This document shows, one piece after another, positions 1-36,225 of a stretch of 36,225 nucleotides of DNA. Positions within the stretch are counted from its first letter, which is position 1. Every line of letters begins with the position of its first letter. This DNA is from a virus (lineage: Duplodnaviria > Heunggongvirae > Uroviricota > Caudoviricetes): the IMG/VR virus record IMGVR_UViG_2526164670_000014, one strand, 5' to 3'. Position numbers and translations under genes: made by a program. The notes beneath the pieces were generated by a model that saw only the letters and a list, made by a program, of their open reading frames with translations, made no database searches and had not been told where the DNA came from.

Positions 1-1053
1 TTACGGGGTAATGCCAACCGCTGCCGCCACTTTGTCGCCACTTGGCAGCGTTGCCAGAGGATTGAAACGGAGCGCCGTTTCCAGATGATCCGGTGCCAGA
101 TGTGCGTAACGCATAGTCATTTTTATATCGTGGTGTCCGAGAATTTTTTGTAAGGCCAGAATGTTTCCACCCGACATCATGAAGTGCGCCGCAAACGTAT
201 GGCGCAGAACGTGTGTGAGTTGACCGCGAGGGAGCACGATAGACGTTTTTTCCATCACGGATAAAAATTGAAAATAGCAGTCTGTGAAGAAATTGAACCC
301 ATCAAGCGCCATGATCTCTTCGTAAAGCTCTTTACTGATAGGGATGCTTCTGTTTTTCTTCCCCTTCGTTCTTACAAAGGTAATTCGGTATTTGGTCACC
401 TGTGAACGAGTAAGATTTACGGCTTCTCGCCAGCGTGCGCCTGTGCTTAAGCATATCTTAACTACCAGTGCCAGAATTGGGTCCTGACGTTTGCAATCAG
501 CCAGTAATTCAACAATCTGCTCATGGGTAAGCCATGCCATCTCTTTTTCTGCAATGGTGAATTTTCGCATGTTCTCCAGTGGGTTCGGATACGACCATTC
601 GCCCAGGCGGGATAGTTCGCTAAAAACACTACTTAGATAGCTTTGCTCCAGGTTAATGGTGACCGGGCTTGCTCCTTTCTTCCATTTCTCGCTGAAGTAG
701 ATCTCACCTGTCAGGCGTTTATCTCGATAGTGGGCAAACATTTTAGAGGTTAGATCAGTTGCAAGGGGATTGCCCAGAGCGTCAACCATCAGCAGCAATT
801 TGTCATAGACATGCTGCCCAGCAGTCAGTGATTTACCATGTAGTTTGAACCATAGCTCAACCACGTCTTTCAGTGTTCGACGATCCACTGATTCACCTAG
901 CCAGGGCTTTGCTTCGGTTTCTTCCATCGTGTGACGCTCAAAAGCCAGTGCTTCGCCTTTGGTGGCGAATTGTTTACGCACACGACGCCCACTACGTCCG
1001 GCGGGGTAACATTCGCAAAGCCATTTTCCTGTGGTGAGTTTTCGTACAGCCAT
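1..1053 (-). CDS. int: Tyrosine-family phage integrase
   Basis: ORF track 1..1131; start placed at the ATG (MAVRKLTTGKW) at 1053, which has a GGAGG about 8 nt upstream. Motifs RHTFA and HHDIKMTMRYAH (catalytic Tyr region). Last about 13 codons are encoded by att core plus host flank. Confidence 0.9.
   Translation of the reverse strand: MAVRKLTTGKWLCECYPAGRSGRRVRKQFATKGEALAFERHTMEETEAKPWLGESVDRRTLKDVVELWFKLHGKSLTAGQHVYDKLLLMVDALGNPLATDLTSKMFAHYRDKRLTGEIYFSEKWKKGASPVTINLEQSYLSSVFSELSRLGEWSYPNPLENMRKFTIAEKEMAWLTHEQIVELLADCKRQDPILALVVKICLSTGARWREAVNLTRSQVTKYRITFVRTKGKKNRSIPISKELYEEIMALDGFNFFTDCYFQFLSVMEKTSIVLPRGQLTHVLRHTFAAHFMMSGGNILALQKILGHHDIKMTMRYAHLAPDHLETALRFNPLATLPSGDKVAAAVGITP
19..40. repeat. 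attL core (cgctgccgccaCtttgtcgcca)
   Basis: Direct repeat of 33371-33392 with a single C/T mismatch; flanking sequence diverges on both sides; lies within the 3' end of the integrase reading frame. Confidence 0.7.
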
Positions 1054-1448
1054 AAAAAATGCCCTCCAATAGAGAGCATTTTTACTGTATGTATAACCAG
1101 TGTCAATGTATGAAATCCTGCGACCATACATCTCACTGAAGCCATAATGAAGTAGGCTATTCTTTTTGCTATGTGATCATGTAACTTTTGCGGTTAACCT
1201 GTGGCTCATTTTTATTTTAGGCGCAGATATAAAAGCAAAAGTTATCGTGAGTTTTTAGTACAGATTTTTTTGGATTTACTAATAGTTCCATCATTGCAAA
1301 CGAATTTGCCATCAGAGGTACAGTGAGAAACACCTCCCTTTTTCCCTGAGCAGGGATAATTTCTAGCATAGGTAGCTAGTGGGTTTAATAACAAAGAACA
1401 TGACAAAACCACAAAAAATACCTTACCAAGCATAATTTCCTCCCGGTA

Positions 1449-2018
1449 TTATTTAACATACTTGACTGTTAAACTTATAATTTTACCAATTATTTCAATG
1501 TCTTCTATCTTACATTCGAAGGCTCTGTTTCCACCCTCGACGAAGATTCTTCCACCGGGTAAACGAGTAATGTCACGGATCGTTATTTCGCCATCAATAC
1601 TTATTACCCATTTACCATCACGTATATCATCAAATTCCTTATCACAAATAAATTCAGAATTATTATCTGTGATTACAAAAAGATTCTTGAATGCCGACGG
1701 TAGAAATTCTCTATCGAAAATATAAAAACCGTCTTCACACAAGGCCCCATCAGATAATACATATTTAGCAACTTCCATAGTATTTGTATTACCTGAAGTT
1801 TGCTTTGAACCATGCCCGGTTGTGAGCCAATTAAGCGAGGTGCCTGTTTCAAGGGCGCACTGGATTACCCATTCTGCTGGGAATGAGTCACGCATGTAGC
1901 GTGTGGCGAGTGTACTTTTAGAGATTCCTAAATGATCGCACAACGCCTGTCGAGTCTTGAATCCATAAGCTTCTACCATGCGCTCTATGGCGCCTCGTCC
2001 GCCTTTCTCCAAATTCAT
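1449..2018 (-). CDS. CI-type immunity repressor (186-like)
   Basis: Divergent from apl/cII, N-terminal HTH-like segment (GISKSTLATRYMRD); ATG at 2018 preceded by GGAG; position next to int as in P2/186. Confidence 0.75.
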   Translation of the reverse strand: MNLEKGGRGAIERMVEAYGFKTRQALCDHLGISKSTLATRYMRDSFPAEWVIQCALETGTSLNWLTTGHGSKQTSGNTNTMEVAKYVLSDGALCEDGFYIFDREFLPSAFKNLFVITDNNSEFICDKEFDDIRDGKWVISIDGEITIRDITRLPGGRIFVEGGNRAFECKIEDIEIIGKIISLTVKYVK

Positions 2019-2043
2019 GGTCACTCCAAGTGAACTTTTATCT

Positions 2044-2098
2044 TGACGATTTCACTGTGCGATCGTATGTTTGTGGTGTTCACAAAATACAAACGATC
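2044..2098 (+). promoter_or_regulatory. Lysis/lysogeny switch region: rightward promoter candidate overlapping a palindromic operator
   Basis: TTGACG (2044-2049), 16-nt spacer, TATGTT (2066-2071); overlapping dyad gatcgtatgtttgtgg..tgttcacaaaatacaaacgatc (2061-2098) with perfect core TTTGTG-N5-CACAAA. Confidence 0.45.
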
Positions 2099-2143
2099 CG
2101 TATTCGTCCTGATTAATCATCATTAAACGAGGAATGTTGCATC

Positions 2144-2365
2144 ATGAGACCTAACATTTCAATCACTCTTACCACGCCTCATGTGACTATTGAACGCTAT
2201 AGCGAGCTGACAGGGCTATCCATCGATACCATCAATGACATGTTGGCTGATGGACGCCTTATCCGTCACCGTCTGCGCAAAGATAAAAAACGCGAAAAAG
2301 TGATGATCAACATAGCAGCAATGACCGTTGATGCGCTTTCAGAATGCAATCTAAACCTTAATTAG
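2144..2365 (+). CDS. Apl/Cox-like small DNA-binding excisionase/regulator
   Basis: 73-aa basic protein, first gene of the rightward early operon opposite cI; GAGGA 9 nt upstream of the ATG. Confidence 0.6.
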
Positions 2366-2397
2366 TTCGATTCTGAAATACATCAGAGGCATTGACC

Positions 2398-2907
2398 ATG
2401 TTTGATTACCAAGTTTCCAAACATCCACATTTTGATGAAGCCTGTCGTGCATTTGCACTGCGCCACAATCTGGTGCAACTGGCAGAACGTGCAGGCATGA
2501 ATGTGCAGATTCTGCGGAACAAGCTGAACCCAGCTCAGCCTCATTTATTAACCGCACCAGAAATCTGGCTGCTTACCGATCTGACTGAAGATTCAACGCT
2601 GGTAGATGGTTTTCTGGCACAGATTCATTGTCTGCCATGTGTACCGATTAATGAGGTGGCAAAAGAGAAACTGCCACATTACGTCATGAGTGCAACCGCA
2701 GAGATCGGGCGTGTTGCTGCAGGTGCGGTGTCTGGCGATATAAAAACCTGTGCCGGTCGTCGTGATGCTATCAGCAGCATTAACTCTGTAACACGACTGA
2801 TGGCGCTGGCGGCTGTTTCATTGCAGGCCCGTTTACAGGCTAATCCTGCGATGGCGAGTGCAGTTGATACCGTGACTGGCCTCGGTGCTTCATTTGGTTT
2901 GCTGTGA
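2398..2907 (+). CDS. cII: CII-like lysogeny establishment activator (186 CII family)
   Basis: 169 aa from the ATG at 2398; N-terminal [20 protein letters not shown] and overall sequence recalled as close to phage 186 CII; position after apl. Confidence 0.75.
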
Positions 2908-2914
2908 GGTGCTT

Positions 2915-3115
2915 ATGCTGACGAAAGAACCATCATTTGCATCGCTGCTGGTTAAACAAAGCCCGGCAATGCATTACGGTCACGGCTGGATCATGGGGGA
3001 GGATGGTAAACGCTGGCATCCGTGCCGTTCACAAGATGAATTGCTGGCAGAACTATCTACGAAAAAACGGGGGAACAAATGGCTATTGAAGGCGCTGCGG
3101 CGACTGTTCCATTAA
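2915..3115 (+). CDS. Fil-like small protein (putative host filamentation/cell-division inhibitor)
   Basis: 66-aa ORF immediately after cII as in phage 186; GAGG upstream of the ATG at 2915. Confidence 0.45.
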   Translation: MLTKEPSFASLLVKQSPAMHYGHGWIMGEDGKRWHPCRSQDELLAELSTKKRGNKWLLKALRRLFH

Positions 3116-3420
3116 GCCCAGGTGAACGCCTGAATGGACTTAATCATATTGCGGAATTAAGGGCGAAAGTATTTGGCCTGAATATTGAGTCAGAGCTTGA
3201 GCGGTTTATTAAAGATATACGTGATCCACGGGATGTTAATTATGAACGAAATAAACGGGCACTGGCTGCTATATTCTTTATAGCAAAAATTCCAGCTGAA
3301 CGTCATAGCATCAGCATTAATGAGCTGACCACTGACGAAAAGCGGGAGTTGATTAAAGTAATGAATCATCTTCGTGCAGTGGTGAGCTTATTTCCCAGAC
3401 GGCTAGCCATGCCGAATTAG
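3079..3420 (+). CDS. Hypothetical early-region protein
   Basis: 113-aa ORF in the early operon with a G-rich RBS; no motif recognised. Confidence 0.5.
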   Translation: MAIEGAAATVPLSPGERLNGLNHIAELRAKVFGLNIESELERFIKDIRDPRDVNYERNKRALAAIFFIAKIPAERHSISINELTTDEKRELIKVMNHLRAVVSLFPRRLAMPN

Positions 3421-3487
3421 CCAATTAATGAAATTCATGGCGTAAACCCGCCGGGCATTCCTTTATCTAAATTCAGGAGAATTGATT

Positions 3488-3721
3488 ATGCGTAATATTG
3501 AAACCCTCTCGACTAAAACCGGACCGGATGACGCAGGACTTAATATTTTACTGACAGAGGCTCGTCTGGAAGAACGTCGGGCAAGGGCTGAGGCAATGGC
3601 TGCCCGCCTTGATAGCCTTGCGTGTCATATTACATCCCGCCAGCTAAACCACGTCGAAGCAGCAGAACTGCTGCGTGTGACCTCTGAAGCAATCCAGAAC
3701 GAAGCGCAGGAGGTCCACTAA
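3488..3721 (+). CDS. Hypothetical early-region protein
   Basis: 77 aa from the ATG at 3488 with CAGGAG upstream; stop overlaps the next gene's start. Confidence 0.5.
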   Translation: MRNIETLSTKTGPDDAGLNILLTEARLEERRARAEAMAARLDSLACHITSRQLNHVEAAELLRVTSEAIQNEAQEVH

Positions 3722-3948
3722 TGGCTGATGCAATGGATCTCGTACAGCAGCGCGTTGAAGAAGAACGCCAGCGCCATATCCGTGCTGCCCGTGCCAAAAC
3801 GCCGGGCGTGTCCCGCGTGCTTTGCATTGAGTGTGAAGCGCCAATTCCGCCAGCACGCCGCCGCGCCATTCCGGGTGTGCAGCTTTGCATTACCTGTCAG
3901 GAAATCGCAGAGCTGAAAGGCAAACATTACAACGGAGGTGCTGTATGA
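3721..3948 (+). CDS. TraR/DksA-family C4 zinc-finger protein
   Basis: 75 aa with CIECEAPIP...LCITCQ (CxxC-N17-CxxC) characteristic of phage TraR-like proteins. Confidence 0.75.
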   Translation: MADAMDLVQQRVEEERQRHIRAARAKTPGVSRVLCIECEAPIPPARRRAIPGVQLCITCQEIAELKGKHYNGGAV

Positions 3949-4802
3949 GCACCATCCTGAAATGGGCGGGAAATAAAACCGCCATTATGTCCGAACTGAA
4001 AAAGCATCTTCCTGCTGGCCAGCGACTGGTTGAACCTTTCGCGGGTTCCTGTGCTGTGATGATGGAGACGGAGTACCCCAGCTATCTTGTTGCGGATATT
4101 AATCCTGATTTAATCAACCTCTATAAAAAGGTTGCTGCTGATTGTGAATCGTTTATATCTCGCGCCAGAGCTTTATTTGAGGAAGCAAACAGGGAGGTGG
4201 CTTATTACAACATAAGGCAGGAGTTTAATTACTCAACTGAAATTACTGATTTCATGAAAGCGGTATATTTCCTGTATCTCAATCGTCACGGTTACCGTGG
4301 TTTATGTCGCTATAACAAGAGCGGGCATTTCAACATTCCCTACGGTAATTATAAAAATCCGTATTTCCCTGAAAAAGAAATTCGCGCTTTTGCAGAAAAA
4401 GCCCAGCGAGCAACGTTTATCTGCGCCAGCTTTGATGAAACGTTGGCGGTGTTGAAGGCGGGGGATGTGGTGTATTGCGATCCGCCTTATGACGGTACGT
4501 TTTCCGGCTATCACGCTGACGGCTTCACTGAAGATGACCAGTATCACCTGGCATCCGTTCTTGAACATCGGTCATCAGAAGGACATCCGGTCATTGTTTC
4601 TAACAGTGACACATCCCTGATCCGTTCGCTGTATCGCAATTTTACTCACCACTATATCAAGGTAAAACGCAGCATCGGTGTGGCAGCTGGCGAGGGTAAA
4701 TCAGCAACAGAAATCATTGCTGTTTCCGGGCCGCGCTGCTGGGTGGGATTTGATTATTCGCGTGGCGTGGATAATTCTGCCGTGTACGGAGTACGTGCAT
4801 GA
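3945..4802 (+). CDS. dam: DNA N6-adenine methyltransferase (Dam-like, orphan)
   Basis: Motifs PFAGS (SAM binding) and DPPY (catalytic); GGAGG upstream of ATG 3945; no restriction-enzyme partner adjacent. Confidence 0.85.
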
Positions 4803-7213
4803 GCCATGCCGATATGAACAACTGCTGCGGCTTTAACGAGGCTGCCGCATCGTTCTCATGGAACAGCCCGAAAAAGGCCATTAACCCTTATCTGGACCCG
4901 GCGGAAGTTGCGCCGGTTTCTACGCTTTCAAACCTGATCACTCTGTACGCTGCCGATAACGAGCAGGAACAGCTGCGCCGAGAGGCACTGAGTGATCAGG
5001 TCTGGGAGCGTTATTTCTTTAATGAATCCCGTGATCCTGTCCAGCGCGAAATGGAGCAGGATAAGCTCATTAGTCGGGCAAAGCTGGCGCATGAGCAGCA
5101 GCGTTTTAATCCGGATATGGTCATTCTGGCGGACGTCAACGCCCAGCCTTCCCATATCAGCAAGCCCCTGATGCAACGTATTGAATACTTCAGCAACCTG
5201 GGCAAGCCAAAGGCTTATTCCCGCTATTTACGTGAGACGATTAAGCCATGTCTGGAACGACTGGAGCATGTACGCGACAGCCAGCTATCTGCATCTTTTC
5301 GTTTTATGGCAAGCCATGAAGGGCTGGACGGCCTGTTTATCCTGCCTGAAATGAGTCAGGATCAGGTGAAGCGCCTGTCTACCCTTGTCGCTGCGCATAT
5401 GAGCATGTGCCTTGATGCCGCTTGTGGTGATTTGTATGCCACCGATGACGTTAAGCCAGAAGAAATCCGCAAGACATGGGAAAAGGTGGCAGCGGAAACC
5501 CTGCGTCTGGATGTTATCCCGCCTGCGTTTGAGCAACTCCGTCGGAAAAGAAACCGCCGTAAACCCGTGCCCTATGAACTCATTCCGGGTTCGCTGGCGC
5601 GTATGTTGTGCGCCGACTGGTGGTACCGGAAATTATGGAAGATGCGTTGCGAATGGCGGGAAGAGCAGTTGCGTGCTGTCTGCCTTGTCAGCAAAAAAGC
5701 ATCTCCCTATGTCAGCTATGAAGCCGTGCTGCATAAACGTGAGCAGCGCCGTAAGTCGCTGGAGTTTTTCCGTTCTCATGAACTGGTGAACGAAGACGGC
5801 GACACGCTGGACATGGAGGATGTGGTAAACGCCAGCAGCAGCAACCCTGCGCATCGCCGCAATGAGATGATGGCCTGTGTTAAAGGTCTGGAGCTTATCG
5901 CGGAAATGCGCGGTGACTGCGCCGTTTTCTACACCATCACCTGTCCGTCACGTTTCCATTCCACGCTAAATAACGGCAGGCCCAACCCGACCTGGACAAA
6001 TGCGACGGTAAGACAAAGCAGCGATTATCTGGTCGGTATGTTTGCTGCATTTCGTAAGGCGATGCACAAAGCCGGGTTGCGCTGGTATGGCGTGCGGGTG
6101 GCTGAGCCGCATCACGACGGCACAGTTCACTGGCACCTGTTGTGTTTCATGCGCAAAAAAGACCGCCGCGCCATTACTGCATTGTTGCGTAAGTTTGCTA
6201 TCCGTGAAGACCGCGAGGAGCTGGGCAATAACACGGGGCCGCGCTTTAAGTCTGAGCTGATTAACCCGCGCAAAGGAACGCCGACAAGCTACATAGCGAA
6301 ATACATCAGTAAGAACATTGACGGGCGTGGTCTGGCTGGCGAGATCAGCAAGGAAACGGGTAAATCTCTGCGTGATAACGCTGAATACGTGAATGCCTGG
6401 GCGTCTTTGCATCGTGTTCAGCAATTCCGCTTCTTTGGCATTCCGGGGCGTCAGGCTTACCGTGAACTGCGATTGCTGGCTGGTCAGGCGGCAAGGCAAC
6501 AGGGGGACAAAAAAGCAGGTGCGCCGGTACTGGATAACCCGCGCCTTGATGCCATCCTGGCTGCTGCTGATGCTGGTTGTTTTGCCACCTACATCATGAA
6601 GCAGGGCGGCGTACTGGTTCCCCGTAAATATCACCTCATCAGAACCGCTTATGAAATCAACGAAGAGCCGACCGCCTATGGCGATCACGGCATTCGTATT
6701 TATGGCATCTGGTCACCCATTGCAGAGGGCAAGATCTGCACTCATGCAGTGAAGTGGAAAATGGTTCGTAAAGCCGTTGACGTTCAGGAGGCGGCAGCCG
6801 ACCAGGGCGCTTGCGCCCCTTGGACTCGTGGCAATAACTGTCCCCTTGCTGAAAATTTGTACCAACAAGGGAAAGACAAATCAGCTGATGGGGATACCAG
6901 AACGGATATCATCCGTATGGATGACAAGGAGTTGCACGATTATCTGCACAGTATGAACAAAAAAGAGCGCCGAGAACTGGCTGCAAGGTTACGCCTGGTG
7001 AAACCGAAACGGCGTAGAGACTACAAACAGCGAATTACAGACCATCAACGACAGCAGCTCGTCTATGAACTGAAGTCCAGAGGATTTGATGGCAGCGAGA
7101 AAGAGGTCGATTTACTCCTTCGCGGCGGCAGCATTCCGTCAGGAGCAGGCCTGCGAATCTTCTATCGGAACCAGCGTTTGCAGGAAGATGATAAGTGGCG
7201 GAACCTGTATTAA
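4799..7213 (+). CDS. A: Rolling-circle replication initiator/endonuclease (P2 gpA family)
   Basis: 804 aa; HUH motif (TVHWHLL) and paired tyrosines YIAKYISK typical of gpA/phiX174-type Rep; start overlaps the dam stop. Confidence 0.85.
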
Positions 7214-7307
7214 TTACGCGGGTTAACAATTCGTGCTCTTAATAATACCAGGCATATCAGGCTGATGAACGTAAAAAAACGTTTTACATCAGTAAGATTA
7301 TTATATA

Positions 7308-7323
7308 CTGTAAATATAAACAG
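7308..7323 (+). promoter_or_regulatory. LexA (SOS) box CTGT-N8-ACAG
   Basis: taCTGTaaatataaACAGtg, perfect half-sites with AT-rich spacer, 44 bp upstream of the tum-like start codon; TATACT -10-like hexamer overlaps it. Confidence 0.7.
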
Positions 7324-7366
7324 TGGTTATGCATACAGTATTGCTTGTGGTGTCATAGGAGGAAAA

Positions 7367-7555
7367 ATGCAGGACTATTTTTTGGAGTCTTTGAAGCTCC
7401 AACGCATTGATTTTTTTCTTAAGCTTGTAGCGGCTAGTGAGTGTAGTGATGAAGAGAAGGGGCTGGCTTTGCAGTGGGTTTCTGAACTAACAGATGAACT
7501 CATGGCAAAAATCAGAACCCACGAATACAACCGCTCAATGGATGTCATCAGTTGA
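7367..7555 (+). CDS. Tum-like small protein (putative SOS-induced antirepressor, N-terminal module)
   Basis: 62-aa ORF from the ATG at 7367 with AGGAGG RBS, just downstream of the LexA box; the ORF-track start at 7265 would place the LexA box inside the coding sequence, so it was rejected. Confidence 0.5.
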   Translation: MQDYFLESLKLQRIDFFLKLVAASECSDEEKGLALQWVSELTDELMAKIRTHEYNRSMDVIS

Positions 7556-7565
7556 GGTGACTTTT

Positions 7566-7799
7566 ATGCGCATTGAAATAATGATCGATAAAGAGCAGAA
7601 GATTAGCCAGTCTATCCTGGACGCCCTTGAATCCGAGCTTTACCGCAATCTGCGCCCCCTGTATCCAAAAACGGTAATTCGTATCCGCAAAGGTAGCTCT
7701 AACGGTGTGGAACTGACCGGACTGCAACTGGACGAAGAAAGGAAGCAAGTGATGAAAATTATGCAGAAGGTGTGGGAAGACGATAGCTGGCTGCATTAA
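7566..7799 (+). CDS. dinI: DinI-family protein
   Basis: 77 aa from the ATG at 7566; MRIEIMIDKEQ...LDALESEL...RIRKG...KVWEDDSWL resembles E. coli DinI in length and sequence. Confidence 0.8.
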   Translation: MRIEIMIDKEQKISQSILDALESELYRNLRPLYPKTVIRIRKGSSNGVELTGLQLDEERKQVMKIMQKVWEDDSWLH

Positions 7800-7807
7800 G
7801 AAACGTT

Positions 7808-7837
7808 GCCCCCAGTAGGGTTCATTCTGATGGGGGC
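7808..7837 (+). terminator. Putative hairpin terminator after dinI
   Basis: gccccca-N16-tgggggc stem-loop right after the dinI stop; weak T-tract (tagttt). Confidence 0.35.
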
Positions 7838-7973
7838 TAGTTTGAGCAACGAGTGAAACGAGGCGTTAGGTGGGAGGCCATTTTGATAAGTTATCACCCA
7901 CTTTATACCAATAACAGAACTGCGTAATAACTATTTACCTCGGGGGAAGATGTGAGCCATACAAATTTCAGTA

Positions 7974-9032
7974 TTAATTTTCAATTCCCTCCATTTTACA
8001 ATGAGTTTTTTCCCAGAACTGTAATACAACAGGACTAGCCCACTCTGGCATCAGTGCGTTATTTAAAAAACTGAAAACATCATGAGACGCATCAGCATTT
8101 TTTCTAAGGAATTTCCAGCCTTTTCTAGTATTTATCTCAACAATACCTAACCCACCATCATCAAACATATGCATCTTGAATTCAGGATTGTTTACACCTA
8201 GAGATTTTATTTCTTTTATGTATGGACTATCTTCATCCATAAATATTTTCTCTATGTGCTTAGCACAATGATATATTTTATTTCGATAAGTTGATACGCT
8301 CACAGCGGTACGCGCTGTTGTTATTCCCATTCCTAATGGGGCATATGCTTTTCCATCCATCACTACGGGCAGATTTATTCCATTTTTTCTTAAGTTTGCA
8401 ATATCTGAATCTGTAGTTGGATGAATACAAGCTAAGCCTGAAATACCTTTCATTTCAAATATTTCTGCTGCTTCTGGCCAGTTGCGTATGAATGTTTCTA
8501 CCAAATCTCTTTGAGAAAAAAGATTTGGTTCTATGTTTTTATCATGATGTTTTATATCAATAAAAAGCACAGCGTTTGAGTACACCTTCAGGAATAATAC
8601 CCACTCAGCACGATCTGAGTATTTTTTACTTGAACTTACTGGATTTAATGGCAGATGGAGGTGATGAATCCCCCAATCAGCCCATAGGTTATCCGTTCTT
8701 TTCGTCGCCTTTTTACCGCTTGTGTCATTGAATAATGTTAATGTTTTACTCTGATAAGGATTTACATCACCACCAGTAGTAAACAACATCTCGATTCTCT
8801 GCAATCCAACCCTTGCGCCATCGTGAATATTTCCAGGAAATCGATCTGATTTTAAAATTATTCGTTTTTGTGGAGCAATGTAGCGTAAAAGAAAATCACA
8901 CCACCTCAGTAGAGGATCGTGAAGATTTGAGTGCCCGGATTCATCATATAATAACCCAAATGCTTGAATTCCCTTCTCTGAAATTTCGTCAATATCTTTG
9001 ATTAGATCAATATTTTTTCGTGCGTCCAACAT
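7974..9032 (-). CDS. Uncharacterised 352-aa protein in AT-rich accessory island (candidate anti-phage/accessory gene)
   Basis: Long uninterrupted ORF, GGAG 5-8 nt upstream of the ATG; about 28% GC by hand count on one 60-nt line versus about 58% on a structural-gene line; no family recognised by eye. Confidence 0.7.
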   Translation of the reverse strand: MLDARKNIDLIKDIDEISEKGIQAFGLLYDESGHSNLHDPLLRWCDFLLRYIAPQKRIILKSDRFPGNIHDGARVGLQRIEMLFTTGGDVNPYQSKTLTLFNDTSGKKATKRTDNLWADWGIHHLHLPLNPVSSSKKYSDRAEWVLFLKVYSNAVLFIDIKHHDKNIEPNLFSQRDLVETFIRNWPEAAEIFEMKGISGLACIHPTTDSDIANLRKNGINLPVVMDGKAYAPLGMGITTARTAVSVSTYRNKIYHCAKHIEKIFMDEDSPYIKEIKSLGVNNPEFKMHMFDDGGLGIVEINTRKGWKFLRKNADASHDVFSFLNNALMPEWASPVVLQFWEKTHCKMEGIEN

Positions 9033-9426
9033 ACTAACTCCGTTTAAATATAATTTTTTAGTATTTCAGTTAATTAATATCTATACGCCGTTATAGCTGA
9101 ATTTTCCGGTGATTTCAGGGCACATTAACCAATTTAGATAATACTATAGTAATGGTTGGGCTGATTTTTCAAGAACAAAAGTAATTTTCAAGCTTTGTAA
9201 CATGTTGATTTTTCACTTTTCGCTCAAGCGGGCTTTCATCTTTGCAAGCCCATATGTTCGTTTTTCAAGCGATTATTCAGATACGTTAACTTCCCATGGC
9301 AGTGCATGACTATGCTGCATGAAATCGCATGATCGATCGAGGATCGTCTATGCTTAGACCAGCCAGAAATGGCGGGCTTTTGCTCATGTCATGCAGCTGC
9401 ATGAAAACCACTGCATAAAGTGGGCA

Positions 9427-9445
9427 GGCGTGGCGGGGATACGAG
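9427..9445. other. cos-like sequence (candidate cohesive-end site)
   Basis: GGCGTGGCGGGGA matches the first 13 nt of the 19-nt cohesive end as I recall it for phage 186 (GGCGTGGCGGGGAAAGCAT); lies in a GC-rich patch between the two island genes. Confidence 0.35.
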
Positions 9446-9521
9446 CGCGCGCAACGGGTTGTCATTCAAACTCCAATGCTATAAAACTGTGTAATACAAA
9501 CAACTAAAGTAGGTGGCCTCA

Positions 9522-11267
9522 GTGGAACTGCAAGCAAATGCTCGAACCTTAACAAACGTGTTATCTGTAAATAAAAAATATATAGTCCCTAGATTCCAAA
9601 GAGAATATTCTTGGGGGAAGGAACAAGTAAGTGAACTTTGGCATGATATAGTTTCCAATATTCATTACCAGGAGGATGGGCAGTATCAATATGATGAGTA
9701 TTTCATCGGTGCTCTCGTTTTGGTCGGGCAGGAAACTAGCTCTGAGCTGATGATTGTAGATGGTCAACAACGTCTTACGACTCTTACTATATTGTTATCA
9801 GCATTATGTGATAAATTTAAGTTGATAAATGAGTTGGCTGTAGCTCAATCAATATATAATAATTATATATCTGGTATGGATGACGATGGCAGACCTTTTT
9901 TTAAATTAGTTAATGAAACTCCTAAGCCATACTTTCAAAACAACATTCAGCATATTGATAAGAGAAATGAAGGGCCGGAGTCCCTTGAAGAAAGAAACTT
10001 GCAATCTTCATATAATGATTTAACTGAGTATCTTTCAGAAGATAATCTTTGCCAGACATTAGGAGTAGATAGAGAGAAATTTATCTACTTGGAAGCGTTG
10101 AAGGCTGTGCGGGATCAAGTTCTACGGTATCTGAAAGTGATTTATATTACAGTTAATGATGAAGATGAAGCTTATACAATCTTTGAAACTCTGAATGCTA
10201 GGGGATTAAACTTAAGTTATGTAGATCTTATAAAAAACAAATTATTTAAGAAACTGAATGGCACACATCCTGATGATGATGCAAAAACTAAATGGAATAA
10301 AATTAGGCAAATAATTGCTAGTCGTAATGGTGTCGGTTCTATCGAGACATTTATCCGTCATTGGTGGGTGTCAAAATATTCTTATGTAAGTAGTGACACT
10401 CTTTATAAAGCTTTTCTGGATAAGTGGAAAAAAGGCGACATTGATGCTTCAGCGTTCATTGATGAGCTACTTTCAGATGCCGAGATATATGTGAAAATAT
10501 CATCGCCTACAGAACAGGATTTTCCTGAACTGGAAATGAAACCAGTTTATCGAGGTTTGCAGGCATTAAGGCTGTTTAACATATCTCAGAACAAACCATT
10601 TTTGTTATCTTTATTTAAGGCAAGAGCAAGAGGAACGCTAAAACTTGTTGATATGAATAATGCAGTGCTGTCAATTGAACGCTTTCATTTTATGTTTAAT
10701 GCTATTTGTTCATTGCGACCATCAGGTATTGAAAGTGCGTATGCTAAAGCTGCTAGGGCTTTAGTGGATGAAGGTTCTACTAAAGCTAGTAATAGACAAG
10801 TAATAAAGTCTTTGCTTGAAATGTTGGTGAAGAGAAAACCAGACATTAATATGTTTGTTGAAAAGTTTGTTATGCTTAAATTTTCAAATCAAGAGTTGAA
10901 AAATAAAAGGTTGATTCAGTACATTTTTAATAGACTTGAGTTACATCACATGAAAACGGGGGAGTATATGCCTGATTCATTAACATTAGAGCATATTCAG
11001 CCTCAGAGTGTGGGGGATTCTGAAGTATATAGCATGATAGGAAATTTATTACCACTTTCAAAAGAATTAAATGAAAAAGCTGGAAATAAGTCTGTTGTGG
11101 ATAAGCTTGAAATTTATAAACAATCACAATATGCGCTAGTTAAAATTTTTATTGATGAATTTGAAAATAAATATCAAGGAGAATGGACGCCCGATCATAT
11201 GAGATCAAGAGCTGCTGAACTAAGTATTTTATCGTATAATTCAGTATGGAAATTGGGGCGTGAGTAA
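9522..11267 (+). CDS. DUF262 (ParB-like NTPase) plus DUF1524 (His-Me/HNH-like nuclease) fusion protein, GmrSD-like type IV restriction family
   Basis: N-terminal YIVPRFQREYSW and DGQQRLTT motifs (DUF262); C-terminal LTLEHIQPQS...GNLLPLSKELNEKAGNK (DUF1524-like H..N..N); GTG start at 9522 with AGGTGG 5 nt upstream (ORF track begins at 9513); very AT-rich. Confidence 0.8.
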   Translation: MELQANARTLTNVLSVNKKYIVPRFQREYSWGKEQVSELWHDIVSNIHYQEDGQYQYDEYFIGALVLVGQETSSELMIVDGQQRLTTLTILLSALCDKFKLINELAVAQSIYNNYISGMDDDGRPFFKLVNETPKPYFQNNIQHIDKRNEGPESLEERNLQSSYNDLTEYLSEDNLCQTLGVDREKFIYLEALKAVRDQVLRYLKVIYITVNDEDEAYTIFETLNARGLNLSYVDLIKNKLFKKLNGTHPDDDAKTKWNKIRQIIASRNGVGSIETFIRHWWVSKYSYVSSDTLYKAFLDKWKKGDIDASAFIDELLSDAEIYVKISSPTEQDFPELEMKPVYRGLQALRLFNISQNKPFLLSLFKARARGTLKLVDMNNAVLSIERFHFMFNAICSLRPSGIESAYAKAARALVDEGSTKASNRQVIKSLLEMLVKRKPDINMFVEKFVMLKFSNQELKNKRLIQYIFNRLELHHMKTGEYMPDSLTLEHIQPQSVGDSEVYSMIGNLLPLSKELNEKAGNKSVVDKLEIYKQSQYALVKIFIDEFENKYQGEWTPDHMRSRAAELSILSYNSVWKLGRE

Positions 11268-11294
11268 ATGCCGGGGGGGGGCCCAGCATATTTA

Positions 11295-12344
11295 TCAAAA
11301 AGAATCGTTTGTGAAATTTAGGGAGTAGGCATCAAAGCGTATTGCTTCTTCGCCTAGCCAATAGTTAAGTTCTTGTAGCTGTTTCTGCAGGGGCATCAGT
11401 TCGTTGCGGACAAAAACACGACTAGCCTTCTCCACATCACCAAAGCCCCCAACATTATTAGGCATTATCCCCATCATTTGCGGCGGCACACGGTGTGCCG
11501 CCATCATGTCGTCCCGGCTCACGTTCTTGATATTCAGAAACTCATCCTTCGCCGCGACTTCTGACAACGGGATAATCTGAAGCCCGTCCTTTTTGCCGTT
11601 AGGAGAGTACATAAACAGGTTGCGGAAGTTGCCTGGCCCTTTGGCACTTTTCATTGCATTGCGGAGGTTGTTCACATCCTCCTGGTTCTGCGCGGCATCG
11701 GTCATGTACATGATGAAGCCTGCATGACTGCCGTTAATATAATACTTCCGGCGGAACAGCGTGGCGGACTCGTTGAGCAGGGCTGATGGAATGGCAGAAA
11801 GATAACCTGGCAGGCCGTAGATCTCCTGGTTGATGTCCGGTTCCATCAGATGAAAAATGCTGCCTTTCGTGAACTGATACGGCTGGGTTGTCATACCGTA
11901 TTGCACAAACCAGTAGGTATCCAGGTCTAACCCGCGTCGGGTGTATTTTGCCAGAGCAGGCTCAAGGGCGATAACTTCACCGAAGCGGTTCGTGCGTTTC
12001 TCCAGGTAGGCGTTACCAAATACCAGATAGTCCTGCACAAAACGTGAAAAAGCCTGCTGGCTGAGCAGCGGGTGAGGGATGTAGGTACTGGTCAGAATGT
12101 TGCATTTCACCGCAATTGGTGAGCTGTGATGCACGGCGGCGCGGAAGGTTCGTGCCAGTCCGTCAAAGCTGACGGGCGGCTCATACCAGCGGTCCATCTG
12201 TACGCATTCCACATAGTCCAGCAGTTCTCGGCGGTCCAGAACAGGAACGGGATCGCCGAAGCTGAATGCTTCGGCTGTAGTCTGGCTTTTAAGCTGGATC
12301 TGTTTCGTCGCCGCAGCGCGGTTCTTCTTACTCTTTCCCATCAA
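11295..12344 (-). CDS. Q: Portal protein (P2 gpQ family)
   Basis: 349 aa, immediately downstream of and overlapping the terminase ATPase gene; position and size as P2 Q. Confidence 0.85.
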   Translation of the reverse strand: MMGKSKKNRAAATKQIQLKSQTTAEAFSFGDPVPVLDRRELLDYVECVQMDRWYEPPVSFDGLARTFRAAVHHSSPIAVKCNILTSTYIPHPLLSQQAFSRFVQDYLVFGNAYLEKRTNRFGEVIALEPALAKYTRRGLDLDTYWFVQYGMTTQPYQFTKGSIFHLMEPDINQEIYGLPGYLSAIPSALLNESATLFRRKYYINGSHAGFIMYMTDAAQNQEDVNNLRNAMKSAKGPGNFRNLFMYSPNGKKDGLQIIPLSEVAAKDEFLNIKNVSRDDMMAAHRVPPQMMGIMPNNVGGFGDVEKASRVFVRNELMPLQKQLQELNYWLGEEAIRFDAYSLNFTNDSF

Positions 12345-14107
12345 AAAATCTCCACAATATTGCTGGTATTGGCGGATTCGCCCTGCAGCGGTTCGTTAAA
12401 CAATGCGTGCATCGTTGCCCAGGCCAGATCGGCGTGGCTGGCTTCTTCGCTGCGGCTGGCTTCATAGGTCGGGCGGTTGCCGCTGGCGGTGGTTGCGCGA
12501 CGGATTGCCATGAATGACTGCGCAATGTCGGTGTGTCCGGCGTCAAACTCCAGACGGCGGTGGCTGATAATGTCGTAGGCCTTGAGTACCAGGGCGTTTT
12601 TAACGTTGGGGTTGTAGACAAACTCCCGGACGGCTGGAAAAAACGCTTTCACGTTCTCGTAAACCCCGTGACCGACACCCGTCGAGTCGATGCCGATATA
12701 GGTCACGTTGTACTGCTCGGTCAGTTTTTTGATTGCATCAGCCTGGGCGCGGAAGTCCATCCCGCGCCACTGGTGACGCTCAAGAATGCGAAACTTACCG
12801 CCTGGCACGGCTGGCGGTGCCACCACCACGCATCCGGCGCTGTCGCCGTTCTGCGTACCTTTTGCCGGGTCATAACCGATCCACACCTCGCGCCAGCCAA
12901 ACGGGCGCAGGGCCAGTGCATGAAAGTCGGTCCAGACTTCCCAGCTGTCCACCATGCACGCCTGCAGTTCGCTGAGCGGGAACACGGACGCGAGATCGTC
13001 CACGAACTCGCACATCAGCAGGTTCTGATATTCGTCCGGGCTGTATTCCATGCGTAGCTGGTCGAGGTCGAACAGGTTACAGCCGCCGCGCACCGCATCT
13101 TCCACGGTGACTATCTGGCGGTATTGCCCGTCTGCGCACAGCAGGCCGGGGGCCAGATTGTTGTGGGACAGGTCGATGTCCACCTTATCGGCTTTGTTGC
13201 GCCCACGGTTGAACAGCGCACCGGACCAGAACGGATAAGCACTGTGTGTCAGGCTGGATGGCGTGGAAAAATAGGTCTGCCGCCATTTCTTGTGAATAGC
13301 CATACCGGAAGCCACTTTGCGCAGCTCCTGGAATTTCGGGATCCAGAAATATTCATCCAGATACAGGTTGCCGTGGTAACTCTGGGCCGTGCGGGCATTG
13401 GTGCCGAGGAAGTAAAGCGTGGCCCCGTCAGGAAGCACTATCGGATCACCTTTCAGCTCCACCTCGACTTCTTTGGCGAAGTCGATGATGTACTGCTTAA
13501 AGACGTGAGCCTGTGCCTTACTGGCAGAAAGGAAAATCTGGTTACGTCCGGTAAGCAGGGCGTCAATCAGGGCTTCACGGGCAAAGTAAAAGGTCGCGCC
13601 GATCTGGCGTGACTTCAGCAGGTTGCGGATGCGGTTGGTTTTTCCGGCTTCCCACCAGTGGCGCTGGTAGTTGAACATGGAGGAATGGAAAATTTCTTCC
13701 AGCTTCTCAATCTGTTCATCGGTGAAAACGTTCTTTTCCGGCTGACGGCGCGGGCCTTTGTTGCGGTTGGCGACGTTAGGGTTTAAGTCGGCTTCGTTGC
13801 CGCCATTGTTAAACTTGCCGATCCGCGCGTGGCGTTCCGACTGGCGCGCCAGCAGGTCAATCTCTTTGAAATCTTTCCCTTCTTTGTGCTCCTTCATAAT
13901 GAGCTGGCAATAGCGTGCGGCGGTGGTGAGCTGCATCTGATCCAGCGGCCCATAGTCACCCCACTTGTCGCGTTTTTTCCAGCTGTGAACGGTTGCAACT
14001 TTCTCGCCCAGCATTTCAGCAATGCGGGCTACGCGGTATCCCTGAAAGTACAGCAGCATGGCCTGCCGACGGGGATCGAGATCTGCGGGTGTCAGTGTGG
14101 TGTTCAT
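12341..14107 (-). CDS. P: Terminase large (ATPase) subunit (P2 gpP family)
   Basis: 588 aa, divergent from the O-N-M-L capsid operon exactly as in P2; size and position typical. Confidence 0.85.
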   Translation of the reverse strand: MNTTLTPADLDPRRQAMLLYFQGYRVARIAEMLGEKVATVHSWKKRDKWGDYGPLDQMQLTTAARYCQLIMKEHKEGKDFKEIDLLARQSERHARIGKFNNGGNEADLNPNVANRNKGPRRQPEKNVFTDEQIEKLEEIFHSSMFNYQRHWWEAGKTNRIRNLLKSRQIGATFYFAREALIDALLTGRNQIFLSASKAQAHVFKQYIIDFAKEVEVELKGDPIVLPDGATLYFLGTNARTAQSYHGNLYLDEYFWIPKFQELRKVASGMAIHKKWRQTYFSTPSSLTHSAYPFWSGALFNRGRNKADKVDIDLSHNNLAPGLLCADGQYRQIVTVEDAVRGGCNLFDLDQLRMEYSPDEYQNLLMCEFVDDLASVFPLSELQACMVDSWEVWTDFHALALRPFGWREVWIGYDPAKGTQNGDSAGCVVVAPPAVPGGKFRILERHQWRGMDFRAQADAIKKLTEQYNVTYIGIDSTGVGHGVYENVKAFFPAVREFVYNPNVKNALVLKAYDIISHRRLEFDAGHTDIAQSFMAIRRATTASGNRPTYEASRSEEASHADLAWATMHALFNEPLQGESANTSNIVEIF

Positions 14108-14153
14108 GGCACAAACCTACAGCCTTGAATGAAGGCTTTCCCCGCCTGCGGTT

Positions 14154-14171
14154 TGTGTGGTTGTCGGTACA
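14154..14171. promoter_or_regulatory. Late-promoter activator dyad TGT-N12-ACA (Ogr/B-type) in the P/O divergent region
   Basis: TGTgtggttgtcggtACA between divergent P and O; centre is 55.5 nt from the P start codon and 87.5 nt from the O start codon. Confidence 0.55.
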
Positions 14172-14249
14172 AATACCGCGCATTGTTTCACTGCCCCCAT
14201 CACCGCAACCATAAGGCTCCAGTAAGTTTTTTCTAACGGAGCACGGCTC

Positions 14250-15083
14250 ATGACAGTGAAAGCAAAGCGTTTTCGCATCGGGGTGGAAGGTGCCACCACC
14301 GACGGACGCGAAATCCAGCGTGAATGGCTGGAACAGATGGCAGCCAGCTACAACCCGGCGGTGTATACCGCGCTGATTAACCTTGAGCACATCAAGTCTT
14401 ATCTGCCGGACAGCACCTTTAACCGCTACGGCAAGGTGACGGCGCTGTTTGCTGAAGAAATCACGGAAGGTCCGCTGGCAGGCAAGATGGCGCTGTATGC
14501 CGACGTTGAGCCAACGGAGTCCCTGGTGGAGCTGGTGAAAAAAGGCCAGAAATTATTCACCTCTATGGAAGTCAGCCCGAAGTTCGCTGATACGGGCAAA
14601 GCCTACCTGGTCGGCCTGGCTGCCACTGATGACCCTGCCAGTCTGGGCACTGAAATGCTGACATTCAGCGCCAGTGCAGCCCATAACCCACTGGCAAACC
14701 GCAAGCAGAATCCTGCCAATCTCTTTACCGCTGCAGAGGAAACGGTGATCGAACTGGAAGAAATCCAGGACGACAAACCGTCCCTGTTTGCCCGTGTCAC
14801 GGCGCTGTTTACCAAAAAAGAGCAGTCCGATGACGCCCGGTTCTCTGATGTGCATAAGGCCGTGGAGCTGGTCGCCACTGAGCAGCAGAACCTGAGCGCA
14901 CGCACCGAAAAATCCCTGTCTGAGCAGGAAGAACGCCTGTCTGAGCTGGAGACTGCCCTGCAGGCACAGCAAACCGCCTTTAACGAACTGGTGGACAAGC
15001 TGAGTCATGAAGACAGCCGCCAGGACTACCGCCAGCGTGCAACAGGCGGTAACGCCCCCGCTGACACTCTGACCAATTGCTGA
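14250..15083 (+). CDS. O: Capsid scaffolding protein (P2 gpO family)
   Basis: 277 aa, first gene of the rightward capsid operon; acidic, coiled-coil-rich C-terminal half. Confidence 0.85.
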   Translation: MTVKAKRFRIGVEGATTDGREIQREWLEQMAASYNPAVYTALINLEHIKSYLPDSTFNRYGKVTALFAEEITEGPLAGKMALYADVEPTESLVELVKKGQKLFTSMEVSPKFADTGKAYLVGLAATDDPASLGTEMLTFSASAAHNPLANRKQNPANLFTAAEETVIELEEIQDDKPSLFARVTALFTKKEQSDDARFSDVHKAVELVATEQQNLSARTEKSLSEQEERLSELETALQAQQTAFNELVDKLSHEDSRQDYRQRATGGNAPADTLTNC

Positions 15084-15099
15084 TGGAGCACAAAACCCG

Positions 15100-16158
15100 A
15101 TGAAGAAGAATACCCGCTTTGCTTTTAACGCTTACCTGCAGCAGCTGGCGCGTCTGAACGGTGTGGCAGTTGAAGAACTGTCCAGCAAGTTCACCGTGGA
15201 GCCGTCTGTACAGCAGACGCTGGAAGACCAGATCCAGCAGTCCGCCGCTTTCCTGACGCTGATTAACGTCACGCCAGTGACTGAGCAGTCCGGTCAGCTG
15301 CTGGGGCTGGGTGTTGGCAGCACCATTGCCGGAACCACTGACACCACCGCGAAAGAGCGTGAACCTGTCGATCCTACGCTGATGGTCGATGTGGAATACA
15401 AATGCGAGCAGACCAACTTTGACACGGTACTGACCTACGCGAAGCTGGACCTGTGGGCGAAGTTTCAGGATTTCCAGGTGCGTATCCGTGACGCCATCGT
15501 GAAACGTCAGGCACTGGACCGCATCATGATCGGCTTTAACGGCGTGAAGCGTGCGAAAACCTCCAACCGTAGCGAAAACCCGCTGCTGCAGGATGTGAAC
15601 AAAGGCTGGTTACAGAAAATCCGTGAGGATGCACCGGATCACGTCATGGGCAGCAGCACCACGGGCGGTGAAACCACACCGCGTGCGGTGAAAGTCGGTA
15701 AAGGTGGCGAATATGCCAACCTGGACGCCGTGGTGATGGATGCCGTCAATGAGCTTATCGACGTTGTCTACCAGGACGATGACGATCTGGTGGTGATTTG
15801 CGGGCGTGAACTGCTGTCTGACAAGTATTTCCCGCTGGTCAACAAAGAGCAGGAAAACAGTGAAAAACTGGCTGCCGATATGATCATCAGTCAGAAACGC
15901 ATGGGTGGCCTGCAGGCGGTGCGTGCGCCGTTCTTCCCGCCGAATGCGCTGCTGATCACCCGTCTGGATAACCTGTCCATCTACTGGCAGGAAGATACCC
16001 GCCGCCGTTCAGTTATCGACAACCCGAAACGTGACCGGATTGAAAATTTTGAATCCGTTAACGAAGCCTATGTGGTTGAGGACTATCGCTGCGCTGCACT
16101 GGTGGAAAACATCCAGATTGGTGACTTCAGCGCCGCTGCAGCAGAAACCGGAGCGTAA
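15100..16158 (+). CDS. N: Major capsid protein (P2 gpN family)
   Basis: 352 aa following the scaffold gene; position and size as P2 N. Confidence 0.85.
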   Translation: MKKNTRFAFNAYLQQLARLNGVAVEELSSKFTVEPSVQQTLEDQIQQSAAFLTLINVTPVTEQSGQLLGLGVGSTIAGTTDTTAKEREPVDPTLMVDVEYKCEQTNFDTVLTYAKLDLWAKFQDFQVRIRDAIVKRQALDRIMIGFNGVKRAKTSNRSENPLLQDVNKGWLQKIREDAPDHVMGSSTTGGETTPRAVKVGKGGEYANLDAVVMDAVNELIDVVYQDDDDLVVICGRELLSDKYFPLVNKEQENSEKLAADMIISQKRMGGLQAVRAPFFPPNALLITRLDNLSIYWQEDTRRRSVIDNPKRDRIENFESVNEAYVVEDYRCAALVENIQIGDFSAAAAETGA

Positions 16159-16161
16159 TTC

Positions 16162-16812
16162 ATGAGCCTGAGTCCCGCACGGCAGCATCGCCTGCGCGTT
16201 CAGGCTGAACAGGCCGCTCGCGAGGGTGGCAGTGTTCGCCACGCGTCGGGCTATGACCTGATGCTGCTGCAACTGGCGGAAGACCGCCGCCGTCTCAAGG
16301 GCGTTCAGTCCACGGTCAAAAAAGCGGAAATCAAGGTGGAGCTGCTGCCGAAATATGCCGCCTGGGCGGAGGGCGTTCTGGCTGCCGGAGGCGCTCAACA
16401 GGATGACGTGCTGATGTACGTGATGCTGTGGCGCATTGATGCCGGAGATTATGCCGGGGCGCTGGAGATCGGGCGTCATGCCCTGCGTCATGGCTGGGTG
16501 ATGCCGCTGGGTAACCGCAACGTGCAGACCGTGCTGGCAGAGGAAATGGCAGACGCGGCGCAGAGCGCAATGCTTGCCGCCACCGGCTTTGATGCCGACC
16601 TGTTGCTGCAGACGCTGGAGCTGACAGACGGTCTGGATATGCCGGACCAGTCACGGGCGCGTCTGCATAAAGCGATTGGCGCTGTCCTGAGTGAAAGCAA
16701 TCCGGCTTCCGCCCTTAATCATCTCAACCATGCGTTACAGCTCGATCCCCGCTGTGGCGTGAAAAAAGACAAACAGCAGCTGGAGCGCAGACTGCGCAAT
16801 GACAGCCGCTGA
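16162..16812 (+). CDS. M: Terminase small/endonuclease subunit (P2 gpM family)
   Basis: 216 aa; conserved blocks LRHA.GY..ML..LA.D...LK and AQQDDVLMYVMLWRID..DYAGALEIGRHAL recalled from P2 gpM. Confidence 0.85.
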   Translation: MSLSPARQHRLRVQAEQAAREGGSVRHASGYDLMLLQLAEDRRRLKGVQSTVKKAEIKVELLPKYAAWAEGVLAAGGAQQDDVLMYVMLWRIDAGDYAGALEIGRHALRHGWVMPLGNRNVQTVLAEEMADAAQSAMLAATGFDADLLLQTLELTDGLDMPDQSRARLHKAIGAVLSESNPASALNHLNHALQLDPRCGVKKDKQQLERRLRNDSR

Positions 16813-16907
16813 CAGAACGTGCCCCCGCGCACGGGCGGCACGGGGTGGCGAAAGGCACTGCCACATCAAAATCCCGTCCACCGCCCTCTATTTCAGGAGA
16901 AAGCAGC

Positions 16908-17372
16908 ATGAAGTTTGTTGCGCCAGAACAGGCACCGGAACAGGCGGAAATCATCAGAAATACGCCGTTCTGGCCTGATGTGGACCTGTCGGAGTTTCGC
17001 AGTGTGATGCGCACTGACGGCACGGTGACGCAGCCGCGTTTAAAGCAGGTTGCGCTGTCGGCAATTTCGGAGGTCAACGCAGAGCTGTATGAGTTTCGCA
17101 GACGCCAGCAGATGCTGGGATATGCCTCGCTGGCAGAGGTTCCGGCGGAACAGCTGGACGGGAAAAGCGAGCGCATTCAGCACTATTTCAACGCGGTTTA
17201 CTGCTGGGCTCGCGCCATGCTCAACGAACGTTACCAGGACTATGACGCCACGGCATCCGGTGTGAAGCGGGGCGAGGAACTGGCAGAAGCCAGCGGTGAT
17301 TTGTGGCGTGACGCCCGCTGGGCCATCTGCCGGGTACAGGATGCGCCGCACTGCACAGTGGAGCTTATCTGA
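16908..17372 (+). CDS. L: Head completion/stabilisation protein (P2 gpL family)
   Basis: 154 aa from the ATG at 16908 with CAGGAG RBS (the ORF-track GTG start at 16845 is less likely); position after M. Confidence 0.8.
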   Translation: MKFVAPEQAPEQAEIIRNTPFWPDVDLSEFRSVMRTDGTVTQPRLKQVALSAISEVNAELYEFRRRQQMLGYASLAEVPAEQLDGKSERIQHYFNAVYCWARAMLNERYQDYDATASGVKRGEELAEASGDLWRDARWAICRVQDAPHCTVELI

Positions 17373-17575
17373 TGAAAGTGCGTGCGCATCAGTATGACAC
17401 GGTGGACGCGCTTTGCTGGCGTCATTACGGGCGCACGCAGGGTGTCACGGAGCAGGTACTGAAGGCAAATCCGGGGCTTGCCGAATTTGGCCCTTTTTTA
17501 CCTCACGGGCTGCAGGTGGAGCTGCCGGACATTCCGACCACCACCACCGTGCAGACCGTCCAGCTATGGGACTGA
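17372..17575 (+). CDS. X: Tail protein X (P2 gpX family)
   Basis: 67-aa ORF start-overlapping the L stop, preceding the lysis cassette as in P2. Confidence 0.75.
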   Translation: MKVRAHQYDTVDALCWRHYGRTQGVTEQVLKANPGLAEFGPFLPHGLQVELPDIPTTTTVQTVQLWD

Positions 17576-17578
17576 ATT

Positions 17579-17794
17579 ATGACGCTTGAGCGAATCAGCG
17601 CCTTTATCACGTATTGCATCGCCGTTGTGCTGGCCTGGCTGGGCGATTTGTCCATCAAGGATGCCTCAACGCTGGGTGGCCTGATGATCGGTGTGCTGAT
17701 GCTGGCTATCAACTGGTACTACAAACACAAAGCCTACCAGCTTCTGCGCGACGGGCAGATCTCGCGGGAGGACTATGAATCCATCAATCGTTAA
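17579..17794 (+). CDS. Holin, class II (pinholin-like)
   Basis: 71 aa with two hydrophobic transmembrane segments and a charged C-terminal tail; directly upstream of the endolysin. Confidence 0.75.
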   Translation: MTLERISAFITYCIAVVLAWLGDLSIKDASTLGGLMIGVLMLAINWYYKHKAYQLLRDGQISREDYESINR

Positions 17795-18287
17795 ACGCTG
17801 CCTTGTCGGGGCCGTGCTGGCTATTGCTGCCACGCTGCCGGGGTTTCAGCAACTTCACACCTCCGTGGAGGGGCTGAAACTGATTGCCGATTACGAAGGC
17901 TGTCGTCTGCAGCCGTATCAGTGCAGCGCGGGTGTCTGGACCGACGGCATTGGTAATACGTCGGGCGTCATTCCCGGCAAAACTATTACGGAACGACAGG
18001 CAGCAGAAGGGCTGATCTCCAACGTGCTGCGTGTGGAGCGGGCGCTGGAAAGGTGTGTGAAGCAACAGCCGCCGCAGAAGGTGTATGACGCTGCGGTGTC
18101 GTTTGCCTTCAACGTGGGGACGGGCAATGCCTGCAGTTCCACGCTGGTGAAATTACTCAATCAGCGGCGCTGGGCGGATGCGTGCCGACAGTTGCCGCGC
18201 TGGGTTTATGTGAAAGGTGTGTTTAATCAGGGGCTGGATAACCGCCGTGCGCGGGAGATGGCCTGGTGTTTACAGGGAGCAAACTGA
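17775..18287 (+). CDS. Endolysin, GH24 lysozyme with N-terminal signal-anchor-release (SAR) domain
   Basis: N-terminal weakly hydrophobic segment CLVGAVLAIAATLPG followed by T4-lysozyme-like catalytic region EGLKLIADYEGC...DGIGNT; GGGAGG RBS. Confidence 0.8.
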   Translation: MNPSIVKRCLVGAVLAIAATLPGFQQLHTSVEGLKLIADYEGCRLQPYQCSAGVWTDGIGNTSGVIPGKTITERQAAEGLISNVLRVERALERCVKQQPPQKVYDAAVSFAFNVGTGNACSSTLVKLLNQRRWADACRQLPRWVYVKGVFNQGLDNRRAREMAWCLQGAN

Positions 18288-18288
18288 A

Positions 18289-18666
18289 ATGAAAAAGAAA
18301 TTAATCAGCGGGCTGTTTCTGATGTTATGGATGGCGCTGTTAATCGCAGCAATGGTGTATCCGCAGGGGATTTTTCCGGTACTGGCAGCGTCCGGCGTTT
18401 GGGTAGCCTGTTTACTGACATGGGCGGTAATTCCGGTAGCACTGGCTGCGTTAATTAAGAATGGCCCGCTCTGGCAGGAGTTAAGGGCATCTTTGCTTAA
18501 GACCATTACCCGAAAAGAAAACGTATTTATCAGCTGGGTGATGCGATTGCTGATTGTCGTAAGTCTCGCCTGGACGGGGTGGGCTATTACTCTGGTCTTT
18601 TATCTACTGACCGTTATTGCCTTCTGGATCACCCGTAATCAGATGGCGCAGCAGGTAGCAGCATGA
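18289..18666 (+). CDS. LysA-like membrane protein (lysis timing)
   Basis: 125 aa from the ATG at 18289 (AGGGAG RBS), several predicted transmembrane helices, located between endolysin and spanins as P2 lysA. Confidence 0.65.
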   Translation: MKKKLISGLFLMLWMALLIAAMVYPQGIFPVLAASGVWVACLLTWAVIPVALAALIKNGPLWQELRASLLKTITRKENVFISWVMRLLIVVSLAWTGWAITLVFYLLTVIAFWITRNQMAQQVAA

Positions 18667-19091
18667 ACCGGTTGCTGCTGGTTATGCTGGCGTTATTACT
18701 GGCGGCGCTGGGCTGGCAGACGTGGCGGCTGGCTGATGCCAGCCAGACCATCAGCACGCAGGCAGACGAGCTGCAGCGCCAAAGCCAGGCACTGGCAAAG
18801 AGCAACAGCCAGCTTATCAGCCTGTCCATTCTGACTGAAACCAATAACCGGGAGCAGGCGCGGCTCTATGCCGAAGCAGAACAGACCAGCGCACTGCTGA
18901 GACAACGACAACGCCGGATGGAGGAACTGAAACGTGAGAACGAGTATTTACGCCGCTGGGCTGATACTCCTTTGCCTGCTGACATTATCCGGCTGCGGGA
19001 ACGTCCGGCACTCACCGGAGGTGCAGCTTACCGTCAGTGGTTGTCCGCGAGTGACGCCGTGTCGGCTGGATCAGGCAACGCCGCGCACTAA
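18663..19091 (+). CDS. Inner-membrane spanin (LysB/Rz-like)
   Basis: 142 aa, N-terminal TM anchor then coiled-coil-rich periplasmic domain; contains the o-spanin gene in the +1 frame. Confidence 0.75.
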   Translation: MNRLLLVMLALLLAALGWQTWRLADASQTISTQADELQRQSQALAKSNSQLISLSILTETNNREQARLYAEAEQTSALLRQRQRRMEELKRENEYLRRWADTPLPADIIRLRERPALTGGAAYRQWLSASDAVSAGSGNAAH

Positions 19092-19224
19092 TGGTGATCT
19101 GAACGCGTTGCTGGATGAAACGGAGGCTGCTTGGGCGGTCTGTGCAGACAAAGTGGACATGATTATTGCGTGTCAGGAGCGAAACAGTGAACAAACCACA
19201 ATCCCTGCGCCACGCCCTCAATAA
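18934..19224 (+). CDS. Outer-membrane lipoprotein spanin (LysC/Rz1-like), overlapping lysB
   Basis: 96 aa with lipobox LTLSGC after a signal peptide, proline-rich; starts inside lysB in another frame and runs into the start of R. Confidence 0.7.
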   Translation: MRTSIYAAGLILLCLLTLSGCGNVRHSPEVQLTVSGCPRVTPCRLDQATPRTNGDLNALLDETEAAWAVCADKVDMIIACQERNSEQTTIPAPRPQ

Positions 19225-19618
19225 AGCGGTGCCTTATGTCCGCAATAACCCGGACAAACTGCATCTGTTTGTGGATAACGGTTCGCTGGTTGCCACGGGG
19301 GGCAGCTCCATGTCGTGGGAGTACCGTTACACCCTGAACGCGGTGATTGAGGATTTCAGCGGCGACCAGAATCTGCTGATGGCCCCGGTTTTGCTGTGGC
19401 TGAGGGATAACCAGCCCGATGCCATCAATAACCCGGCGTTACGGGAAAAACTATTCACCTTTGAGGTGGATATTCTGCGCAACGATGTCTGTGATATCAG
19501 CCTGAACCTGCAACTGACGGAGCGTGTGCTGGTCAGCACTGACGGCAGTGTGTCGAGCGTTGAAGCTGTAGCGGAACCTGATGAACCTGAAGAAATGTGG
19601 ACGGTGAAACGTGGCTGA
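19187..19618 (+). CDS. R: Tail completion protein (P2 gpR family)
   Basis: GTG at 19187 with CAGGAG RBS (ORF track starts at 19166); position before S. Confidence 0.75.
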   Translation: MNKPQSLRHALNKAVPYVRNNPDKLHLFVDNGSLVATGGSSMSWEYRYTLNAVIEDFSGDQNLLMAPVLLWLRDNQPDAINNPALREKLFTFEVDILRNDVCDISLNLQLTERVLVSTDGSVSSVEAVAEPDEPEEMWTVKRG

Positions 19619-20057
19619 ACTGCAGAAAGTGGACGACTGGCTGAGTGCCTTGCTGGCGAATCTGGAGCCAGCCACCAGAAGTCGCATGATGCGCCAGCTG
19701 GCGCAGGAACTGCGCCGGACACAGCAGCAGAACATCAGGATGCAGCGCAACCCTGACGGCAGCAGCTATGAACCGCGACGGGTAACAACACGCAGTAAAA
19801 AAGGCCGCATCAAACGGCAGATGTTTACAAAACTTCGCACCACAAAATACCTGAAAACTGCCGCCAGCGCCGACTCTGCCAGCGTGCAGTTTGAAGGTAA
19901 GGTGCAGCGCATTGCCCGTGTTCACCATTACGGCTTGCGCGATCGCATCAGTCGCAAAGGACCTGAGGTCCGTTACGCAGAACGTCGCCTTCTGGGTGTA
20001 AATGATGATGTTGAGGCAATGACCCGCGACATGATTCTGCAATGGCTGGCGGGGTGA
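19611..20057 (+). CDS. S: Tail completion protein (P2 gpS family)
   Basis: 148 aa overlapping the R stop; synteny. Confidence 0.75.
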   Translation: MAELQKVDDWLSALLANLEPATRSRMMRQLAQELRRTQQQNIRMQRNPDGSSYEPRRVTTRSKKGRIKRQMFTKLRTTKYLKTAASADSASVQFEGKVQRIARVHHYGLRDRISRKGPEVRYAERRLLGVNDDVEAMTRDMILQWLAG

Positions 20058-20061
20058 TCTT

Positions 20062-20079
20062 TGTATCAGCACTGATACA
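20062..20079 (+). promoter_or_regulatory. Late-promoter activator dyad TGT-N12-ACA upstream of V
   Basis: TGTatcagcactgatACA, near-perfect palindrome; centre 55.5 nt upstream of the V start codon. Confidence 0.55.
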
Positions 20080-20125
20080 AGTTGCAGCACTGCCGCCTTT
20101 CTTCTCCTGATGGCAACCTTTCCCT

Positions 20126-20704
20126 ATGAACGCACAATTAACCGAAATCATGCGCCTTATCACCAACCTGATCCGCACAGGTGTAGTCACCGAAGTGGAC
20201 CGGGAAAACTGGCTTTGTCGGGTGAAAACGGGCGACCTGGAAACCAACTGGATCAGCTGGTTGACGCTGCGCGCGGGTAATGCCCGCACATGGTGGAAAC
20301 CATCGGAAGGTGAGCAGGTGGTGCTGCTGAGTCTGGGCGGCAATCTGGAGACTGCCTTTGCGCTGCCCGCTGTCTATTCGAATCAGTTCGTACCACCGTC
20401 GACGTCGGCGGACGCCTGCGTGACAGAACATCCTGACGGTGGCTGGTTTGAATACGAACCAGCAATCGGGCGCTGGTATGTCAGGGGCATCAAATCAATG
20501 GTCATTGAGGCCGCTGACAACATCACCATGAAAACCAGTGAGTTTGTACTGGAGGCTGACCGCACGCGCATTAACAGCGAAGTGGTGATCAATGGTGGCG
20601 TTACCCAGGGCGGCGGAGCGATGAGTTCTAACGGGATCGTGGTTGATGCGCATCAGCATACTGGCATCCTGAAAGGCGGAGACACAACCGGAGGCCCGGT
20701 ATGA
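20126..20704 (+). CDS. V: Baseplate spike/assembly protein (P2 gpV family)
   Basis: 192 aa; conserved C-terminal HxH/GG motifs (HQHTGILKGGDTTGGPV) recalled from P2 V; first gene of the V-W-J-I-H-G operon. Confidence 0.85.
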   Translation: MNAQLTEIMRLITNLIRTGVVTEVDRENWLCRVKTGDLETNWISWLTLRAGNARTWWKPSEGEQVVLLSLGGNLETAFALPAVYSNQFVPPSTSADACVTEHPDGGWFEYEPAIGRWYVRGIKSMVIEAADNITMKTSEFVLEADRTRINSEVVINGGVTQGGGAMSSNGIVVDAHQHTGILKGGDTTGGPV

Positions 20705-21060
20705 CGCTTTATAGCGGGATGAACAATACCAGCGGTAAAGCCATTACTGATATTGACCATCTGCGCCAGTCGGTGCGGGACATTCTGCTGACGCCGCAGG
20801 GTAGCCGCATTGCCCGTCGGGAATATGGTTCCCTGCTGTCGGCACTGATAGATCAGCCACAAAATCCGGCGTTACGCCTGCAGGTTATGTCGGCTGTGTA
20901 TGTGGCACTGAGTCGCTGGGAGCCACGGCTGACGCTGGATTCCATCACTATTAACAGCAATTTTGACGGTTCAATGGTGGTGGAGCTGACCGGACGGCGG
21001 AATAACGGTGTGCCTGTGTCCCTTTCAGTATCAACAGGAGCAGAGAATGGCAGTGATTGA
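20701..21060 (+). CDS. W: Baseplate protein (P2 gpW / T4 gp25-like)
   Basis: 119 aa; synteny and size. Confidence 0.8.
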   Translation: MTLYSGMNNTSGKAITDIDHLRQSVRDILLTPQGSRIARREYGSLLSALIDQPQNPALRLQVMSAVYVALSRWEPRLTLDSITINSNFDGSMVVELTGRRNNGVPVSLSVSTGAENGSD

Positions 21061-21955
21061 CCTTTCGCAGTTGCCTGCACCGCAGATTGTGGATGTGCCG
21101 GACTTTGAGACGCTGCTTGCCGAACGCAAGGCCCAATTTGTTGCGCTTCATCCGAAAGATGAGCAGGAAGCCGTGATCCGCACGCTGGAACTGGAATCTG
21201 AACCCGTCACTAAATTGTTGCAGGAGAACGCTTACCGTGAGTTGCTTCTGCGCCAGCGCATTAACGAAGCCGCGCAGGCGGTGATGGTGGCTTACGCGAT
21301 GGGCGGCGATCTTGACCAGCTCGCTGCCAACTACAACGTGACACGCCTGACGGTGACGCCTGCTGATAATGATGCTGTGCCGCCCGTTGCAGCTGTGATG
21401 GAAAGCGATGAAGCGTTACGCCTGCGTGTGCCTGCAGCCTTTGAGGGGCTTTCTGTTGCGGGGCCAACTGCAGCTTATGAATTTCATGCCCGAAGCGCCG
21501 ACGGTCGGGTAGCGGATGCCAGTGCAACCAGCCCGGCACCGGCAGAGGTGGTGCTGACTGTCCTTAGCCGCGAAGGCGATGGAACTGCAGAAAAAGACCT
21601 GCTGGACGTGGTGGAAAAAGCTCTGAACAGTGAGAACGTCCGCCCGGTGGCTGACCGTCTTACGGTTCGCAGCGCAGAAATCATCCCGTATCGCGTGGAA
21701 GCCACCATTTTTCTCTATCCGGGACCGGAAGCAGAGCCGGTAATGGCAGCGGCAAAAGCCAGTCTGCAGAAGTACATTGCCAGCCAGACGAGGCTTGGTC
21801 GGGATATTCGCCGTAGCGCCATCTTTGCTGCTCTGCATGTTGAGGGTGTTCAACGTGTGGAACTGGCTTCTCCGCTGGCGGATGTGGTCCTGAACAAAAC
21901 ACAGGCGGCATCATGTACGCAGTGGAGCGTAACCAACGGAGGAACGGATGAATAG
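21047..21955 (+). CDS. J: Baseplate wedge protein (P2 gpJ family)
   Basis: 302 aa from the ATG at 21047 (MAVIDLSQLP); ORF-track start at 21008 would overlap W too far. Confidence 0.8.
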   Translation: MAVIDLSQLPAPQIVDVPDFETLLAERKAQFVALHPKDEQEAVIRTLELESEPVTKLLQENAYRELLLRQRINEAAQAVMVAYAMGGDLDQLAANYNVTRLTVTPADNDAVPPVAAVMESDEALRLRVPAAFEGLSVAGPTAAYEFHARSADGRVADASATSPAPAEVVLTVLSREGDGTAEKDLLDVVEKALNSENVRPVADRLTVRSAEIIPYRVEATIFLYPGPEAEPVMAAAKASLQKYIASQTRLGRDIRRSAIFAALHVEGVQRVELASPLADVVLNKTQAASCTQWSVTNGGTDE

Positions 21956-22553
21956 TCTGCTGCCACCGGGTTCAACTTCACTGGAGCGCCGACTGGCGCA
22001 AACCTGTAGCGGGATTTCTGATCTGCAGGTGCCGCTGCGTGACTTGTGGAATCCGGCTACCTGTCCGGTCAGCTTCCTGCCTTATCTCGCCTGGGCGTTC
22101 TCTGTGGATCGCTGGGACGAGGGCTGGACAGAAAGCGTCAAACGCCAGGTAGTGAAGGATGCTTTTTATATTCATCAGCATAAAGGAACTACCAGTGCCG
22201 TGCGGCGGGTGGTGGAACCGTTCGGATTCCTGATCCGCATTATTGAGTGGTGGCAGACCGGAGAAACACCGGGCACGTTTCGCCTGGATATCGGCGTGCA
22301 GGACCAGGGCATCACTGAAGATACCTATCTGGAACTTGAGCGGCTGATAAGCGATGCCAAACCATGTAGCCGTCACATGATCGGCATGTCCATCAATCTG
22401 CAGACCAGCGGTCCGCATTGGGTGGGGGCCGCCAGCTATCTTGGCGAAGAAATCACGATCTATCCGTATATCAACGAAACAATTATTTCTGGCGGCACCG
22501 CGCATGAAGGCGGGGCGGTCCATGTTATTGACACAATGAGAGTGAATCCATGA
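21948..22553 (+). CDS. I: Baseplate protein (P2 gpI family)
   Basis: 201 aa; synteny between J and H. Confidence 0.8.
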   Translation: MNSLLPPGSTSLERRLAQTCSGISDLQVPLRDLWNPATCPVSFLPYLAWAFSVDRWDEGWTESVKRQVVKDAFYIHQHKGTTSAVRRVVEPFGFLIRIIEWWQTGETPGTFRLDIGVQDQGITEDTYLELERLISDAKPCSRHMIGMSINLQTSGPHWVGAASYLGEEITIYPYINETIISGGTAHEGGAVHVIDTMRVNP

Positions 22554-23947
22554 GCACAAAATTTTATACCCTGCTGACGGATATTGGCGCGGCGAAACTT
22601 GCCAGCGCCGCCGCGCTCGGTGTGCCGCTAAAAATTACCCATATGGCGGTCGGCGATGGCGGCGGAGTATTACCGACGCCGGACGCAAAGCAGACGGCAC
22701 TGGTAAATGAGAAACGCCGGGCTGCGTTGAATATGCTTTATATCGACCCGCAGAACAGTAGCCAGATTATTGCTGAACAGGTGATCCCTGAAAACGAGGG
22801 CGGTTGGTGGATACGTGAAGTGGGCCTGTTTGATGAGTCCGGGGCATTGATTGCCGTGGGAAACTGCCCGGAAAGCTATAAGCCGCAACTGGCTGAAGGC
22901 AGCGGGCGTACCCAGACCGTGCGCATGGTGCTGATTACCAGCAGCACGGACAATATCACCCTGAAAATCGACCCTGCCGTAGTGCTGGCAACCCGCAAGT
23001 ATGTGGATGATAAGGTACTGGAGCTGAAGGTGTACGTGGATGATCAGATGGCAAAACATCTTGCAGCACAGGACCCGCATTCACAGTATGCACCCAAAGA
23101 AAGTCCTACGTTTACCGGGACACCCAAAGCGCCAACGCCAGCGGCGGGGAATAACACCACGCAGGTTGCGACCACCGCGTTTGTTCAGGCGGCACTGACG
23201 GCTCTTATTAATGGTGCGCCAGCCACGCTGGACACGCTGAAAGAAATTGCCGCAGCCATAAACAATGACCCGAAATTCAGTACCACCATTAACAATGCGC
23301 TGGCACTGAAAGCGCCGCTGTCGAGTCCGGCACTCACCGGAACGCCAACAGCACCTACTGCGGCACAGTCGGTCAACAATACACAGATTGCCACCACGGC
23401 ATTTGTGAAATCGGCGATTGCGGCAATGGTGGGTTCTGCACCTGCGGCACTGGATACACTGAACGAACTGGCGGCGGCACTGGGGAATGATCCGAACTTT
23501 GCCACGACAATGCTTAATGCGCTGTCAGGTAAACAACCGCTGGACAATACGCTTACCAATTTGAGTGGAAAGGATGTAGCTGGTCTTCTCACATACCTTG
23601 GTTTGGGAGAAGCGGCAAAACGGAATGTGGGAACAGGGGAAAATCAGATACCAGATATGTCTGCATTTCCATCTGGCAAAAACTGGTTTCAGTTACCAAG
23701 TGGTCATATTGTCCAAATGTTTTCGATGAATGTTTATGGGGCGGACACTAACGGAACTACAGGTAATTTCCCTATTGCATTTCCTTCAGGCGCACTGGCT
23801 GTTAGTGCCTTATGGTCAGATGGCACATTAACGGCTGCTCCGACCTTTAAACTTATGGGGTACACGACAACAAGGACATCAGTAACCTTAAAAGTATCAA
23901 CCGGAAATGGTTTGTATGGAACTATGATTATCGCAATAGGAAGATAA
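22550..23947 (+). CDS. H: Tail fibre protein (P2 gpH family), with the currently expressed variable C-terminus
   Basis: N-terminus MSTKFYTLLTDIGAAKLASAAALG...MAVGDGGG recalled from P2 H; internal tandem repeat; C-terminal portion after 23600 lies inside the invertible segment. Confidence 0.85.
   Translation: MSTKFYTLLTDIGAAKLASAAALGVPLKITHMAVGDGGGVLPTPDAKQTALVNEKRRAALNMLYIDPQNSSQIIAEQVIPENEGGWWIREVGLFDESGALIAVGNCPESYKPQLAEGSGRTQTVRMVLITSSTDNITLKIDPAVVLATRKYVDDKVLELKVYVDDQMAKHLAAQDPHSQYAPKESPTFTGTPKAPTPAAGNNTTQVATTAFVQAALTALINGAPATLDTLKEIAAAINNDPKFSTTINNALALKAPLSSPALTGTPTAPTAAQSVNNTQIATTAFVKSAIAAMVGSAPAALDTLNELAAALGNDPNFATTMLNALSGKQPLDNTLTNLSGKDVAGLLTYLGLGEAAKRNVGTGENQIPDMSAFPSGKNWFQLPSGHIVQMFSMNVYGADTNGTTGNFPIAFPSGALAVSALWSDGTLTAAPTFKLMGYTTTRTSVTLKVSTGNGLYGTMIIAIGR
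23586..23611 (+). repeat. Invertase crossover site 1 (gix/hix/cix-like 26-bp site) inside H
   Basis: TTCTCACATACC-TT-GGTTTGGGAGAA; the right half plus centre is a perfect 14-bp inverted repeat of 25434-25447. Confidence 0.7.
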
Positions 23948-23948
23948 T

Positions 23949-24392
23949 ATGAATCAATATATTTATTCCCCTTCGGAAAATGCATTTTATGCTGTTAATT
24001 TAAAAAATACTTATGAAGTAAATGGAACATGGCCCGCTGATGCATTAGATATTCCTGATGACATTTCTGTAAAATATATGGCGGAACCGCCACAAGGGAA
24101 AATCCGAGTTGCAGGGGAAAATGGTTTTCCCACATGGGCTGAAATACCTCCACCATCACATGAGGAACTTATTGAACAGGCCGAATCAGAGAGGCAATTA
24201 TTGATTAACCATGCCAACGAATACATGAACAGTAGGCAATGGTCTGGTAAAGCAGCTATTGGTCGCCTGAAGGGGGACGAGCTGGCGCAATATAATTTGT
24301 GGCTGGATTATCTGGACGCACTGGAACTGGTCGATACTTCCGGGGCGCCAGATATTGAATGGCCTACGCCTCCGGCAGTTCAGGCCAGATGA
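23949..24392 (+). CDS. G: Tail fibre assembly chaperone (P2 gpG family), orientation A
   Basis: 147 aa immediately after H, inside the invertible segment. Confidence 0.75.
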   Translation: MNQYIYSPSENAFYAVNLKNTYEVNGTWPADALDIPDDISVKYMAEPPQGKIRVAGENGFPTWAEIPPPSHEELIEQAESERQLLINHANEYMNSRQWSGKAAIGRLKGDELAQYNLWLDYLDALELVDTSGAPDIEWPTPPAVQAR

Positions 24393-24966
24393 CATCCGGC
24401 GCTGTGCTGGTATTTGTTGCCGTCACCGCGTCAATGTAATCCAGCACAGCGTTAAGCCGGGTTGTTTCTGCCTGCATCAACTTCCGTCCGGCCTGTAATT
24501 TCAGCTGAATCAGACTGATGGAAGCCATTGCAGCATCAATCAGTGACTGACGCTGTGCTTCTGCCGCGTCTACTGCGGCGCTATGCTGTGCCTCAGTATC
24601 GGTCACCCATTTCTCACCATCCCATTTATCGTATGGCGTTAATGGGGCGATAGTGGTTGTATTTTCGGGGTAATCACCCGGTGCTGTGATTTCTTTGGCA
24701 TCTCCCGTTTCGGTGTTATAGACGATTTCACCGCGATGGTCTGGCACATATTCCCATGAATTTAAATCTACAGAACGGCAAATTGTATAACCAGCCTTAT
24801 ATGTACTAGGAGCGTCTAAACAGGAATATGCTGGAATACCGACACCCACTGCAAGATATTCAGTTGATGCAGAAATATATTCCCGAGTTTCACCATCGTA
24901 GTTATAAACGGTAATATTCCCCGCCTTCGTGGCAATAAACTCGCTATTTAATACTGCGTTATCCAT
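24364..24966 (-). CDS. Alternative tail fibre assembly chaperone (G'), orientation B
   Basis: 200-aa ORF on the opposite strand, convergent with G and downstream of the alternative fibre cassette; C-terminal block similar to the G C-terminus (W..YLDAL/AVLDYIDAV..T...PDI.WP.PP). Confidence 0.7.
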   Translation of the reverse strand: MDNAVLNSEFIATKAGNITVYNYDGETREYISASTEYLAVGVGIPAYSCLDAPSTYKAGYTICRSVDLNSWEYVPDHRGEIVYNTETGDAKEITAPGDYPENTTTIAPLTPYDKWDGEKWVTDTEAQHSAAVDAAEAQRQSLIDAAMASISLIQLKLQAGRKLMQAETTRLNAVLDYIDAVTATNTSTAPDVIWPELPEA

Positions 24967-25445
24967 TATGCAGCCCTCACGATAAAGTTAAATGCAATAT
25001 TTCGTGGACGGGTCTCACTCCCACCAGTATTACCGATACTCCCTCGTGAATGAAGTGTCGGTGATGGGATCAGACTCCCTCCTGTATTTGTGGCATCAAG
25101 TCCCCGTCCTTGTGTGTATGTTTTTTTGAAAATCGTAGCCAGTTCCCATTCATCTTTTGTGTCGTAACCATCATTGGCAACAACAATATGGCGGTGTTTT
25201 TCCAGCATCCCAGCCTGAAGGCTCAATAAAGCACGTCCAGCATCAATACCACGCCCGTCATCCCAGCCACGAATAAACTCACCACGTAAATCTGGCAATT
25301 TATTTGTCGGGTAAGCCTTTGCCAGTTCCGGGTATTCTTCAGCAGAAAAAGCTGCTCCGTTGCATTTCAGCCAGCCTGTTGGCGGAGTGGCTGAAGGCCA
25401 CGGAACAGGGACACCAACAGGTAATGCAGAGCCTTCTCCCAAACC
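24966..25445 (-). CDS. Alternative tail-fibre C-terminal cassette (Hv'), promoterless until inversion
   Basis: Reverse-strand ORF beginning at crossover site 2 in the same frame as H relative to the shared GLGE codons; contains tail-fibre receptor-binding motifs (PTGW..C.G...S..EYPEL...LPDLRGEFIRG). Confidence 0.7.
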   Translation of the reverse strand, partial: GLGEGSALPVGVPVPWPSATPPTGWLKCNGAAFSAEEYPELAKAYPTNKLPDLRGEFIRGWDDGRGIDAGRALLSLQAGMLEKHRHIVVANDGYDTKDEWELATIFKKTYTQGRGLDATNTGGSLIPSPTLHSRGSIGNTGGSETRPRNIAFNFIVRAA

Positions 25446-25459
25446 AACGTTTAAGAAAA
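25434..25459 (+). repeat. Invertase crossover site 2 (gix/hix/cix-like 26-bp site)
   Basis: TTCTCCCAAACC-AA-CGTTTAAGAAAA; inverted relative to site 1; about 55 bp upstream of the invertase start. Confidence 0.7.
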
Positions 25460-25514
25460 TGCAGCGATTACGACTAACTGGCATCATCCCCGGTTTTTAT
25501 TCAGGGGATTGATC

Positions 25515-26081
25515 ATGCTTATTGGCTATGTACGCGTGTCAACAAATGACCAGAACACCGATTTGCAACGTAATGCACTGAACTGCGCGGGATGTGAGCG
25601 GATTTTTGAGGACAAAATCAGTGGCACTAAGTCCGACAGACCGGGGCTTAAAAAACTGCTCAGGACACTATCGGCAGGTGACACACTGGTTGTCTGGAAG
25701 CTGGACAGGTTGGGGCGCAGTATGCGGCATCTTGTTACGCTGATAGAAGAGTTGCGCCAGCGCGGCGTGAATTTCCGAAGCCTGACTGACAGTATTGATA
25801 CCAGTACCCCAATGGGCCGTTTCTTTTTTCATGTCATGGGTGCCCTGGCTGAAATGGAACGCGAACTGATAGTTGAACGTACCAGGGCAGGGCTGGCTGC
25901 AGCTCGTGCTAAAGGCAGAGTAGGTGGACGCCGTCCTAAGTTGACTACCGAACAGTGGGCACAGATTGGACGTTTACTCGAGGCCGGAGAATCAAGACAG
26001 CGTATTGCACTGATTTTTGATGTAGGCGTTTCTACCATTTATAGAAAATTTCCGGCAAATAAGAGCAATGAATCTCCCTGA
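25515..26081 (+). CDS. Serine DNA invertase (Gin/Cin/Pin/Hin family)
   Basis: 188 aa from the ATG at 25515; N-terminal GYVRVSTNDQ with catalytic Ser, resolvase core, C-terminal HTH (GESRQRIALIFDVGVSTIYRKF). Confidence 0.9.
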   Translation: MLIGYVRVSTNDQNTDLQRNALNCAGCERIFEDKISGTKSDRPGLKKLLRTLSAGDTLVVWKLDRLGRSMRHLVTLIEELRQRGVNFRSLTDSIDTSTPMGRFFFHVMGALAEMERELIVERTRAGLAAARAKGRVGGRRPKLTTEQWAQIGRLLEAGESRQRIALIFDVGVSTIYRKFPANKSNESP

Positions 26082-26129
26082 ATCAGCATTATTTTGATTA
26101 TTCCTGCAAGCGGAAAAATACCGTCATTT

Positions 26130-26147
26130 TGTGTGAATAACGGTACA
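26130..26147 (+). promoter_or_regulatory. Late-promoter activator dyad TGT-N12-ACA upstream of FI
   Basis: TGTgtgaataacggtACA, nearly identical arms to the P/O dyad; centre 85.5 nt upstream of the FI start codon. Confidence 0.55.
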
Positions 26148-26223
26148 ACTGCGCTTAGCTGTTTGTCGGACACAATCACTTCAACATAGGGCGAAGCCTA
26201 ATCCAATCAGGAGGTTCGCCGCT

Positions 26224-27396
26224 ATGGCTCAGGATTACCACCACGGGGTGCGCGTTGTTGAAGTCAACGAAGGCACCCGATCCATTACCACGGTGAGCAC
26301 CGCCATCGTGGGTATGGTCTGCACGGGCGATGATGCCGATGCAAAAATGTTTCCTCTTAATAAACCCGTGCTGATCACTGATGTGCTGACTGCCAGCGGT
26401 AAAGCGGGTGAGTCCGGTACGCTGGCCCGTTCGCTGGACGCCATCGCTGACCAGGCAAAACCCGTGACCGTTGTTGTGCGTGTGCCGCAGGGTGAAACGG
26501 AAGAAGAAACCACGACCAATATCATCGGAGCAGTGACCGCTGAAGGTAAAAAAACAGGCATGAAAGCCTTGTTATCTGCCCAGTCACAGCTTGGCGTTAA
26601 ACCGCGCATTCTCGGCGTGCCAGGCCACGACACCAAGGCGGTAGCTACTGAGTTGCTGAGCGTGGCGCAAAGCCTGCGTGGATTTGCTTACCTGTCAGCG
26701 TATGGCTGCAAGACGGTACAGGAGGCGATCACTTACCGTGAAAACTTCAGCCAGCGCGAAGGGATGCTGATCTGGCCTGACTTTACTGGCTGGGACACGG
26801 TGCTGAATGCCGAAGCAACGGCATATGCCACCGCCCGTGCGCTTGGTCTGCGCGCCAAAATTGACGAGCAGACCGGATGGCACAAAAGCCTGTCCAACGT
26901 GGGCGTGAACGGTGTCACCGGAATTTCTGCTGATGTGTTCTGGGATCTGCAGGACACGGCAACAGATGCGGGACTGCTGAACCAGAACGACGTCACCACC
27001 CTTATCCGCAAAGACGGTTTCCGCTTCTGGGGTTCCCGCTGCCTGAGTGATGACCCGCTCTTTGCCTTCGAAAACTACACCCGCACGGCGCAAGTACTTA
27101 TGGACACAATGGCAGAAGCGCATATGTGGGCGGTGGACAAACCGCTGAACCCGTCGTTGGCCCGCGACATTATCGAAGGTATCCGCGCCAAAATGCGCAG
27201 CCTGGTCAGTCAGGGCTATCTCATTGGTGGTGATTGCTGGCTGGATGAGTCGGTGAACGACAAAGACACGCTGAAAGCCGGGAAGCTCACCATCGACTAC
27301 GACTACACGCCAGTGCCGCCACTTGAAAACCTGATGCTGCGTCAGCGCATCACCGATCAGTACCTGGTGAATTTCTCCAGCCAGGTCAGCGCGTAA
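26224..27396 (+). CDS. FI: Contractile tail sheath protein (P2 gpFI family)
   Basis: 390 aa; AGGAGG RBS; position before the tube gene. Confidence 0.85.
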
Positions 27397-27405
27397 GGGG
27401 ACAAC

Positions 27406-27921
27406 ATGGCTTTACCACGCAAATTAAAACACCTGAACCTGTTTAACGACGGGAACAACTGGCAGGGGATCGTTGAGTCGCTGACGCTGCCGAAATTCAC
27501 CCGCAAATATGAGAAGTATCGCGGCGGCGGAATGCCGGGGGCGGTGGATGTGGATCTGGGGCTTGATGACAGTGCTCTGGACACAGAATTTTCCATTGGT
27601 GGTACTGAGCTGCTGCTGTTTAAGCAGATGGGCAAAGCCACGGTGGATGGCATCCAGTTGCGCTTTACCGGCTCTATCCAGCGTGATGATACCGGGGAAG
27701 TGCAGGCCGTGGAGCTTGTGGTGCGTGGACGTCACAAAGAAGTGGATTCCGGCGAGTGGAAGACGGGCGAAAGCAACACCACTAAAGTGACCAGTACCAA
27801 CAGCTACGCGAAGCTGACTATCAATGGTGAGGTGCTCTATGAAGTGGACCTTATCAACATGGTGGAAATTGTGGACGGTGTGGACCTGATGGAAGCGCAC
27901 CGCAACGCCCTCGGCCTCTGA
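27406..27921 (+). CDS. FII: Tail tube protein (P2 gpFII family)
   Basis: 171 aa directly after the sheath gene. Confidence 0.85.
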   Translation: MALPRKLKHLNLFNDGNNWQGIVESLTLPKFTRKYEKYRGGGMPGAVDVDLGLDDSALDTEFSIGGTELLLFKQMGKATVDGIQLRFTGSIQRDDTGEVQAVELVVRGRHKEVDSGEWKTGESNTTKVTSTNSYAKLTINGEVLYEVDLINMVEIVDGVDLMEAHRNALGL

Positions 27922-27975
27922 TGTATCTGAACGGCGCGGAATGCCGCGCCAGAACCTAATTTACAGGACAGCAAA

Positions 27976-28278
27976 ATGAGCGATAAGCAGACTGAAAAGA
28001 CCATTCAACTGGATACCCCCATCATGCGTGGTAAAACTGAAATCACCGAAATTGTGCTGCGTAAACCGCAGTCCGGTGCGCTGCGCGGTACACGCCTGCA
28101 GGCCATTATGGATATGGATGTGAACGCGATGATGACCGTGATCCCCCGCATCTCCAGCCCGGCGCTGACTGCACAGGAAATTGCAGAGATGGACCCGGCA
28201 GATCTCACTGCCATGTCGGTTGAGGTTGTCACTTTTTTGTTGAAGAAGTCGGTGCTTGCCGGTTTACCGACAGCCTGA
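27976..28278 (+). CDS. E: Tail assembly chaperone E
   Basis: 100-aa ORF between tube and tape-measure genes; contains slippery heptamer T_TTT_TTG at 28233-28239 in the zero frame. Confidence 0.8.
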   Translation: MSDKQTEKTIQLDTPIMRGKTEITEIVLRKPQSGALRGTRLQAIMDMDVNAMMTVIPRISSPALTAQEIAEMDPADLTAMSVEVVTFLLKKSVLAGLPTA

Positions 28279-28412
28279 CGGTTGACGATCTGGTGGCAGA
28301 TATCGCCACCATTTTTCACTGGCCGCCATCCGTTACTGACGTTATGCCGCTGACCGAAGTGCTGGAATGGCGGTATAAAGCGATTCAGAGAAGCGGGGCC
28401 AACGATGAGTGA
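27976..28412 (+). CDS. Tail assembly chaperone E+E' (programmed -1 frameshift product)
   Basis: After a -1 shift at TTTTTTG the reading frame stays open for 58 codons to the TGA at 28410-28412, overlapping the start of T; classic P2 E/E' arrangement. Confidence 0.7.
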
Positions 28413-31400
28413 TAATAACCTGCGCCTGCAGGTCATTCTTAATGCGGTTGACAAACTCACCCGCCCATTCCGTGCTGCACAGGCCAGTTCGAAAGAGCTG
28501 GCTGGCGCAATCAGAAACTCCCGTGACGCATTAAAGCAACTCAATCAGGCGGGTAACAGCCTGGAAAAATTTCGCAAGCTGCAGGCCGATAACAAAAAGT
28601 TAGGCGACAGGCTGAACTATGCCAGACAGAAGGCAAATTTGCTTAGTTCTGAGCTGGAAGCGATGGAACAACCATCACAAAGGCATCTTGTGGCTTTAGG
28701 TCGGCAAACGCTGGCAGTCCAACGCCTGGAAGAACAACAAAAATATTTGCAGAAGCAAACGGCGCTTGTGCGTGCAGAACTGTACCGGGCGGGAATTTCT
28801 GCGAAAGATGATGCGGGAGCAACTGCCCGTTTAGCCCGTGAAACATCACGTTATAACCAGGAACTTTCGAAACAAGAGGCGCGGCTGAAGCGACTGGGGG
28901 AAGCTCAGCGCAGGATGAATGCGGCGCGTGCCAGTTATGCCCGTTCGCTGGAGGTGCGTGATCGTATTGCAGGTGCCGGAGCCACCACCACGGCTGCAGG
29001 GCTGGCAATGGGCGCACCAGTGATGGCGGCAGTAAAAAGCTATACCAGCATGGAAGATGCCATGAAAGGTGTGGCAAAGCAGGTCAATGGTCTGCGTGAC
29101 GATAATGGCAACCGCACCGCGCGTTTTTACGAAATGCAGGATGCCATCAAGGGTGCCAGCGAACAGTTGCCGATGGAAAACGGTGCTGTGGACTTTGCCG
29201 CACTGGTTGAAGGTGGTGCGCGCATGAACGTCGCAAATCCTGACGACAGCTGGGAAGACCAGAAACGTGATCTGCTGGCCTTCGCCAGCACGGCAGCAAA
29301 GGCGGCAACAGCCTTTGAGCTGCCAGCGGATGAACTGTCAGAAAGTCTGGGGAAAATCGCCCAGCTCTACAAAATCCCTACCCGCAATATTGAACAGCTC
29401 GGTGATGCGCTGAACTATCTGGATGATAACGCCATGTCGAAAGGGGCAGACATCATTGATGTCATGCAACGCCTGGGCGGTGTGGCTGATCGTCTGGATT
29501 ATCGTAAAGCGGCGGCACTGGGTTCCACCTTTCTGACACTGGGCGCTGCGCCGGAGGTTGCAGCCAGTGCAGCAAACGCGATGGTGCGTGAATTGTCCAT
29601 TGCCACCATGCAAAGCAAGAGTTTCTTTGAAGGGATGAATCTGCTGAAACTCAATCCTGAAGTGATTGAAAAGCAGATGACGAAGGATGCGATGGGAACT
29701 ATCCAGCGTGTGCTGGAGAAGGTGAACGCACTGCCGCAGGACAAGCGTCTGTCTGCCATGACCATGTTGTTTGGTAAAGAGTTTGGTGATGACGCGGCGA
29801 AACTGGCAAACAACCTTCCGGAACTGCAGCGCCAGCTAAAACTGACAGCGGGCAATGATGCGCTCGGTTCCATGCAGAAAGAATCCGACATCAACAAAGA
29901 CTCACTTTCTGCTCAGTGGTTGCTGGTCAAAACCGGAGCGCAGAACACCTTCAGCAGCCTGGGCGAAACGCTGCGCCAGCCGCTGATGGATATTCTGTAC
30001 ACGGTGAAAAGCATCACGGGGGCGTTGCGCCGCTGGGTGGAAGCTAACCCGGAACTGACAGGCACACTGATGAAAGTAGCGGCTGTTGTGGCTGCGGTTA
30101 CCGTAGGCCTCGGCACCTTAGCGGTGGCGCTGGCTGCAGTGCTGGGGCCGCTGGCAGTCATCCGTCTGGGATTCTCTGTGCTGGGTATCAAAACGTTACC
30201 TTCCGTTACGGCAGCAGTAACACGAACCAGCAGCGCGTTGTCCTGGTTAGCTGGCGCTCCACTGGCACTGCTGCGACGCGGGCTTGCTTCATCGGGCAAC
30301 GCAGCGGGTTTACTTACTGCGCCGTTGTCGTCTTTGCGCCGCACGGCATCACTGACGGGGAATGTCCTGAAAACTGTAGCAGGTGTGCCGGTTGCACTGT
30401 TGCGGTCTGGATTATCCGGTTTACGTGCTGTTGCTGTGATGTTTATGAATCCACTGGCAGCACTACGCGGTGGACTGGCTGCCGCAGGCGCGGTGCTGCG
30501 AGTACTGGCATCCGGTCCGCTGGCGATGCTGCGCGTTGCTCTGTATGCCATATCTGGTCTGTTAGGTGCTCTGCTCAGTCCGATAGGTCTTGTGGTTACT
30601 GCACTGGCGGGCGTGGCGCTGGTTGTCTGGAAATACTGGCAACCCATCACCGCATTTCTCGCTGGTGTGGTGGAAGGATTCAAAGCGGCGGCAGGTCCCA
30701 TCAGTGCAGCATTCGAACCACTTAAGCCTGTGTTTCAGTGGATTGGCGACAAAGTGCAGGCGTTGTGGGGCTGGTTTACTGATCTGCTGACGCCCGTTAA
30801 GTCGACCTCTGCCGAACTGCAGAGCGCAGCGGCAATGGGGCGACGATTCGGGGAGGCACTGGCGGAAGGGCTGAATATGGTCATGCATCCGCTGGACTCC
30901 CTGAAATCCGGCGTTTCCTGGTTGCTGGAGAAACTCGGCATTGTCAGTAAAGAGGCTGCAAAGGCGAAACTGCCGGAAAGCGTGACGCGTCAGCAACCTG
31001 CGACGGTGAATGCAGACGGTAAAGTGATGATGCCATCGGGTGGTTTTCCATCATGGGGATATGGCTTTGCGGGGATGTATGACAGCGGCGGCTATATCCC
31101 GCGCGGGCAGTTTGGCATCGTCGGTGAAAACGGGCCGGAAATTGTTAACGGCCCGGCAAATGTGACCAGCCGGAGAAATACAGCTGCACTGGCTGCCGTT
31201 GTTGCCGGAATGATGGGCGTTGCTGCCGCGCCTGCAGAGCTTCCACCGTTGCATCCTTTGGCACTTCCCGCGAAAGGCGGCGAAGCGATGGTGAGTCGTG
31301 CAGCCACTGTGCCGCCCGTTCACCGGATTGAGGCACCGACGCAGATCATCATTCAGACGCAGCCAGGACAAAGTGCGCAGGATATTGCGCGGGAGGTGGC

Positions 31401-31482
31401 ACGCCAGCTTGATGAACGTGAACGCAGGCTGAAGACAAAAGCCAGGAGTAACTACAGCGATCAGGGGGGATACGACGCATGA
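28405..31482 (+). CDS. T: Tail tape measure protein (P2 gpT family)
   Basis: 1025 aa, coiled-coil-rich N-terminal half, Ala/Gly/Leu-rich hydrophobic repeats in the middle; position after E/E'. Confidence 0.85.
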   Translation: MSDNNLRLQVILNAVDKLTRPFRAAQASSKELAGAIRNSRDALKQLNQAGNSLEKFRKLQADNKKLGDRLNYARQKANLLSSELEAMEQPSQRHLVALGRQTLAVQRLEEQQKYLQKQTALVRAELYRAGISAKDDAGATARLARETSRYNQELSKQEARLKRLGEAQRRMNAARASYARSLEVRDRIAGAGATTTAAGLAMGAPVMAAVKSYTSMEDAMKGVAKQVNGLRDDNGNRTARFYEMQDAIKGASEQLPMENGAVDFAALVEGGARMNVANPDDSWEDQKRDLLAFASTAAKAATAFELPADELSESLGKIAQLYKIPTRNIEQLGDALNYLDDNAMSKGADIIDVMQRLGGVADRLDYRKAAALGSTFLTLGAAPEVAASAANAMVRELSIATMQSKSFFEGMNLLKLNPEVIEKQMTKDAMGTIQRVLEKVNALPQDKRLSAMTMLFGKEFGDDAAKLANNLPELQRQLKLTAGNDALGSMQKESDINKDSLSAQWLLVKTGAQNTFSSLGETLRQPLMDILYTVKSITGALRRWVEANPELTGTLMKVAAVVAAVTVGLGTLAVALAAVLGPLAVIRLGFSVLGIKTLPSVTAAVTRTSSALSWLAGAPLALLRRGLASSGNAAGLLTAPLSSLRRTASLTGNVLKTVAGVPVALLRSGLSGLRAVAVMFMNPLAALRGGLAAAGAVLRVLASGPLAMLRVALYAISGLLGALLSPIGLVVTALAGVALVVWKYWQPITAFLAGVVEGFKAAAGPISAAFEPLKPVFQWIGDKVQALWGWFTDLLTPVKSTSAELQSAAAMGRRFGEALAEGLNMVMHPLDSLKSGVSWLLEKLGIVSKEAAKAKLPESVTRQQPATVNADGKVMMPSGGFPSWGYGFAGMYDSGGYIPRGQFGIVGENGPEIVNGPANVTSRRNTAALAAVVAGMMGVAAAPAELPPLHPLALPAKGGEAMVSRAATVPPVHRIEAPTQIIIQTQPGQSAQDIAREVARQLDERERRLKTKARSNYSDQGGYDA

Positions 31483-31964
31483 TGATGGTGCTGGGATTGT
31501 ACGTGTTTATGCTGCGCACCGTTCCGTATCAGGAACTGCAGTATCAACGCAGCTGGCGACATGCGGCAAACAGCCGGGTAAACCGTCGTCCGTCCACGCA
31601 GTTTCTGGGACCGGACAACGACATGCTGACGCTTTCTGGTGTTCTTATGCCGGAGATAACGGGCGGCAGGCTGTCGTTGCTGGCTCTGGAGCAGATGGCA
31701 GAACAGGGAAAAGCATGGCCCCTGATTGAAGGCAGCGGCACGATTTACGGCATGTATGTGATTGAGGGACTGAATCAGACTAAAACGGAGTTTTTCCGCG
31801 ACGGTATGCCGCGCCGGATTGAGTTCACCCTGTCGCTCAAACGGGTGGATGAATCCCTGTCCGATATGTTCGGTGATCTCAGTGCGCAACTGAATAATCT
31901 GCAGGACACGGCAACGTCTGCCTTAAGCGATATCAGTAAAACGGTGGGAGGGCTGCTGCCGTGA
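31479..31964 (+). CDS. U: Tail protein U (P2 gpU family)
   Basis: 161 aa overlapping the T stop; synteny. Confidence 0.8.
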   Translation: MMMVLGLYVFMLRTVPYQELQYQRSWRHAANSRVNRRPSTQFLGPDNDMLTLSGVLMPEITGGRLSLLALEQMAEQGKAWPLIEGSGTIYGMYVIEGLNQTKTEFFRDGMPRRIEFTLSLKRVDESLSDMFGDLSAQLNNLQDTATSALSDISKTVGGLLP

Positions 31965-33061
31965 ATTTCAGCTCTGAAGTGCTTAACAAAGGCAACAAAA
32001 CTCCCGCATTCAGCATCAGTATTGAGGGCAGGGATATCACCACTGTGCTGGATAACCGCCTGATGAGTTTGACGCTGACGGACAATCGGGGCTTTGAAGC
32101 GGACCAGCTTGATCTGGAGCTGGACGACGCCGACGGAAAAATCGTGCTGCCGCGCCGTGGTGCGGTCATTACGCTGGCGCTGGGCTGGAAGGGGCTGCCG
32201 CTTTTCCCGAAAGGGGCATTCACGGTGGACGAGATTGAACACACTGGCGCACCGGACCGCCTGACTATCCGGGCGCGAAGTGCTGATTTTCGTGAAACGC
32301 TGAATACCCGCCGTGAAAAATCGTGGCATAACACCACCATCGGGGAAGTGGTGAAGGAAATAGCCGCGCGGCACAAGCTGAAGATGGCACTGGGTAAAGA
32401 CCTGTCGGATAAGCCCGTGGAGCATATAGACCAGACTAATGAGAGTGACGGCAGTTTTCTGATGCGGCTGGCGCGACAGTACGGTGCTATTGCGTCGGTG
32501 AAAAATGGCAATCTGTTATTCATCCGGCAGGGACAGGGTAAAAGCGCCAGCGGTAAACCACTACCGGTGATCACTATCACACGTAAGGACGGCGACAGTC
32601 ACCGCTTTACCCTGGCGGATCGCGGAGCTTACACGGGTGTAATTGCCAGCTGGTTGCATACCCGCGAACCCGCGAAGAAAGAAAGCACCACGGTGAAGCG
32701 TAAGCGCAGGACTAAGAAGCAGAAGAAAGAGCCGGAAGCGAAGCAGGGCGATTACCTGGTGGGGACGGATGAAAACGTGCTGGTACTTAATCGCACCTAT
32801 GCTAATCGGAGTAACGCCGAACGGGCAGCGAAAATGCAGTGGGAACGCCTGCAACGCGGTGTTGCGTCATTCTCGCTACAACTAGCGGAAGGTCGGGCGG
32901 ATCTCTACACGGAAATGCCTGTGAAGGTCAGCGGCTTTAAACAGCCGATAGATGATGCGGAATGGACCATTACCACCCTGACACATACCGTCAGCCCGGA
33001 TAACGGTTTTACGACCAGTCTGGAGCTTGAAGTGAGGATTGATGATTTCGAAATGGAATGA
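31961..33061 (+). CDS. D: Tail protein D (P2 gpD family)
   Basis: 366 aa overlapping the U stop; last tail gene before ogr. Confidence 0.8.
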   Translation: MNFSSEVLNKGNKTPAFSISIEGRDITTVLDNRLMSLTLTDNRGFEADQLDLELDDADGKIVLPRRGAVITLALGWKGLPLFPKGAFTVDEIEHTGAPDRLTIRARSADFRETLNTRREKSWHNTTIGEVVKEIAARHKLKMALGKDLSDKPVEHIDQTNESDGSFLMRLARQYGAIASVKNGNLLFIRQGQGKSASGKPLPVITITRKDGDSHRFTLADRGAYTGVIASWLHTREPAKKESTTVKRKRRTKKQKKEPEAKQGDYLVGTDENVLVLNRTYANRSNAERAAKMQWERLQRGVASFSLQLAEGRADLYTEMPVKVSGFKQPIDDAEWTITTLTHTVSPDNGFTTSLELEVRIDDFEME

Positions 33062-33151
33062 TTCTTCGCAATGGAGAACTTTTAAGTTTGCAAAATGGAA
33101 TAATACGGTATCATTGTTGTGAATTTAGCAAAAATGGGGAGAACTCGAAAA

Positions 33152-33370
33152 ATGATGATTTGCCCACTGTGTGGAAGTGCCGCCCATACTCGCAGCAGTT
33201 TTCAGGTATCTTCATTGACCAAAGAGCGTTATAACCAGTGCCAGAACATTAACTGCAGCCATACTTTTGTTACCCATGAAACTTTTGTTCGTTCGATTGC
33301 AACACCAAAAGAGTCGAATCCAGTTCAGCCGCATCCAATGAAATCAGGACAGGTGGCGCTCTCTCTTTGA
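33152..33370 (+). CDS. ogr: Ogr/Delta-family zinc-finger late-gene transcription activator
   Basis: 72 aa from the ATG at 33152; CPLCGSAAH...CQNINCSHTF (C2-C2 zinc finger) as in P2 Ogr; stop abuts attR. Confidence 0.85.
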   Translation: MMICPLCGSAAHTRSSFQVSSLTKERYNQCQNINCSHTFVTHETFVRSIATPKESNPVQPHPMKSGQVALSL

Positions 33371-33392
33371 CGCTGCCGCCATTTTGTCGCCA
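33371..33392. repeat. attR core (cgctgccgccaTtttgtcgcca)
   Basis: Direct repeat of 19-40 immediately after the ogr stop. Confidence 0.7.
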
Positions 33393-33450
33393 TCGTTAAA
33401 AAACAGTGCTTCTAACATCATGATTTTAAACATCTTAAATTTCAGGCAAC

Positions 33451-33493
33451 AAAAAACCCATCAACCTTGAACCGAAATGGCGGGGTTGATGGG
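33451..33493 (-). terminator. Rho-independent terminator of ybjL (minus strand)
   Basis: Hairpin cccatcaacc/ggttgatggg (33457-33466 and 33484-33493) followed on the minus strand by a T6 tract (A-run 33451-33456 on plus). Confidence 0.55.
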
Positions 33494-33605
33494 CTCCACA
33501 AAATGGGGACATCAAAGAAAAGCAGTGGCACTAATTAAGACTGATGCCCTGCGGAAAAGTTCTGCGGTTGTGCAAAAAAATTTCATTTTCAGGGCAACTT
33601 CAGTT

Positions 33606-35291
33606 TTATCCTAATCCTGGCCATACCATGACGATGATTGTCCCTGCCAGCGTCAGCAGGACGTTGGCGATTGCGTAGGTGCCCGCATAGCCCAGCGCAG
33701 GGATGTTACTGCGAGCTGTATCACTGATGATCTCCATTGCCGGCGCGCAGGTGCGTGCGCCCATCATTGCGCCGAACAACAGTGCGCGGTTCATTCGCAA
33801 TACATAAGCACCGAACAAGAAACAGATAACCACGGGCACAAGACTGACAATTAATCCGGCAATCAACATCTGACCGCCAATCGCGCCCAGGCCGTTATTA
33901 ATACCGCTACCGGCGCTCAGACCAACGCCTGCCATAAACACCATCAAGCCGAACTCTTTCACCATGCTTAATGCACCTTGCGGAATGTAACCGAAGGTCG
34001 GGTGGTTAGCACGCATAAAGCCCAGCATAATTCCGGCGAATAACAACCCGGCAGCGTTCCCCATGCCGAAACTGAATGTGCTGAACTGGAAGGTGATCAT
34101 CCCGATCATCAGCCCAATAACAAAGAAGGCGCAAAATGCCAGCAGGTCAGTGACCTGGCTGTGAATCGAGATAAAGCCGATGCGATCGGCGATGGTTTTT
34201 ACGCGACGGGCATCACCGCTGACTTGTAAAACGTCACCTTTGTTAAGCACGACGTTGTCATCTATCGGCATCTCAATCTGGCTACGAATGACGCGGTTAA
34301 GGAAGCAACCGTGATCGGTCAACTTCAGTTGTGCGAGACGTTTACCTACAGCGTTATGGTTTTTAACGACCACTTCTTCAGTGACGATACGCATGTCGAG
34401 AAGGTCACGATCGAAAACTTCTTTACCGTTACGGAAGCTGGGATCGAGTCGGGCATGGGCGTCGGGATAGCCTACCAACGCTATTTCATCGCCCATTTGT
34501 AGCACGGCATCACCGTCTGGATTTGCCAGAATCCCGTTACGTCGAATACGTTCAATGTAGCAGCCGGTTTGTCGATAAATACCCAGTTCACGCAGATTTT
34601 TGCCGTCGGTCCAGGCCACCAGCTCCGGGCCGACGCGATAGGCGCGGATCACCGGTAAATAAACCTTACGGTTGGCATCAGTGTCCAGGCCACGTTCGCG
34701 GGCGATTTGCTGGGCGCTGGTCTGTAAGTCCTGATGCTGCAATTTCGGCAAGTAACGCGCACCAACAATCAAACTCACCAGACCGATTAAATAGGTTAAG
34801 GCATACCCGAGGCTCAGATTATCCAGTGCCAGTGAGAGCTGCCTGCTTTCCATGCCGGAATGACGCAGTGTATCGCCAGCACCGACCAGAACCGGTGTCG
34901 ACGTCATAGAGCCTGCTAACATACCGGCCGTCAGGCCAATATCCCAGCCAAACAGCTTACCTAACCCTAAGGCGATCACCAGCGCACTGCCAACCATCAC
35001 CAGTGCTAACATTAGGTAATTTTTCCCATCGCGAAAAAAAATGGAAAAAAAGTTCGGTCCGGCTTCGACCCCGACGCAGAAAATAAACAGCATAAAGCCA
35101 AGATTAAGCGCATCGGTGTTAATGCTGAAATGTTGTTGGCCTAATAACAGCGATACGACTAAAACGCCAATGGAATTACCCAGTTGGATCGAACCAAGTC
35201 GTAACTTTCCGAGACATAGCCCAAGCGCGAGGACCACAAATAATAACAGAATGTAATTCCCATTTAACAATTCGGCGACGTTTATATTCAC
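33606..35291 (-). CDS. ybjL: Putative transport protein YbjL (two TrkA-C domains, AAE-family transporter)
   Basis: 561-aa polytopic membrane protein recognised as E. coli YbjL by sequence and by the ybjL-ybjM-grxA neighbourhood. Confidence 0.85.
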
Positions 35292-35560
35292 GGAGGCTAA
35301 CTTCTTGTTTACTAGTAAGCTGTTGAAAGAAATGGTAATTTACGATAATGTTTTTTACCAGAATTCAGGGCGCAGATTCATTCAGCGCACCTAAACGATA
35401 GTAAAGTAACAATATATTTTACTAGTGTAATCACATTAGGTATCAACGGCTATATGAATTGCGTTGGCCTATATTAGCATGGAATGCGAAGCGGCTTTAT
35501 CTTACTGAACGCCACACTGGCGAAAAATGTGTTCGATAGACGCAGTGTCAGGAGGAACGA

Positions 35561-35938
35561 GTGAAACATAAACAACGTTGGGCGGGGGCAATCTGCTGTT
35601 TTGTCCTCTTCATTGTGGTGTGCCTTTTTCTGGCGACGCACATGAAAGGCGCTTTTCGGGCTGCCGGGCATCCTGAAATCGGCTTGCTATTTTTCATTCT
35701 TCCTGGAGCAGTCGCCAGCTTCTTTTCACAGCGTAGAGAAGTCCTGAAACCTCTGTTTGGCGCAATGCTGGCGGCACCCTGTTCGATGCTCATTATGCGG
35801 CTGTTTTTTTCACCGACGCGCTCATTCTGGCAAGAGCTGGCATGGTTACTAAGCGCGGTGTTCTGGTGTGCGCTGGGGGCACTGTGTTTCTTATTTATCA
35901 GTAGTTTGTTTAAACCACAGCACAGAAAAAATCAGTAA
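35561..35938 (+). CDS. ybjM: Inner membrane protein YbjM
   Basis: 125-aa hydrophobic protein between ybjL and grxA as in E. coli. Confidence 0.75.
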   Translation: MKHKQRWAGAICCFVLFIVVCLFLATHMKGAFRAAGHPEIGLLFFILPGAVASFFSQRREVLKPLFGAMLAAPCSMLIMRLFFSPTRSFWQELAWLLSAVFWCALGALCFLFISSLFKPQHRKNQ

Positions 35939-35939
35939 A

Positions 35940-35956
35940 GCCCTCAACGCGAGGGC
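35940..35956. terminator. Bidirectional hairpin between convergent ybjM and grxA
   Basis: gccctc-aacgc-gagggc stem-loop immediately after the ybjM stop and before the grxA stop. Confidence 0.45.
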
Positions 35957-35967
35957 TTGTCAGACGA

Positions 35968-36225
35968 TCAGGCGTCCAGATTTTCTTTCACCCATGCAGC
36001 AAAATCGGTATAGCCGCCGATATGTTGCTGATCGACAAAAATCTGCGGCACGGTTTCTACGGGTTTACCTGCCTTTTGTTGTAGATCTTCTTTAGTGATC
36101 CCTTCCGCACGAATATCTACATACTGATACTGAAAATCATCGCGTTCATTGCTCAATTTCTCAGCCAGATCTTTTGCACGCACACAGTAAGGGCAACCCG
36201 AACGACCAAAAATAACGGTTTGCAT
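35968..36225 (-). CDS. grxA: Glutaredoxin 1
   Basis: 85 aa, MQTVIFGRSGCPYCVRAKDLAEKL with CPYC active site; matches E. coli GrxA as recalled; start codon is the last triplet of the window. Confidence 0.9.
   Translation of the reverse strand: MQTVIFGRSGCPYCVRAKDLAEKLSNERDDFQYQYVDIRAEGITKEDLQQKAGKPVETVPQIFVDQQHIGGYTDFAAWVKENLDA

Follow-up and report, generated by a model that had tools for sequence, protein, structure and literature searches.

The window, i.e., the whole stretch of 36,225 bp that was analyzed, is a complete P2/186-like (Peduoviridae) prophage of E. coli, of the Fels-2/DuoHS type. Its gene set is apparently full, from int to the late control gene D, and the sizes and order of its ORFs match those of DuoHS. 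The part studied here closes the early region just downstream of gene A, and the corresponding module has this place in 186, PSP3 and Fels-2 as well. A predicted LexA box overlaps a promoter directly upstream of a small gene, tumA, as in the Tum module of 186 and the TumA-TumB module of PSP3, and tumA is followed by a gene of the DinI family, tumB (Table 1).

Table 1. Genes and regulatory features of the window, in positional order, with the basis of each assignment where available
Feature	Position	Strand	Remarks
int	about 1-1053	-	
Small Cys-rich ORF	between int and cI		
cI	1449..2024	-	186-type immunity repressor, presumed target of TumA; Pfam Phage_CI_repr and Phage_CI_C
apl-like gene	2144-2365		
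cII	2392-2907		
Dam methylase	3885-4802		
Replication gene A (gpA)	4799-7213		Pfam Phage_GPA, 2.7e-127
-35 hexamer TTTACA of the tum promoter (p95 equivalent)	7283..7288	+	17 bp upstream of TACTGT
Alternative -10 hexamer TATACT	7304-7309	+	15-bp spacer from TTTACA; overlaps box 1
-10 hexamer TACTGT	7306..7311	+	doubles as left arm of LexA box 1; assigned from the sequence and by comparison with the annotated -10 of 186 p95
LexA box 1 (strong, predicted), TACTGTAAATATAAACAGTG	7306..7325	.	20-mer enclosing CTGTAAATATAAACAG
LexA box 2 (weaker, predicted), CAGTGGTTATGCATACAGTA	7321..7340	.	overlaps box 1 by five bases
Shine-Dalgarno AGGAGG of tumA	7357..7362	+	4 nt before the ATG at 7367; conserved in related loci
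tumA	7367..7555	+	predicted antirepressor of 62 aa, homologue of the 186 Tum N-terminus; family profile, PHROG cross-hits
Small hairpin	7544..7561	+	over the tumA stop (7553-7555) and the tumB Shine-Dalgarno GAGGTG (7554-7559); terminator-like scan and sequence
tumB	7566..7799	+	encodes 77 aa; DinI family, homologue of the 186 Tum C-terminus; Pfam DinI
GC-rich hairpin	7808..7837	.	part of the island DNA; the tum operon and the PD-T4-7 gene converge on it
PD-T4-7 homologue	7974-9032	-	cargo; PADLOC, 8.7e-144
GmrSD/HEC-06-like gene	9513-11267	+	cargo; own 480-bp upstream region
Portal and terminase genes	11295-14107	-	followed by the late genes
Host gene ybjL	right end, after the late genes		

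The sequence is homologous to DuoHS and Fels-2 up to the stop codon of tumB, where the left edge of a known defence hotspot of P2 lies, between the genes for replication and the portal (PMC9519451). The preliminary description of this DNA had placed a weak terminator just beyond this point and had suggested that leakage through it would bring the genes of the island under indirect SOS-linked read-through. The GC-rich hairpin is indeed there (folding of 66 nt yields a structure of -20 kcal/mol, z = -2.2); U is scarce in its tail, UAGUUUGAG, the U tail is weak on both strands, and the hairpin was not called by the terminator scan. The suggested read-through fares worse. The first gene of the island, the PD-T4-7 homologue, is transcribed towards the tum operon from the opposite strand, and transcripts that pass the hairpin would thus be antisense to this gene; the GmrSD-like gene on the plus strand is 1.7 kb further on, behind an upstream region of its own. 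In 186, orf97 lies downstream of tum on the same strand and belongs to the SOS operon behind a partial terminator; it has no homologue in the window. The gene that follows tumB in Fels-2 and DuoHS was also compared to orf97, a relationship that would have favoured an SOS operon reaching into the cargo, and the two are unrelated. Given the gene order of the island and the lack of an orf97 homologue after tumB, read-through is therefore unsupported for the first island gene.

At the other end of the prophage, a second strong LexA box is predicted in a promoter-like site before int (1083-1102). A search of viral contigs with the integrase returned only copies that are 99-100% identical, which are uninformative on the conservation of this box.

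Promoter and LexA operator

A generic promoter scan of positions 7000-8200 yielded no sigma-70 match, because TACTGT agrees with TATAAT at only 3/6 positions; therefore, the assignment of the promoter rests on the analogy with 186 and on conserved spacing. The distance of 17 bp between TTTACA and TACTGT is kept in 23 related loci with long leaders, while the sequence of the spacer varies freely. The -10 hexamer had originally been proposed to be TATACT, which does overlap the LexA box; however, TACTGT, with its 17-bp spacing, makes the better p95-like element. By analogy, we assign TACTGT as the -10, fitting the mapped layout of 186 p95, and retain TATACT as the alternative. With either choice, bound LexA would occlude the -10 and the start region.

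The consensus SOS box that had been pointed out at 7308-7323, CTGTAAATATAAACAG, was recovered in our analysis, and its pattern, CTGT-N8-ACAG, occurs only once in the window. Taken by itself, the bare pattern is not significant, since 0.56 matches are expected in a window of this size and at least one match was found in 45/100 shuffles, and this would suit a fortuitous palindrome or the relic of a box in a prophage that no longer induces. The full site is a different matter. The 20-mer TACTGTAAATATAAACAGTG differs from the LexA consensus TACTGTATATATATACAGTA at no more than three positions, and a 20-mer so near to it did not turn up in any of 100 shuffles. A position-specific scoring matrix (PSSM) trained on E. 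coli SOS boxes from the literature, the scores of which are approximate, gives box 1 23.6 bits compared to the median of 21.2 bits for the training sites; box 1 is among the two best 20-mers of the window, and the next best score 15.9 and 14.1 bits. Between CTGTAAATATAAACAG (7308-7323) and the tumA ATG there are 43 nt (44 bp in the preliminary description, whose layout of a box, a small ORF and a DinI-family gene is otherwise unchanged).

Conservation also argues against chance or decay. We surveyed tumA loci in one genome per species across many genera of Enterobacterales, using a narrower TumA alignment as the query, and obtained 49 loci that encode a TumA relative at 40-100% identity. The motif CTG-N10-CAG stands 13-49 nt before the tumA start in 42/49 of these loci, compared to about 0.06 per locus expected by chance, and the conserved box spans clades with only 40-50% protein identity and with leaders of differing length. 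Among the seven exceptions, one locus is cut by a contig end that leaves the right half of the box (L009), two have degenerate boxes beside truncated tumA ORFs (L034 and L050), one box is a single base off (L031), one carries a one-base deletion (L047), and in one locus the upstream sequence is unrelated (L042). A box that keeps its position in this way and degenerates beside truncated genes, in a prophage with an apparently full gene set that matches the inducible DuoHS, is hardly a relic, and we regard both a fortuitous and a relic origin as highly improbable.

The operator appears to be more complex than the single LexA box that had been reported. Box 1 stands as described; however, a second box overlaps it, and the PSSM places box 2, with 14.1 bits, as the fourth best 20-mer of the window. 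A site with at least 13.3 bits is present at this place in 19/23 long-leader loci (the 99.9th percentile of the null is 5.5 bits), and the same PSSM finds no such site in the short-leader clades, 186 and PSP3. The 46-bp operator is 84-86% identical to sequences that immediately precede the genes of colicins N and R on small Col plasmids, and the two boxes share CAGTGGTTAT..TACAGTA in the manner of the colicin-type double overlapping SOS operators. The second boxes of the colicin operators score 11.5 bits with the same PSSM, which is lower than box 2 here. The operator is, therefore, read as a colicin-type double overlapping box, which could be occupied by two LexA dimers.

TumA, TumB and the repressor

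The first ORF had been described as a tum-like gene, which is correct insofar as it encodes a homologue of the N-terminus of 186 Tum, the antirepressor part; it is not the full tum gene. Direct BLASTP of the 62-aa ORF against 186 Tum gave no match, and the homology was recognized only with profiles. With a profile made from the ORF of the window and 35 homologues, residues 6-43 of 186 Tum score 34 bits and a Yersinia phage protein that carries the annotation "tum protein" scores 38 bits; among 3000 shuffled decoys, the highest score was 14 bits. In addition, the ORF matches phrog_698, phrog_8554 and phrog_1993, and the N-terminus of 186 Tum matches the same three. The profile fails to reach PSP3 TumA (2.8 bits), and the presence of the latter in phrog_1993 is its only link to TumA of the window. 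Homologues of TumA number 484 among 5.8 billion clusters and 85 among representatives at 50% identity, and nearly all of them have 55-75 residues. A sequence search of the PDB with the family gave no match; AlphaFold2 models TumA as a hairpin of two helices (residues 2-23 and 28-61) with a mean pLDDT of 88.8.

TumB belongs to the Pfam DinI family (PF06183; 1.3e-22, 80.4 bits compared to the cutoff of 24.2, residues 14-76) and shares 41% identity with residues 71-145 of 186 Tum. Its gene starts 10 nt past the tumA stop in the +1 frame relative to tumA, and hence it is a separate protein; the small hairpin over this junction may couple translation of the two genes, judging from its position. Since TumA corresponds to the N-terminus and TumB to the C-terminus of 186 Tum, the window carries the split form of tum, tumA/tumB, with the DinI-like part immediately downstream as in PSP3 and Fels-2, whereas the two parts are fused in 186. 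The record of Fels-2 describes its near-identical TumB counterpart as similar to TumB of PSP3.

The relative importance of the two genes has to be considered, because some observations could be taken to make TumB the main product. TumB is the only product of the operon with a curated family match; the 62-aa ORF has no match in Pfam or PADLOC, and its three PHROGs are labelled as unknown function; and in the Gifsy prophages a dinI homologue heads the LexA-controlled operon that it shares with an antirepressor (PMC3121763). The operon could then be an SOS-induced accessory (moron) unit that serves the DinI homologue and tunes the host SOS response, the 62-aa ORF being a leader or an unrelated gene that is dispensable for induction. 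This is very unlikely in view of the profile match to the 186 Tum N-terminus, the survey and the published genetics. In the survey, gpA lies upstream in 44/49 loci, whereas a DinI gene is found downstream in only 20/49, the other 29/49 keeping tumA and the LexA box without it; therefore, tumA and its LexA box form the conserved core, to which tumB is an optional addition. When only the 62-aa gene of DuoHS (ECHS_RS04495) is deleted in frame, mitomycin C no longer causes lysis or the formation of virions, and a lexA(Ind-) allele of the host abolishes mitomycin C induction as well (PMC12055606). The deletion primers fuse the ATG to the TGA of the 62-aa ORF and leave the DinI gene intact (PMC12055606), although the deletion could in principle affect translation of tumB via coupling.

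The remaining component is CI, the presumed target of TumA. Its domains and its best match in the PDB by sequence, 186 CI (2FJR, 2.6e-31; 2FKD is 186 CI as well), place the cognate repressor of this prophage in the 186 type, predicted to be non-cleavable. Under lambda-like induction, activated RecA would promote self-cleavage of CI and the LexA box would have no role in the switch. A faint match to Peptidase_S24 in the C-terminal region of CI (E = 0.008) might point in this direction; however, its 16.3 bits are below the Pfam cutoff of 23.3 bits, no stretch passes alone, and the domain found there is Phage_CI_C, as in 186 CI. The CI sequence contains neither a Ser-Met catalytic motif nor, within the linker, an Ala-Gly site, so that CI does not match a self-cleaving repressor of the lambda type, which combines an S24 domain, its Ser/Lys dyad and an Ala-Gly site. 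A CI that has no credible S24 domain, motif or linker site fits inactivation by an antirepressor rather than self-cleavage. Furthermore, 186 is induced via Tum and not by repressor cleavage, and DuoHS, with an identical CI, is not inducible once tumA is deleted. Among the explanations that we considered, lambda-like induction is the least probable, and we give it almost no credence.

One observation on CI calls for an explanation. Seven phages share TumA at 98% identity or more, yet their CIs are only 33-62% identical in pairwise comparisons, with 60-83% identity in the N-terminal domain and 24-60% in the C-terminal domain. A near-identical TumA beside divergent CIs is unexpected for a strictly cognate antirepressor.

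Induction of the prophage and comparison with known systems

Taken together, we consider it very probable that the region is the SOS operon of a Fels-2/DuoHS-type prophage, in which LexA silences tumA/tumB, TumA inactivates CI, and CI is left uncleaved. In the lysogen, host LexA would bind the double operator, probably at both boxes, over the -10 and start region of the sigma-70 promoter and keep the two-gene operon silent. Upon DNA damage, active RecA would promote self-cleavage of LexA, and the tum operon would be transcribed. TumA, the 62-aa helical hairpin, would then bind the 186-type CI, presumably by direct contact, and free the lytic promoter, which leads to lytic growth; CI itself would not be cleaved during induction. 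The role of TumB is likely to be accessory: as a DinI homologue, it most likely modulates the activity of the RecA filament and would thereby tune the SOS signal. For the presumed binding of CI by TumA, relief of repression and need for TumA in SOS induction, the evidence is indirect and comes from the DuoHS counterpart; for the presumed LexA repression and DNA-damage induction of the tum operon, it is likewise indirect and comes from lexA(Ind-) in DuoHS and p95 in 186. The preliminary description had proposed that this prophage is SOS-inducible in the manner of 186 and not through repressor autocleavage, and this proposal holds up well, supported as it is by homology, context, conservation and published genetics on a near-identical prophage.

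It is conceivable, and we suggest it only tentatively from the sequences, that the SOS wiring exceeds the 186 model: TumA may be a generalist antirepressor that recognizes the conserved N-terminal DNA-binding domain of CI, two LexA dimers may sit on the tum promoter, and int may have a LexA-repressed promoter of its own (box at 1083-1102). If TumA is a generalist, cross-induction among P2-like prophages would be possible in polylysogens. If two LexA dimers hold the tum promoter, induction would be delayed until SOS signalling is strong or prolonged. If int has such a promoter, the supply of integrase for excision would be switched on directly by the same signal.

The prophage should be inducible by DNA damage, including that caused by quinolones, mitomycin C and trimethoprim. 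The 687-bp region of the module is present in 1124/5426 complete E. coli genomes (about one in five), with up to three copies in some of them; under antibiotic stress, release of phage is therefore to be expected from such prophages, along with mobilisation of their defence cargo, here PD-T4-7 and the GmrSD-like gene. There is also an annotation gap. In RefSeq, the small ORF is a "hypothetical protein" and its neighbour a "DinI-like family protein"; the antirepressor has no Pfam family, and the function of its three PHROGs is given as unknown, in spite of the role that the literature has established for it.

Several known systems resemble the module to different degrees. GfoA/GftA of the Gifsy prophages and AntC of N15 follow the same logic, a small LexA-repressed antirepressor that inactivates a non-cleavable repressor. 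The Gifsy gene order is reversed, with dinI first, and the repressors of Gifsy and N15 belong to a different family.

The operators of colicins N and R have nearly the same double overlapping SOS box, ...ACTGTA-N-ATA-AA-C/A-CAGTGGTTATG-N2-TACAGTATT, which reads AACTGTATATAAAACCAGTGGTTATGTGTACAGTATT in colicin N. In the colicin genes, two LexA dimers bind the double operators and prevent untimely expression of a lethal function. The upstream promoter and the controlled gene are different, and the -35 of the window sits 8 bp closer to the boxes.

Phage 186 is induced via the LexA-regulated p95 and Tum, not by cleavage of its repressor (PMC7708051). The annotated layout of p95 (-35 TTCACA, 18 bp, and -10 TACTGT as the left arm of the LexA box) matches that of the window, Tum acts on a 186-type CI, and the operon follows gene A with a partial terminator behind it. 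However, the antirepressor and DinI parts of 186 are fused in one protein of 146 aa with internal starts, and there is a single LexA box.

In Fels-2 and PSP3, tum is split in two by a stop codon (Lemire et al., PMC3121763, where Bunny et al. 2002 is cited on Fels-2). PSP3 is the named prototype of the split arrangement; its gene A is directly followed by the LexA box TACTGTATAAATATACAGTA and the genes for a TumA of 60 aa and a TumB of 77 aa. Its record describes TumA as "similar to 5' end 186 tum; UV induction of prophage", and according to a personal communication quoted second hand, the antirepressor activity resides in the upstream half of tum (PMC3121763). PSP3 differs in its very divergent TumA, its single LexA box and its short leader. 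Fels-2 of Salmonella LT2 is much closer: its tum is split as in the window (STM2728/STM2726.1), 61/62 residues of TumA match those of STM2728, and the operator is identical, whereas its CI is only 41% identical to that of the window, int follows directly after cI, and other cargo is found after tumB.

The closest relative is DuoHS of E. coli HS (the Phollow study), a prophage of the same type at the same insertion site next to ybjL. TumA is 98.4% identical to the product of ECHS_RS04495, and the other identities are 98.7% for TumB, 100% for Apl, 98.2% for CII and 98.4% for gpA; CI of the window is identical over the 189 residues of the DuoHS protein, and so is the LexA operator. The two differ in the cargo downstream of tumB and in the C-terminus of the integrase (89.9% identity). 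The module is, therefore, already known and genetically tested in a near-identical prophage, and its mechanism is textbook for 186-like phages, with nothing new in it; what remains of interest, as far as the sequences suggest, is the colicin-like double box, the LexA box in front of int, and the coexistence of one TumA with many divergent CIs, the N-terminal domains of which are conserved.

TumA and the repressors it may target

We compared TumA, the 62-aa antirepressor, and the 186-type repressor CI in the window (genes at 7367-7555 and 1449-2024, respectively) with their counterparts at six other loci (L006 and L056-L060). TumA is at least 98% identical in all seven phages (the window, Fels-2, Cartapus, 813R9, Kp4860-7, Kp4845-2 and ST15-OXA48phi14.1), whereas the CI repressors of the same phages share merely 33-62% pairwise identity. 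This divergence is unevenly distributed: conservation is seen in the N-terminal HTH domain, at 60-83% identity and with 35 of 65 columns invariant, and not in the C-terminal domain, where identity falls to 24-60% and 10 of 102 columns are invariant. Because a near-identical TumA is thus paired with repressors alike only in their N-terminal domains, the alignments suggest that this domain may be the target of TumA, which may work across immunity types.

It should be noted that RefSeq labels tumA "hypothetical protein", and other sources sometimes call it "levan regulatory protein"; no family match was found in Pfam or PADLOC, and its three PHROGs (698, 8554 and 1993) are all marked as of unknown function. 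These labels are an annotation gap, the function being already established. Several distant homologues (P0146, P0153, P0157, P0161, P0176, P0182, P0185, P0186 and P0193; alignment A3) carry a C-terminal tail that is absent from TumA of the window; it has the form ...KNPQxGGxxSGGGxLQ, frequently terminates in LQ or FQ, and might serve as a tag for degradation or interaction.

LexA-like sites and a putative int promoter

The highest-scoring LexA-like 20-mer in the PSSM scan of the window is located in front of int, between the -35 element and the -10-like hexamer of a promoter-like site, approximately 30 nt upstream of the int start. The box is identical in DuoHS, the near-identical prophage of E. 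coli HS. In the E. coli phage 813R9 and two Klebsiella phages, KP12 and 4LV2017, homology to the window starts right at this site; the CTGG...ACAG arms of the box are invariant, in contrast to its 8 central bases, which vary. The position of the box within a promoter-like site and the invariance of its arms across phages suggest an SOS-controlled int promoter. The third-best 20-mer of the window, AACTGGAAATGAAACCAGTT (10528-10547, 15.9 bits), lies within the GmrSD-like gene; it outscores the weakest PSSM training site and is probably a chance occurrence.

Features of the window discussed in the text
Feature	Coordinates	Strand	Remarks
Promoter-like site	1078-1106	minus	Perfect -35 TTGACA and A/T-rich -10-like hexamer
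-35 TTGACA, perfect	1106-1101	minus	Upstream of int
LexA box TACTGTATGTATAACCAGTG	1083-1102 (core 1085-1100)		Before int; second strong box, 23.9 bits (PSSM)
int start codon	1053-1051	minus
63-aa ORF	1242-1433	minus	Between cI and int; signal-peptide-like N-terminus, six cysteines
Small hairpin GTCATCAGTTGAGGTGAC, then TTTTAT	7544-7561		Spans tumA stop codon and tumB Shine-Dalgarno
PD-T4-7 homologue	7974-9032	minus	PADLOC, 8.7e-144
GmrSD / HEC-06-like gene	9513-11267	plus	Pfam GmrSD_N and GmrSD_C

Separable modules, the cargo island and a possible second variable slot

The hairpin at the tumA-tumB junction differs from those of DuoHS and Fels-2 in loop positions alone; it could couple translation of tumB to that of tumA, or act as a transcriptional attenuator between them. 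The antirepressor and DinI form two modules that can be separated: of the 49 related loci (L007-L055), 29 have no tumB, the DinI gene, downstream of tumA, and one clade, which has a 16-nt leader and a GTG start (VNDLFMESLALQRIEL...), lacks it throughout.

The cargo island in the P2 defence hotspot starts, on its left, exactly at the tumB stop codon and has a low G+C content (about 0.31-0.40, versus about 0.50-0.55 in flanking phage genes). It carries the PD-T4-7 homologue, which gave no match in Pfam, and the GmrSD / HEC-06-like gene.

The position between cI and int looks, from gene content, like a second small variable slot. The DuoHS counterpart of the cysteine-rich ORF found there is annotated as hypothetical; in 813R9 the same position is occupied by a large ATPase gene, KP12 likewise has a large ATPase gene directly upstream of int, and in Fels-2 the position is empty.

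Follow-up and report, generated by a model that had tools for sequence, protein, structure and literature searches.

PD-T4-7, a single-gene abortive-infection defense in the hotspot of a P2-like prophage, and its predicted RelE/ParE-fold core

The gene at positions 7974 to 9032 on the minus strand of the window, which is the whole 36,225-nucleotide stretch of viral DNA analyzed here, is almost certainly PD-T4-7, a known one-gene abortive-infection defense that resides in a variable hotspot of P2-like prophages. PD-T4-7 has already been published, has been experimentally validated, and is present in PADLOC. Since the gene is catalogued and validated, the locus adds little as a discovery, and its remaining value lies in the mechanism. 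The analysis raises the "RelE-like" label of PD-T4-7 from a guess at 51% HHpred probability to a consistent fold assignment, and four invariant residues, D114, H124, H126, and H163, can be named as targets for mutation.

Identity of the gene and its place in the P2 hotspot

The PADLOC model PDLC04066 (PD-T4-7) matched residues 1 to 342 of the protein over profile positions 1 to 335 of 337, with an E-value of 8.7e-144 and a score of 476.6 bits. A second PADLOC model, PDLC04065, matched at 1.6e-39, and the other match in this collection, to PDC-S13, was weak (E = 0.035). Because the gene has been catalogued and validated under the name PD-T4-7, PADLOC detects it automatically. Scans against Pfam, NCBIfam, and PHROGs assigned no family to the protein, in agreement with the original prediction, which was made from the sequence alone and reported no assignable motif. 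That prediction had also named Abi_2 (AbiD/AbiF), Tin, and Old as known families to be set apart, and indeed no such match was obtained with Pfam or PADLOC. The exact protein is deposited as EFW73645.1 / WP_000883168.1, where it is annotated as "hypothetical protein." A variant from Escherichia coli ET350, WP_023568849.1, is identical at 351 of 352 residues; the window copy has G67 and not E67, at a position that is variable.

PD-T4-7 is one of 21 systems obtained by functional selection (Vassallo et al. 2022, Nat Microbiol, PMC9519451). The reference copy comes from E. coli UMB0103 and consists of one CDS, RRN43039.1 (ORF 337619-338677, 1059 nt); the window ORF is equal to it in length. The reference gene and its own promoter (337452-339101) were placed without any other gene in a promoterless low-copy vector; PD-T4-7 was found in the selection with T4 and is among the systems that gave abortive-infection defense (PMC9519451). 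Of the published primers, PD-T4-7-F matched the window exactly at 7807-7827 over its annealing part, and PD-T4-7-R was placed at 9438-9455 with 2 mismatches at the 5' end of the primer, a site that is exact in E. coli ET350. The resulting fragment measures 1649 nt (1650 nt in the paper), and its end is separated from the ORF by 167 nt in the window and the published clone alike. Because the published primers frame a fragment of matching geometry, the window carries the validated PD-T4-7 locus. The same study describes P2 hotspot #1 as the interval flanked by the replication endonuclease gene and the portal gene (PMC9519451), which is the position of the window copy as well. By HMM, ORF length, primer geometry, and hotspot position, the window gene is the same gene as the reference. 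The expectation of a new single-gene defense or abortive-infection protein was therefore right about the kind of system, given the published single-gene clone, and wrong about its novelty, as both PADLOC and the primers identify PD-T4-7.

The features of the locus are as follows:

7974-9032, minus strand: PD-T4-7 coding sequence, 352 aa plus stop (PADLOC PDLC04066)
9038-9041, minus strand: Shine-Dalgarno GGAG, which is evident in the sequence itself and precedes the ATG by 5 nt
9143-9172, minus strand: candidate sigma-70-like promoter (TTGAAA, 18-nt spacer, TATAGT), 10/12 matches in a consensus scan and a consensus match only
7807-9455: equivalent of the published, functionally validated PD-T4-7 clone, by primer mapping
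7800-11294: P2 defense hotspot, a low-GC island reaching from the DinI-like gene to the portal gene, with PD-T4-7 and an independent GmrSD/HEC-06-type gene
4799-7213: gpA-type replication endonuclease, one flank of the hotspot
End at 7799: DinI-like gene, convergent with the PD-T4-7 gene
11295-14107: portal and terminase genes, the other flank of the hotspot
9513-11267, plus strand: GmrSD-type gene (DUF262 plus DUF1524-like), with matches to Pfam GmrSD_N (1e-38) and GmrSD_C (1.2e-11) and to the PADLOC candidate HEC-06 (3.8e-90)

As the original prediction stated, the ORF is complete, with an ATG start, 352 codons, a stop, and a good Shine-Dalgarno sequence. The start codon is backed by the N-terminal alignment of homologs, and a stop-free run over 352 codons would arise by chance with a probability of ~5e-13, given the base composition of the ORF itself. 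The AT-rich codon usage noted earlier is borne out by a GC content of 36.1% overall and 27.5% at third positions, compared with 53-57% for gpA and terminase, which belong to the P2 backbone. The candidate promoter falls within the stretch equivalent to the published self-sufficient clone.

The window represents an entire P2-like prophage; the integrase lies at the left end, and host genes begin at ~33600. Its GC profile places the low-GC island at ~7800-11300, and the flanking genes confirm the earlier assignment to a P2-type defense hotspot. The GmrSD-type gene adjoins PD-T4-7 in divergent orientation, also as predicted, with a 480-nt control region in common, and probably encodes a separate enzyme of the hotspot, one that restricts modified DNA.

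Several further elements of the window were recorded. The convergent DinI-like and PD-T4-7 genes have a GC-rich hairpin between them, at 7808-7837 (GCCCCCA, 16-nt loop, TGGGGGC); the loop of this hairpin is too long for it to be scored in the terminator scan, and the published PD-T4-7 clone begins exactly at this hairpin. A D12-class N6-adenine DNA methyltransferase (Dam-like, 3885-4802, plus strand) is encoded in the early operon immediately ahead of the replication gene and overlaps the gpA start by 4 nt. A second low-GC dip, at 24364-26081, contains a tail-fiber inversion module composed of a Resolvase/HTH_7 invertase (25509-26081, plus strand) and, in the opposite orientation, tail-collar and tail-fiber-assembly ORFs (24364-25487, minus strand) downstream of the main tail-fiber genes.

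Predicted structure and conserved residues

An AlphaFold2 model, which was built from an alignment of 79 homologs, reached a pLDDT of 91 and a pTM of 0.89. The parts of the protein and its principal motifs are as follows:

8871-9032, minus strand: N-terminal helical segment, residues 1-54, acidic, with predicted helices at 10-24 and 40-50
8523-8870, minus strand: core, residues ~55-170, with a predicted RelE/ParE (BECR) fold
8691-8693, minus strand: D114, invariant, in the conserved RTDxLWADWGIHHLHL
8655-8663, minus strand: H124-L125-H126 in predicted strand beta2, candidate catalytic pair (codons CAC CTC CAT)
8544-8546, minus strand: H163, invariant, just past predicted strand beta4
7977-8522, minus strand: C-terminal half, residues 171-352, with a conserved GMGxTTAxT loop (234-242) and a fold that has no solved relative

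Residues ~55-170 are predicted to adopt the RelE/ParE (BECR) fold and not a restriction-endonuclease-like fold. Structure matches to the model and their scores were as follows:

HigB1 (7nbu): 9.2, with 98 of 121 residues aligned
HigB (6af3): 8.2
Archaeal RelE (two structures): 7.6
HigB2: 7.3
YoeB: 6.7
YafQ: 6.3
E. coli RelE: 6.2
ParE2: 5.9
Cami1 (CARF-RelE enzyme): 5.9

Foldseek, one of the checks that had been proposed for this protein, agreed in its ranking. Its best match was YafQ, at a probability of 0.82 and with an E-value that was not significant. Links to RelE families at the level of sequence are weak. An hhalign run against the YafO family alignment placed the whole YafO toxin colinear with residues 58-160 (E = 0.014, probability 3%) and paired the invariant H124-x-H126 with the invariant H60-x-H62 of YafO. 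At a probability of 3%, this alignment is suggestive and no more. It agrees with the published HHpred match to YafO_toxin (51% probability, residues 118-164) on which the "RelE toxin-like" label of Vassallo et al. is based (PMC9519451). Alignments with hhalign against single YafO and YafQ sequences were not significant, and the profile showed no similarity to YafQ. A Pfam scan of the 79 aligned homologs revealed no family common to them and no match to a RelE-type toxin family, with a single match to ParE_toxin at an E-value of 0.042.

The original prediction had suggested a PD-(D/E)xK-like arrangement, in which PD-T4-7 would be a DNase acting through D140 and D159-x-K161. All three residues exist in the window copy, and D159 is invariant or nearly so, but D140 and K161 vary in the family, with only R141 and D159 conserved in this stretch, and no endonuclease-like fold was found. 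The idea fails because D140 and K161 are variable and the predicted fold is RelE/ParE-like, and we regard a DNase of this kind as highly improbable.

Conservation is deepest within the core. D114, H124, H126, and H163 are invariant in the 79 homologs as well as in a wider set of 49 sequences reaching down to 24% identity, where they are the sole invariant positions; R57, R141, D159, R215, and G236 are nearly invariant across the 49 sequences. When the conserved positions were placed on the model, H124 and H126 fell on predicted strand beta2 and R141 ahead of beta3; D159 and H163, which are four residues apart, fell at the end of beta4. RelE, YoeB, YafQ, and HigB carry catalytic Lys, Arg, and His residues. 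By position, as judged from the order of secondary-structure elements alone, the conserved residues of PD-T4-7 seem to sit where those toxins have their catalytic residues.

ParE toxins share the RelE fold and are not nucleases. The core of PD-T4-7 could in principle be non-catalytic as well, either poisoning gyrase in the manner of ParE or serving as a binding module, with killing performed by the C-terminal half and its GMGxTTAxT loop. This arrangement is unlikely in our estimation. The residues conserved most deeply are three His and one Asp within the RelE-like core, whereas the C-terminal motifs erode across the same range, to 24% identity, over which the core His and Asp residues persist. 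A subfamily of ~290 aa keeps the core and is devoid of a short insertion and of the last ~40 residues. Moreover, ParE toxins are without such catalytic residues (Gerdes 2025).

The N-terminal segment has a pI of 4.8, and its pI is below 6 in 84% of the 79 homologs. The RelE-like segment has a pI of 9.6 in the window copy, with a family median of ~7. This charge pattern is weak evidence for a fused toxin-antitoxin because the basic core is not conserved, although the acidic N terminus is. The C-terminal half, modeled and searched alone, returned no structural relative. A profile search of PDB sequences yielded matches to the MLKL helical bundle (E ~0.03), the sole ones found, and these were rejected as chance matches because the region is predicted as beta strand. 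The 2022 paper described residues ~193-258 as tail-sheath-like; no structural or profile similarity to sheath or TssC proteins was found. The "sheath-like" and PD-(D/E)xK labels can thus both be removed.

Compared with the type II toxins YafO, RelE, HigB, YoeB, and YafQ, which are ~90-130 aa long, PD-T4-7 is a protein of 352 aa. Unlike YafO/RelE-type toxins, it has no Pfam-level membership and no adjacent antitoxin gene, and it contains a conserved 30-residue insertion (NPYQSK...NDTSG...RTD) located between the helix and strand beta2. Because an adjacent antitoxin gene is absent, PD-T4-7 is RelE-toxin-like at most and is no canonical toxin-antitoxin pair.

Family, distribution, and neighboring genes

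The locus was present at ≥99% identity in 48 of 5426 complete E. coli genomes, ET350 among them. A word-indexed search for homologs returned 129 clusters, nearly all ~335-350 aa in length and without informative names, which derive from Enterobacterales, Aeromonas, Burkholderiales, Halomonas, Methylophaga, and others. An exhaustive profile search showed the family to be large, with 3477 clusters at 50% identity, 1235 of them at E ≤ 1e-30. No homolog was detected by tblastn against 50,697 deposited phage genomes; the family comes so far from bacterial chromosomes, prophages, and metagenomes only, though the window copy is located in a P2-like prophage.

Neighborhoods of six homologs from different genera were compared:

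Providencia homolog: in an integrase/AlpA element, beside a PvuRts1I/SRA-type enzyme, with an AAA_15/21 ATPase ~3 kb away
Paraburkholderia homolog: in an island downstream of glmS
Methylophaga homolog: after uvrC-pgsA
Aeromonas and Variovorax homologs: solitary amid housekeeping genes
Homolog identical to the protein of Burkholderia sp. CCGE1003, on a metagenome contig: amid uncharacterized genes

No gene was common to the six neighborhoods, and neither the window gene nor any of these homologs was accompanied by a small conserved partner ORF or an antitoxin gene. This comparison, which had likewise been proposed with the original prediction, indicates a single gene, and the family is shown to be one without a partner gene.

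The adjacency of PD-T4-7 and the GmrSD-type gene, which diverge from one shared control region, would also fit a two-gene system in which PD-T4-7 is functional only together with its neighbor, and ET350, the one annotated example among the 48 genomes, also has a neighboring DUF262 gene. However, the published clone, which stops at a point corresponding to window position 9455 and does not reach the GmrSD start at 9513, was validated as a defense nonetheless. The DUF262 gene of ET350 is a different allele from that of the window, and homology with the 48 genomes stops at window position 9452. Conversely, the window GmrSD allele is found in six other genomes without PD-T4-7, and a DUF262 neighbor is absent from all six homolog neighborhoods listed above. 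Since a single-gene clone has been published and the neighbors vary, the two-gene system is ruled out, and we assign it a negligible probability.

Window positions 7800-9452 are ≥99% identical to the 48 complete E. coli genomes, and homology with all 48 ends at 9452, so that the final two bases of the published R-primer site lie just beyond it. Window positions 9302-11300 show 98.9% identity to the 6 other genomes; in WL7562, the one examined, unrelated hypothetical genes precede the GmrSD allele. The two tracts overlap by ~150 nt at 9302-9452, in the intergenic region upstream of the GmrSD gene, and the overlap is a likely recombination point. The P2 hotspot looks to have been assembled from independently exchanged cassettes, and the locus offers a clear example of defense cassettes swapped in this way. 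The Rousset 2022 paper on P2 hotspots does not mention DUF262 or GmrSD, and matches to the term "RelE" in it were unrelated words.

Single divergent family members were also observed. A degraded PD-T4-7 homolog was found in Logan assemblies (L015 801-1844 and L016, from SRR24111680 / SRR24111682), with an 89-aa ORF corresponding to residues ~5-53 (hhalign 98%) and a 193-aa ORF corresponding to profile positions 155-333. As just 193 nt separate the two ORFs, the RelE-like core is deleted. In this single case, the toxic domain could have been lost naturally. Two candidates for naturally split, two-gene versions of PD-T4-7 were rejected: one is a gene cut by a contig end and the other is this degraded copy without the core, so that neither is evidence for a two-gene ancestor. 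In a further single case, a 3-kb Logan contig encodes a protein (P0130) whose residues 13-129 share 45% identity with residues 10-127 of PD-T4-7. The similarity ends right after the HHLH motif, and this part is fused to a DUF1780 "putative endonuclease" domain, the only Pfam domain among the 129 clusters. The chimera may have arisen from a genuine domain swap or from faulty assembly.

Proposed mechanism and comparison with known systems

With moderate confidence, we favor the reading that PD-T4-7 is a RelE-fold endoribonuclease which is activated by infection and arrests translation; its RNase activity, its ribosome dependence, and a phage trigger are what we infer. Residues ~55-170 would constitute the RelE/ParE (BECR)-fold endoribonuclease, with an active site formed from D114, H124, H126, and H163 plus the nearly invariant R141 and D159. 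In the uninfected cell, the enzyme would be held inactive by the acidic N-terminal helices and the C-terminal half of the same chain, although the autoinhibitory and sensor roles given here to the flanking regions are purely conjectural. Infection by T4 would relieve the inhibition, and the freed RNase would cut mRNA, most likely on the ribosome, in the manner of YafO, RelE, and Cami1. Translation would then halt, and the infected cell would die or arrest with no release of phage. By expressing the gene from its own promoter, the prophage would protect the lysogen population against competing phages.

Cutting of mRNA at the A site is not the only activity that the core could have. Colicins E5 and D are BECR-fold enzymes that cut tRNA or rRNA, and the RelE-fold core of PD-T4-7 could similarly be a ribosome-independent tRNA or rRNA nuclease, for which we see a small but appreciable chance. 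The core is set between ~54 N-terminal and ~180 C-terminal residues, which could hinder its entry into the A site, and the invariant His and Asp residues would suit any acid-base RNase. A ribosome-independent member of the superfamily is known in MqsR (Gerdes 2025).

A 2024 survey places PD-T4-7 among RNase systems whose mechanisms, it states, "remain to be elucidated." No description of the mechanism, RNase activity, target, or trigger of PD-T4-7 was found in the literature searched, and PD-T4-7 is not included in the Gerdes 2025 survey of RelE/ParE defense toxins.

By sequence, PD-T4-7 is no member of the YafO/RelE, Cami1, or CapRel families, and likenesses to these systems concern architecture or logic. 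It probably works like YafO/RelE-type toxins. Cami1, the CARF-RelE fusion of type III CRISPR (PDB 8phb, 8phj), is alike in architecture in that another domain is joined to a RelE effector. In Cami1, however, the switch is cyclic tetra-adenylate bound at the CARF domain, whereas PD-T4-7 is without a CARF domain and has flanking domains that resemble no known fold. CapRel(SJ46) may be alike in logic, as a single chain that combines a translation-targeting toxin with an inhibitory and sensing region and acts by abortive infection (2024 survey), but its toxin is a RelA/SpoT-like pyrophosphokinase, a fold unrelated to the PD-T4-7 core.

A more specific version of the favored mechanism can be put forward tentatively. 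A ribosome-dependent RelE-fold RNase would be held off in cis by the acidic N terminus and by the C-terminal domain, whose fold is unseen elsewhere and which would directly recognize a protein of T-even phages, following a CapRel-like logic. If the tentative version were true, the family of >3000 clusters at 50% identity would represent RelE immune sensors made of a single chain and overlooked in surveys based on Pfam. A RelE-superfamily toxin serves abortive-infection defense in PD-lambda-2, a system from the same screen as PD-T4-7. PD-lambda-2 has three genes, a clear HigB_toxin Pfam match (HHpred 99.8%), and separate antitoxin-like partners, whereas PD-T4-7 is a single gene.

Follow-up and report, generated by a model that had tools for sequence, protein, structure and literature searches.

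Positions 9302-9452 of the window, by which we mean the whole 36,225-nt stretch of viral DNA analysed here, very probably constitute the cos packaging site of a Fels-2/SEN8-type P2-family prophage and a fixed point in the gpA-gpQ defence hotspot, as judged from homology. The feature is already known, as the published cos of the Fels-2/SEN8 lineage within the described P2 defence hotspot, since both the hotspot (Rousset et al. 2022, PMC9122126; Vassallo et al. 2022, 10.1101/2022.05.12.491691; and a passage of PMC5694545) and the SEN8 cos are in the literature. The coordinates of the features are collected in Table 1.

Table 1. Features of the cos region and the genes around it (window positions)
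Feature	Positions	Strand	Basis
Replication endonuclease gpA, left hotspot anchor	4799..7213	+	Pfam Phage_GPA 2.7e-127
DinI-family gene, last backbone gene left of cos	7566..7799	+	Pfam DinI 2.5e-22
Left cargo, 352 aa, PD-T4-7 defence homologue	7974..9032	-	PADLOC PD-T4-7 E = 8.7e-144, full length
Conserved cos block, 151 bp	9302..9452	+	125-bp upstream arm + 19-nt cohesive end + CGCGCGC
Cluster of three (T)GCATG	9303..9331	+	TGCAT at 9303 and 9316; CGCATG at 9326
Degenerate hairpin + T-run	9357..9381	+	Relatives: GGCCCGCCAG..CTGGCGGGC, then TTTT
Palindrome CATGCAGCTGCATG + extra TGCAT	9390..9416	+	Palindrome 9390-9403 holds the -29 TGCAT; read from sequence
cosN	9427..9445	+	19 nt, predicted 5' cohesive ends; SEN8-identical, 186 15/19, P2 cosL 14/19
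CGCGCGC, right flank of cosN	9446..9452	+	7/7 to P4, 6/7 to P2 and 186
Right cargo, 584 aa, GmrSD-family (DUF262/DUF1524), type IV restriction-like	9513..11267	+	Pfam GmrSD_N 1e-38, GmrSD_C 1.2e-11
Portal gpQ, right hotspot anchor	11295..12344	-	Pfam Phage_portal 4.8e-19
Large terminase gpP	12341..14107	-	Pfam Terminase_6N 4.9e-65, Terminase_6C 1.7e-49, Terminase_5 (gpP-like) 3.3e-27
Small terminase gpM	16162..16812	+	Pfam Phage_term_smal 2.2e-40

The cohesive end and the conserved block around it

The 13-mer GGCGTGGCGGGGA (9427-9439, + strand) has a single match across the 36-kb window even when 1 mismatch is allowed, with 0.04 expected from shuffles. It opens the 19-mer GGCGTGGCGGGGATACGAG at 9427-9445, which agrees with the annotated cos of 186 (NC_001317 1-19, GGCGTGGCGGGGAAAGCAT) at 15/19 positions and with P2 cosL (GGCGAGGCGGGGAAAGCAC) at 14/19. 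The sequence-only reading, made from the letters of the window before any comparison, had noticed a cos-like motif at 9427 and counted 13 of 19 matches to the 186/P2 cohesive end; the site was right and the count is replaced by these two. It had also called the match tentative, since the sequence diverges from 9440 onward. The divergence is real, but it is the variant of the Fels-2/SEN8 lineage: employing a full-text motif search, we found the SEN8 genome announcement, which gives the cos site as ggcgtggcggggatacgag, and window 9427-9445 matches this published cos at 19/19 positions. Bases 1-19 of the SEN8 record are labelled as a putative cos site, and the homologous sequence of Escherichia phage Cartapus is labelled 'putative cos site, homologous to the cos of P2 phage'.

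In BLAST alignments, the records of 186 and SEN8 both have their last base at window 9426 and their first base at 9427, and the P2 record likewise ends at the position aligned with 9426. These record ends and the two cos labels bear out the earlier suggestion that the motif is cos. When the right and left ends of 186 are joined, they read ...gtcatgcaactgcattaaaaccgacccataaagtgggca/ggcgtggcgggg... (slash at the joint), and the window reads ...gtcatgcagctgcatgaaaaccactgcataaagtgggca/ggcgtggcgggg.... Upstream of the cut (-40 to -1), the window agrees with 186 at 33/40 positions, with P2 at 27/40 and with P4 at 26/40. The ends of P2 and 186 DNA were determined chemically. The cos annotations of the ATACGAG variant in SEN8 and Cartapus are homology-based, so the cut positions rest on the alignment to P2 and 186; on this alignment, the nicks would fall between 9426 and 9427 in the top strand and between 9445 and 9446 in the bottom strand.

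Further marks of a P2-family (Peduoviridae) cos were found in the window: a 19-nt cohesive end of the GGCG(A/T)GGCGGGG... type, a conserved core around it as in the 55-bp P2/P4 cos core (Ziermann & Calendar 1990, as cited in passages of PMC5694545 and PMC9122126), a location between the replication/DinI region and Q with the GGCG strand toward Q, and P2-type gpM, gpP and portal genes, all intact, in one element. The GC content is 0.495 over 9300-9499 and 0.30-0.37 in the flanks, as the earlier remark on a GC-rich patch between AT-rich flanks had it.

The order A(+), DinI(+), cos(+), Q(-) was found in 262/262 tblastn segments in related loci among the matches listed. Wherever a DinI homologue was detected in the related loci, it lay upstream of cos, and DinI is annotated directly after gpA in Fels-2, SopEPhi, MLG42, SEN8 and Cartapus. 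The order and sizes of the ORFs from int to D are presumably those of the P2 gene map, with the Pfam check covering A, DinI, Q, P and M only. At the right end of the window lie ogr, rybB, ybjL, ybjM and grxA, and 33300-36225 is 100% identical to E. coli SBF45; the prophage adjoins rybB/ybjL in an E. coli chromosome. The RybB sRNA gene (33448-33526, - strand; 105 bits) lies beside the ogr end and is the sole Rfam match in the window, where no tRNA genes were found; rybB may be the attachment site of the prophage. At 24364-26081, the tail-fibre genes are followed by ORFs of 200 aa and 173 aa (- strand) and then by an ORF of 190 aa (+ strand), an ORF layout reminiscent of an invertible tail-fibre segment plus invertase gene.

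To delimit the conserved unit, we anchored 113 unique relatives (among the matches listed) at the cut. Identity rose from about 0.25 to more than 0.9 at 9302 and was back to background at 9453, which sets the unit at 9302-9452; within it, 9427-9452 is invariant by search design, the exact 26-nt core (the 19-mer and the next 7 bases) having been required. An exact scan of IMG/VR with this core returned at least 120 contigs. In BLAST, the block was matched over the same span by about 90 records of phages whose hosts are Klebsiella, Yersinia, Salmonella, Escherichia and Erwinia. We aligned the window with P2, 186, SEN8, Cartapus, Fels-2, SopEPhi, MLG42, phage 500465-1 and plasmid p13P477T-2. The 19-mer plus CGCGCGC is identical among the Fels-2-type sequences, a 1-base deletion in 500465-1 being the sole exception. 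Homology with relatives stops at 9452, the last base at which the window is identical to both E. coli ET350 and contig L092; from 9453, these two are unrelated to it. Alignment with P2, 186 and related cos regions, proposed earlier as a check, thus extended the homology past the 19-mer and showed that the match is not fortuitous.

The conserved sequence is distributed unequally about the cut, with just 7 conserved bases 3' of the cohesive end. In the upstream arm, TGCAT stands at -124, -111 and -29 from the cut in the window, 186, P2 (-123 for the first copy) and the satellite P4; at -101, where a fourth copy lies, the window reads CGCAT, and it alone has a TGCAT at -15. The 125-bp arm with its TGCATs at fixed distances is likely the recognition part of the site, and the motifs themselves would be bound by terminase. 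The P2 terminase also packages P4, whose core cos signal is shared with P2 (PMC9122126); that P4 keeps the TGCAT spacing thus argues strongly for the block being the packaging signal.

Among known systems, the closest is the SEN8/Fels-2 group (Felsduovirus and Elveevirus; SopEPhi, Cartapus, MLG42), in which the 19-nt end plus CGCGCGC is identical to that of the window, the upstream arm is 85-90% identical and cos likewise lies between DinI and Q. Cargo genes flank cos on either side in SEN8, Fels-2 and SopEPhi; in Cartapus, a gene separates cos from the portal gene. The window differs from the group in its private arm substitutions, its weakened hairpin and the identity of its cargo. In 186 (and PSP3), the cohesive end opens with the same 13 nt, 6/7 bases match downstream and the TGCAT distances are equal, but at positions 14-19 the window has the ATACGAG variant and 186 an AAGCAT-type sequence, and 186 has no gene between cos and the portal gene. 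P2 and P4 have the CGCGCGC flank and TGCATs at about -124, -111 and -29 as in the window; they differ from it at position 5 of the cohesive end (T in the window, A in both) and in the 3' third of that end, and in P2 cargo (tin, old) is confined to the right-end side of cos, whereas the window carries cargo on both sides. The cos of lambda (cosQ-cosN-cosB) is alike in having a nicking site flanked by terminase recognition sequence and 5' cohesive ends; it has no sequence homology to the block, its ends are 12 nt rather than 19 nt long, and in the window nearly all of the conserved recognition arm is found to a single side of the cut.

Predicted packaging and rival readings

By homology with P2 and 186, the excised circular genome would, after induction, be recognised at 9302-9452 by its own gpM/gpP terminase, with gpM the expected recogniser and gpP the expected cutter of cos. 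Nicks 19 nt apart would then linearise the virion genome and leave GGCGTGGCGGGGATACGAG as its 5' single-stranded ends. The packaged genome would begin, on the left, with the GmrSD gene and finish, on the right, with the PD-T4-7 gene. For annotation, the value of the assignment is that it would fix the virion genome ends of the prophage. In the open literature, we found no text on the direction of P2 packaging or on a minimal cos mapped by deletion.

We predict that the copy of cos in the window is active. That it is cos by descent but inactive or weakened, in a cryptic prophage or through its private arm substitutions, is unlikely. At 11 positions (9336, 9338, 9348, 9350, 9355, 9358, 9361, 9369, 9385, 9413 and 9421), the window differs from almost all relatives among the matches listed, and the hairpin at 9357-9377 is degraded. 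In Fels-2 this hairpin folded at -23.6 kcal/mol (z = -5.65), and it is strong in most other relatives too; in the window, 2 left-arm mismatches (9358, 9361) remove the main stem. Against a loss of function, the 26-nt core and all position-conserved TGCATs are intact, and none of the structural ORFs, terminase and portal among them, is truncated. Inspection by eye, without folding, gave different inverted repeats in 186 and P4 near the aligned position and none in P2, suggesting that a hairpin is not generally required. The arm variant of the window recurs at 124/125 or 125/125 positions in two independent sources, contig L092 and E. coli ET350, each with a different right-hand gene. From this recurrence and from P2 doing without the inverted repeat, we judged an impaired site to be improbable.

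A still weaker case can be made that the block is kept for a non-packaging role, as a terminator, promoter, small RNA or small protein, with the true cos elsewhere; this we consider very unlikely. The strong hairpin and T-run inside the block in relatives would suit it, but a terminator within the block is compatible with cos function, and in the window's own copy the consensus scan gave no convincing terminator and no promoter above shuffled expectation. Small hypothetical ORFs are drawn across the block in public records; no reading frame across it, however, is open in more than 33/98 variants among the matches listed, so that the block is non-coding, and the 51-aa minus-strand frame of the window is open in 3/98 of these variants. 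The Rfam search matched no family to the block. Identities of the block as a structured RNA and as a protein-coding sequence were accordingly both rejected, the former for want of an Rfam match in the region and the latter on the best frame (33/98 variants among the matches listed). Moreover, no other cos-like sequence was found in the window, there is no room for one beside Q, and the 186 and P2 records end exactly at the aligned position. A chance resemblance in a GC-rich intergenic patch is hardly credible: only the first 13 bases match, uninterrupted, the consensus used in the sequence-only reading, yet 0.04 such matches are expected per window, and some 90 phage records and at least 120 viral contigs share the 151 bp of homology, at a constant genomic position.

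Small ORFs spanning cos were seen in the window at 9310-9465 (-) and 9391-9507 (+), in PP599993 at 29937-30080 and in NZ_CP128790 as QUY19_RS24415. The public records call such ORFs hypothetical proteins or a pseudogene; being drawn across cos without conservation of frame, they are probably spurious.

Cargo genes in two slots separated by cos

Both genes flanking cos are predicted, from their sequences, to be acquired defence cargo. The left gene is missing from relatives with an empty left site, and its product (352 aa) had no Pfam match; the family PD-T4-7 comes from the screen of Vassallo et al. 2022 (10.1101/2022.05.12.491691), in which four of the systems were found at this position in P2-like prophages. 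The sequence-only reading had put this gene between 'tum' and cos; the placement holds, and the supposed tum is, according to Pfam, the DinI-family gene. The right gene starts at 9513 or 9522. Its product also matched HEC-06, a candidate family, in PADLOC (3.8e-90), and the same GmrSD gene lies beside cos in E. coli WL7562.

The spacings on either side of cos were compared among the matches listed. From DinI to cos, they range over 203-3445 nt, with an 'empty' spacing of about 204 nt in 24/80 loci and 1628 nt in the window. From cos to Q, they range over 142-3532 nt, with 'empty' spacings of 142-184 nt in 12/86 loci and 1850 nt in the window; in P2 and 186, about 170 nt separate cos from the portal gene. 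These empty and occupied spacings on each side show that the earlier proposal, cargo gained on both sides of the packaging site, was correct. Both anchors were visible in 55 loci among the matches listed; the most frequent arrangement in this set is an insert on each side (35 loci, against 12 with inserts on the right only, 6 on the left only and 2 with none).

Variable content between gpA and gpQ, the mark of the hotspot, was evident across 117 loci among the matches listed, with 89 flank families in the cos-Q slot and 61 in the left slot, the cos-Q slot being the more diverse. The gpA-gpQ interval was described as a defence hotspot of P2-like phages by Rousset et al. 2022 (PMC9122126), according to whom the cos sites of P2 and P4 both adjoin a defence hotspot; in a passage of PMC5694545, cosL-Q is treated as a hotspot long proposed, with citation of Dodd & Egan 1996 and Nakayama 1999. 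As in these papers (Rousset, Vassallo), the window has variable defence genes between the replication endonuclease and the portal gene, beside cos. The papers treat one interval, whereas here two slots are parted by cos and the cos arm is linked to the left one. On the predicted packaging, the split would place PD-T4-7 at the right genome end and GmrSD at the left.

Relatives that bear other right cargo become homologous to the window again only at 11322-11425. These positions fall in the 3' end of Q, whose stop codon is at 11295, so that the final 10-40 codons of the portal gene belong to the exchanged unit. A second cos beside Q (about 11270-11294), which the sequence-only reading had named as the place where the virion termini might otherwise map, was rejected: the gap between the GmrSD and Q stop codons is 27 nt and holds no cos-like sequence. 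Within this gap there is an 11-base G-run, GGGGGGGGGGG.

A PD-T4-7 gene opposite a DUF262/GmrSD protein across cos was seen in the window and in E. coli ET350 (L137 5767-7548). The two DUF262 proteins are 37% identical (E = 3e-127). The combination may be a repeated pairing or a coincidence.

A probable exchange junction at the cos core

The two cargo genes of the window occur together in 0/5,426 complete E. coli genomes. One group of E. coli genomes is 99.9% identical to window 7800-9452 and another is about 99% identical to window 9302-11400; the cos block is the exact overlap of the two groups. E. coli ET350 has 2 mismatches to the window in 1653 nt up to 9452 and is unrelated from 9453, and E. 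coli WL7562 has 16 differences in 9323-9413 and zero in 9414-9973. The window is a mosaic relative to ET350 and WL7562, with its junction in the 39 bp from 9414 to 9452, cosN included. Narrowing the junction further by rare bases at -14 and -6 was abandoned; the T at -6 occurs in several unrelated contexts and is therefore uninformative.

We then compared the 125-bp arm over pairs of the 117 loci (among the IMG/VR matches listed, including L014-L133), pairs that are phylogenetically non-independent and loci that were chosen for the exact 26-nt core. In the 172 pairs that shared the left flank but not the right, the arm had a median of 1 mismatch. Where the right flank was the same and the left different (33 pairs), the median was 15; in the background of pairs with both flanks different (5860 pairs), it was 18. 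Among left-flank families joined to at least 2 right-flank families, 10/18 keep one arm variant; in the counterpart comparison, 1/17 right-flank families does so. These data support the conclusion that the cos arm moves together with the left flank and independently of the right one, and that it is at the invariant core that the right slot is swapped.

How such exchange proceeds is a more tentative matter. The cohesive end itself could be the crossover point for cargo shuffling, a proposal that we hold as possible though rather doubtful. During co-infection or co-induction, the left end of one P2-like genome would anneal to the right end of another, which is conceivable because many P2-like phages share one cohesive end. 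Such annealing would place junctions exactly at cosN and would swap the cos-Q slot apart from the unit of left cargo and arm. Cohesive ends as a substrate for recombination were a speculation of Rousset et al. 2022 (PMC9122126). The same linkage pattern would be expected from homologous recombination within the roughly 56 bp of near-invariant sequence that surround cosN. Beyond the literature, and mildly new, the data suggest that the cos core is also the exchange junction, in support of that published speculation; the wider significance is modest. If the cos core is indeed where cargo modules are joined, it would help to explain the fast reshuffling of defence genes in P2-like phages and satellites.

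Two loci carrying the core are unusual. In L041 (IMGVR_UViG_2700989567_000009, 13.5 kb), the identical 26-nt core lies at 12055 of the reoriented locus behind an unrelated upstream arm, and gpA, DinI and Q are absent within the locus. The genes upstream of its cos encode a ParB-HTH protein, an IstB/DnaC-like ATPase, DUF977 and YdaT, and a DndB-like gene lies just downstream; L041 could be a satellite or another element borrowing this packaging signal. L076 (IMGVR_UViG_3300011853_000021) has two inverted cos cores, at 3440-3465 (-) and 6704-6729 (+), about 3.2 kb apart, with DinI and Q matches scattered over the whole locus, and could be either a misassembly or a real inverted duplication.

Follow-up and report, generated by a model that had tools for sequence, protein, structure and literature searches.

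A P2-family prophage of the 186/Fels-2 type, which is complete in the window analysed here (the whole stretch of 36,225 nucleotides), carries between its cos site and portal gene Q a gene for an intact two-domain protein, in which a DUF262 NTPase domain is joined by a helical linker to a DUF1524 His-Me finger. We consider it fairly probable that this gene is cargo of a known P2 defence hotspot, a 'moron', and that its product is a stand-alone nuclease against phages which belongs to the GmrSD superfamily and is triggered by modified DNA. The nuclease probably acts as a modification-dependent restriction enzyme of type IV. The domain content, the match to the HEC-06 family, the autonomy of the gene, its foreign GC content and its location in the hotspot were counted in favour of this reading.

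Besides the features listed in Table 1, the window encodes CII, a DinI-like protein, head and tail proteins and an invertible tail-fibre module. Its right end consists of host genes, namely an Asp-Al_Ex/TrkA_C permease gene and ybjM. The GC content drops from about 55% to 34-40% in the interval from A/DinI to Q, in which two large ORFs are located. At the nuclease gene it amounts to 34-37% compared with about 56% in the structural genes. The uninterrupted ORF extends from 9513 to 11267 on the plus strand and ends with the stop codon TAA at 11265-11267. We chose the GTG at 9522 as the start, which gives a product of 581 aa. The upstream in-frame GTG at 9513 is a less likely start, since the codon at 9522 aligns with the ATG-GAA-CTG start of the homologues, is preceded by a Shine-Dalgarno-like TAGGTGG (9510-9516) and yields the 581-aa length given in RefSeq. 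The product matches RefSeq WP_000422658.1 and is 100% identical to a database protein (P0001). No family was assigned to it in an NCBIfam search, and megablast and tblastn searches against 50,697 deposited phages returned no close relative, the top match showing 27% identity in Listeria phages.

Table 1. Features of the prophage window with their positions, strands and supporting evidence.
Feature	Position	Strand	Evidence
Integrase-end ORF	1-1131		
186-type CI repressor	1449-2024		
Dam methylase gene	3885-4802		
Replication gene A	4799-7213		
PD-T4-7 homologue, 352 aa, A side of cos	7974..9032	-	PADLOC PDLC04066, E 8.7e-144, full length
cos cohesive-end core GGCGTGGCGGGGATACGAG, 19 nt	9427..9445	+	Alignment to annotated cosL of P2 (NC_001895) and 186 (NC_001317)
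Putative promoter, TTGTCA-15 nt-TATAAA, wholly on the Q side of cos	9459..9485	+	Read from the sequence
GmrSD-like (HEC-06-class) DUF262/DUF1524 nuclease gene	9522..11267	+	ORF, Pfam, PADLOC, RefSeq
N-terminal DUF262/GmrSD_N (ParB/Srx-like NTPase) domain	9555..10247	+	Pfam PF03235
C-terminal DUF1524/GmrSD_C His-Me finger nuclease domain	10881..11222	+	Pfam PF07510
G+C-rich hairpin ATGCC-G9-CCCAGCAT	11268..11289	.	Between the convergent nuclease and Q stops, at the position of the P2 tQ terminator
Portal gene Q, conserved right-hand border of the cargo bay	11295..12344	-	Pfam Phage_portal; RefSeq annotation of homologous loci
Terminase gene P	12341-14107	-	

An earlier note on this DNA had proposed a DUF262 signature at the N-terminus and a DUF1524-type His-Me finger at the C-terminus, and had named a profile search as the check. 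In this search both Pfam domains scored far above their cutoffs and well outside what chance would give. GmrSD_N (PF03235) reached 133.9 bits where the gathering cutoff is 33.2, with E 1e-38 and coverage of positions 3-199 of the 199 in the profile. GmrSD_C (PF07510), on the same polypeptide, reached 45.2 bits where the cutoff is 23, with E 1.2e-11 and coverage of positions 13-135 of the 138. The motifs on which the proposal was built were found as YIVPRFQREYSW at residues 20-31, DGQQRLTT at residues 80-87 and LTLEHIQPQS at residues 487-496. With both domains on one polypeptide and all catalytic motifs present, the GmrSD-like architecture that had been suggested was borne out. The NTPase domain contains Q26-R27, D80-G-Q-Q-R84 (nt 9759-9773) and F221-E-T-L-N225, and the stretch IVDGQQRLTT at residues 78-87 fits the (I/V)(I/V)DGQQRLTT motif of the superfamily. 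The His-Me domain provides E490-H491 (nt 10989-10994), N508 and N517, which make up an E/D-H-N-N motif. In a set of 46 homologues with 51-89% identity to the nuclease, residues Q26, R27, D80-R84, F221, E222, N225, E490, H491, N508 and N517 were all invariant. Conservation peaked around the NTPase motifs and was lowest in the C-terminal tail.

The AlphaFold2 model of the nuclease has a mean pLDDT of 80.9, and its predicted strands 488-491 and 509-512 together with helix 514-520 fit the beta-beta-alpha core. Values below 50 were obtained at residues 1-27 and 223-231, a range which covers two conserved NTPase motifs. In a Foldseek search the model gave DndI (9JFL) as the sole match (E 2e-12, TM 0.52-0.54) and did not return BrxU. 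On the level of the predicted structure, the solved folds nearest to the nuclease are those of DndI and SspE, ahead of BrxU.

Among the PADLOC families, HEC-06 (PDLC04154) was the top match with an E value of 3.8e-90 and 301 bits, residues 1-581 being aligned to positions 1-566 of the 569 of the profile. Three HEC-06 models ranked first, each over the full length (E 4e-90 to 4e-84), and were followed by Orf5 models with scores nearly as high, while the SspE and type IV models covered the N-terminal domain only. HEC-06 was described by Payne et al. as a validated single-protein GmrSD-like anti-phage nuclease (bioRxiv 10.1101/2024.01.29.577857). For the comparison we recovered a near-identical copy of the tested HEC-06 (WP_096851903.1) from an E. 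coli genome. The two proteins aligned end to end with 26% identity (E 2e-35), and both DGQQR and TLEHI(C/Q)P were in register. According to the same study, each of the substitutions Q79A, R80A, E471A and H472A abolishes defence by HEC-06. These four essential residues align with Q83, R84, E490 and H491 of the prophage nuclease. A copy almost identical to the tested HEC-06 also occurs in a Rac-like prophage.

The A-to-Q interval corresponds to P2 defence hotspot #1 (gpA-cos-gpQ, the old/tin locus), as set out in two studies (Rousset et al. 2022, PMC9122126; Vassallo et al. 2022, PMC9519451). The accession WP_000422658 is already contained in Table S5 of the former as 'DUF262/DUF1524' cargo. The locus agrees with the description of hotspot cargo, being a variable low-GC gene that lies beside cos in the stretch from gpA/DinI to gpQ. 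No DUF262/DUF1524 cargo is among the systems tested in the two hotspot papers, and in the text consulted the bays on the Q side and the A side are not separated. No experimental record for WP_000422658 was found in the literature searched, and a search for DUF262, DUF1524 or GmrSD together with 'P2-like' yielded nothing.

To describe the cargo of this position we surveyed 80 IMG/VR loci with portal proteins that are 93-97% identical. The cos core was found in 75 of them, and 73 of these 75 contained more than 300 bp between Q and cos. All cargo ORFs of at least 120 aa (90/90) were oriented from cos towards Q. Representatives of this cargo comprise a retron RT, AbiU/AIPR, PDC-M03A/B, PD-T7-1, DUF4062, PIN_12, a KAP NTPase, DUF4145 and a DUF262-only protein, and a relative of the prophage nuclease was present in just one of the 80 loci. 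Phages of this lineage normally carry cargo between cos and Q, and the first place at the genome end is not unusual.

The location between a cos-like site and Q, which the earlier note had pointed out, was substantiated by the cos core, as its first 13 nt equal cosL of phage 186 and the core is kept in all related loci. With its position between cos and Q, the nuclease gene would come first at the left end of the packaged DNA. The cos-to-Q interval measures 1.87 kb here, compared with P2 and 186 where Q ends about 190 nt from cos. Consensus scans reported no sigma-70 promoter upstream of the nuclease gene and no terminator downstream of it. The putative promoter that we read from the sequence was missed by the scan because of its 15-nt spacer. 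It has a TGC in front of TATAAA, which constitutes an extended -10 element (TGCTATAAA at 9477-9485), and both TTGT(C/A)A and TGCTATA(A/G)A are kept in the copy of a Klebsiella lambdoid prophage. The hairpin between the convergent genes is a putative terminator without a U-tract. It folds with -12.9 kcal/mol on the minus strand (z -2.3), which is marginally better than shuffled sequences, and on the plus strand it was not better than these.

We further examined the genomic contexts of homologues with 55-100% identity and found no conserved neighbour gene across five kinds of context. The identical protein occurs in P2-like prophages that have DUF4145 or DUF8087 on the A side in place of PD-T4-7. 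In Klebsiella lambdoid prophages the early region contains a homologue of 86% identity. A chromosomal islet of Pectobacterium has one of 60%, a cyanobacterial chromosome has one of 56% that stands by itself, and in Klebsiella P2-like prophages a homologue of 55% occupies the same cos-to-Q slot. The gene is low-GC foreign DNA that is found alone in unrelated mobile contexts. Judged from these contexts, the nuclease appears to have no need for a partner gene. The description of the nuclease as 'solitary' in the earlier note was therefore right for the system, which has no conserved neighbour, but not for the locus, where a PD-T4-7 homologue lies across cos. Its statement that no methyltransferase is adjacent held as well, and so did the start at 9522 that it had given for the gene. 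The prophage Dam was considered as a partner and rejected, since it belongs to the backbone: Fels-2 has it, and so do loci with different cargo, so that its presence does not depend on the cargo.

We propose the following scheme for the function of the nuclease. Its own promoter to the right of cos would drive expression in the lysogen, convergent with the late P-Q operon. The protein would then scan incoming DNA, and its NTPase domain would recognise hypermodified bases, most likely the hmC/glucosyl-hmC of T-even phages. Recognition would license nicking or cutting by the His-Me domain, in the manner of GmrSD, BrxU and HEC-06. Host and prophage DNA with ordinary cytosine would be spared, so that no methylase or other self-marking partner would be required. 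Together with the PD-T4-7 gene across cos, the nuclease could thereby provide the lysogen with layered protection against T4-like phages.

The proposed specificity for modified DNA is based on three points. HEC-06 was reported to block T4, and a Bacteroides homologue of it with 22% identity, HEC-06_Bact, defends against T4 but not against T4-GT7 with its unmodified cytosine (bioRxiv 10.1101/2025.02.28.640651). Moreover, a nuclease without a partner must spare ordinary DNA. Against our reading we counted the identity of only 26% to the tested HEC-06 and the score of 301 bits on the HEC-06 model, on which the tested HEC-06 itself reaches 733 bits. In addition, the closest solved relatives, DndI and SspE, do not have modified bases as targets, the promoter is a reading of the sequence that the consensus scan did not call, and the AlphaFold2 model is weak at two NTPase motifs.

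One alternative is an anti-phage nuclease of the same fold with a trigger other than base hypermodification, such as a phage protein, a DNA structure or free ends, or nucleotide depletion. An enzyme of this kind would also act on unmodified phages, perhaps abortively. HEC-06 is characterised as structurally and phenotypically distinct from BrxU in the study of Payne et al. (bioRxiv 10.1101/2024.01.29.577857), and the predicted fold of the prophage nuclease resembles DndI and SspE more than BrxU. In DndI the nuclease is modification-independent and gated by its ATPase (PMC11662687). Furthermore, systems of the P2 hotspot can hit unmodified phages including relatives of P2. However, the contrast between T4 and T4-GT7 in HEC-06_Bact, the sole specificity data for this branch, favours modification dependence. 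Besides, an ungated nuclease that is constitutively expressed without an immunity partner should be toxic, whereas the gene is stably alone in many contexts. We therefore regard a trigger other than base modification as unlikely.

Distinctly unlikely in our view is a third reading, according to which the nuclease forms a two-layer anti-T-even module with PD-T4-7, or senses a modification other than glucosyl-hmC. PD-T4-7 is presented by Vassallo et al. (PMC9519451) as an abortive-infection-type system selected against T4. In such a module type IV restriction could act first, and the abortive system could serve as a backup once phage inhibitors such as Ip1-3 disable the nuclease. As to the second variant, the nuclease belongs to a sub-branch of HEC-06 that is, in the predicted model, structurally nearest to sensors of backbone modification, and it may recognise another DNA modification.

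The sequences around cos bear on the pairing of the two genes. Up to position 9452 the window shares 99.9% identity with E. coli ET350, which has PD-T4-7 and a different DUF262/DUF1524 allele with 37% identity. From 9302 or 9227 onwards, its identity is 98.6% to loci that combine this nuclease allele with other cargo on the A side. This switch of identity at the flanks of cos locates the exchange in the conserved cos segment. Of 5426 complete E. coli genomes, 6 have the nuclease allele of the window, and PD-T4-7 is absent from all of these (0/6). The one public contig found with the exact PD-T4-7 protein of the window has an adjoining 581-aa GmrSD_N/GmrSD_C gene, and PD-T4-7 and DUF262 co-occur in about 48-50 E. 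coli genomes. We rejected this co-occurrence as a functional link, as it probably reflects one clonally inherited prophage and is therefore not independent evidence. The same distinctly unlikely reading holds that the bays on the A side and the Q side are reshuffled independently through recombination within roughly 150 bp of conserved sequence at cos, and that PD-T4-7 has even so come together on at least two occasions with distinct DUF262/DUF1524 alleles, which are only 37% identical to each other.

We also considered an effector of the DndI/SspE kind that relies on a phosphorothioate (PT) system of the host, with PT either protecting self DNA as for DndI or activating the enzyme as for SspE. 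DndI (PDB 9JFL) and SspE (6JIV, 7DRI) are phosphorothioate-sensing DUF262-HNH nucleases whose overall fold is similar to that of the modelled nuclease, a likeness that speaks for this reading. Both sense PT on self DNA, and DndI attacks unmodified DNA (PMC11662687). DndI is also toxic without PT (PMC11662687), and it is hence a poor fit to a gene that travels alone. The nuclease shares only 15-18% identity with DndI and SspE, and their PT-sensing tyrosine (Y25 in DndI, Y30 in SspE) corresponds to F25, a phenylalanine that is invariant in the family of the nuclease. No sspABCD or dndBCDE genes were present among the ORFs scanned in the window or in the gene tables of the homologous loci examined; the ORFs of the window and the tables of the homologous prophages list ordinary P2-family genes. 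Moreover, the gene moves on phages among E. coli, Klebsiella, Enterobacter and others, and it can therefore not rely on the PT system of a host. Taken together, dependence on PT is very improbable.

HNH endonucleases encoded beside terminase and portal genes aid cos cleavage in HK97-like phages, and the nuclease gene directly adjoins cos and the portal and terminase genes, but we rejected a role as packaging helper instead of defence gene as hardly credible, because P2 and 186 package without the gene, its slot holds interchangeable and otherwise unrelated defence-type cargo with a relative in a single one of the surveyed loci, the allele is rare among the complete E. coli genomes and of foreign GC content, and homologues exist in chromosomes outside any phage as well as among the early genes of a lambdoid prophage.

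If active, the allele adds a variant to the fast-diversifying GmrSD-like type IV enzymes, which drive the arms race over the internal proteins (Ip1-3) of T-even phages (PMC12373910). It would also show temperate P2-family phages spreading such enzymes among Enterobacteriaceae, and this spread is relevant when the host range of T4-like phages used in therapy is to be predicted. The family, the hotspot and the accession WP_000422658 had all been catalogued before, and no new question is raised by the locus.

Among the known systems, the nuclease resembles GmrSD (EcoCT/Eco94; Machnicka et al. 2015, PMC4619093) in the fusion of PF03235 and PF07510, in the (I/V)(I/V)DGQQRLTT motif and in the E/D-H-N-N motif. 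It further shares with the type IV enzymes of this kind its independence from a methylase and its carriage by a mobile or prophage element. In contrast to this likeness, the PADLOC model mREase_IV matched the N-terminal domain only (E 5.6e-16). BrxU/HEC-05 (PDB 7P9K) is not the closest structural relative of the nuclease. The fold match to BrxU is much weaker than that to DndI or SspE, and BrxU/HEC-05 was not among the best 25 of the 34 PADLOC families matched by the nuclease. In addition, the nucleotide-binding motif RLFDS is missing, as the nuclease has ELWHD at residues 38-42 where HEC-05 has CRLFDS. HEC-06 (Hma-embedded candidate 06) likewise lacks RLFDS and has DLWSD instead. It shares the same three-part architecture with the nuclease, with 560 aa compared with 581 aa, and is also a single gene, which for the prophage nuclease is read from the genomic context. 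The two differ in sequence, given their low identity, and in location, as the nuclease gene lies in a prophage cargo bay whereas HEC-06 lies inside an Hma system. Judged by its sequence and predicted fold, the nuclease belongs to the GmrSD superfamily as a divergent representative of the HEC-06 branch, with a modelled fold closer to the phosphorothioate sensors than to BrxU.

On the other side of cos, the immediate neighbour of the nuclease gene is a homologue of the defence gene PD-T4-7, which carries no Pfam domain. Therefore, the hotspot of the window comprises two systems, each of which is associated with T4. Moreover, the DUF262/DUF1524 family is a repeated occupant of the slot between cos and the portal gene Q, and its alleles have diverged deeply. 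Among complete E. coli genomes, 50 have a second allele (WP_001008289.1) in this slot, and in 48 it is linked to the same PD-T4-7 allele. A third allele, 55% identical, is located in the cos-to-Q slot of Klebsiella P2-like prophages (loci L014-L016).

Matches to other loci change around cos. Up to 9452 the sequence of the window corresponds to that of E. coli ET350, which carries PD-T4-7 together with a DUF262/DUF1524 allele that is 37% identical to the window nuclease. From 9302 or 9227 rightwards the correspondence is with loci that share the nuclease allele and have a different A-side cargo. Judged from these matches, both cargo bays appear to have recombined independently inside the conserved cos segment. 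Small ORFs across the cos site were called or annotated at 9310-9465 (-) in the window and at 4632-4820 in the comparison locus L001. RefSeq lists one of these cos-crossing ORFs as a pseudogene, interrupted by an internal stop. Annotation of the conserved cos region most likely produced these ORFs as artefacts.

Features located in the window and in comparison loci
Feature	Location	Strand	Remarks
Mosaic junction	window 9227-9452		around cos 9427-9445; sequence matches to other loci
PD-T4-7 defence gene homologue, 352 aa	window 7974-9032	-	PADLOC E 8.7e-144
Second DUF262/DUF1524 allele, WP_001008289.1, 593 aa	L002 7367-9148		37% identical to window nuclease
Nuclease copy, 86% identical	L006 4852-6937 (also L007-L010)		Klebsiella lambdoid prophage
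Near-identical copy of experimentally tested HEC-06 gene	L019 6001-7683		E. coli S3, Rac-like prophage
Run of nine G, non-coding	window 11273-11281		inside hairpin between convergent stops of nuclease gene and Q
Tail-fibre assembly gene	window 24364-24966	opposite to invertase
Alternative tail-fibre C-terminal segment (Collar domain)	window 24966-25487	opposite to invertase
Hin/Cin-type serine invertase	window 25509-26081	+

Relatives of the nuclease were also found outside P2-like prophages. The Klebsiella copy lies between the replication genes and the Arc/Bro/nin genes of a lambdoid prophage. Since it retains a P2-type cos remnant upstream and approximately 155 nt of the 3' end of a P2 portal gene downstream, this cassette evidently moved from a P2-like phage, flanks included. 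The HEC-06 gene copy, which is carried by 30 complete genomes, adjoins a TPR protein gene and hok in the Rac-type lambdoid prophage of E. coli S3. There it is situated outside any Hma system, and the first 399 nt of this copy are identical. Furthermore, cyanobacterial proteins from Leptolyngbya, Nostoc, Anabaena, Calothrix and others (P0038-P0116) are 51-56% identical to the nuclease of this enterobacterial prophage over the full length, which suggests that a strongly conserved enzyme has spread widely by horizontal transfer.

Two further features of the window were observed. The nine-G run may be a tract of variable length or a site sensitive to assembly. The region 23949-26081 looks like an invertible tail-fibre module, in which the tail-fibre segment and the assembly gene adjoin the invertase.

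The cargo bay was surveyed in IMG/VR loci with a portal 93-97% identical (L020-L099), 75 of which have a recognisable cos. Of the cargo ORFs, 90 reach 120 aa or more, and every one of these runs in the direction from cos to Q. The cargo types include retron RT, AbiU, PDC-M03A/B, PD-T7-1, DUF4062, PIN_12 and KAP NTPase. Between cos and Q, 73 of the 75 loci hold cargo of 0.5-3.5 kb; in P2 and 186 this bay is empty.

Follow-up and report, generated by a model that had tools for sequence, protein, structure and literature searches.

The window, that is, the whole stretch of 36,225 nucleotides that was analysed, holds what its gene content indicates to be an apparently complete P2-like (Peduoviridae-type) prophage. 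The P2 gene order is found (int ... A ... Q P / O N M L ... V W J I H G ... FI FII E T U D ogr) and the ogr-like gene adjoins the host genes grxA-ybjM-ybjL. This assignment is based on the ORF map, on Pfam domains for the integrase and GPA, and on relatives annotated as baseplate, tail protein I, sheath and tube, most structural genes being named by position and by their relatives' annotation only. In the tail-fibre operon, gene H (22550-23947, plus strand, 465 residues in its native orientation) forms part of a module composed of the following features:

22550..23597, plus strand: Hc, the constant N-terminal part of the tail-fibre gene H, about 349 residues, upstream of the crossover
23586..23611, plus strand: recombination site 1 (H side), TTCTCACATACC-TT-GGTTTGGGAGAA, central dinucleotide at 23598-23599
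23600..23947, plus strand: Hv, the C-terminal tip of H expressed in the present orientation, 115 residues from G-L-G-E
23949..24392, plus strand: G, the tail-fibre assembly protein cognate to Hv, 147 residues (Pfam Caudo_TAP, E 1e-32; phrog_188)
24364..24966, minus strand: G', the alternative, TfaE-like tail-fibre assembly protein, 200 residues (Pfam Caudo_TAP, E 2e-30; phrog_105)
24966..25445, minus strand: Hv', the silent alternative tip cassette, 159 residues from G-L-G-E
25434..25459, plus strand: recombination site 2 (invertase side), TTCTCCCAAACC-AA-CGTTTAAGAAAA, central dinucleotide at 25446-25447
25446..25487, minus strand: a 14-codon leader with an ATGATG start at 25482-25487, outside the segment and in frame with whichever cassette is silent
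25515..26081, plus strand: a Din-family serine DNA invertase, 188 residues, catalytic Ser9 (Pfam Resolvase, E 2e-53, and HTH_7, E 1e-15; phrog_125)
25536..25600, no strand assigned: putative recombinational enhancer (Fis sites), located within the invertase gene at its 5' end
26130..26147, plus strand: TGT-N12-ACA dyad upstream of FI, read directly from the sequence

By its motif, the dyad is a probable Ogr-dependent late promoter of the P2 type, P_F, which would place the switch module between G and P_F. The module itself is built around an invertible segment of 1850 bp, in which two convergent cassettes lie between inverted 26-bp sites: Hv and G on the plus strand face Hv' and G' on the minus strand, followed by site 2 and then by the invertase. 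Each alternative tip has its own tail-fibre assembly gene 3' of it, and both assembly proteins carry the Caudo_TAP domain on opposite strands, so that the disposition of the two cassettes given by the initial annotation is borne out by the ORF map and the Pfam domains. The counterparts of G' in related elements are named tfaE by RefSeq. The constant part of the fibre begins with a Phage_tail_fib domain (PF12571, residues 1-150, E 5e-65), while the tips belong to different families, Gp53-like_C for Hv (PF21882, E 2e-7, with additional matches to PHROG tail-fibre families) and Collar for Hv' (PF07484, E 1e-15). The minus-strand ORF at 24966-25487 comprises Hv' plus the fixed leader located outside the segment; the 173-residue "phage tail protein" that pipelines call there is the silent half of a two-state fibre gene.

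The two sites are in inverted orientation, the TT of one being the complement of the AA of the other, and their inner half-sites are identical. The site pair forms the longest inverted repeat between 22000 and 27500, with 27-nt arms that are 81% complementary and lie 1820 nt apart. Each strand of the 36-kb window carries a single exact copy of the 14-bp core TTCTCCCAAACCAA, and a search allowing up to 3 mismatches found no further copy there. A multi-inversion shufflon, as described in one EPEC prophage, was considered and rejected since the window has no third site at this tolerance. The perfect repeat in fact extends to 15 bp (23598-23612 and 25433-25447), one more than in the initial annotation, whose description of two inverted 26-bp sites with a perfect core otherwise stands. 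That annotation also placed the crossover in the shared codons G-L-G-E; the inner half-site of site 1 does encode these residues, but the central TT belongs to the Leu codon CTT that directly precedes them. A perfect 15-bp inverted repeat within 3 kb was obtained in 16 of 200 simulated windows (8%) and is therefore not very rare by chance, so that the significance of the sites lies in their position and conservation and not in the length of the repeat. Another perfect 15-bp inverted repeat, without meaning, is present in the window at 27342/29399.

In terms of conservation, the two sites occupy equivalent places in the e14 element, in four E. coli loci and in about 50 loci on viral contigs, where site 1 has a near-identical sequence. 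Site 2 starts 81 bp before the invertase start codon in most viral-contig loci and 80 bp before it in e14 and e14-type loci. Both sites are identical in the window and in strain TUM13066, where the module is in the flipped state. The inner 16 nt of site 1 differ from the e14 P-segment repeat TTGGTTTGGGAGAAGG at a single position (15 of 16 identical; PMC12529663), and the window sites match the experimentally defined repeats of that segment. Of the 26 positions of site 2, 17 agree with Mu gixR in a count made by eye on the alignment. The outer half of site 1, CATACC, differs from the AAAACC of e14 and Mu; loci that carry CATACC are found in both orientations.

The invertase gene is intact and its ATG at 25515 lies 55 bp past site 2, the distance and the Resolvase and HTH_7 domains confirming the serine invertase proposed at this place. 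The protein matches the structures of Mu Gin (3UJ3/4M6F, E 8e-93) over residues 1-184, its Ser9 falls within the invariant VRVSTNDQ motif, and it is 100% identical to the invertase of locus L004, annotated as WP_000905033.1, a RefSeq protein of many E. coli prophages. With Hin numbering presumed to be offset by +1 relative to the window invertase, the latter has K46, K47 and R50 in helix B and Q150, R153 and L154 at Fis-contact positions. The aligned residues of Hin (K47, K/R48 and K/R51 in helix B; Q151, R154 and L155 in helix 1 of the DNA-binding domain) are those specific to Fis/enhancer-dependent invertases (McLean et al., PMC3798978). The stretch holding the putative enhancer can be aligned to the starts of the gin and pinE genes, and its distance from the centre of site 2 is about 95 bp; the Hin enhancer is natively about 100 bp from hix (PMC4817059). 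Across 70 distinct invertase genes, four of the third positions of codons 9-13 are invariant and one is near-invariant, against 81% variable elsewhere; the synonymous constraint over codons 6-14 in these 70 genes is a modest signal (Fisher p 0.02), and when the invertase was compared in pairs with gin and pinE, synonymous sites gave no significant enhancer signal. When 25380-26260 was scanned for promoters and terminators, nothing resembling a sigma-70 promoter turned up for the invertase, and the only hit otherwise was a weak stem-loop at 25476-25495.

Inversion of the segment in silico joins H to Hv' in frame, without a stop, into a fibre of 509 residues. The predicted flipped fibre is 96% identical, without gaps, to the annotated H protein of TUM13066, in which Hv' is joined to Hc, and the tip part differs at one residue; the claim that inversion fuses the constant part of H in frame to an alternative C-terminus is thereby matched by an annotated protein. 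TUM13066 carries the same cassettes in the opposite orientation between the identical sites, in DNA that is 97.9% identical to the window. Both orientations of the same module can be observed directly in two Okinawan isolates, OkiPb01698 and OkiPb01682, whose modules are 95% related to that of the window and were compared by DNA alignment: at the same chromosomal locus, with the same protein accessions for all flanking genes, a 1834-bp segment is 100% identical but reversed, with its junctions inside the core. Among complete E. coli genomes, 79 records match the native query and 106 the flipped query at a coverage of at least 80%. The 53 viral-contig loci with two inverted sites carry 87 distinct tips, and in most related viral-contig loci Hc is 95-99% identical regardless of the tip downstream. 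A collar-type tip is combined with a tip of another type in 35 of these loci; it is silent in 21 of them, which is the state of the window, and expressed in the other 14, which is the flipped state. Two groups of loci sharing identical cassette pairs are represented in both states. Four of the viral-contig loci (L023, L026, L053 and L014) have rearranged or duplicated pieces resembling assembly chimeras.

The closest known system is the P segment of the e14 element of E. coli K-12 (stfP-tfaP-tfaE-stfE-pinE), whose gene order and strands are identical to those of the window. The two share the crossover core, the pin-side site differs at 1 of 26 bases, the 3' ends of the two assembly genes (G and G' in the window, tfaP and tfaE in e14) overlap by 29 bp in both, and PinE is 85% identical to the window invertase. 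In comparison, the fibre gene of e14, a defective lambdoid element, is truncated (StfP, 209 residues) and the e14 segment measures 1797 bp, whereas the window carries an apparently complete P2-like prophage with a full H. The receptor-binding parts also differ: Hv' is 60% identical to StfE, the first 68 residues being identical and the sequence diverging beyond them, and Hv is only 31% identical to StfP. Inversion of the e14 P segment has been demonstrated by PCR, qPCR and sequencing and depends on pinE/pinQ (PMC12529663).

The G segment of Mu with Gin (S/U, S'/U') has the same architecture, Sc - gixL - Sv U / U' S'v - gixR - gin. Gin is 74% identical to the window invertase, and the 5' ends of the two genes align, presumed enhancer included. 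Mu differs from the window in its family (Mu-like versus P2-like), in its longer variable parts and segment (about 3 kb versus 1850 bp), in the central dinucleotide (TC/GA versus TT/AA) and in the residues encoded at the site (N-L-G-L-Q-E versus Y-L-G-L-G-E). P1 and carotovoricin also switch fibre tips, while Salmonella Hin, unlike the window, switches a promoter and not a coding end. P1 C/Cin, Salmonella Hin/hix and carotovoricin Er share the recombinase family and the logic of 26-bp sites (PMC3798978). In the P2-like prophages of EPEC E2348/69, which are likened to the window by description, an invertase and inverted repeats swap the C-terminus of the tail fibre (Goldberg et al. 2014, PMC4272514), and both fibre variants were found to coexist in cultures by sequencing and PCR (PMC4272514); three repeats and four variants are present at one of the EPEC loci, against two sites in the window.

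All the structural elements of a switch of the Mu G / P1 C / e14 P type are present, and the initial assignment to this type is supported by layout, domains, sites, invertase and the two orientations seen in relatives. The locus is thus very probably a site-specific inversion switch of the Din family (Hin/Gin/Cin/Pin) in the tail-fibre operon of an E. coli P2-like prophage, a real and functional-looking tail-fibre inversion module. By analogy with characterised members of the family, invertase dimers would bind the two 26-bp sites and, together with host Fis bound to the enhancer in the 5' end of the invertase gene, would form an invertasome, in which Ser9 would make staggered double-strand cuts at the central AA/TT dinucleotides before half of the tetramer rotates by 180 degrees and the ends are rejoined, leaving the 1850-bp segment reversed; this chemistry and its dependence on Fis are likely on these grounds. 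In the present orientation, the late operon would produce H(1-349) joined to Hv, the 465-residue fibre with a gp53-like tip, along with the chaperone G, and after inversion H(1-349) joined to Hv', the 509-residue fibre with a collar-type tip, along with G'. Since inversion would swap tip and chaperone together, a lysogen population would release two virion types differing in adsorption specificity. Genome comparison indicates that the segment inverts in near-identical elements (TUM13066 and the OkiPb01698/OkiPb01682 pair), and it presumably does so in the source strain as well.

The switch might instead, or in addition, serve the lysogen, which would translate the silent cassette, along with its chaperone, from the ATGATG start as a free, tip-only protein that occupies and masks a surface receptor and blocks the adsorption of other phages; the switch would then double as a phase-variable superinfection-exclusion system, as claimed for e14 StfE2. 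We regard this as unlikely. The start codon pair and the open frame of the leader are kept in all 46 distinct spacers from 74 loci, e14 included, and Mu has an ATG at the equivalent place, but a 14-codon leader is open by chance about half the time, its residues vary freely with no sign of protein-level selection, and the ATGATG start has a poor Shine-Dalgarno context. The conserved CATCAT may just as well be part of a promoter or operator for the invertase, and the leader is either such a promoter element or the start of a tip-only protein. The precedent is the inversion of the e14 P segment, which is reported to create the chimeric StfE2 that blocks T2 adsorption (Kirigo et al. 2025); because the prophage of the window looks intact, the host range of the virion is the simpler selective reason.

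Improbable in our judgement is a frozen relic, in which repeats and invertase were inherited and no inversion occurs in the source strain, for example with the invertase unexpressed, leaving the gp53-like tip only. The lack of a promoter-like site upstream of the invertase and the deviant outer half of site 1 would fit such a relic; against it, the full-length invertase shows 100% identity to its counterpart at loci seen in both orientations, both sites are identical to those of the flipped TUM13066, and both states are common among relatives. That the opposite orientations in public genomes arose from RecA-dependent recombination or assembly errors at the inverted repeats is very improbable despite the four chimera-like loci, as a 15-bp repeat is not long enough for homologous recombination to act on it efficiently, the junctions coincide exactly with the 26-bp sites in genomes that are complete and mostly built from long reads, a dedicated invertase lies alongside in every locus, and the homologous e14 segment needs pinE/pinQ to invert (PMC12529663).

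Under the preferred reading, a host-range switch of the virion, the two tips presumably recognise different receptors. A tblastn search of both against 50,697 phage records returned uncharacterised phages only, the best match of Hv being 61% with Cronobacter phage JK004 and that of Hv' 74% over two joined pieces, or about 61% in a single alignment covering mostly the conserved collar part. As to receptor clues, a sequence search of the PDB yielded only the generic collar domain of T4 gp37 (2XGF) and gp12, matched by the collar region of Hv', and a faint match of Hv to the R1-pyocin fibre (6CXB, E 0.016). The comparison with tips of known specificity called for at the outset thus gave a generic collar likeness to T4 gp37/gp12 and no close characterised relative for either tip.

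A tail-fibre switch with a Gin/Pin-type invertase is an ordinary, well-known kind of phage switch, already known in kind; the locus has little discovery value, its value being one of annotation, as H has two products. Should the prophage or its tail be used as a tailocin or as a therapeutic scaffold, its lysates would, owing to the switch, contain two adsorption types mixed together. The 87 distinct tips found in 53 loci on one nearly constant H stem with one invertase form a very large set of exchangeable cassettes and constitute a convenient natural library for work on receptor-binding domains.

The invertible tail-fibre segment read from this DNA is real and the initial annotation interpreted it correctly; the switch belongs to a textbook class, and near-identical copies of it are already found, and routinely annotated, in many public genomes. 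It is carried by an E. coli P2-like prophage with the following landmarks:

1-1131, minus strand: integrase
4799-7213: replication gene A (Pfam GPA)
20126-22553: baseplate genes V, W, J and I
22550-23947: tail-fibre gene H, after the baseplate genes
26224-27396: sheath gene FI, followed by the tube, tape measure and D genes

In the ORF map of the window, the capsid and lysis genes are placed between gene A and the baseplate genes; at the right end, an ogr-like gene is followed by host grxA-ybjM-ybjL, with 100% identity to E. coli chromosomes, and a search of the window for a tRNA gene found none. A TGT-N12-ACA dyad at 26130-26147, about 75 bp upstream of FI, presumably resembles the Ogr-dependent P2 late promoter P_F. 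If the dyad is P_F, the alternative cassette and the invertase would occupy the position of the non-essential P2 Z/fun locus.

On re-reading of the window, site 1 (23586-23611) and site 2 (25434-25459) have exactly the sequences first given for them, and their perfect 14-bp core occurs in only two copies, one per strand; the perfect repeat is actually 15 bp. The pair is the longest inverted repeat within 22000-27500. Of simulated windows, 8% contain at least one perfect 15-bp inverted repeat with both arms within 3 kb; repeat length by itself is weak evidence, and it is the context that carries weight. The window has another perfect 15-bp inverted repeat (TCAGCGCATCACCGA, 27342-27356 / 29399-29413), which lies inside the tail genes at chance level; no recombinase context was seen around it. 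Site 1 is positioned at the border between the conserved H stem and the variable tip, and a matching pair of sites at matching positions is found in the E. coli K-12 element e14, in four fetched E. coli genomes and in about 50 viral-contig loci. The central dinucleotides (TT at 23598-23599, AA at 25446-25447) are identical when the two sites are placed in inverted alignment, as religation after a 180-degree rotation requires. The crossover had been assigned to the shared codons G-L-G-E; the shared inner half-site does encode G-L-G-E, but the cut itself is made in the immediately preceding Leu codon.

Between the sites, the ORFs are arranged as originally described, with the Hv tip and G on the plus strand and the silent Hv' and G' on the minus strand. 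H combines a P2-type fibre N-terminus (PF12571) with a Gp53-like_C tip, the Hv' cassette carries a Collar domain, and G (147 aa) and G' (200 aa), whose 3' ends overlap by 29 bp on opposite strands, are both Caudo_TAP assembly proteins; PHROGs assignments agree with Pfam for the module genes. Reversal of 23598-25447 in silico yields an uninterrupted 509-aa H with a collar-type tip, bearing out the predicted in-frame fusion of the constant part to the alternative C-terminus. It is reasonable to infer that the two states would confer two receptor specificities, because the tips belong to two unrelated families, each with its own chaperone. Phage-record and PDB sequence searches found no characterised close relative of the Hv or Hv' tip.

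The adjacent gene, whose ATG at 25515 lies 55 bp past the end of site 2 as had been estimated, encodes a Din-family invertase with Resolvase and HTH_7 domains (Pfam), 85% identity to e14 PinE and 74% to Mu Gin, and a match to Gin crystal structures at E 8e-93. Ser9 is kept, as are the basic helix-B and the DBD helix-1 residues specific to Fis/enhancer-dependent invertases (McLean et al., PMC3798978). The proposed kinship with the Mu G and e14 switches holds in the layout common to both: e14 (stfP-tfaP-tfaE-stfE-pinE) has the gene order of the window, its pin-side site and site 2 are alike at all but one base, and its repeats TTGGTTTGGGAGAAGG / CCTTCTCCCAAACCAA, defined by sequencing inverted survivors (PMC12529663), equal the window core; Mu is organised likewise, and its gix sites encode N-L-G-L-Q-E. 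Both orientations have been shown by experiment within cultures for e14 (PMC12529663) and for two P2-like prophages of EPEC (PMC4272514).

The 5' end of the invertase gene aligns with gin and pinE. Among 70 distinct invertase genes, these two included, codons 9-13 (TCAACAAATGACCAG, 25539-25553) form the only run in which four third positions are invariant and one near-invariant; across codons 31-178, 81% of third positions are variable (Fisher p 0.02 for codons 6-14), and pairwise synonymous-site tests of the invertase against gin and pinE are not significant. This pattern points to a DNA element superimposed on the coding sequence at 25539-25553, a position that we take to be that of the proximal Fis site in the Hin and Gin enhancers. 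The element would presumably be a Fis site of an enhancer; its distance to the centre of site 2, about 95 bp, agrees with the native enhancer spacing of about 100 bp (PMC4817059). We infer from these sequence features a candidate recombinational enhancer in the invertase gene.

Both orientations are represented among relatives, a pattern that bears on whether the switch is live. The invertase is 100% identical to that of E. coli TUM13066, and one accession (WP_000905033.1) is common to all four fetched E. coli loci. TUM13066 carries the window's cassettes in the opposite orientation at 97.9% DNA identity, with both 26-bp sites identical, and its annotated H matches the in-silico flipped fusion at 96% identity without a gap. 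OkiPb01698 and OkiPb01682, from one Okinawan survey, have a 95%-related module, located at the same chromosomal position in both; their flanking genes all have identical protein accessions, their 1834-bp segments are 100% identical as reverse complements, and the flanks change over inside the core. A census of the native and flipped arrangements in 5,426 complete E. coli genomes, with query coverage of 80% or more required, gave 79 and 106 matching records, respectively.

IMG/VR supplied 80 loci whose invertase shares at least 85% identity; two inverted sites and no more, separated by 1.1-2.0 kb, are present in 52 of these (53 with the window itself). The 106 tip slots of these 53 loci are filled by 87 distinct tips, and two groups with identical cassette pairs are represented in both orientations; of the 35 loci in which a collar-type tip is paired with another type, 14 express the collar tip and 21 keep it silent. 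Two non-collar tips occur in the other 18, and across the IMG/VR loci (L007-L086) the tip cassettes are extremely mosaic behind an H stem conserved at 95-99%. Four loci (L023 at 1-7564, L026, L053 and L014) have three or four Din sites with duplicated or rearranged pieces, such as an inverted second invertase-FI copy and H on the far side of the invertase, and a junction in L023 at about 4330 is off any site. Mixed orientations assembled into chimeras, or recombination between two P2-like prophages, could account for these loci.

On the minus strand, ORF 24966-25487 has its ATGATG start outside the segment and continues across site 2 into the cassette that happens to be silent. The start and its open 14-codon leader (25446-25487, minus) are kept in 46/46 distinct spacers from 74 loci, e14 included, and in Mu an ATG stands at the equivalent position; ACTGGCATCAT around ATGATG is invariant and the neighbouring bases vary. 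The conserved region may be an invertase promoter element; a sequence scan found no promoter-like site for the invertase. That ATGATG instead starts a free tip protein that acts in exclusion, a reading that follows Kirigo et al. 2025 on e14, appears quite improbable.

Elsewhere in the prophage, low-GC cargo (34-38% GC) occupies 7974-11267, between gene A and portal gene Q, at the classic P2 old/tin defence hotspot:

7974-9032, minus strand: PD-T4-7 defence protein (PADLOC, E 9e-144)
9513-11267, plus strand: GmrSD/HEC-06-type type IV restriction enzyme (Pfam GmrSD_N/C)
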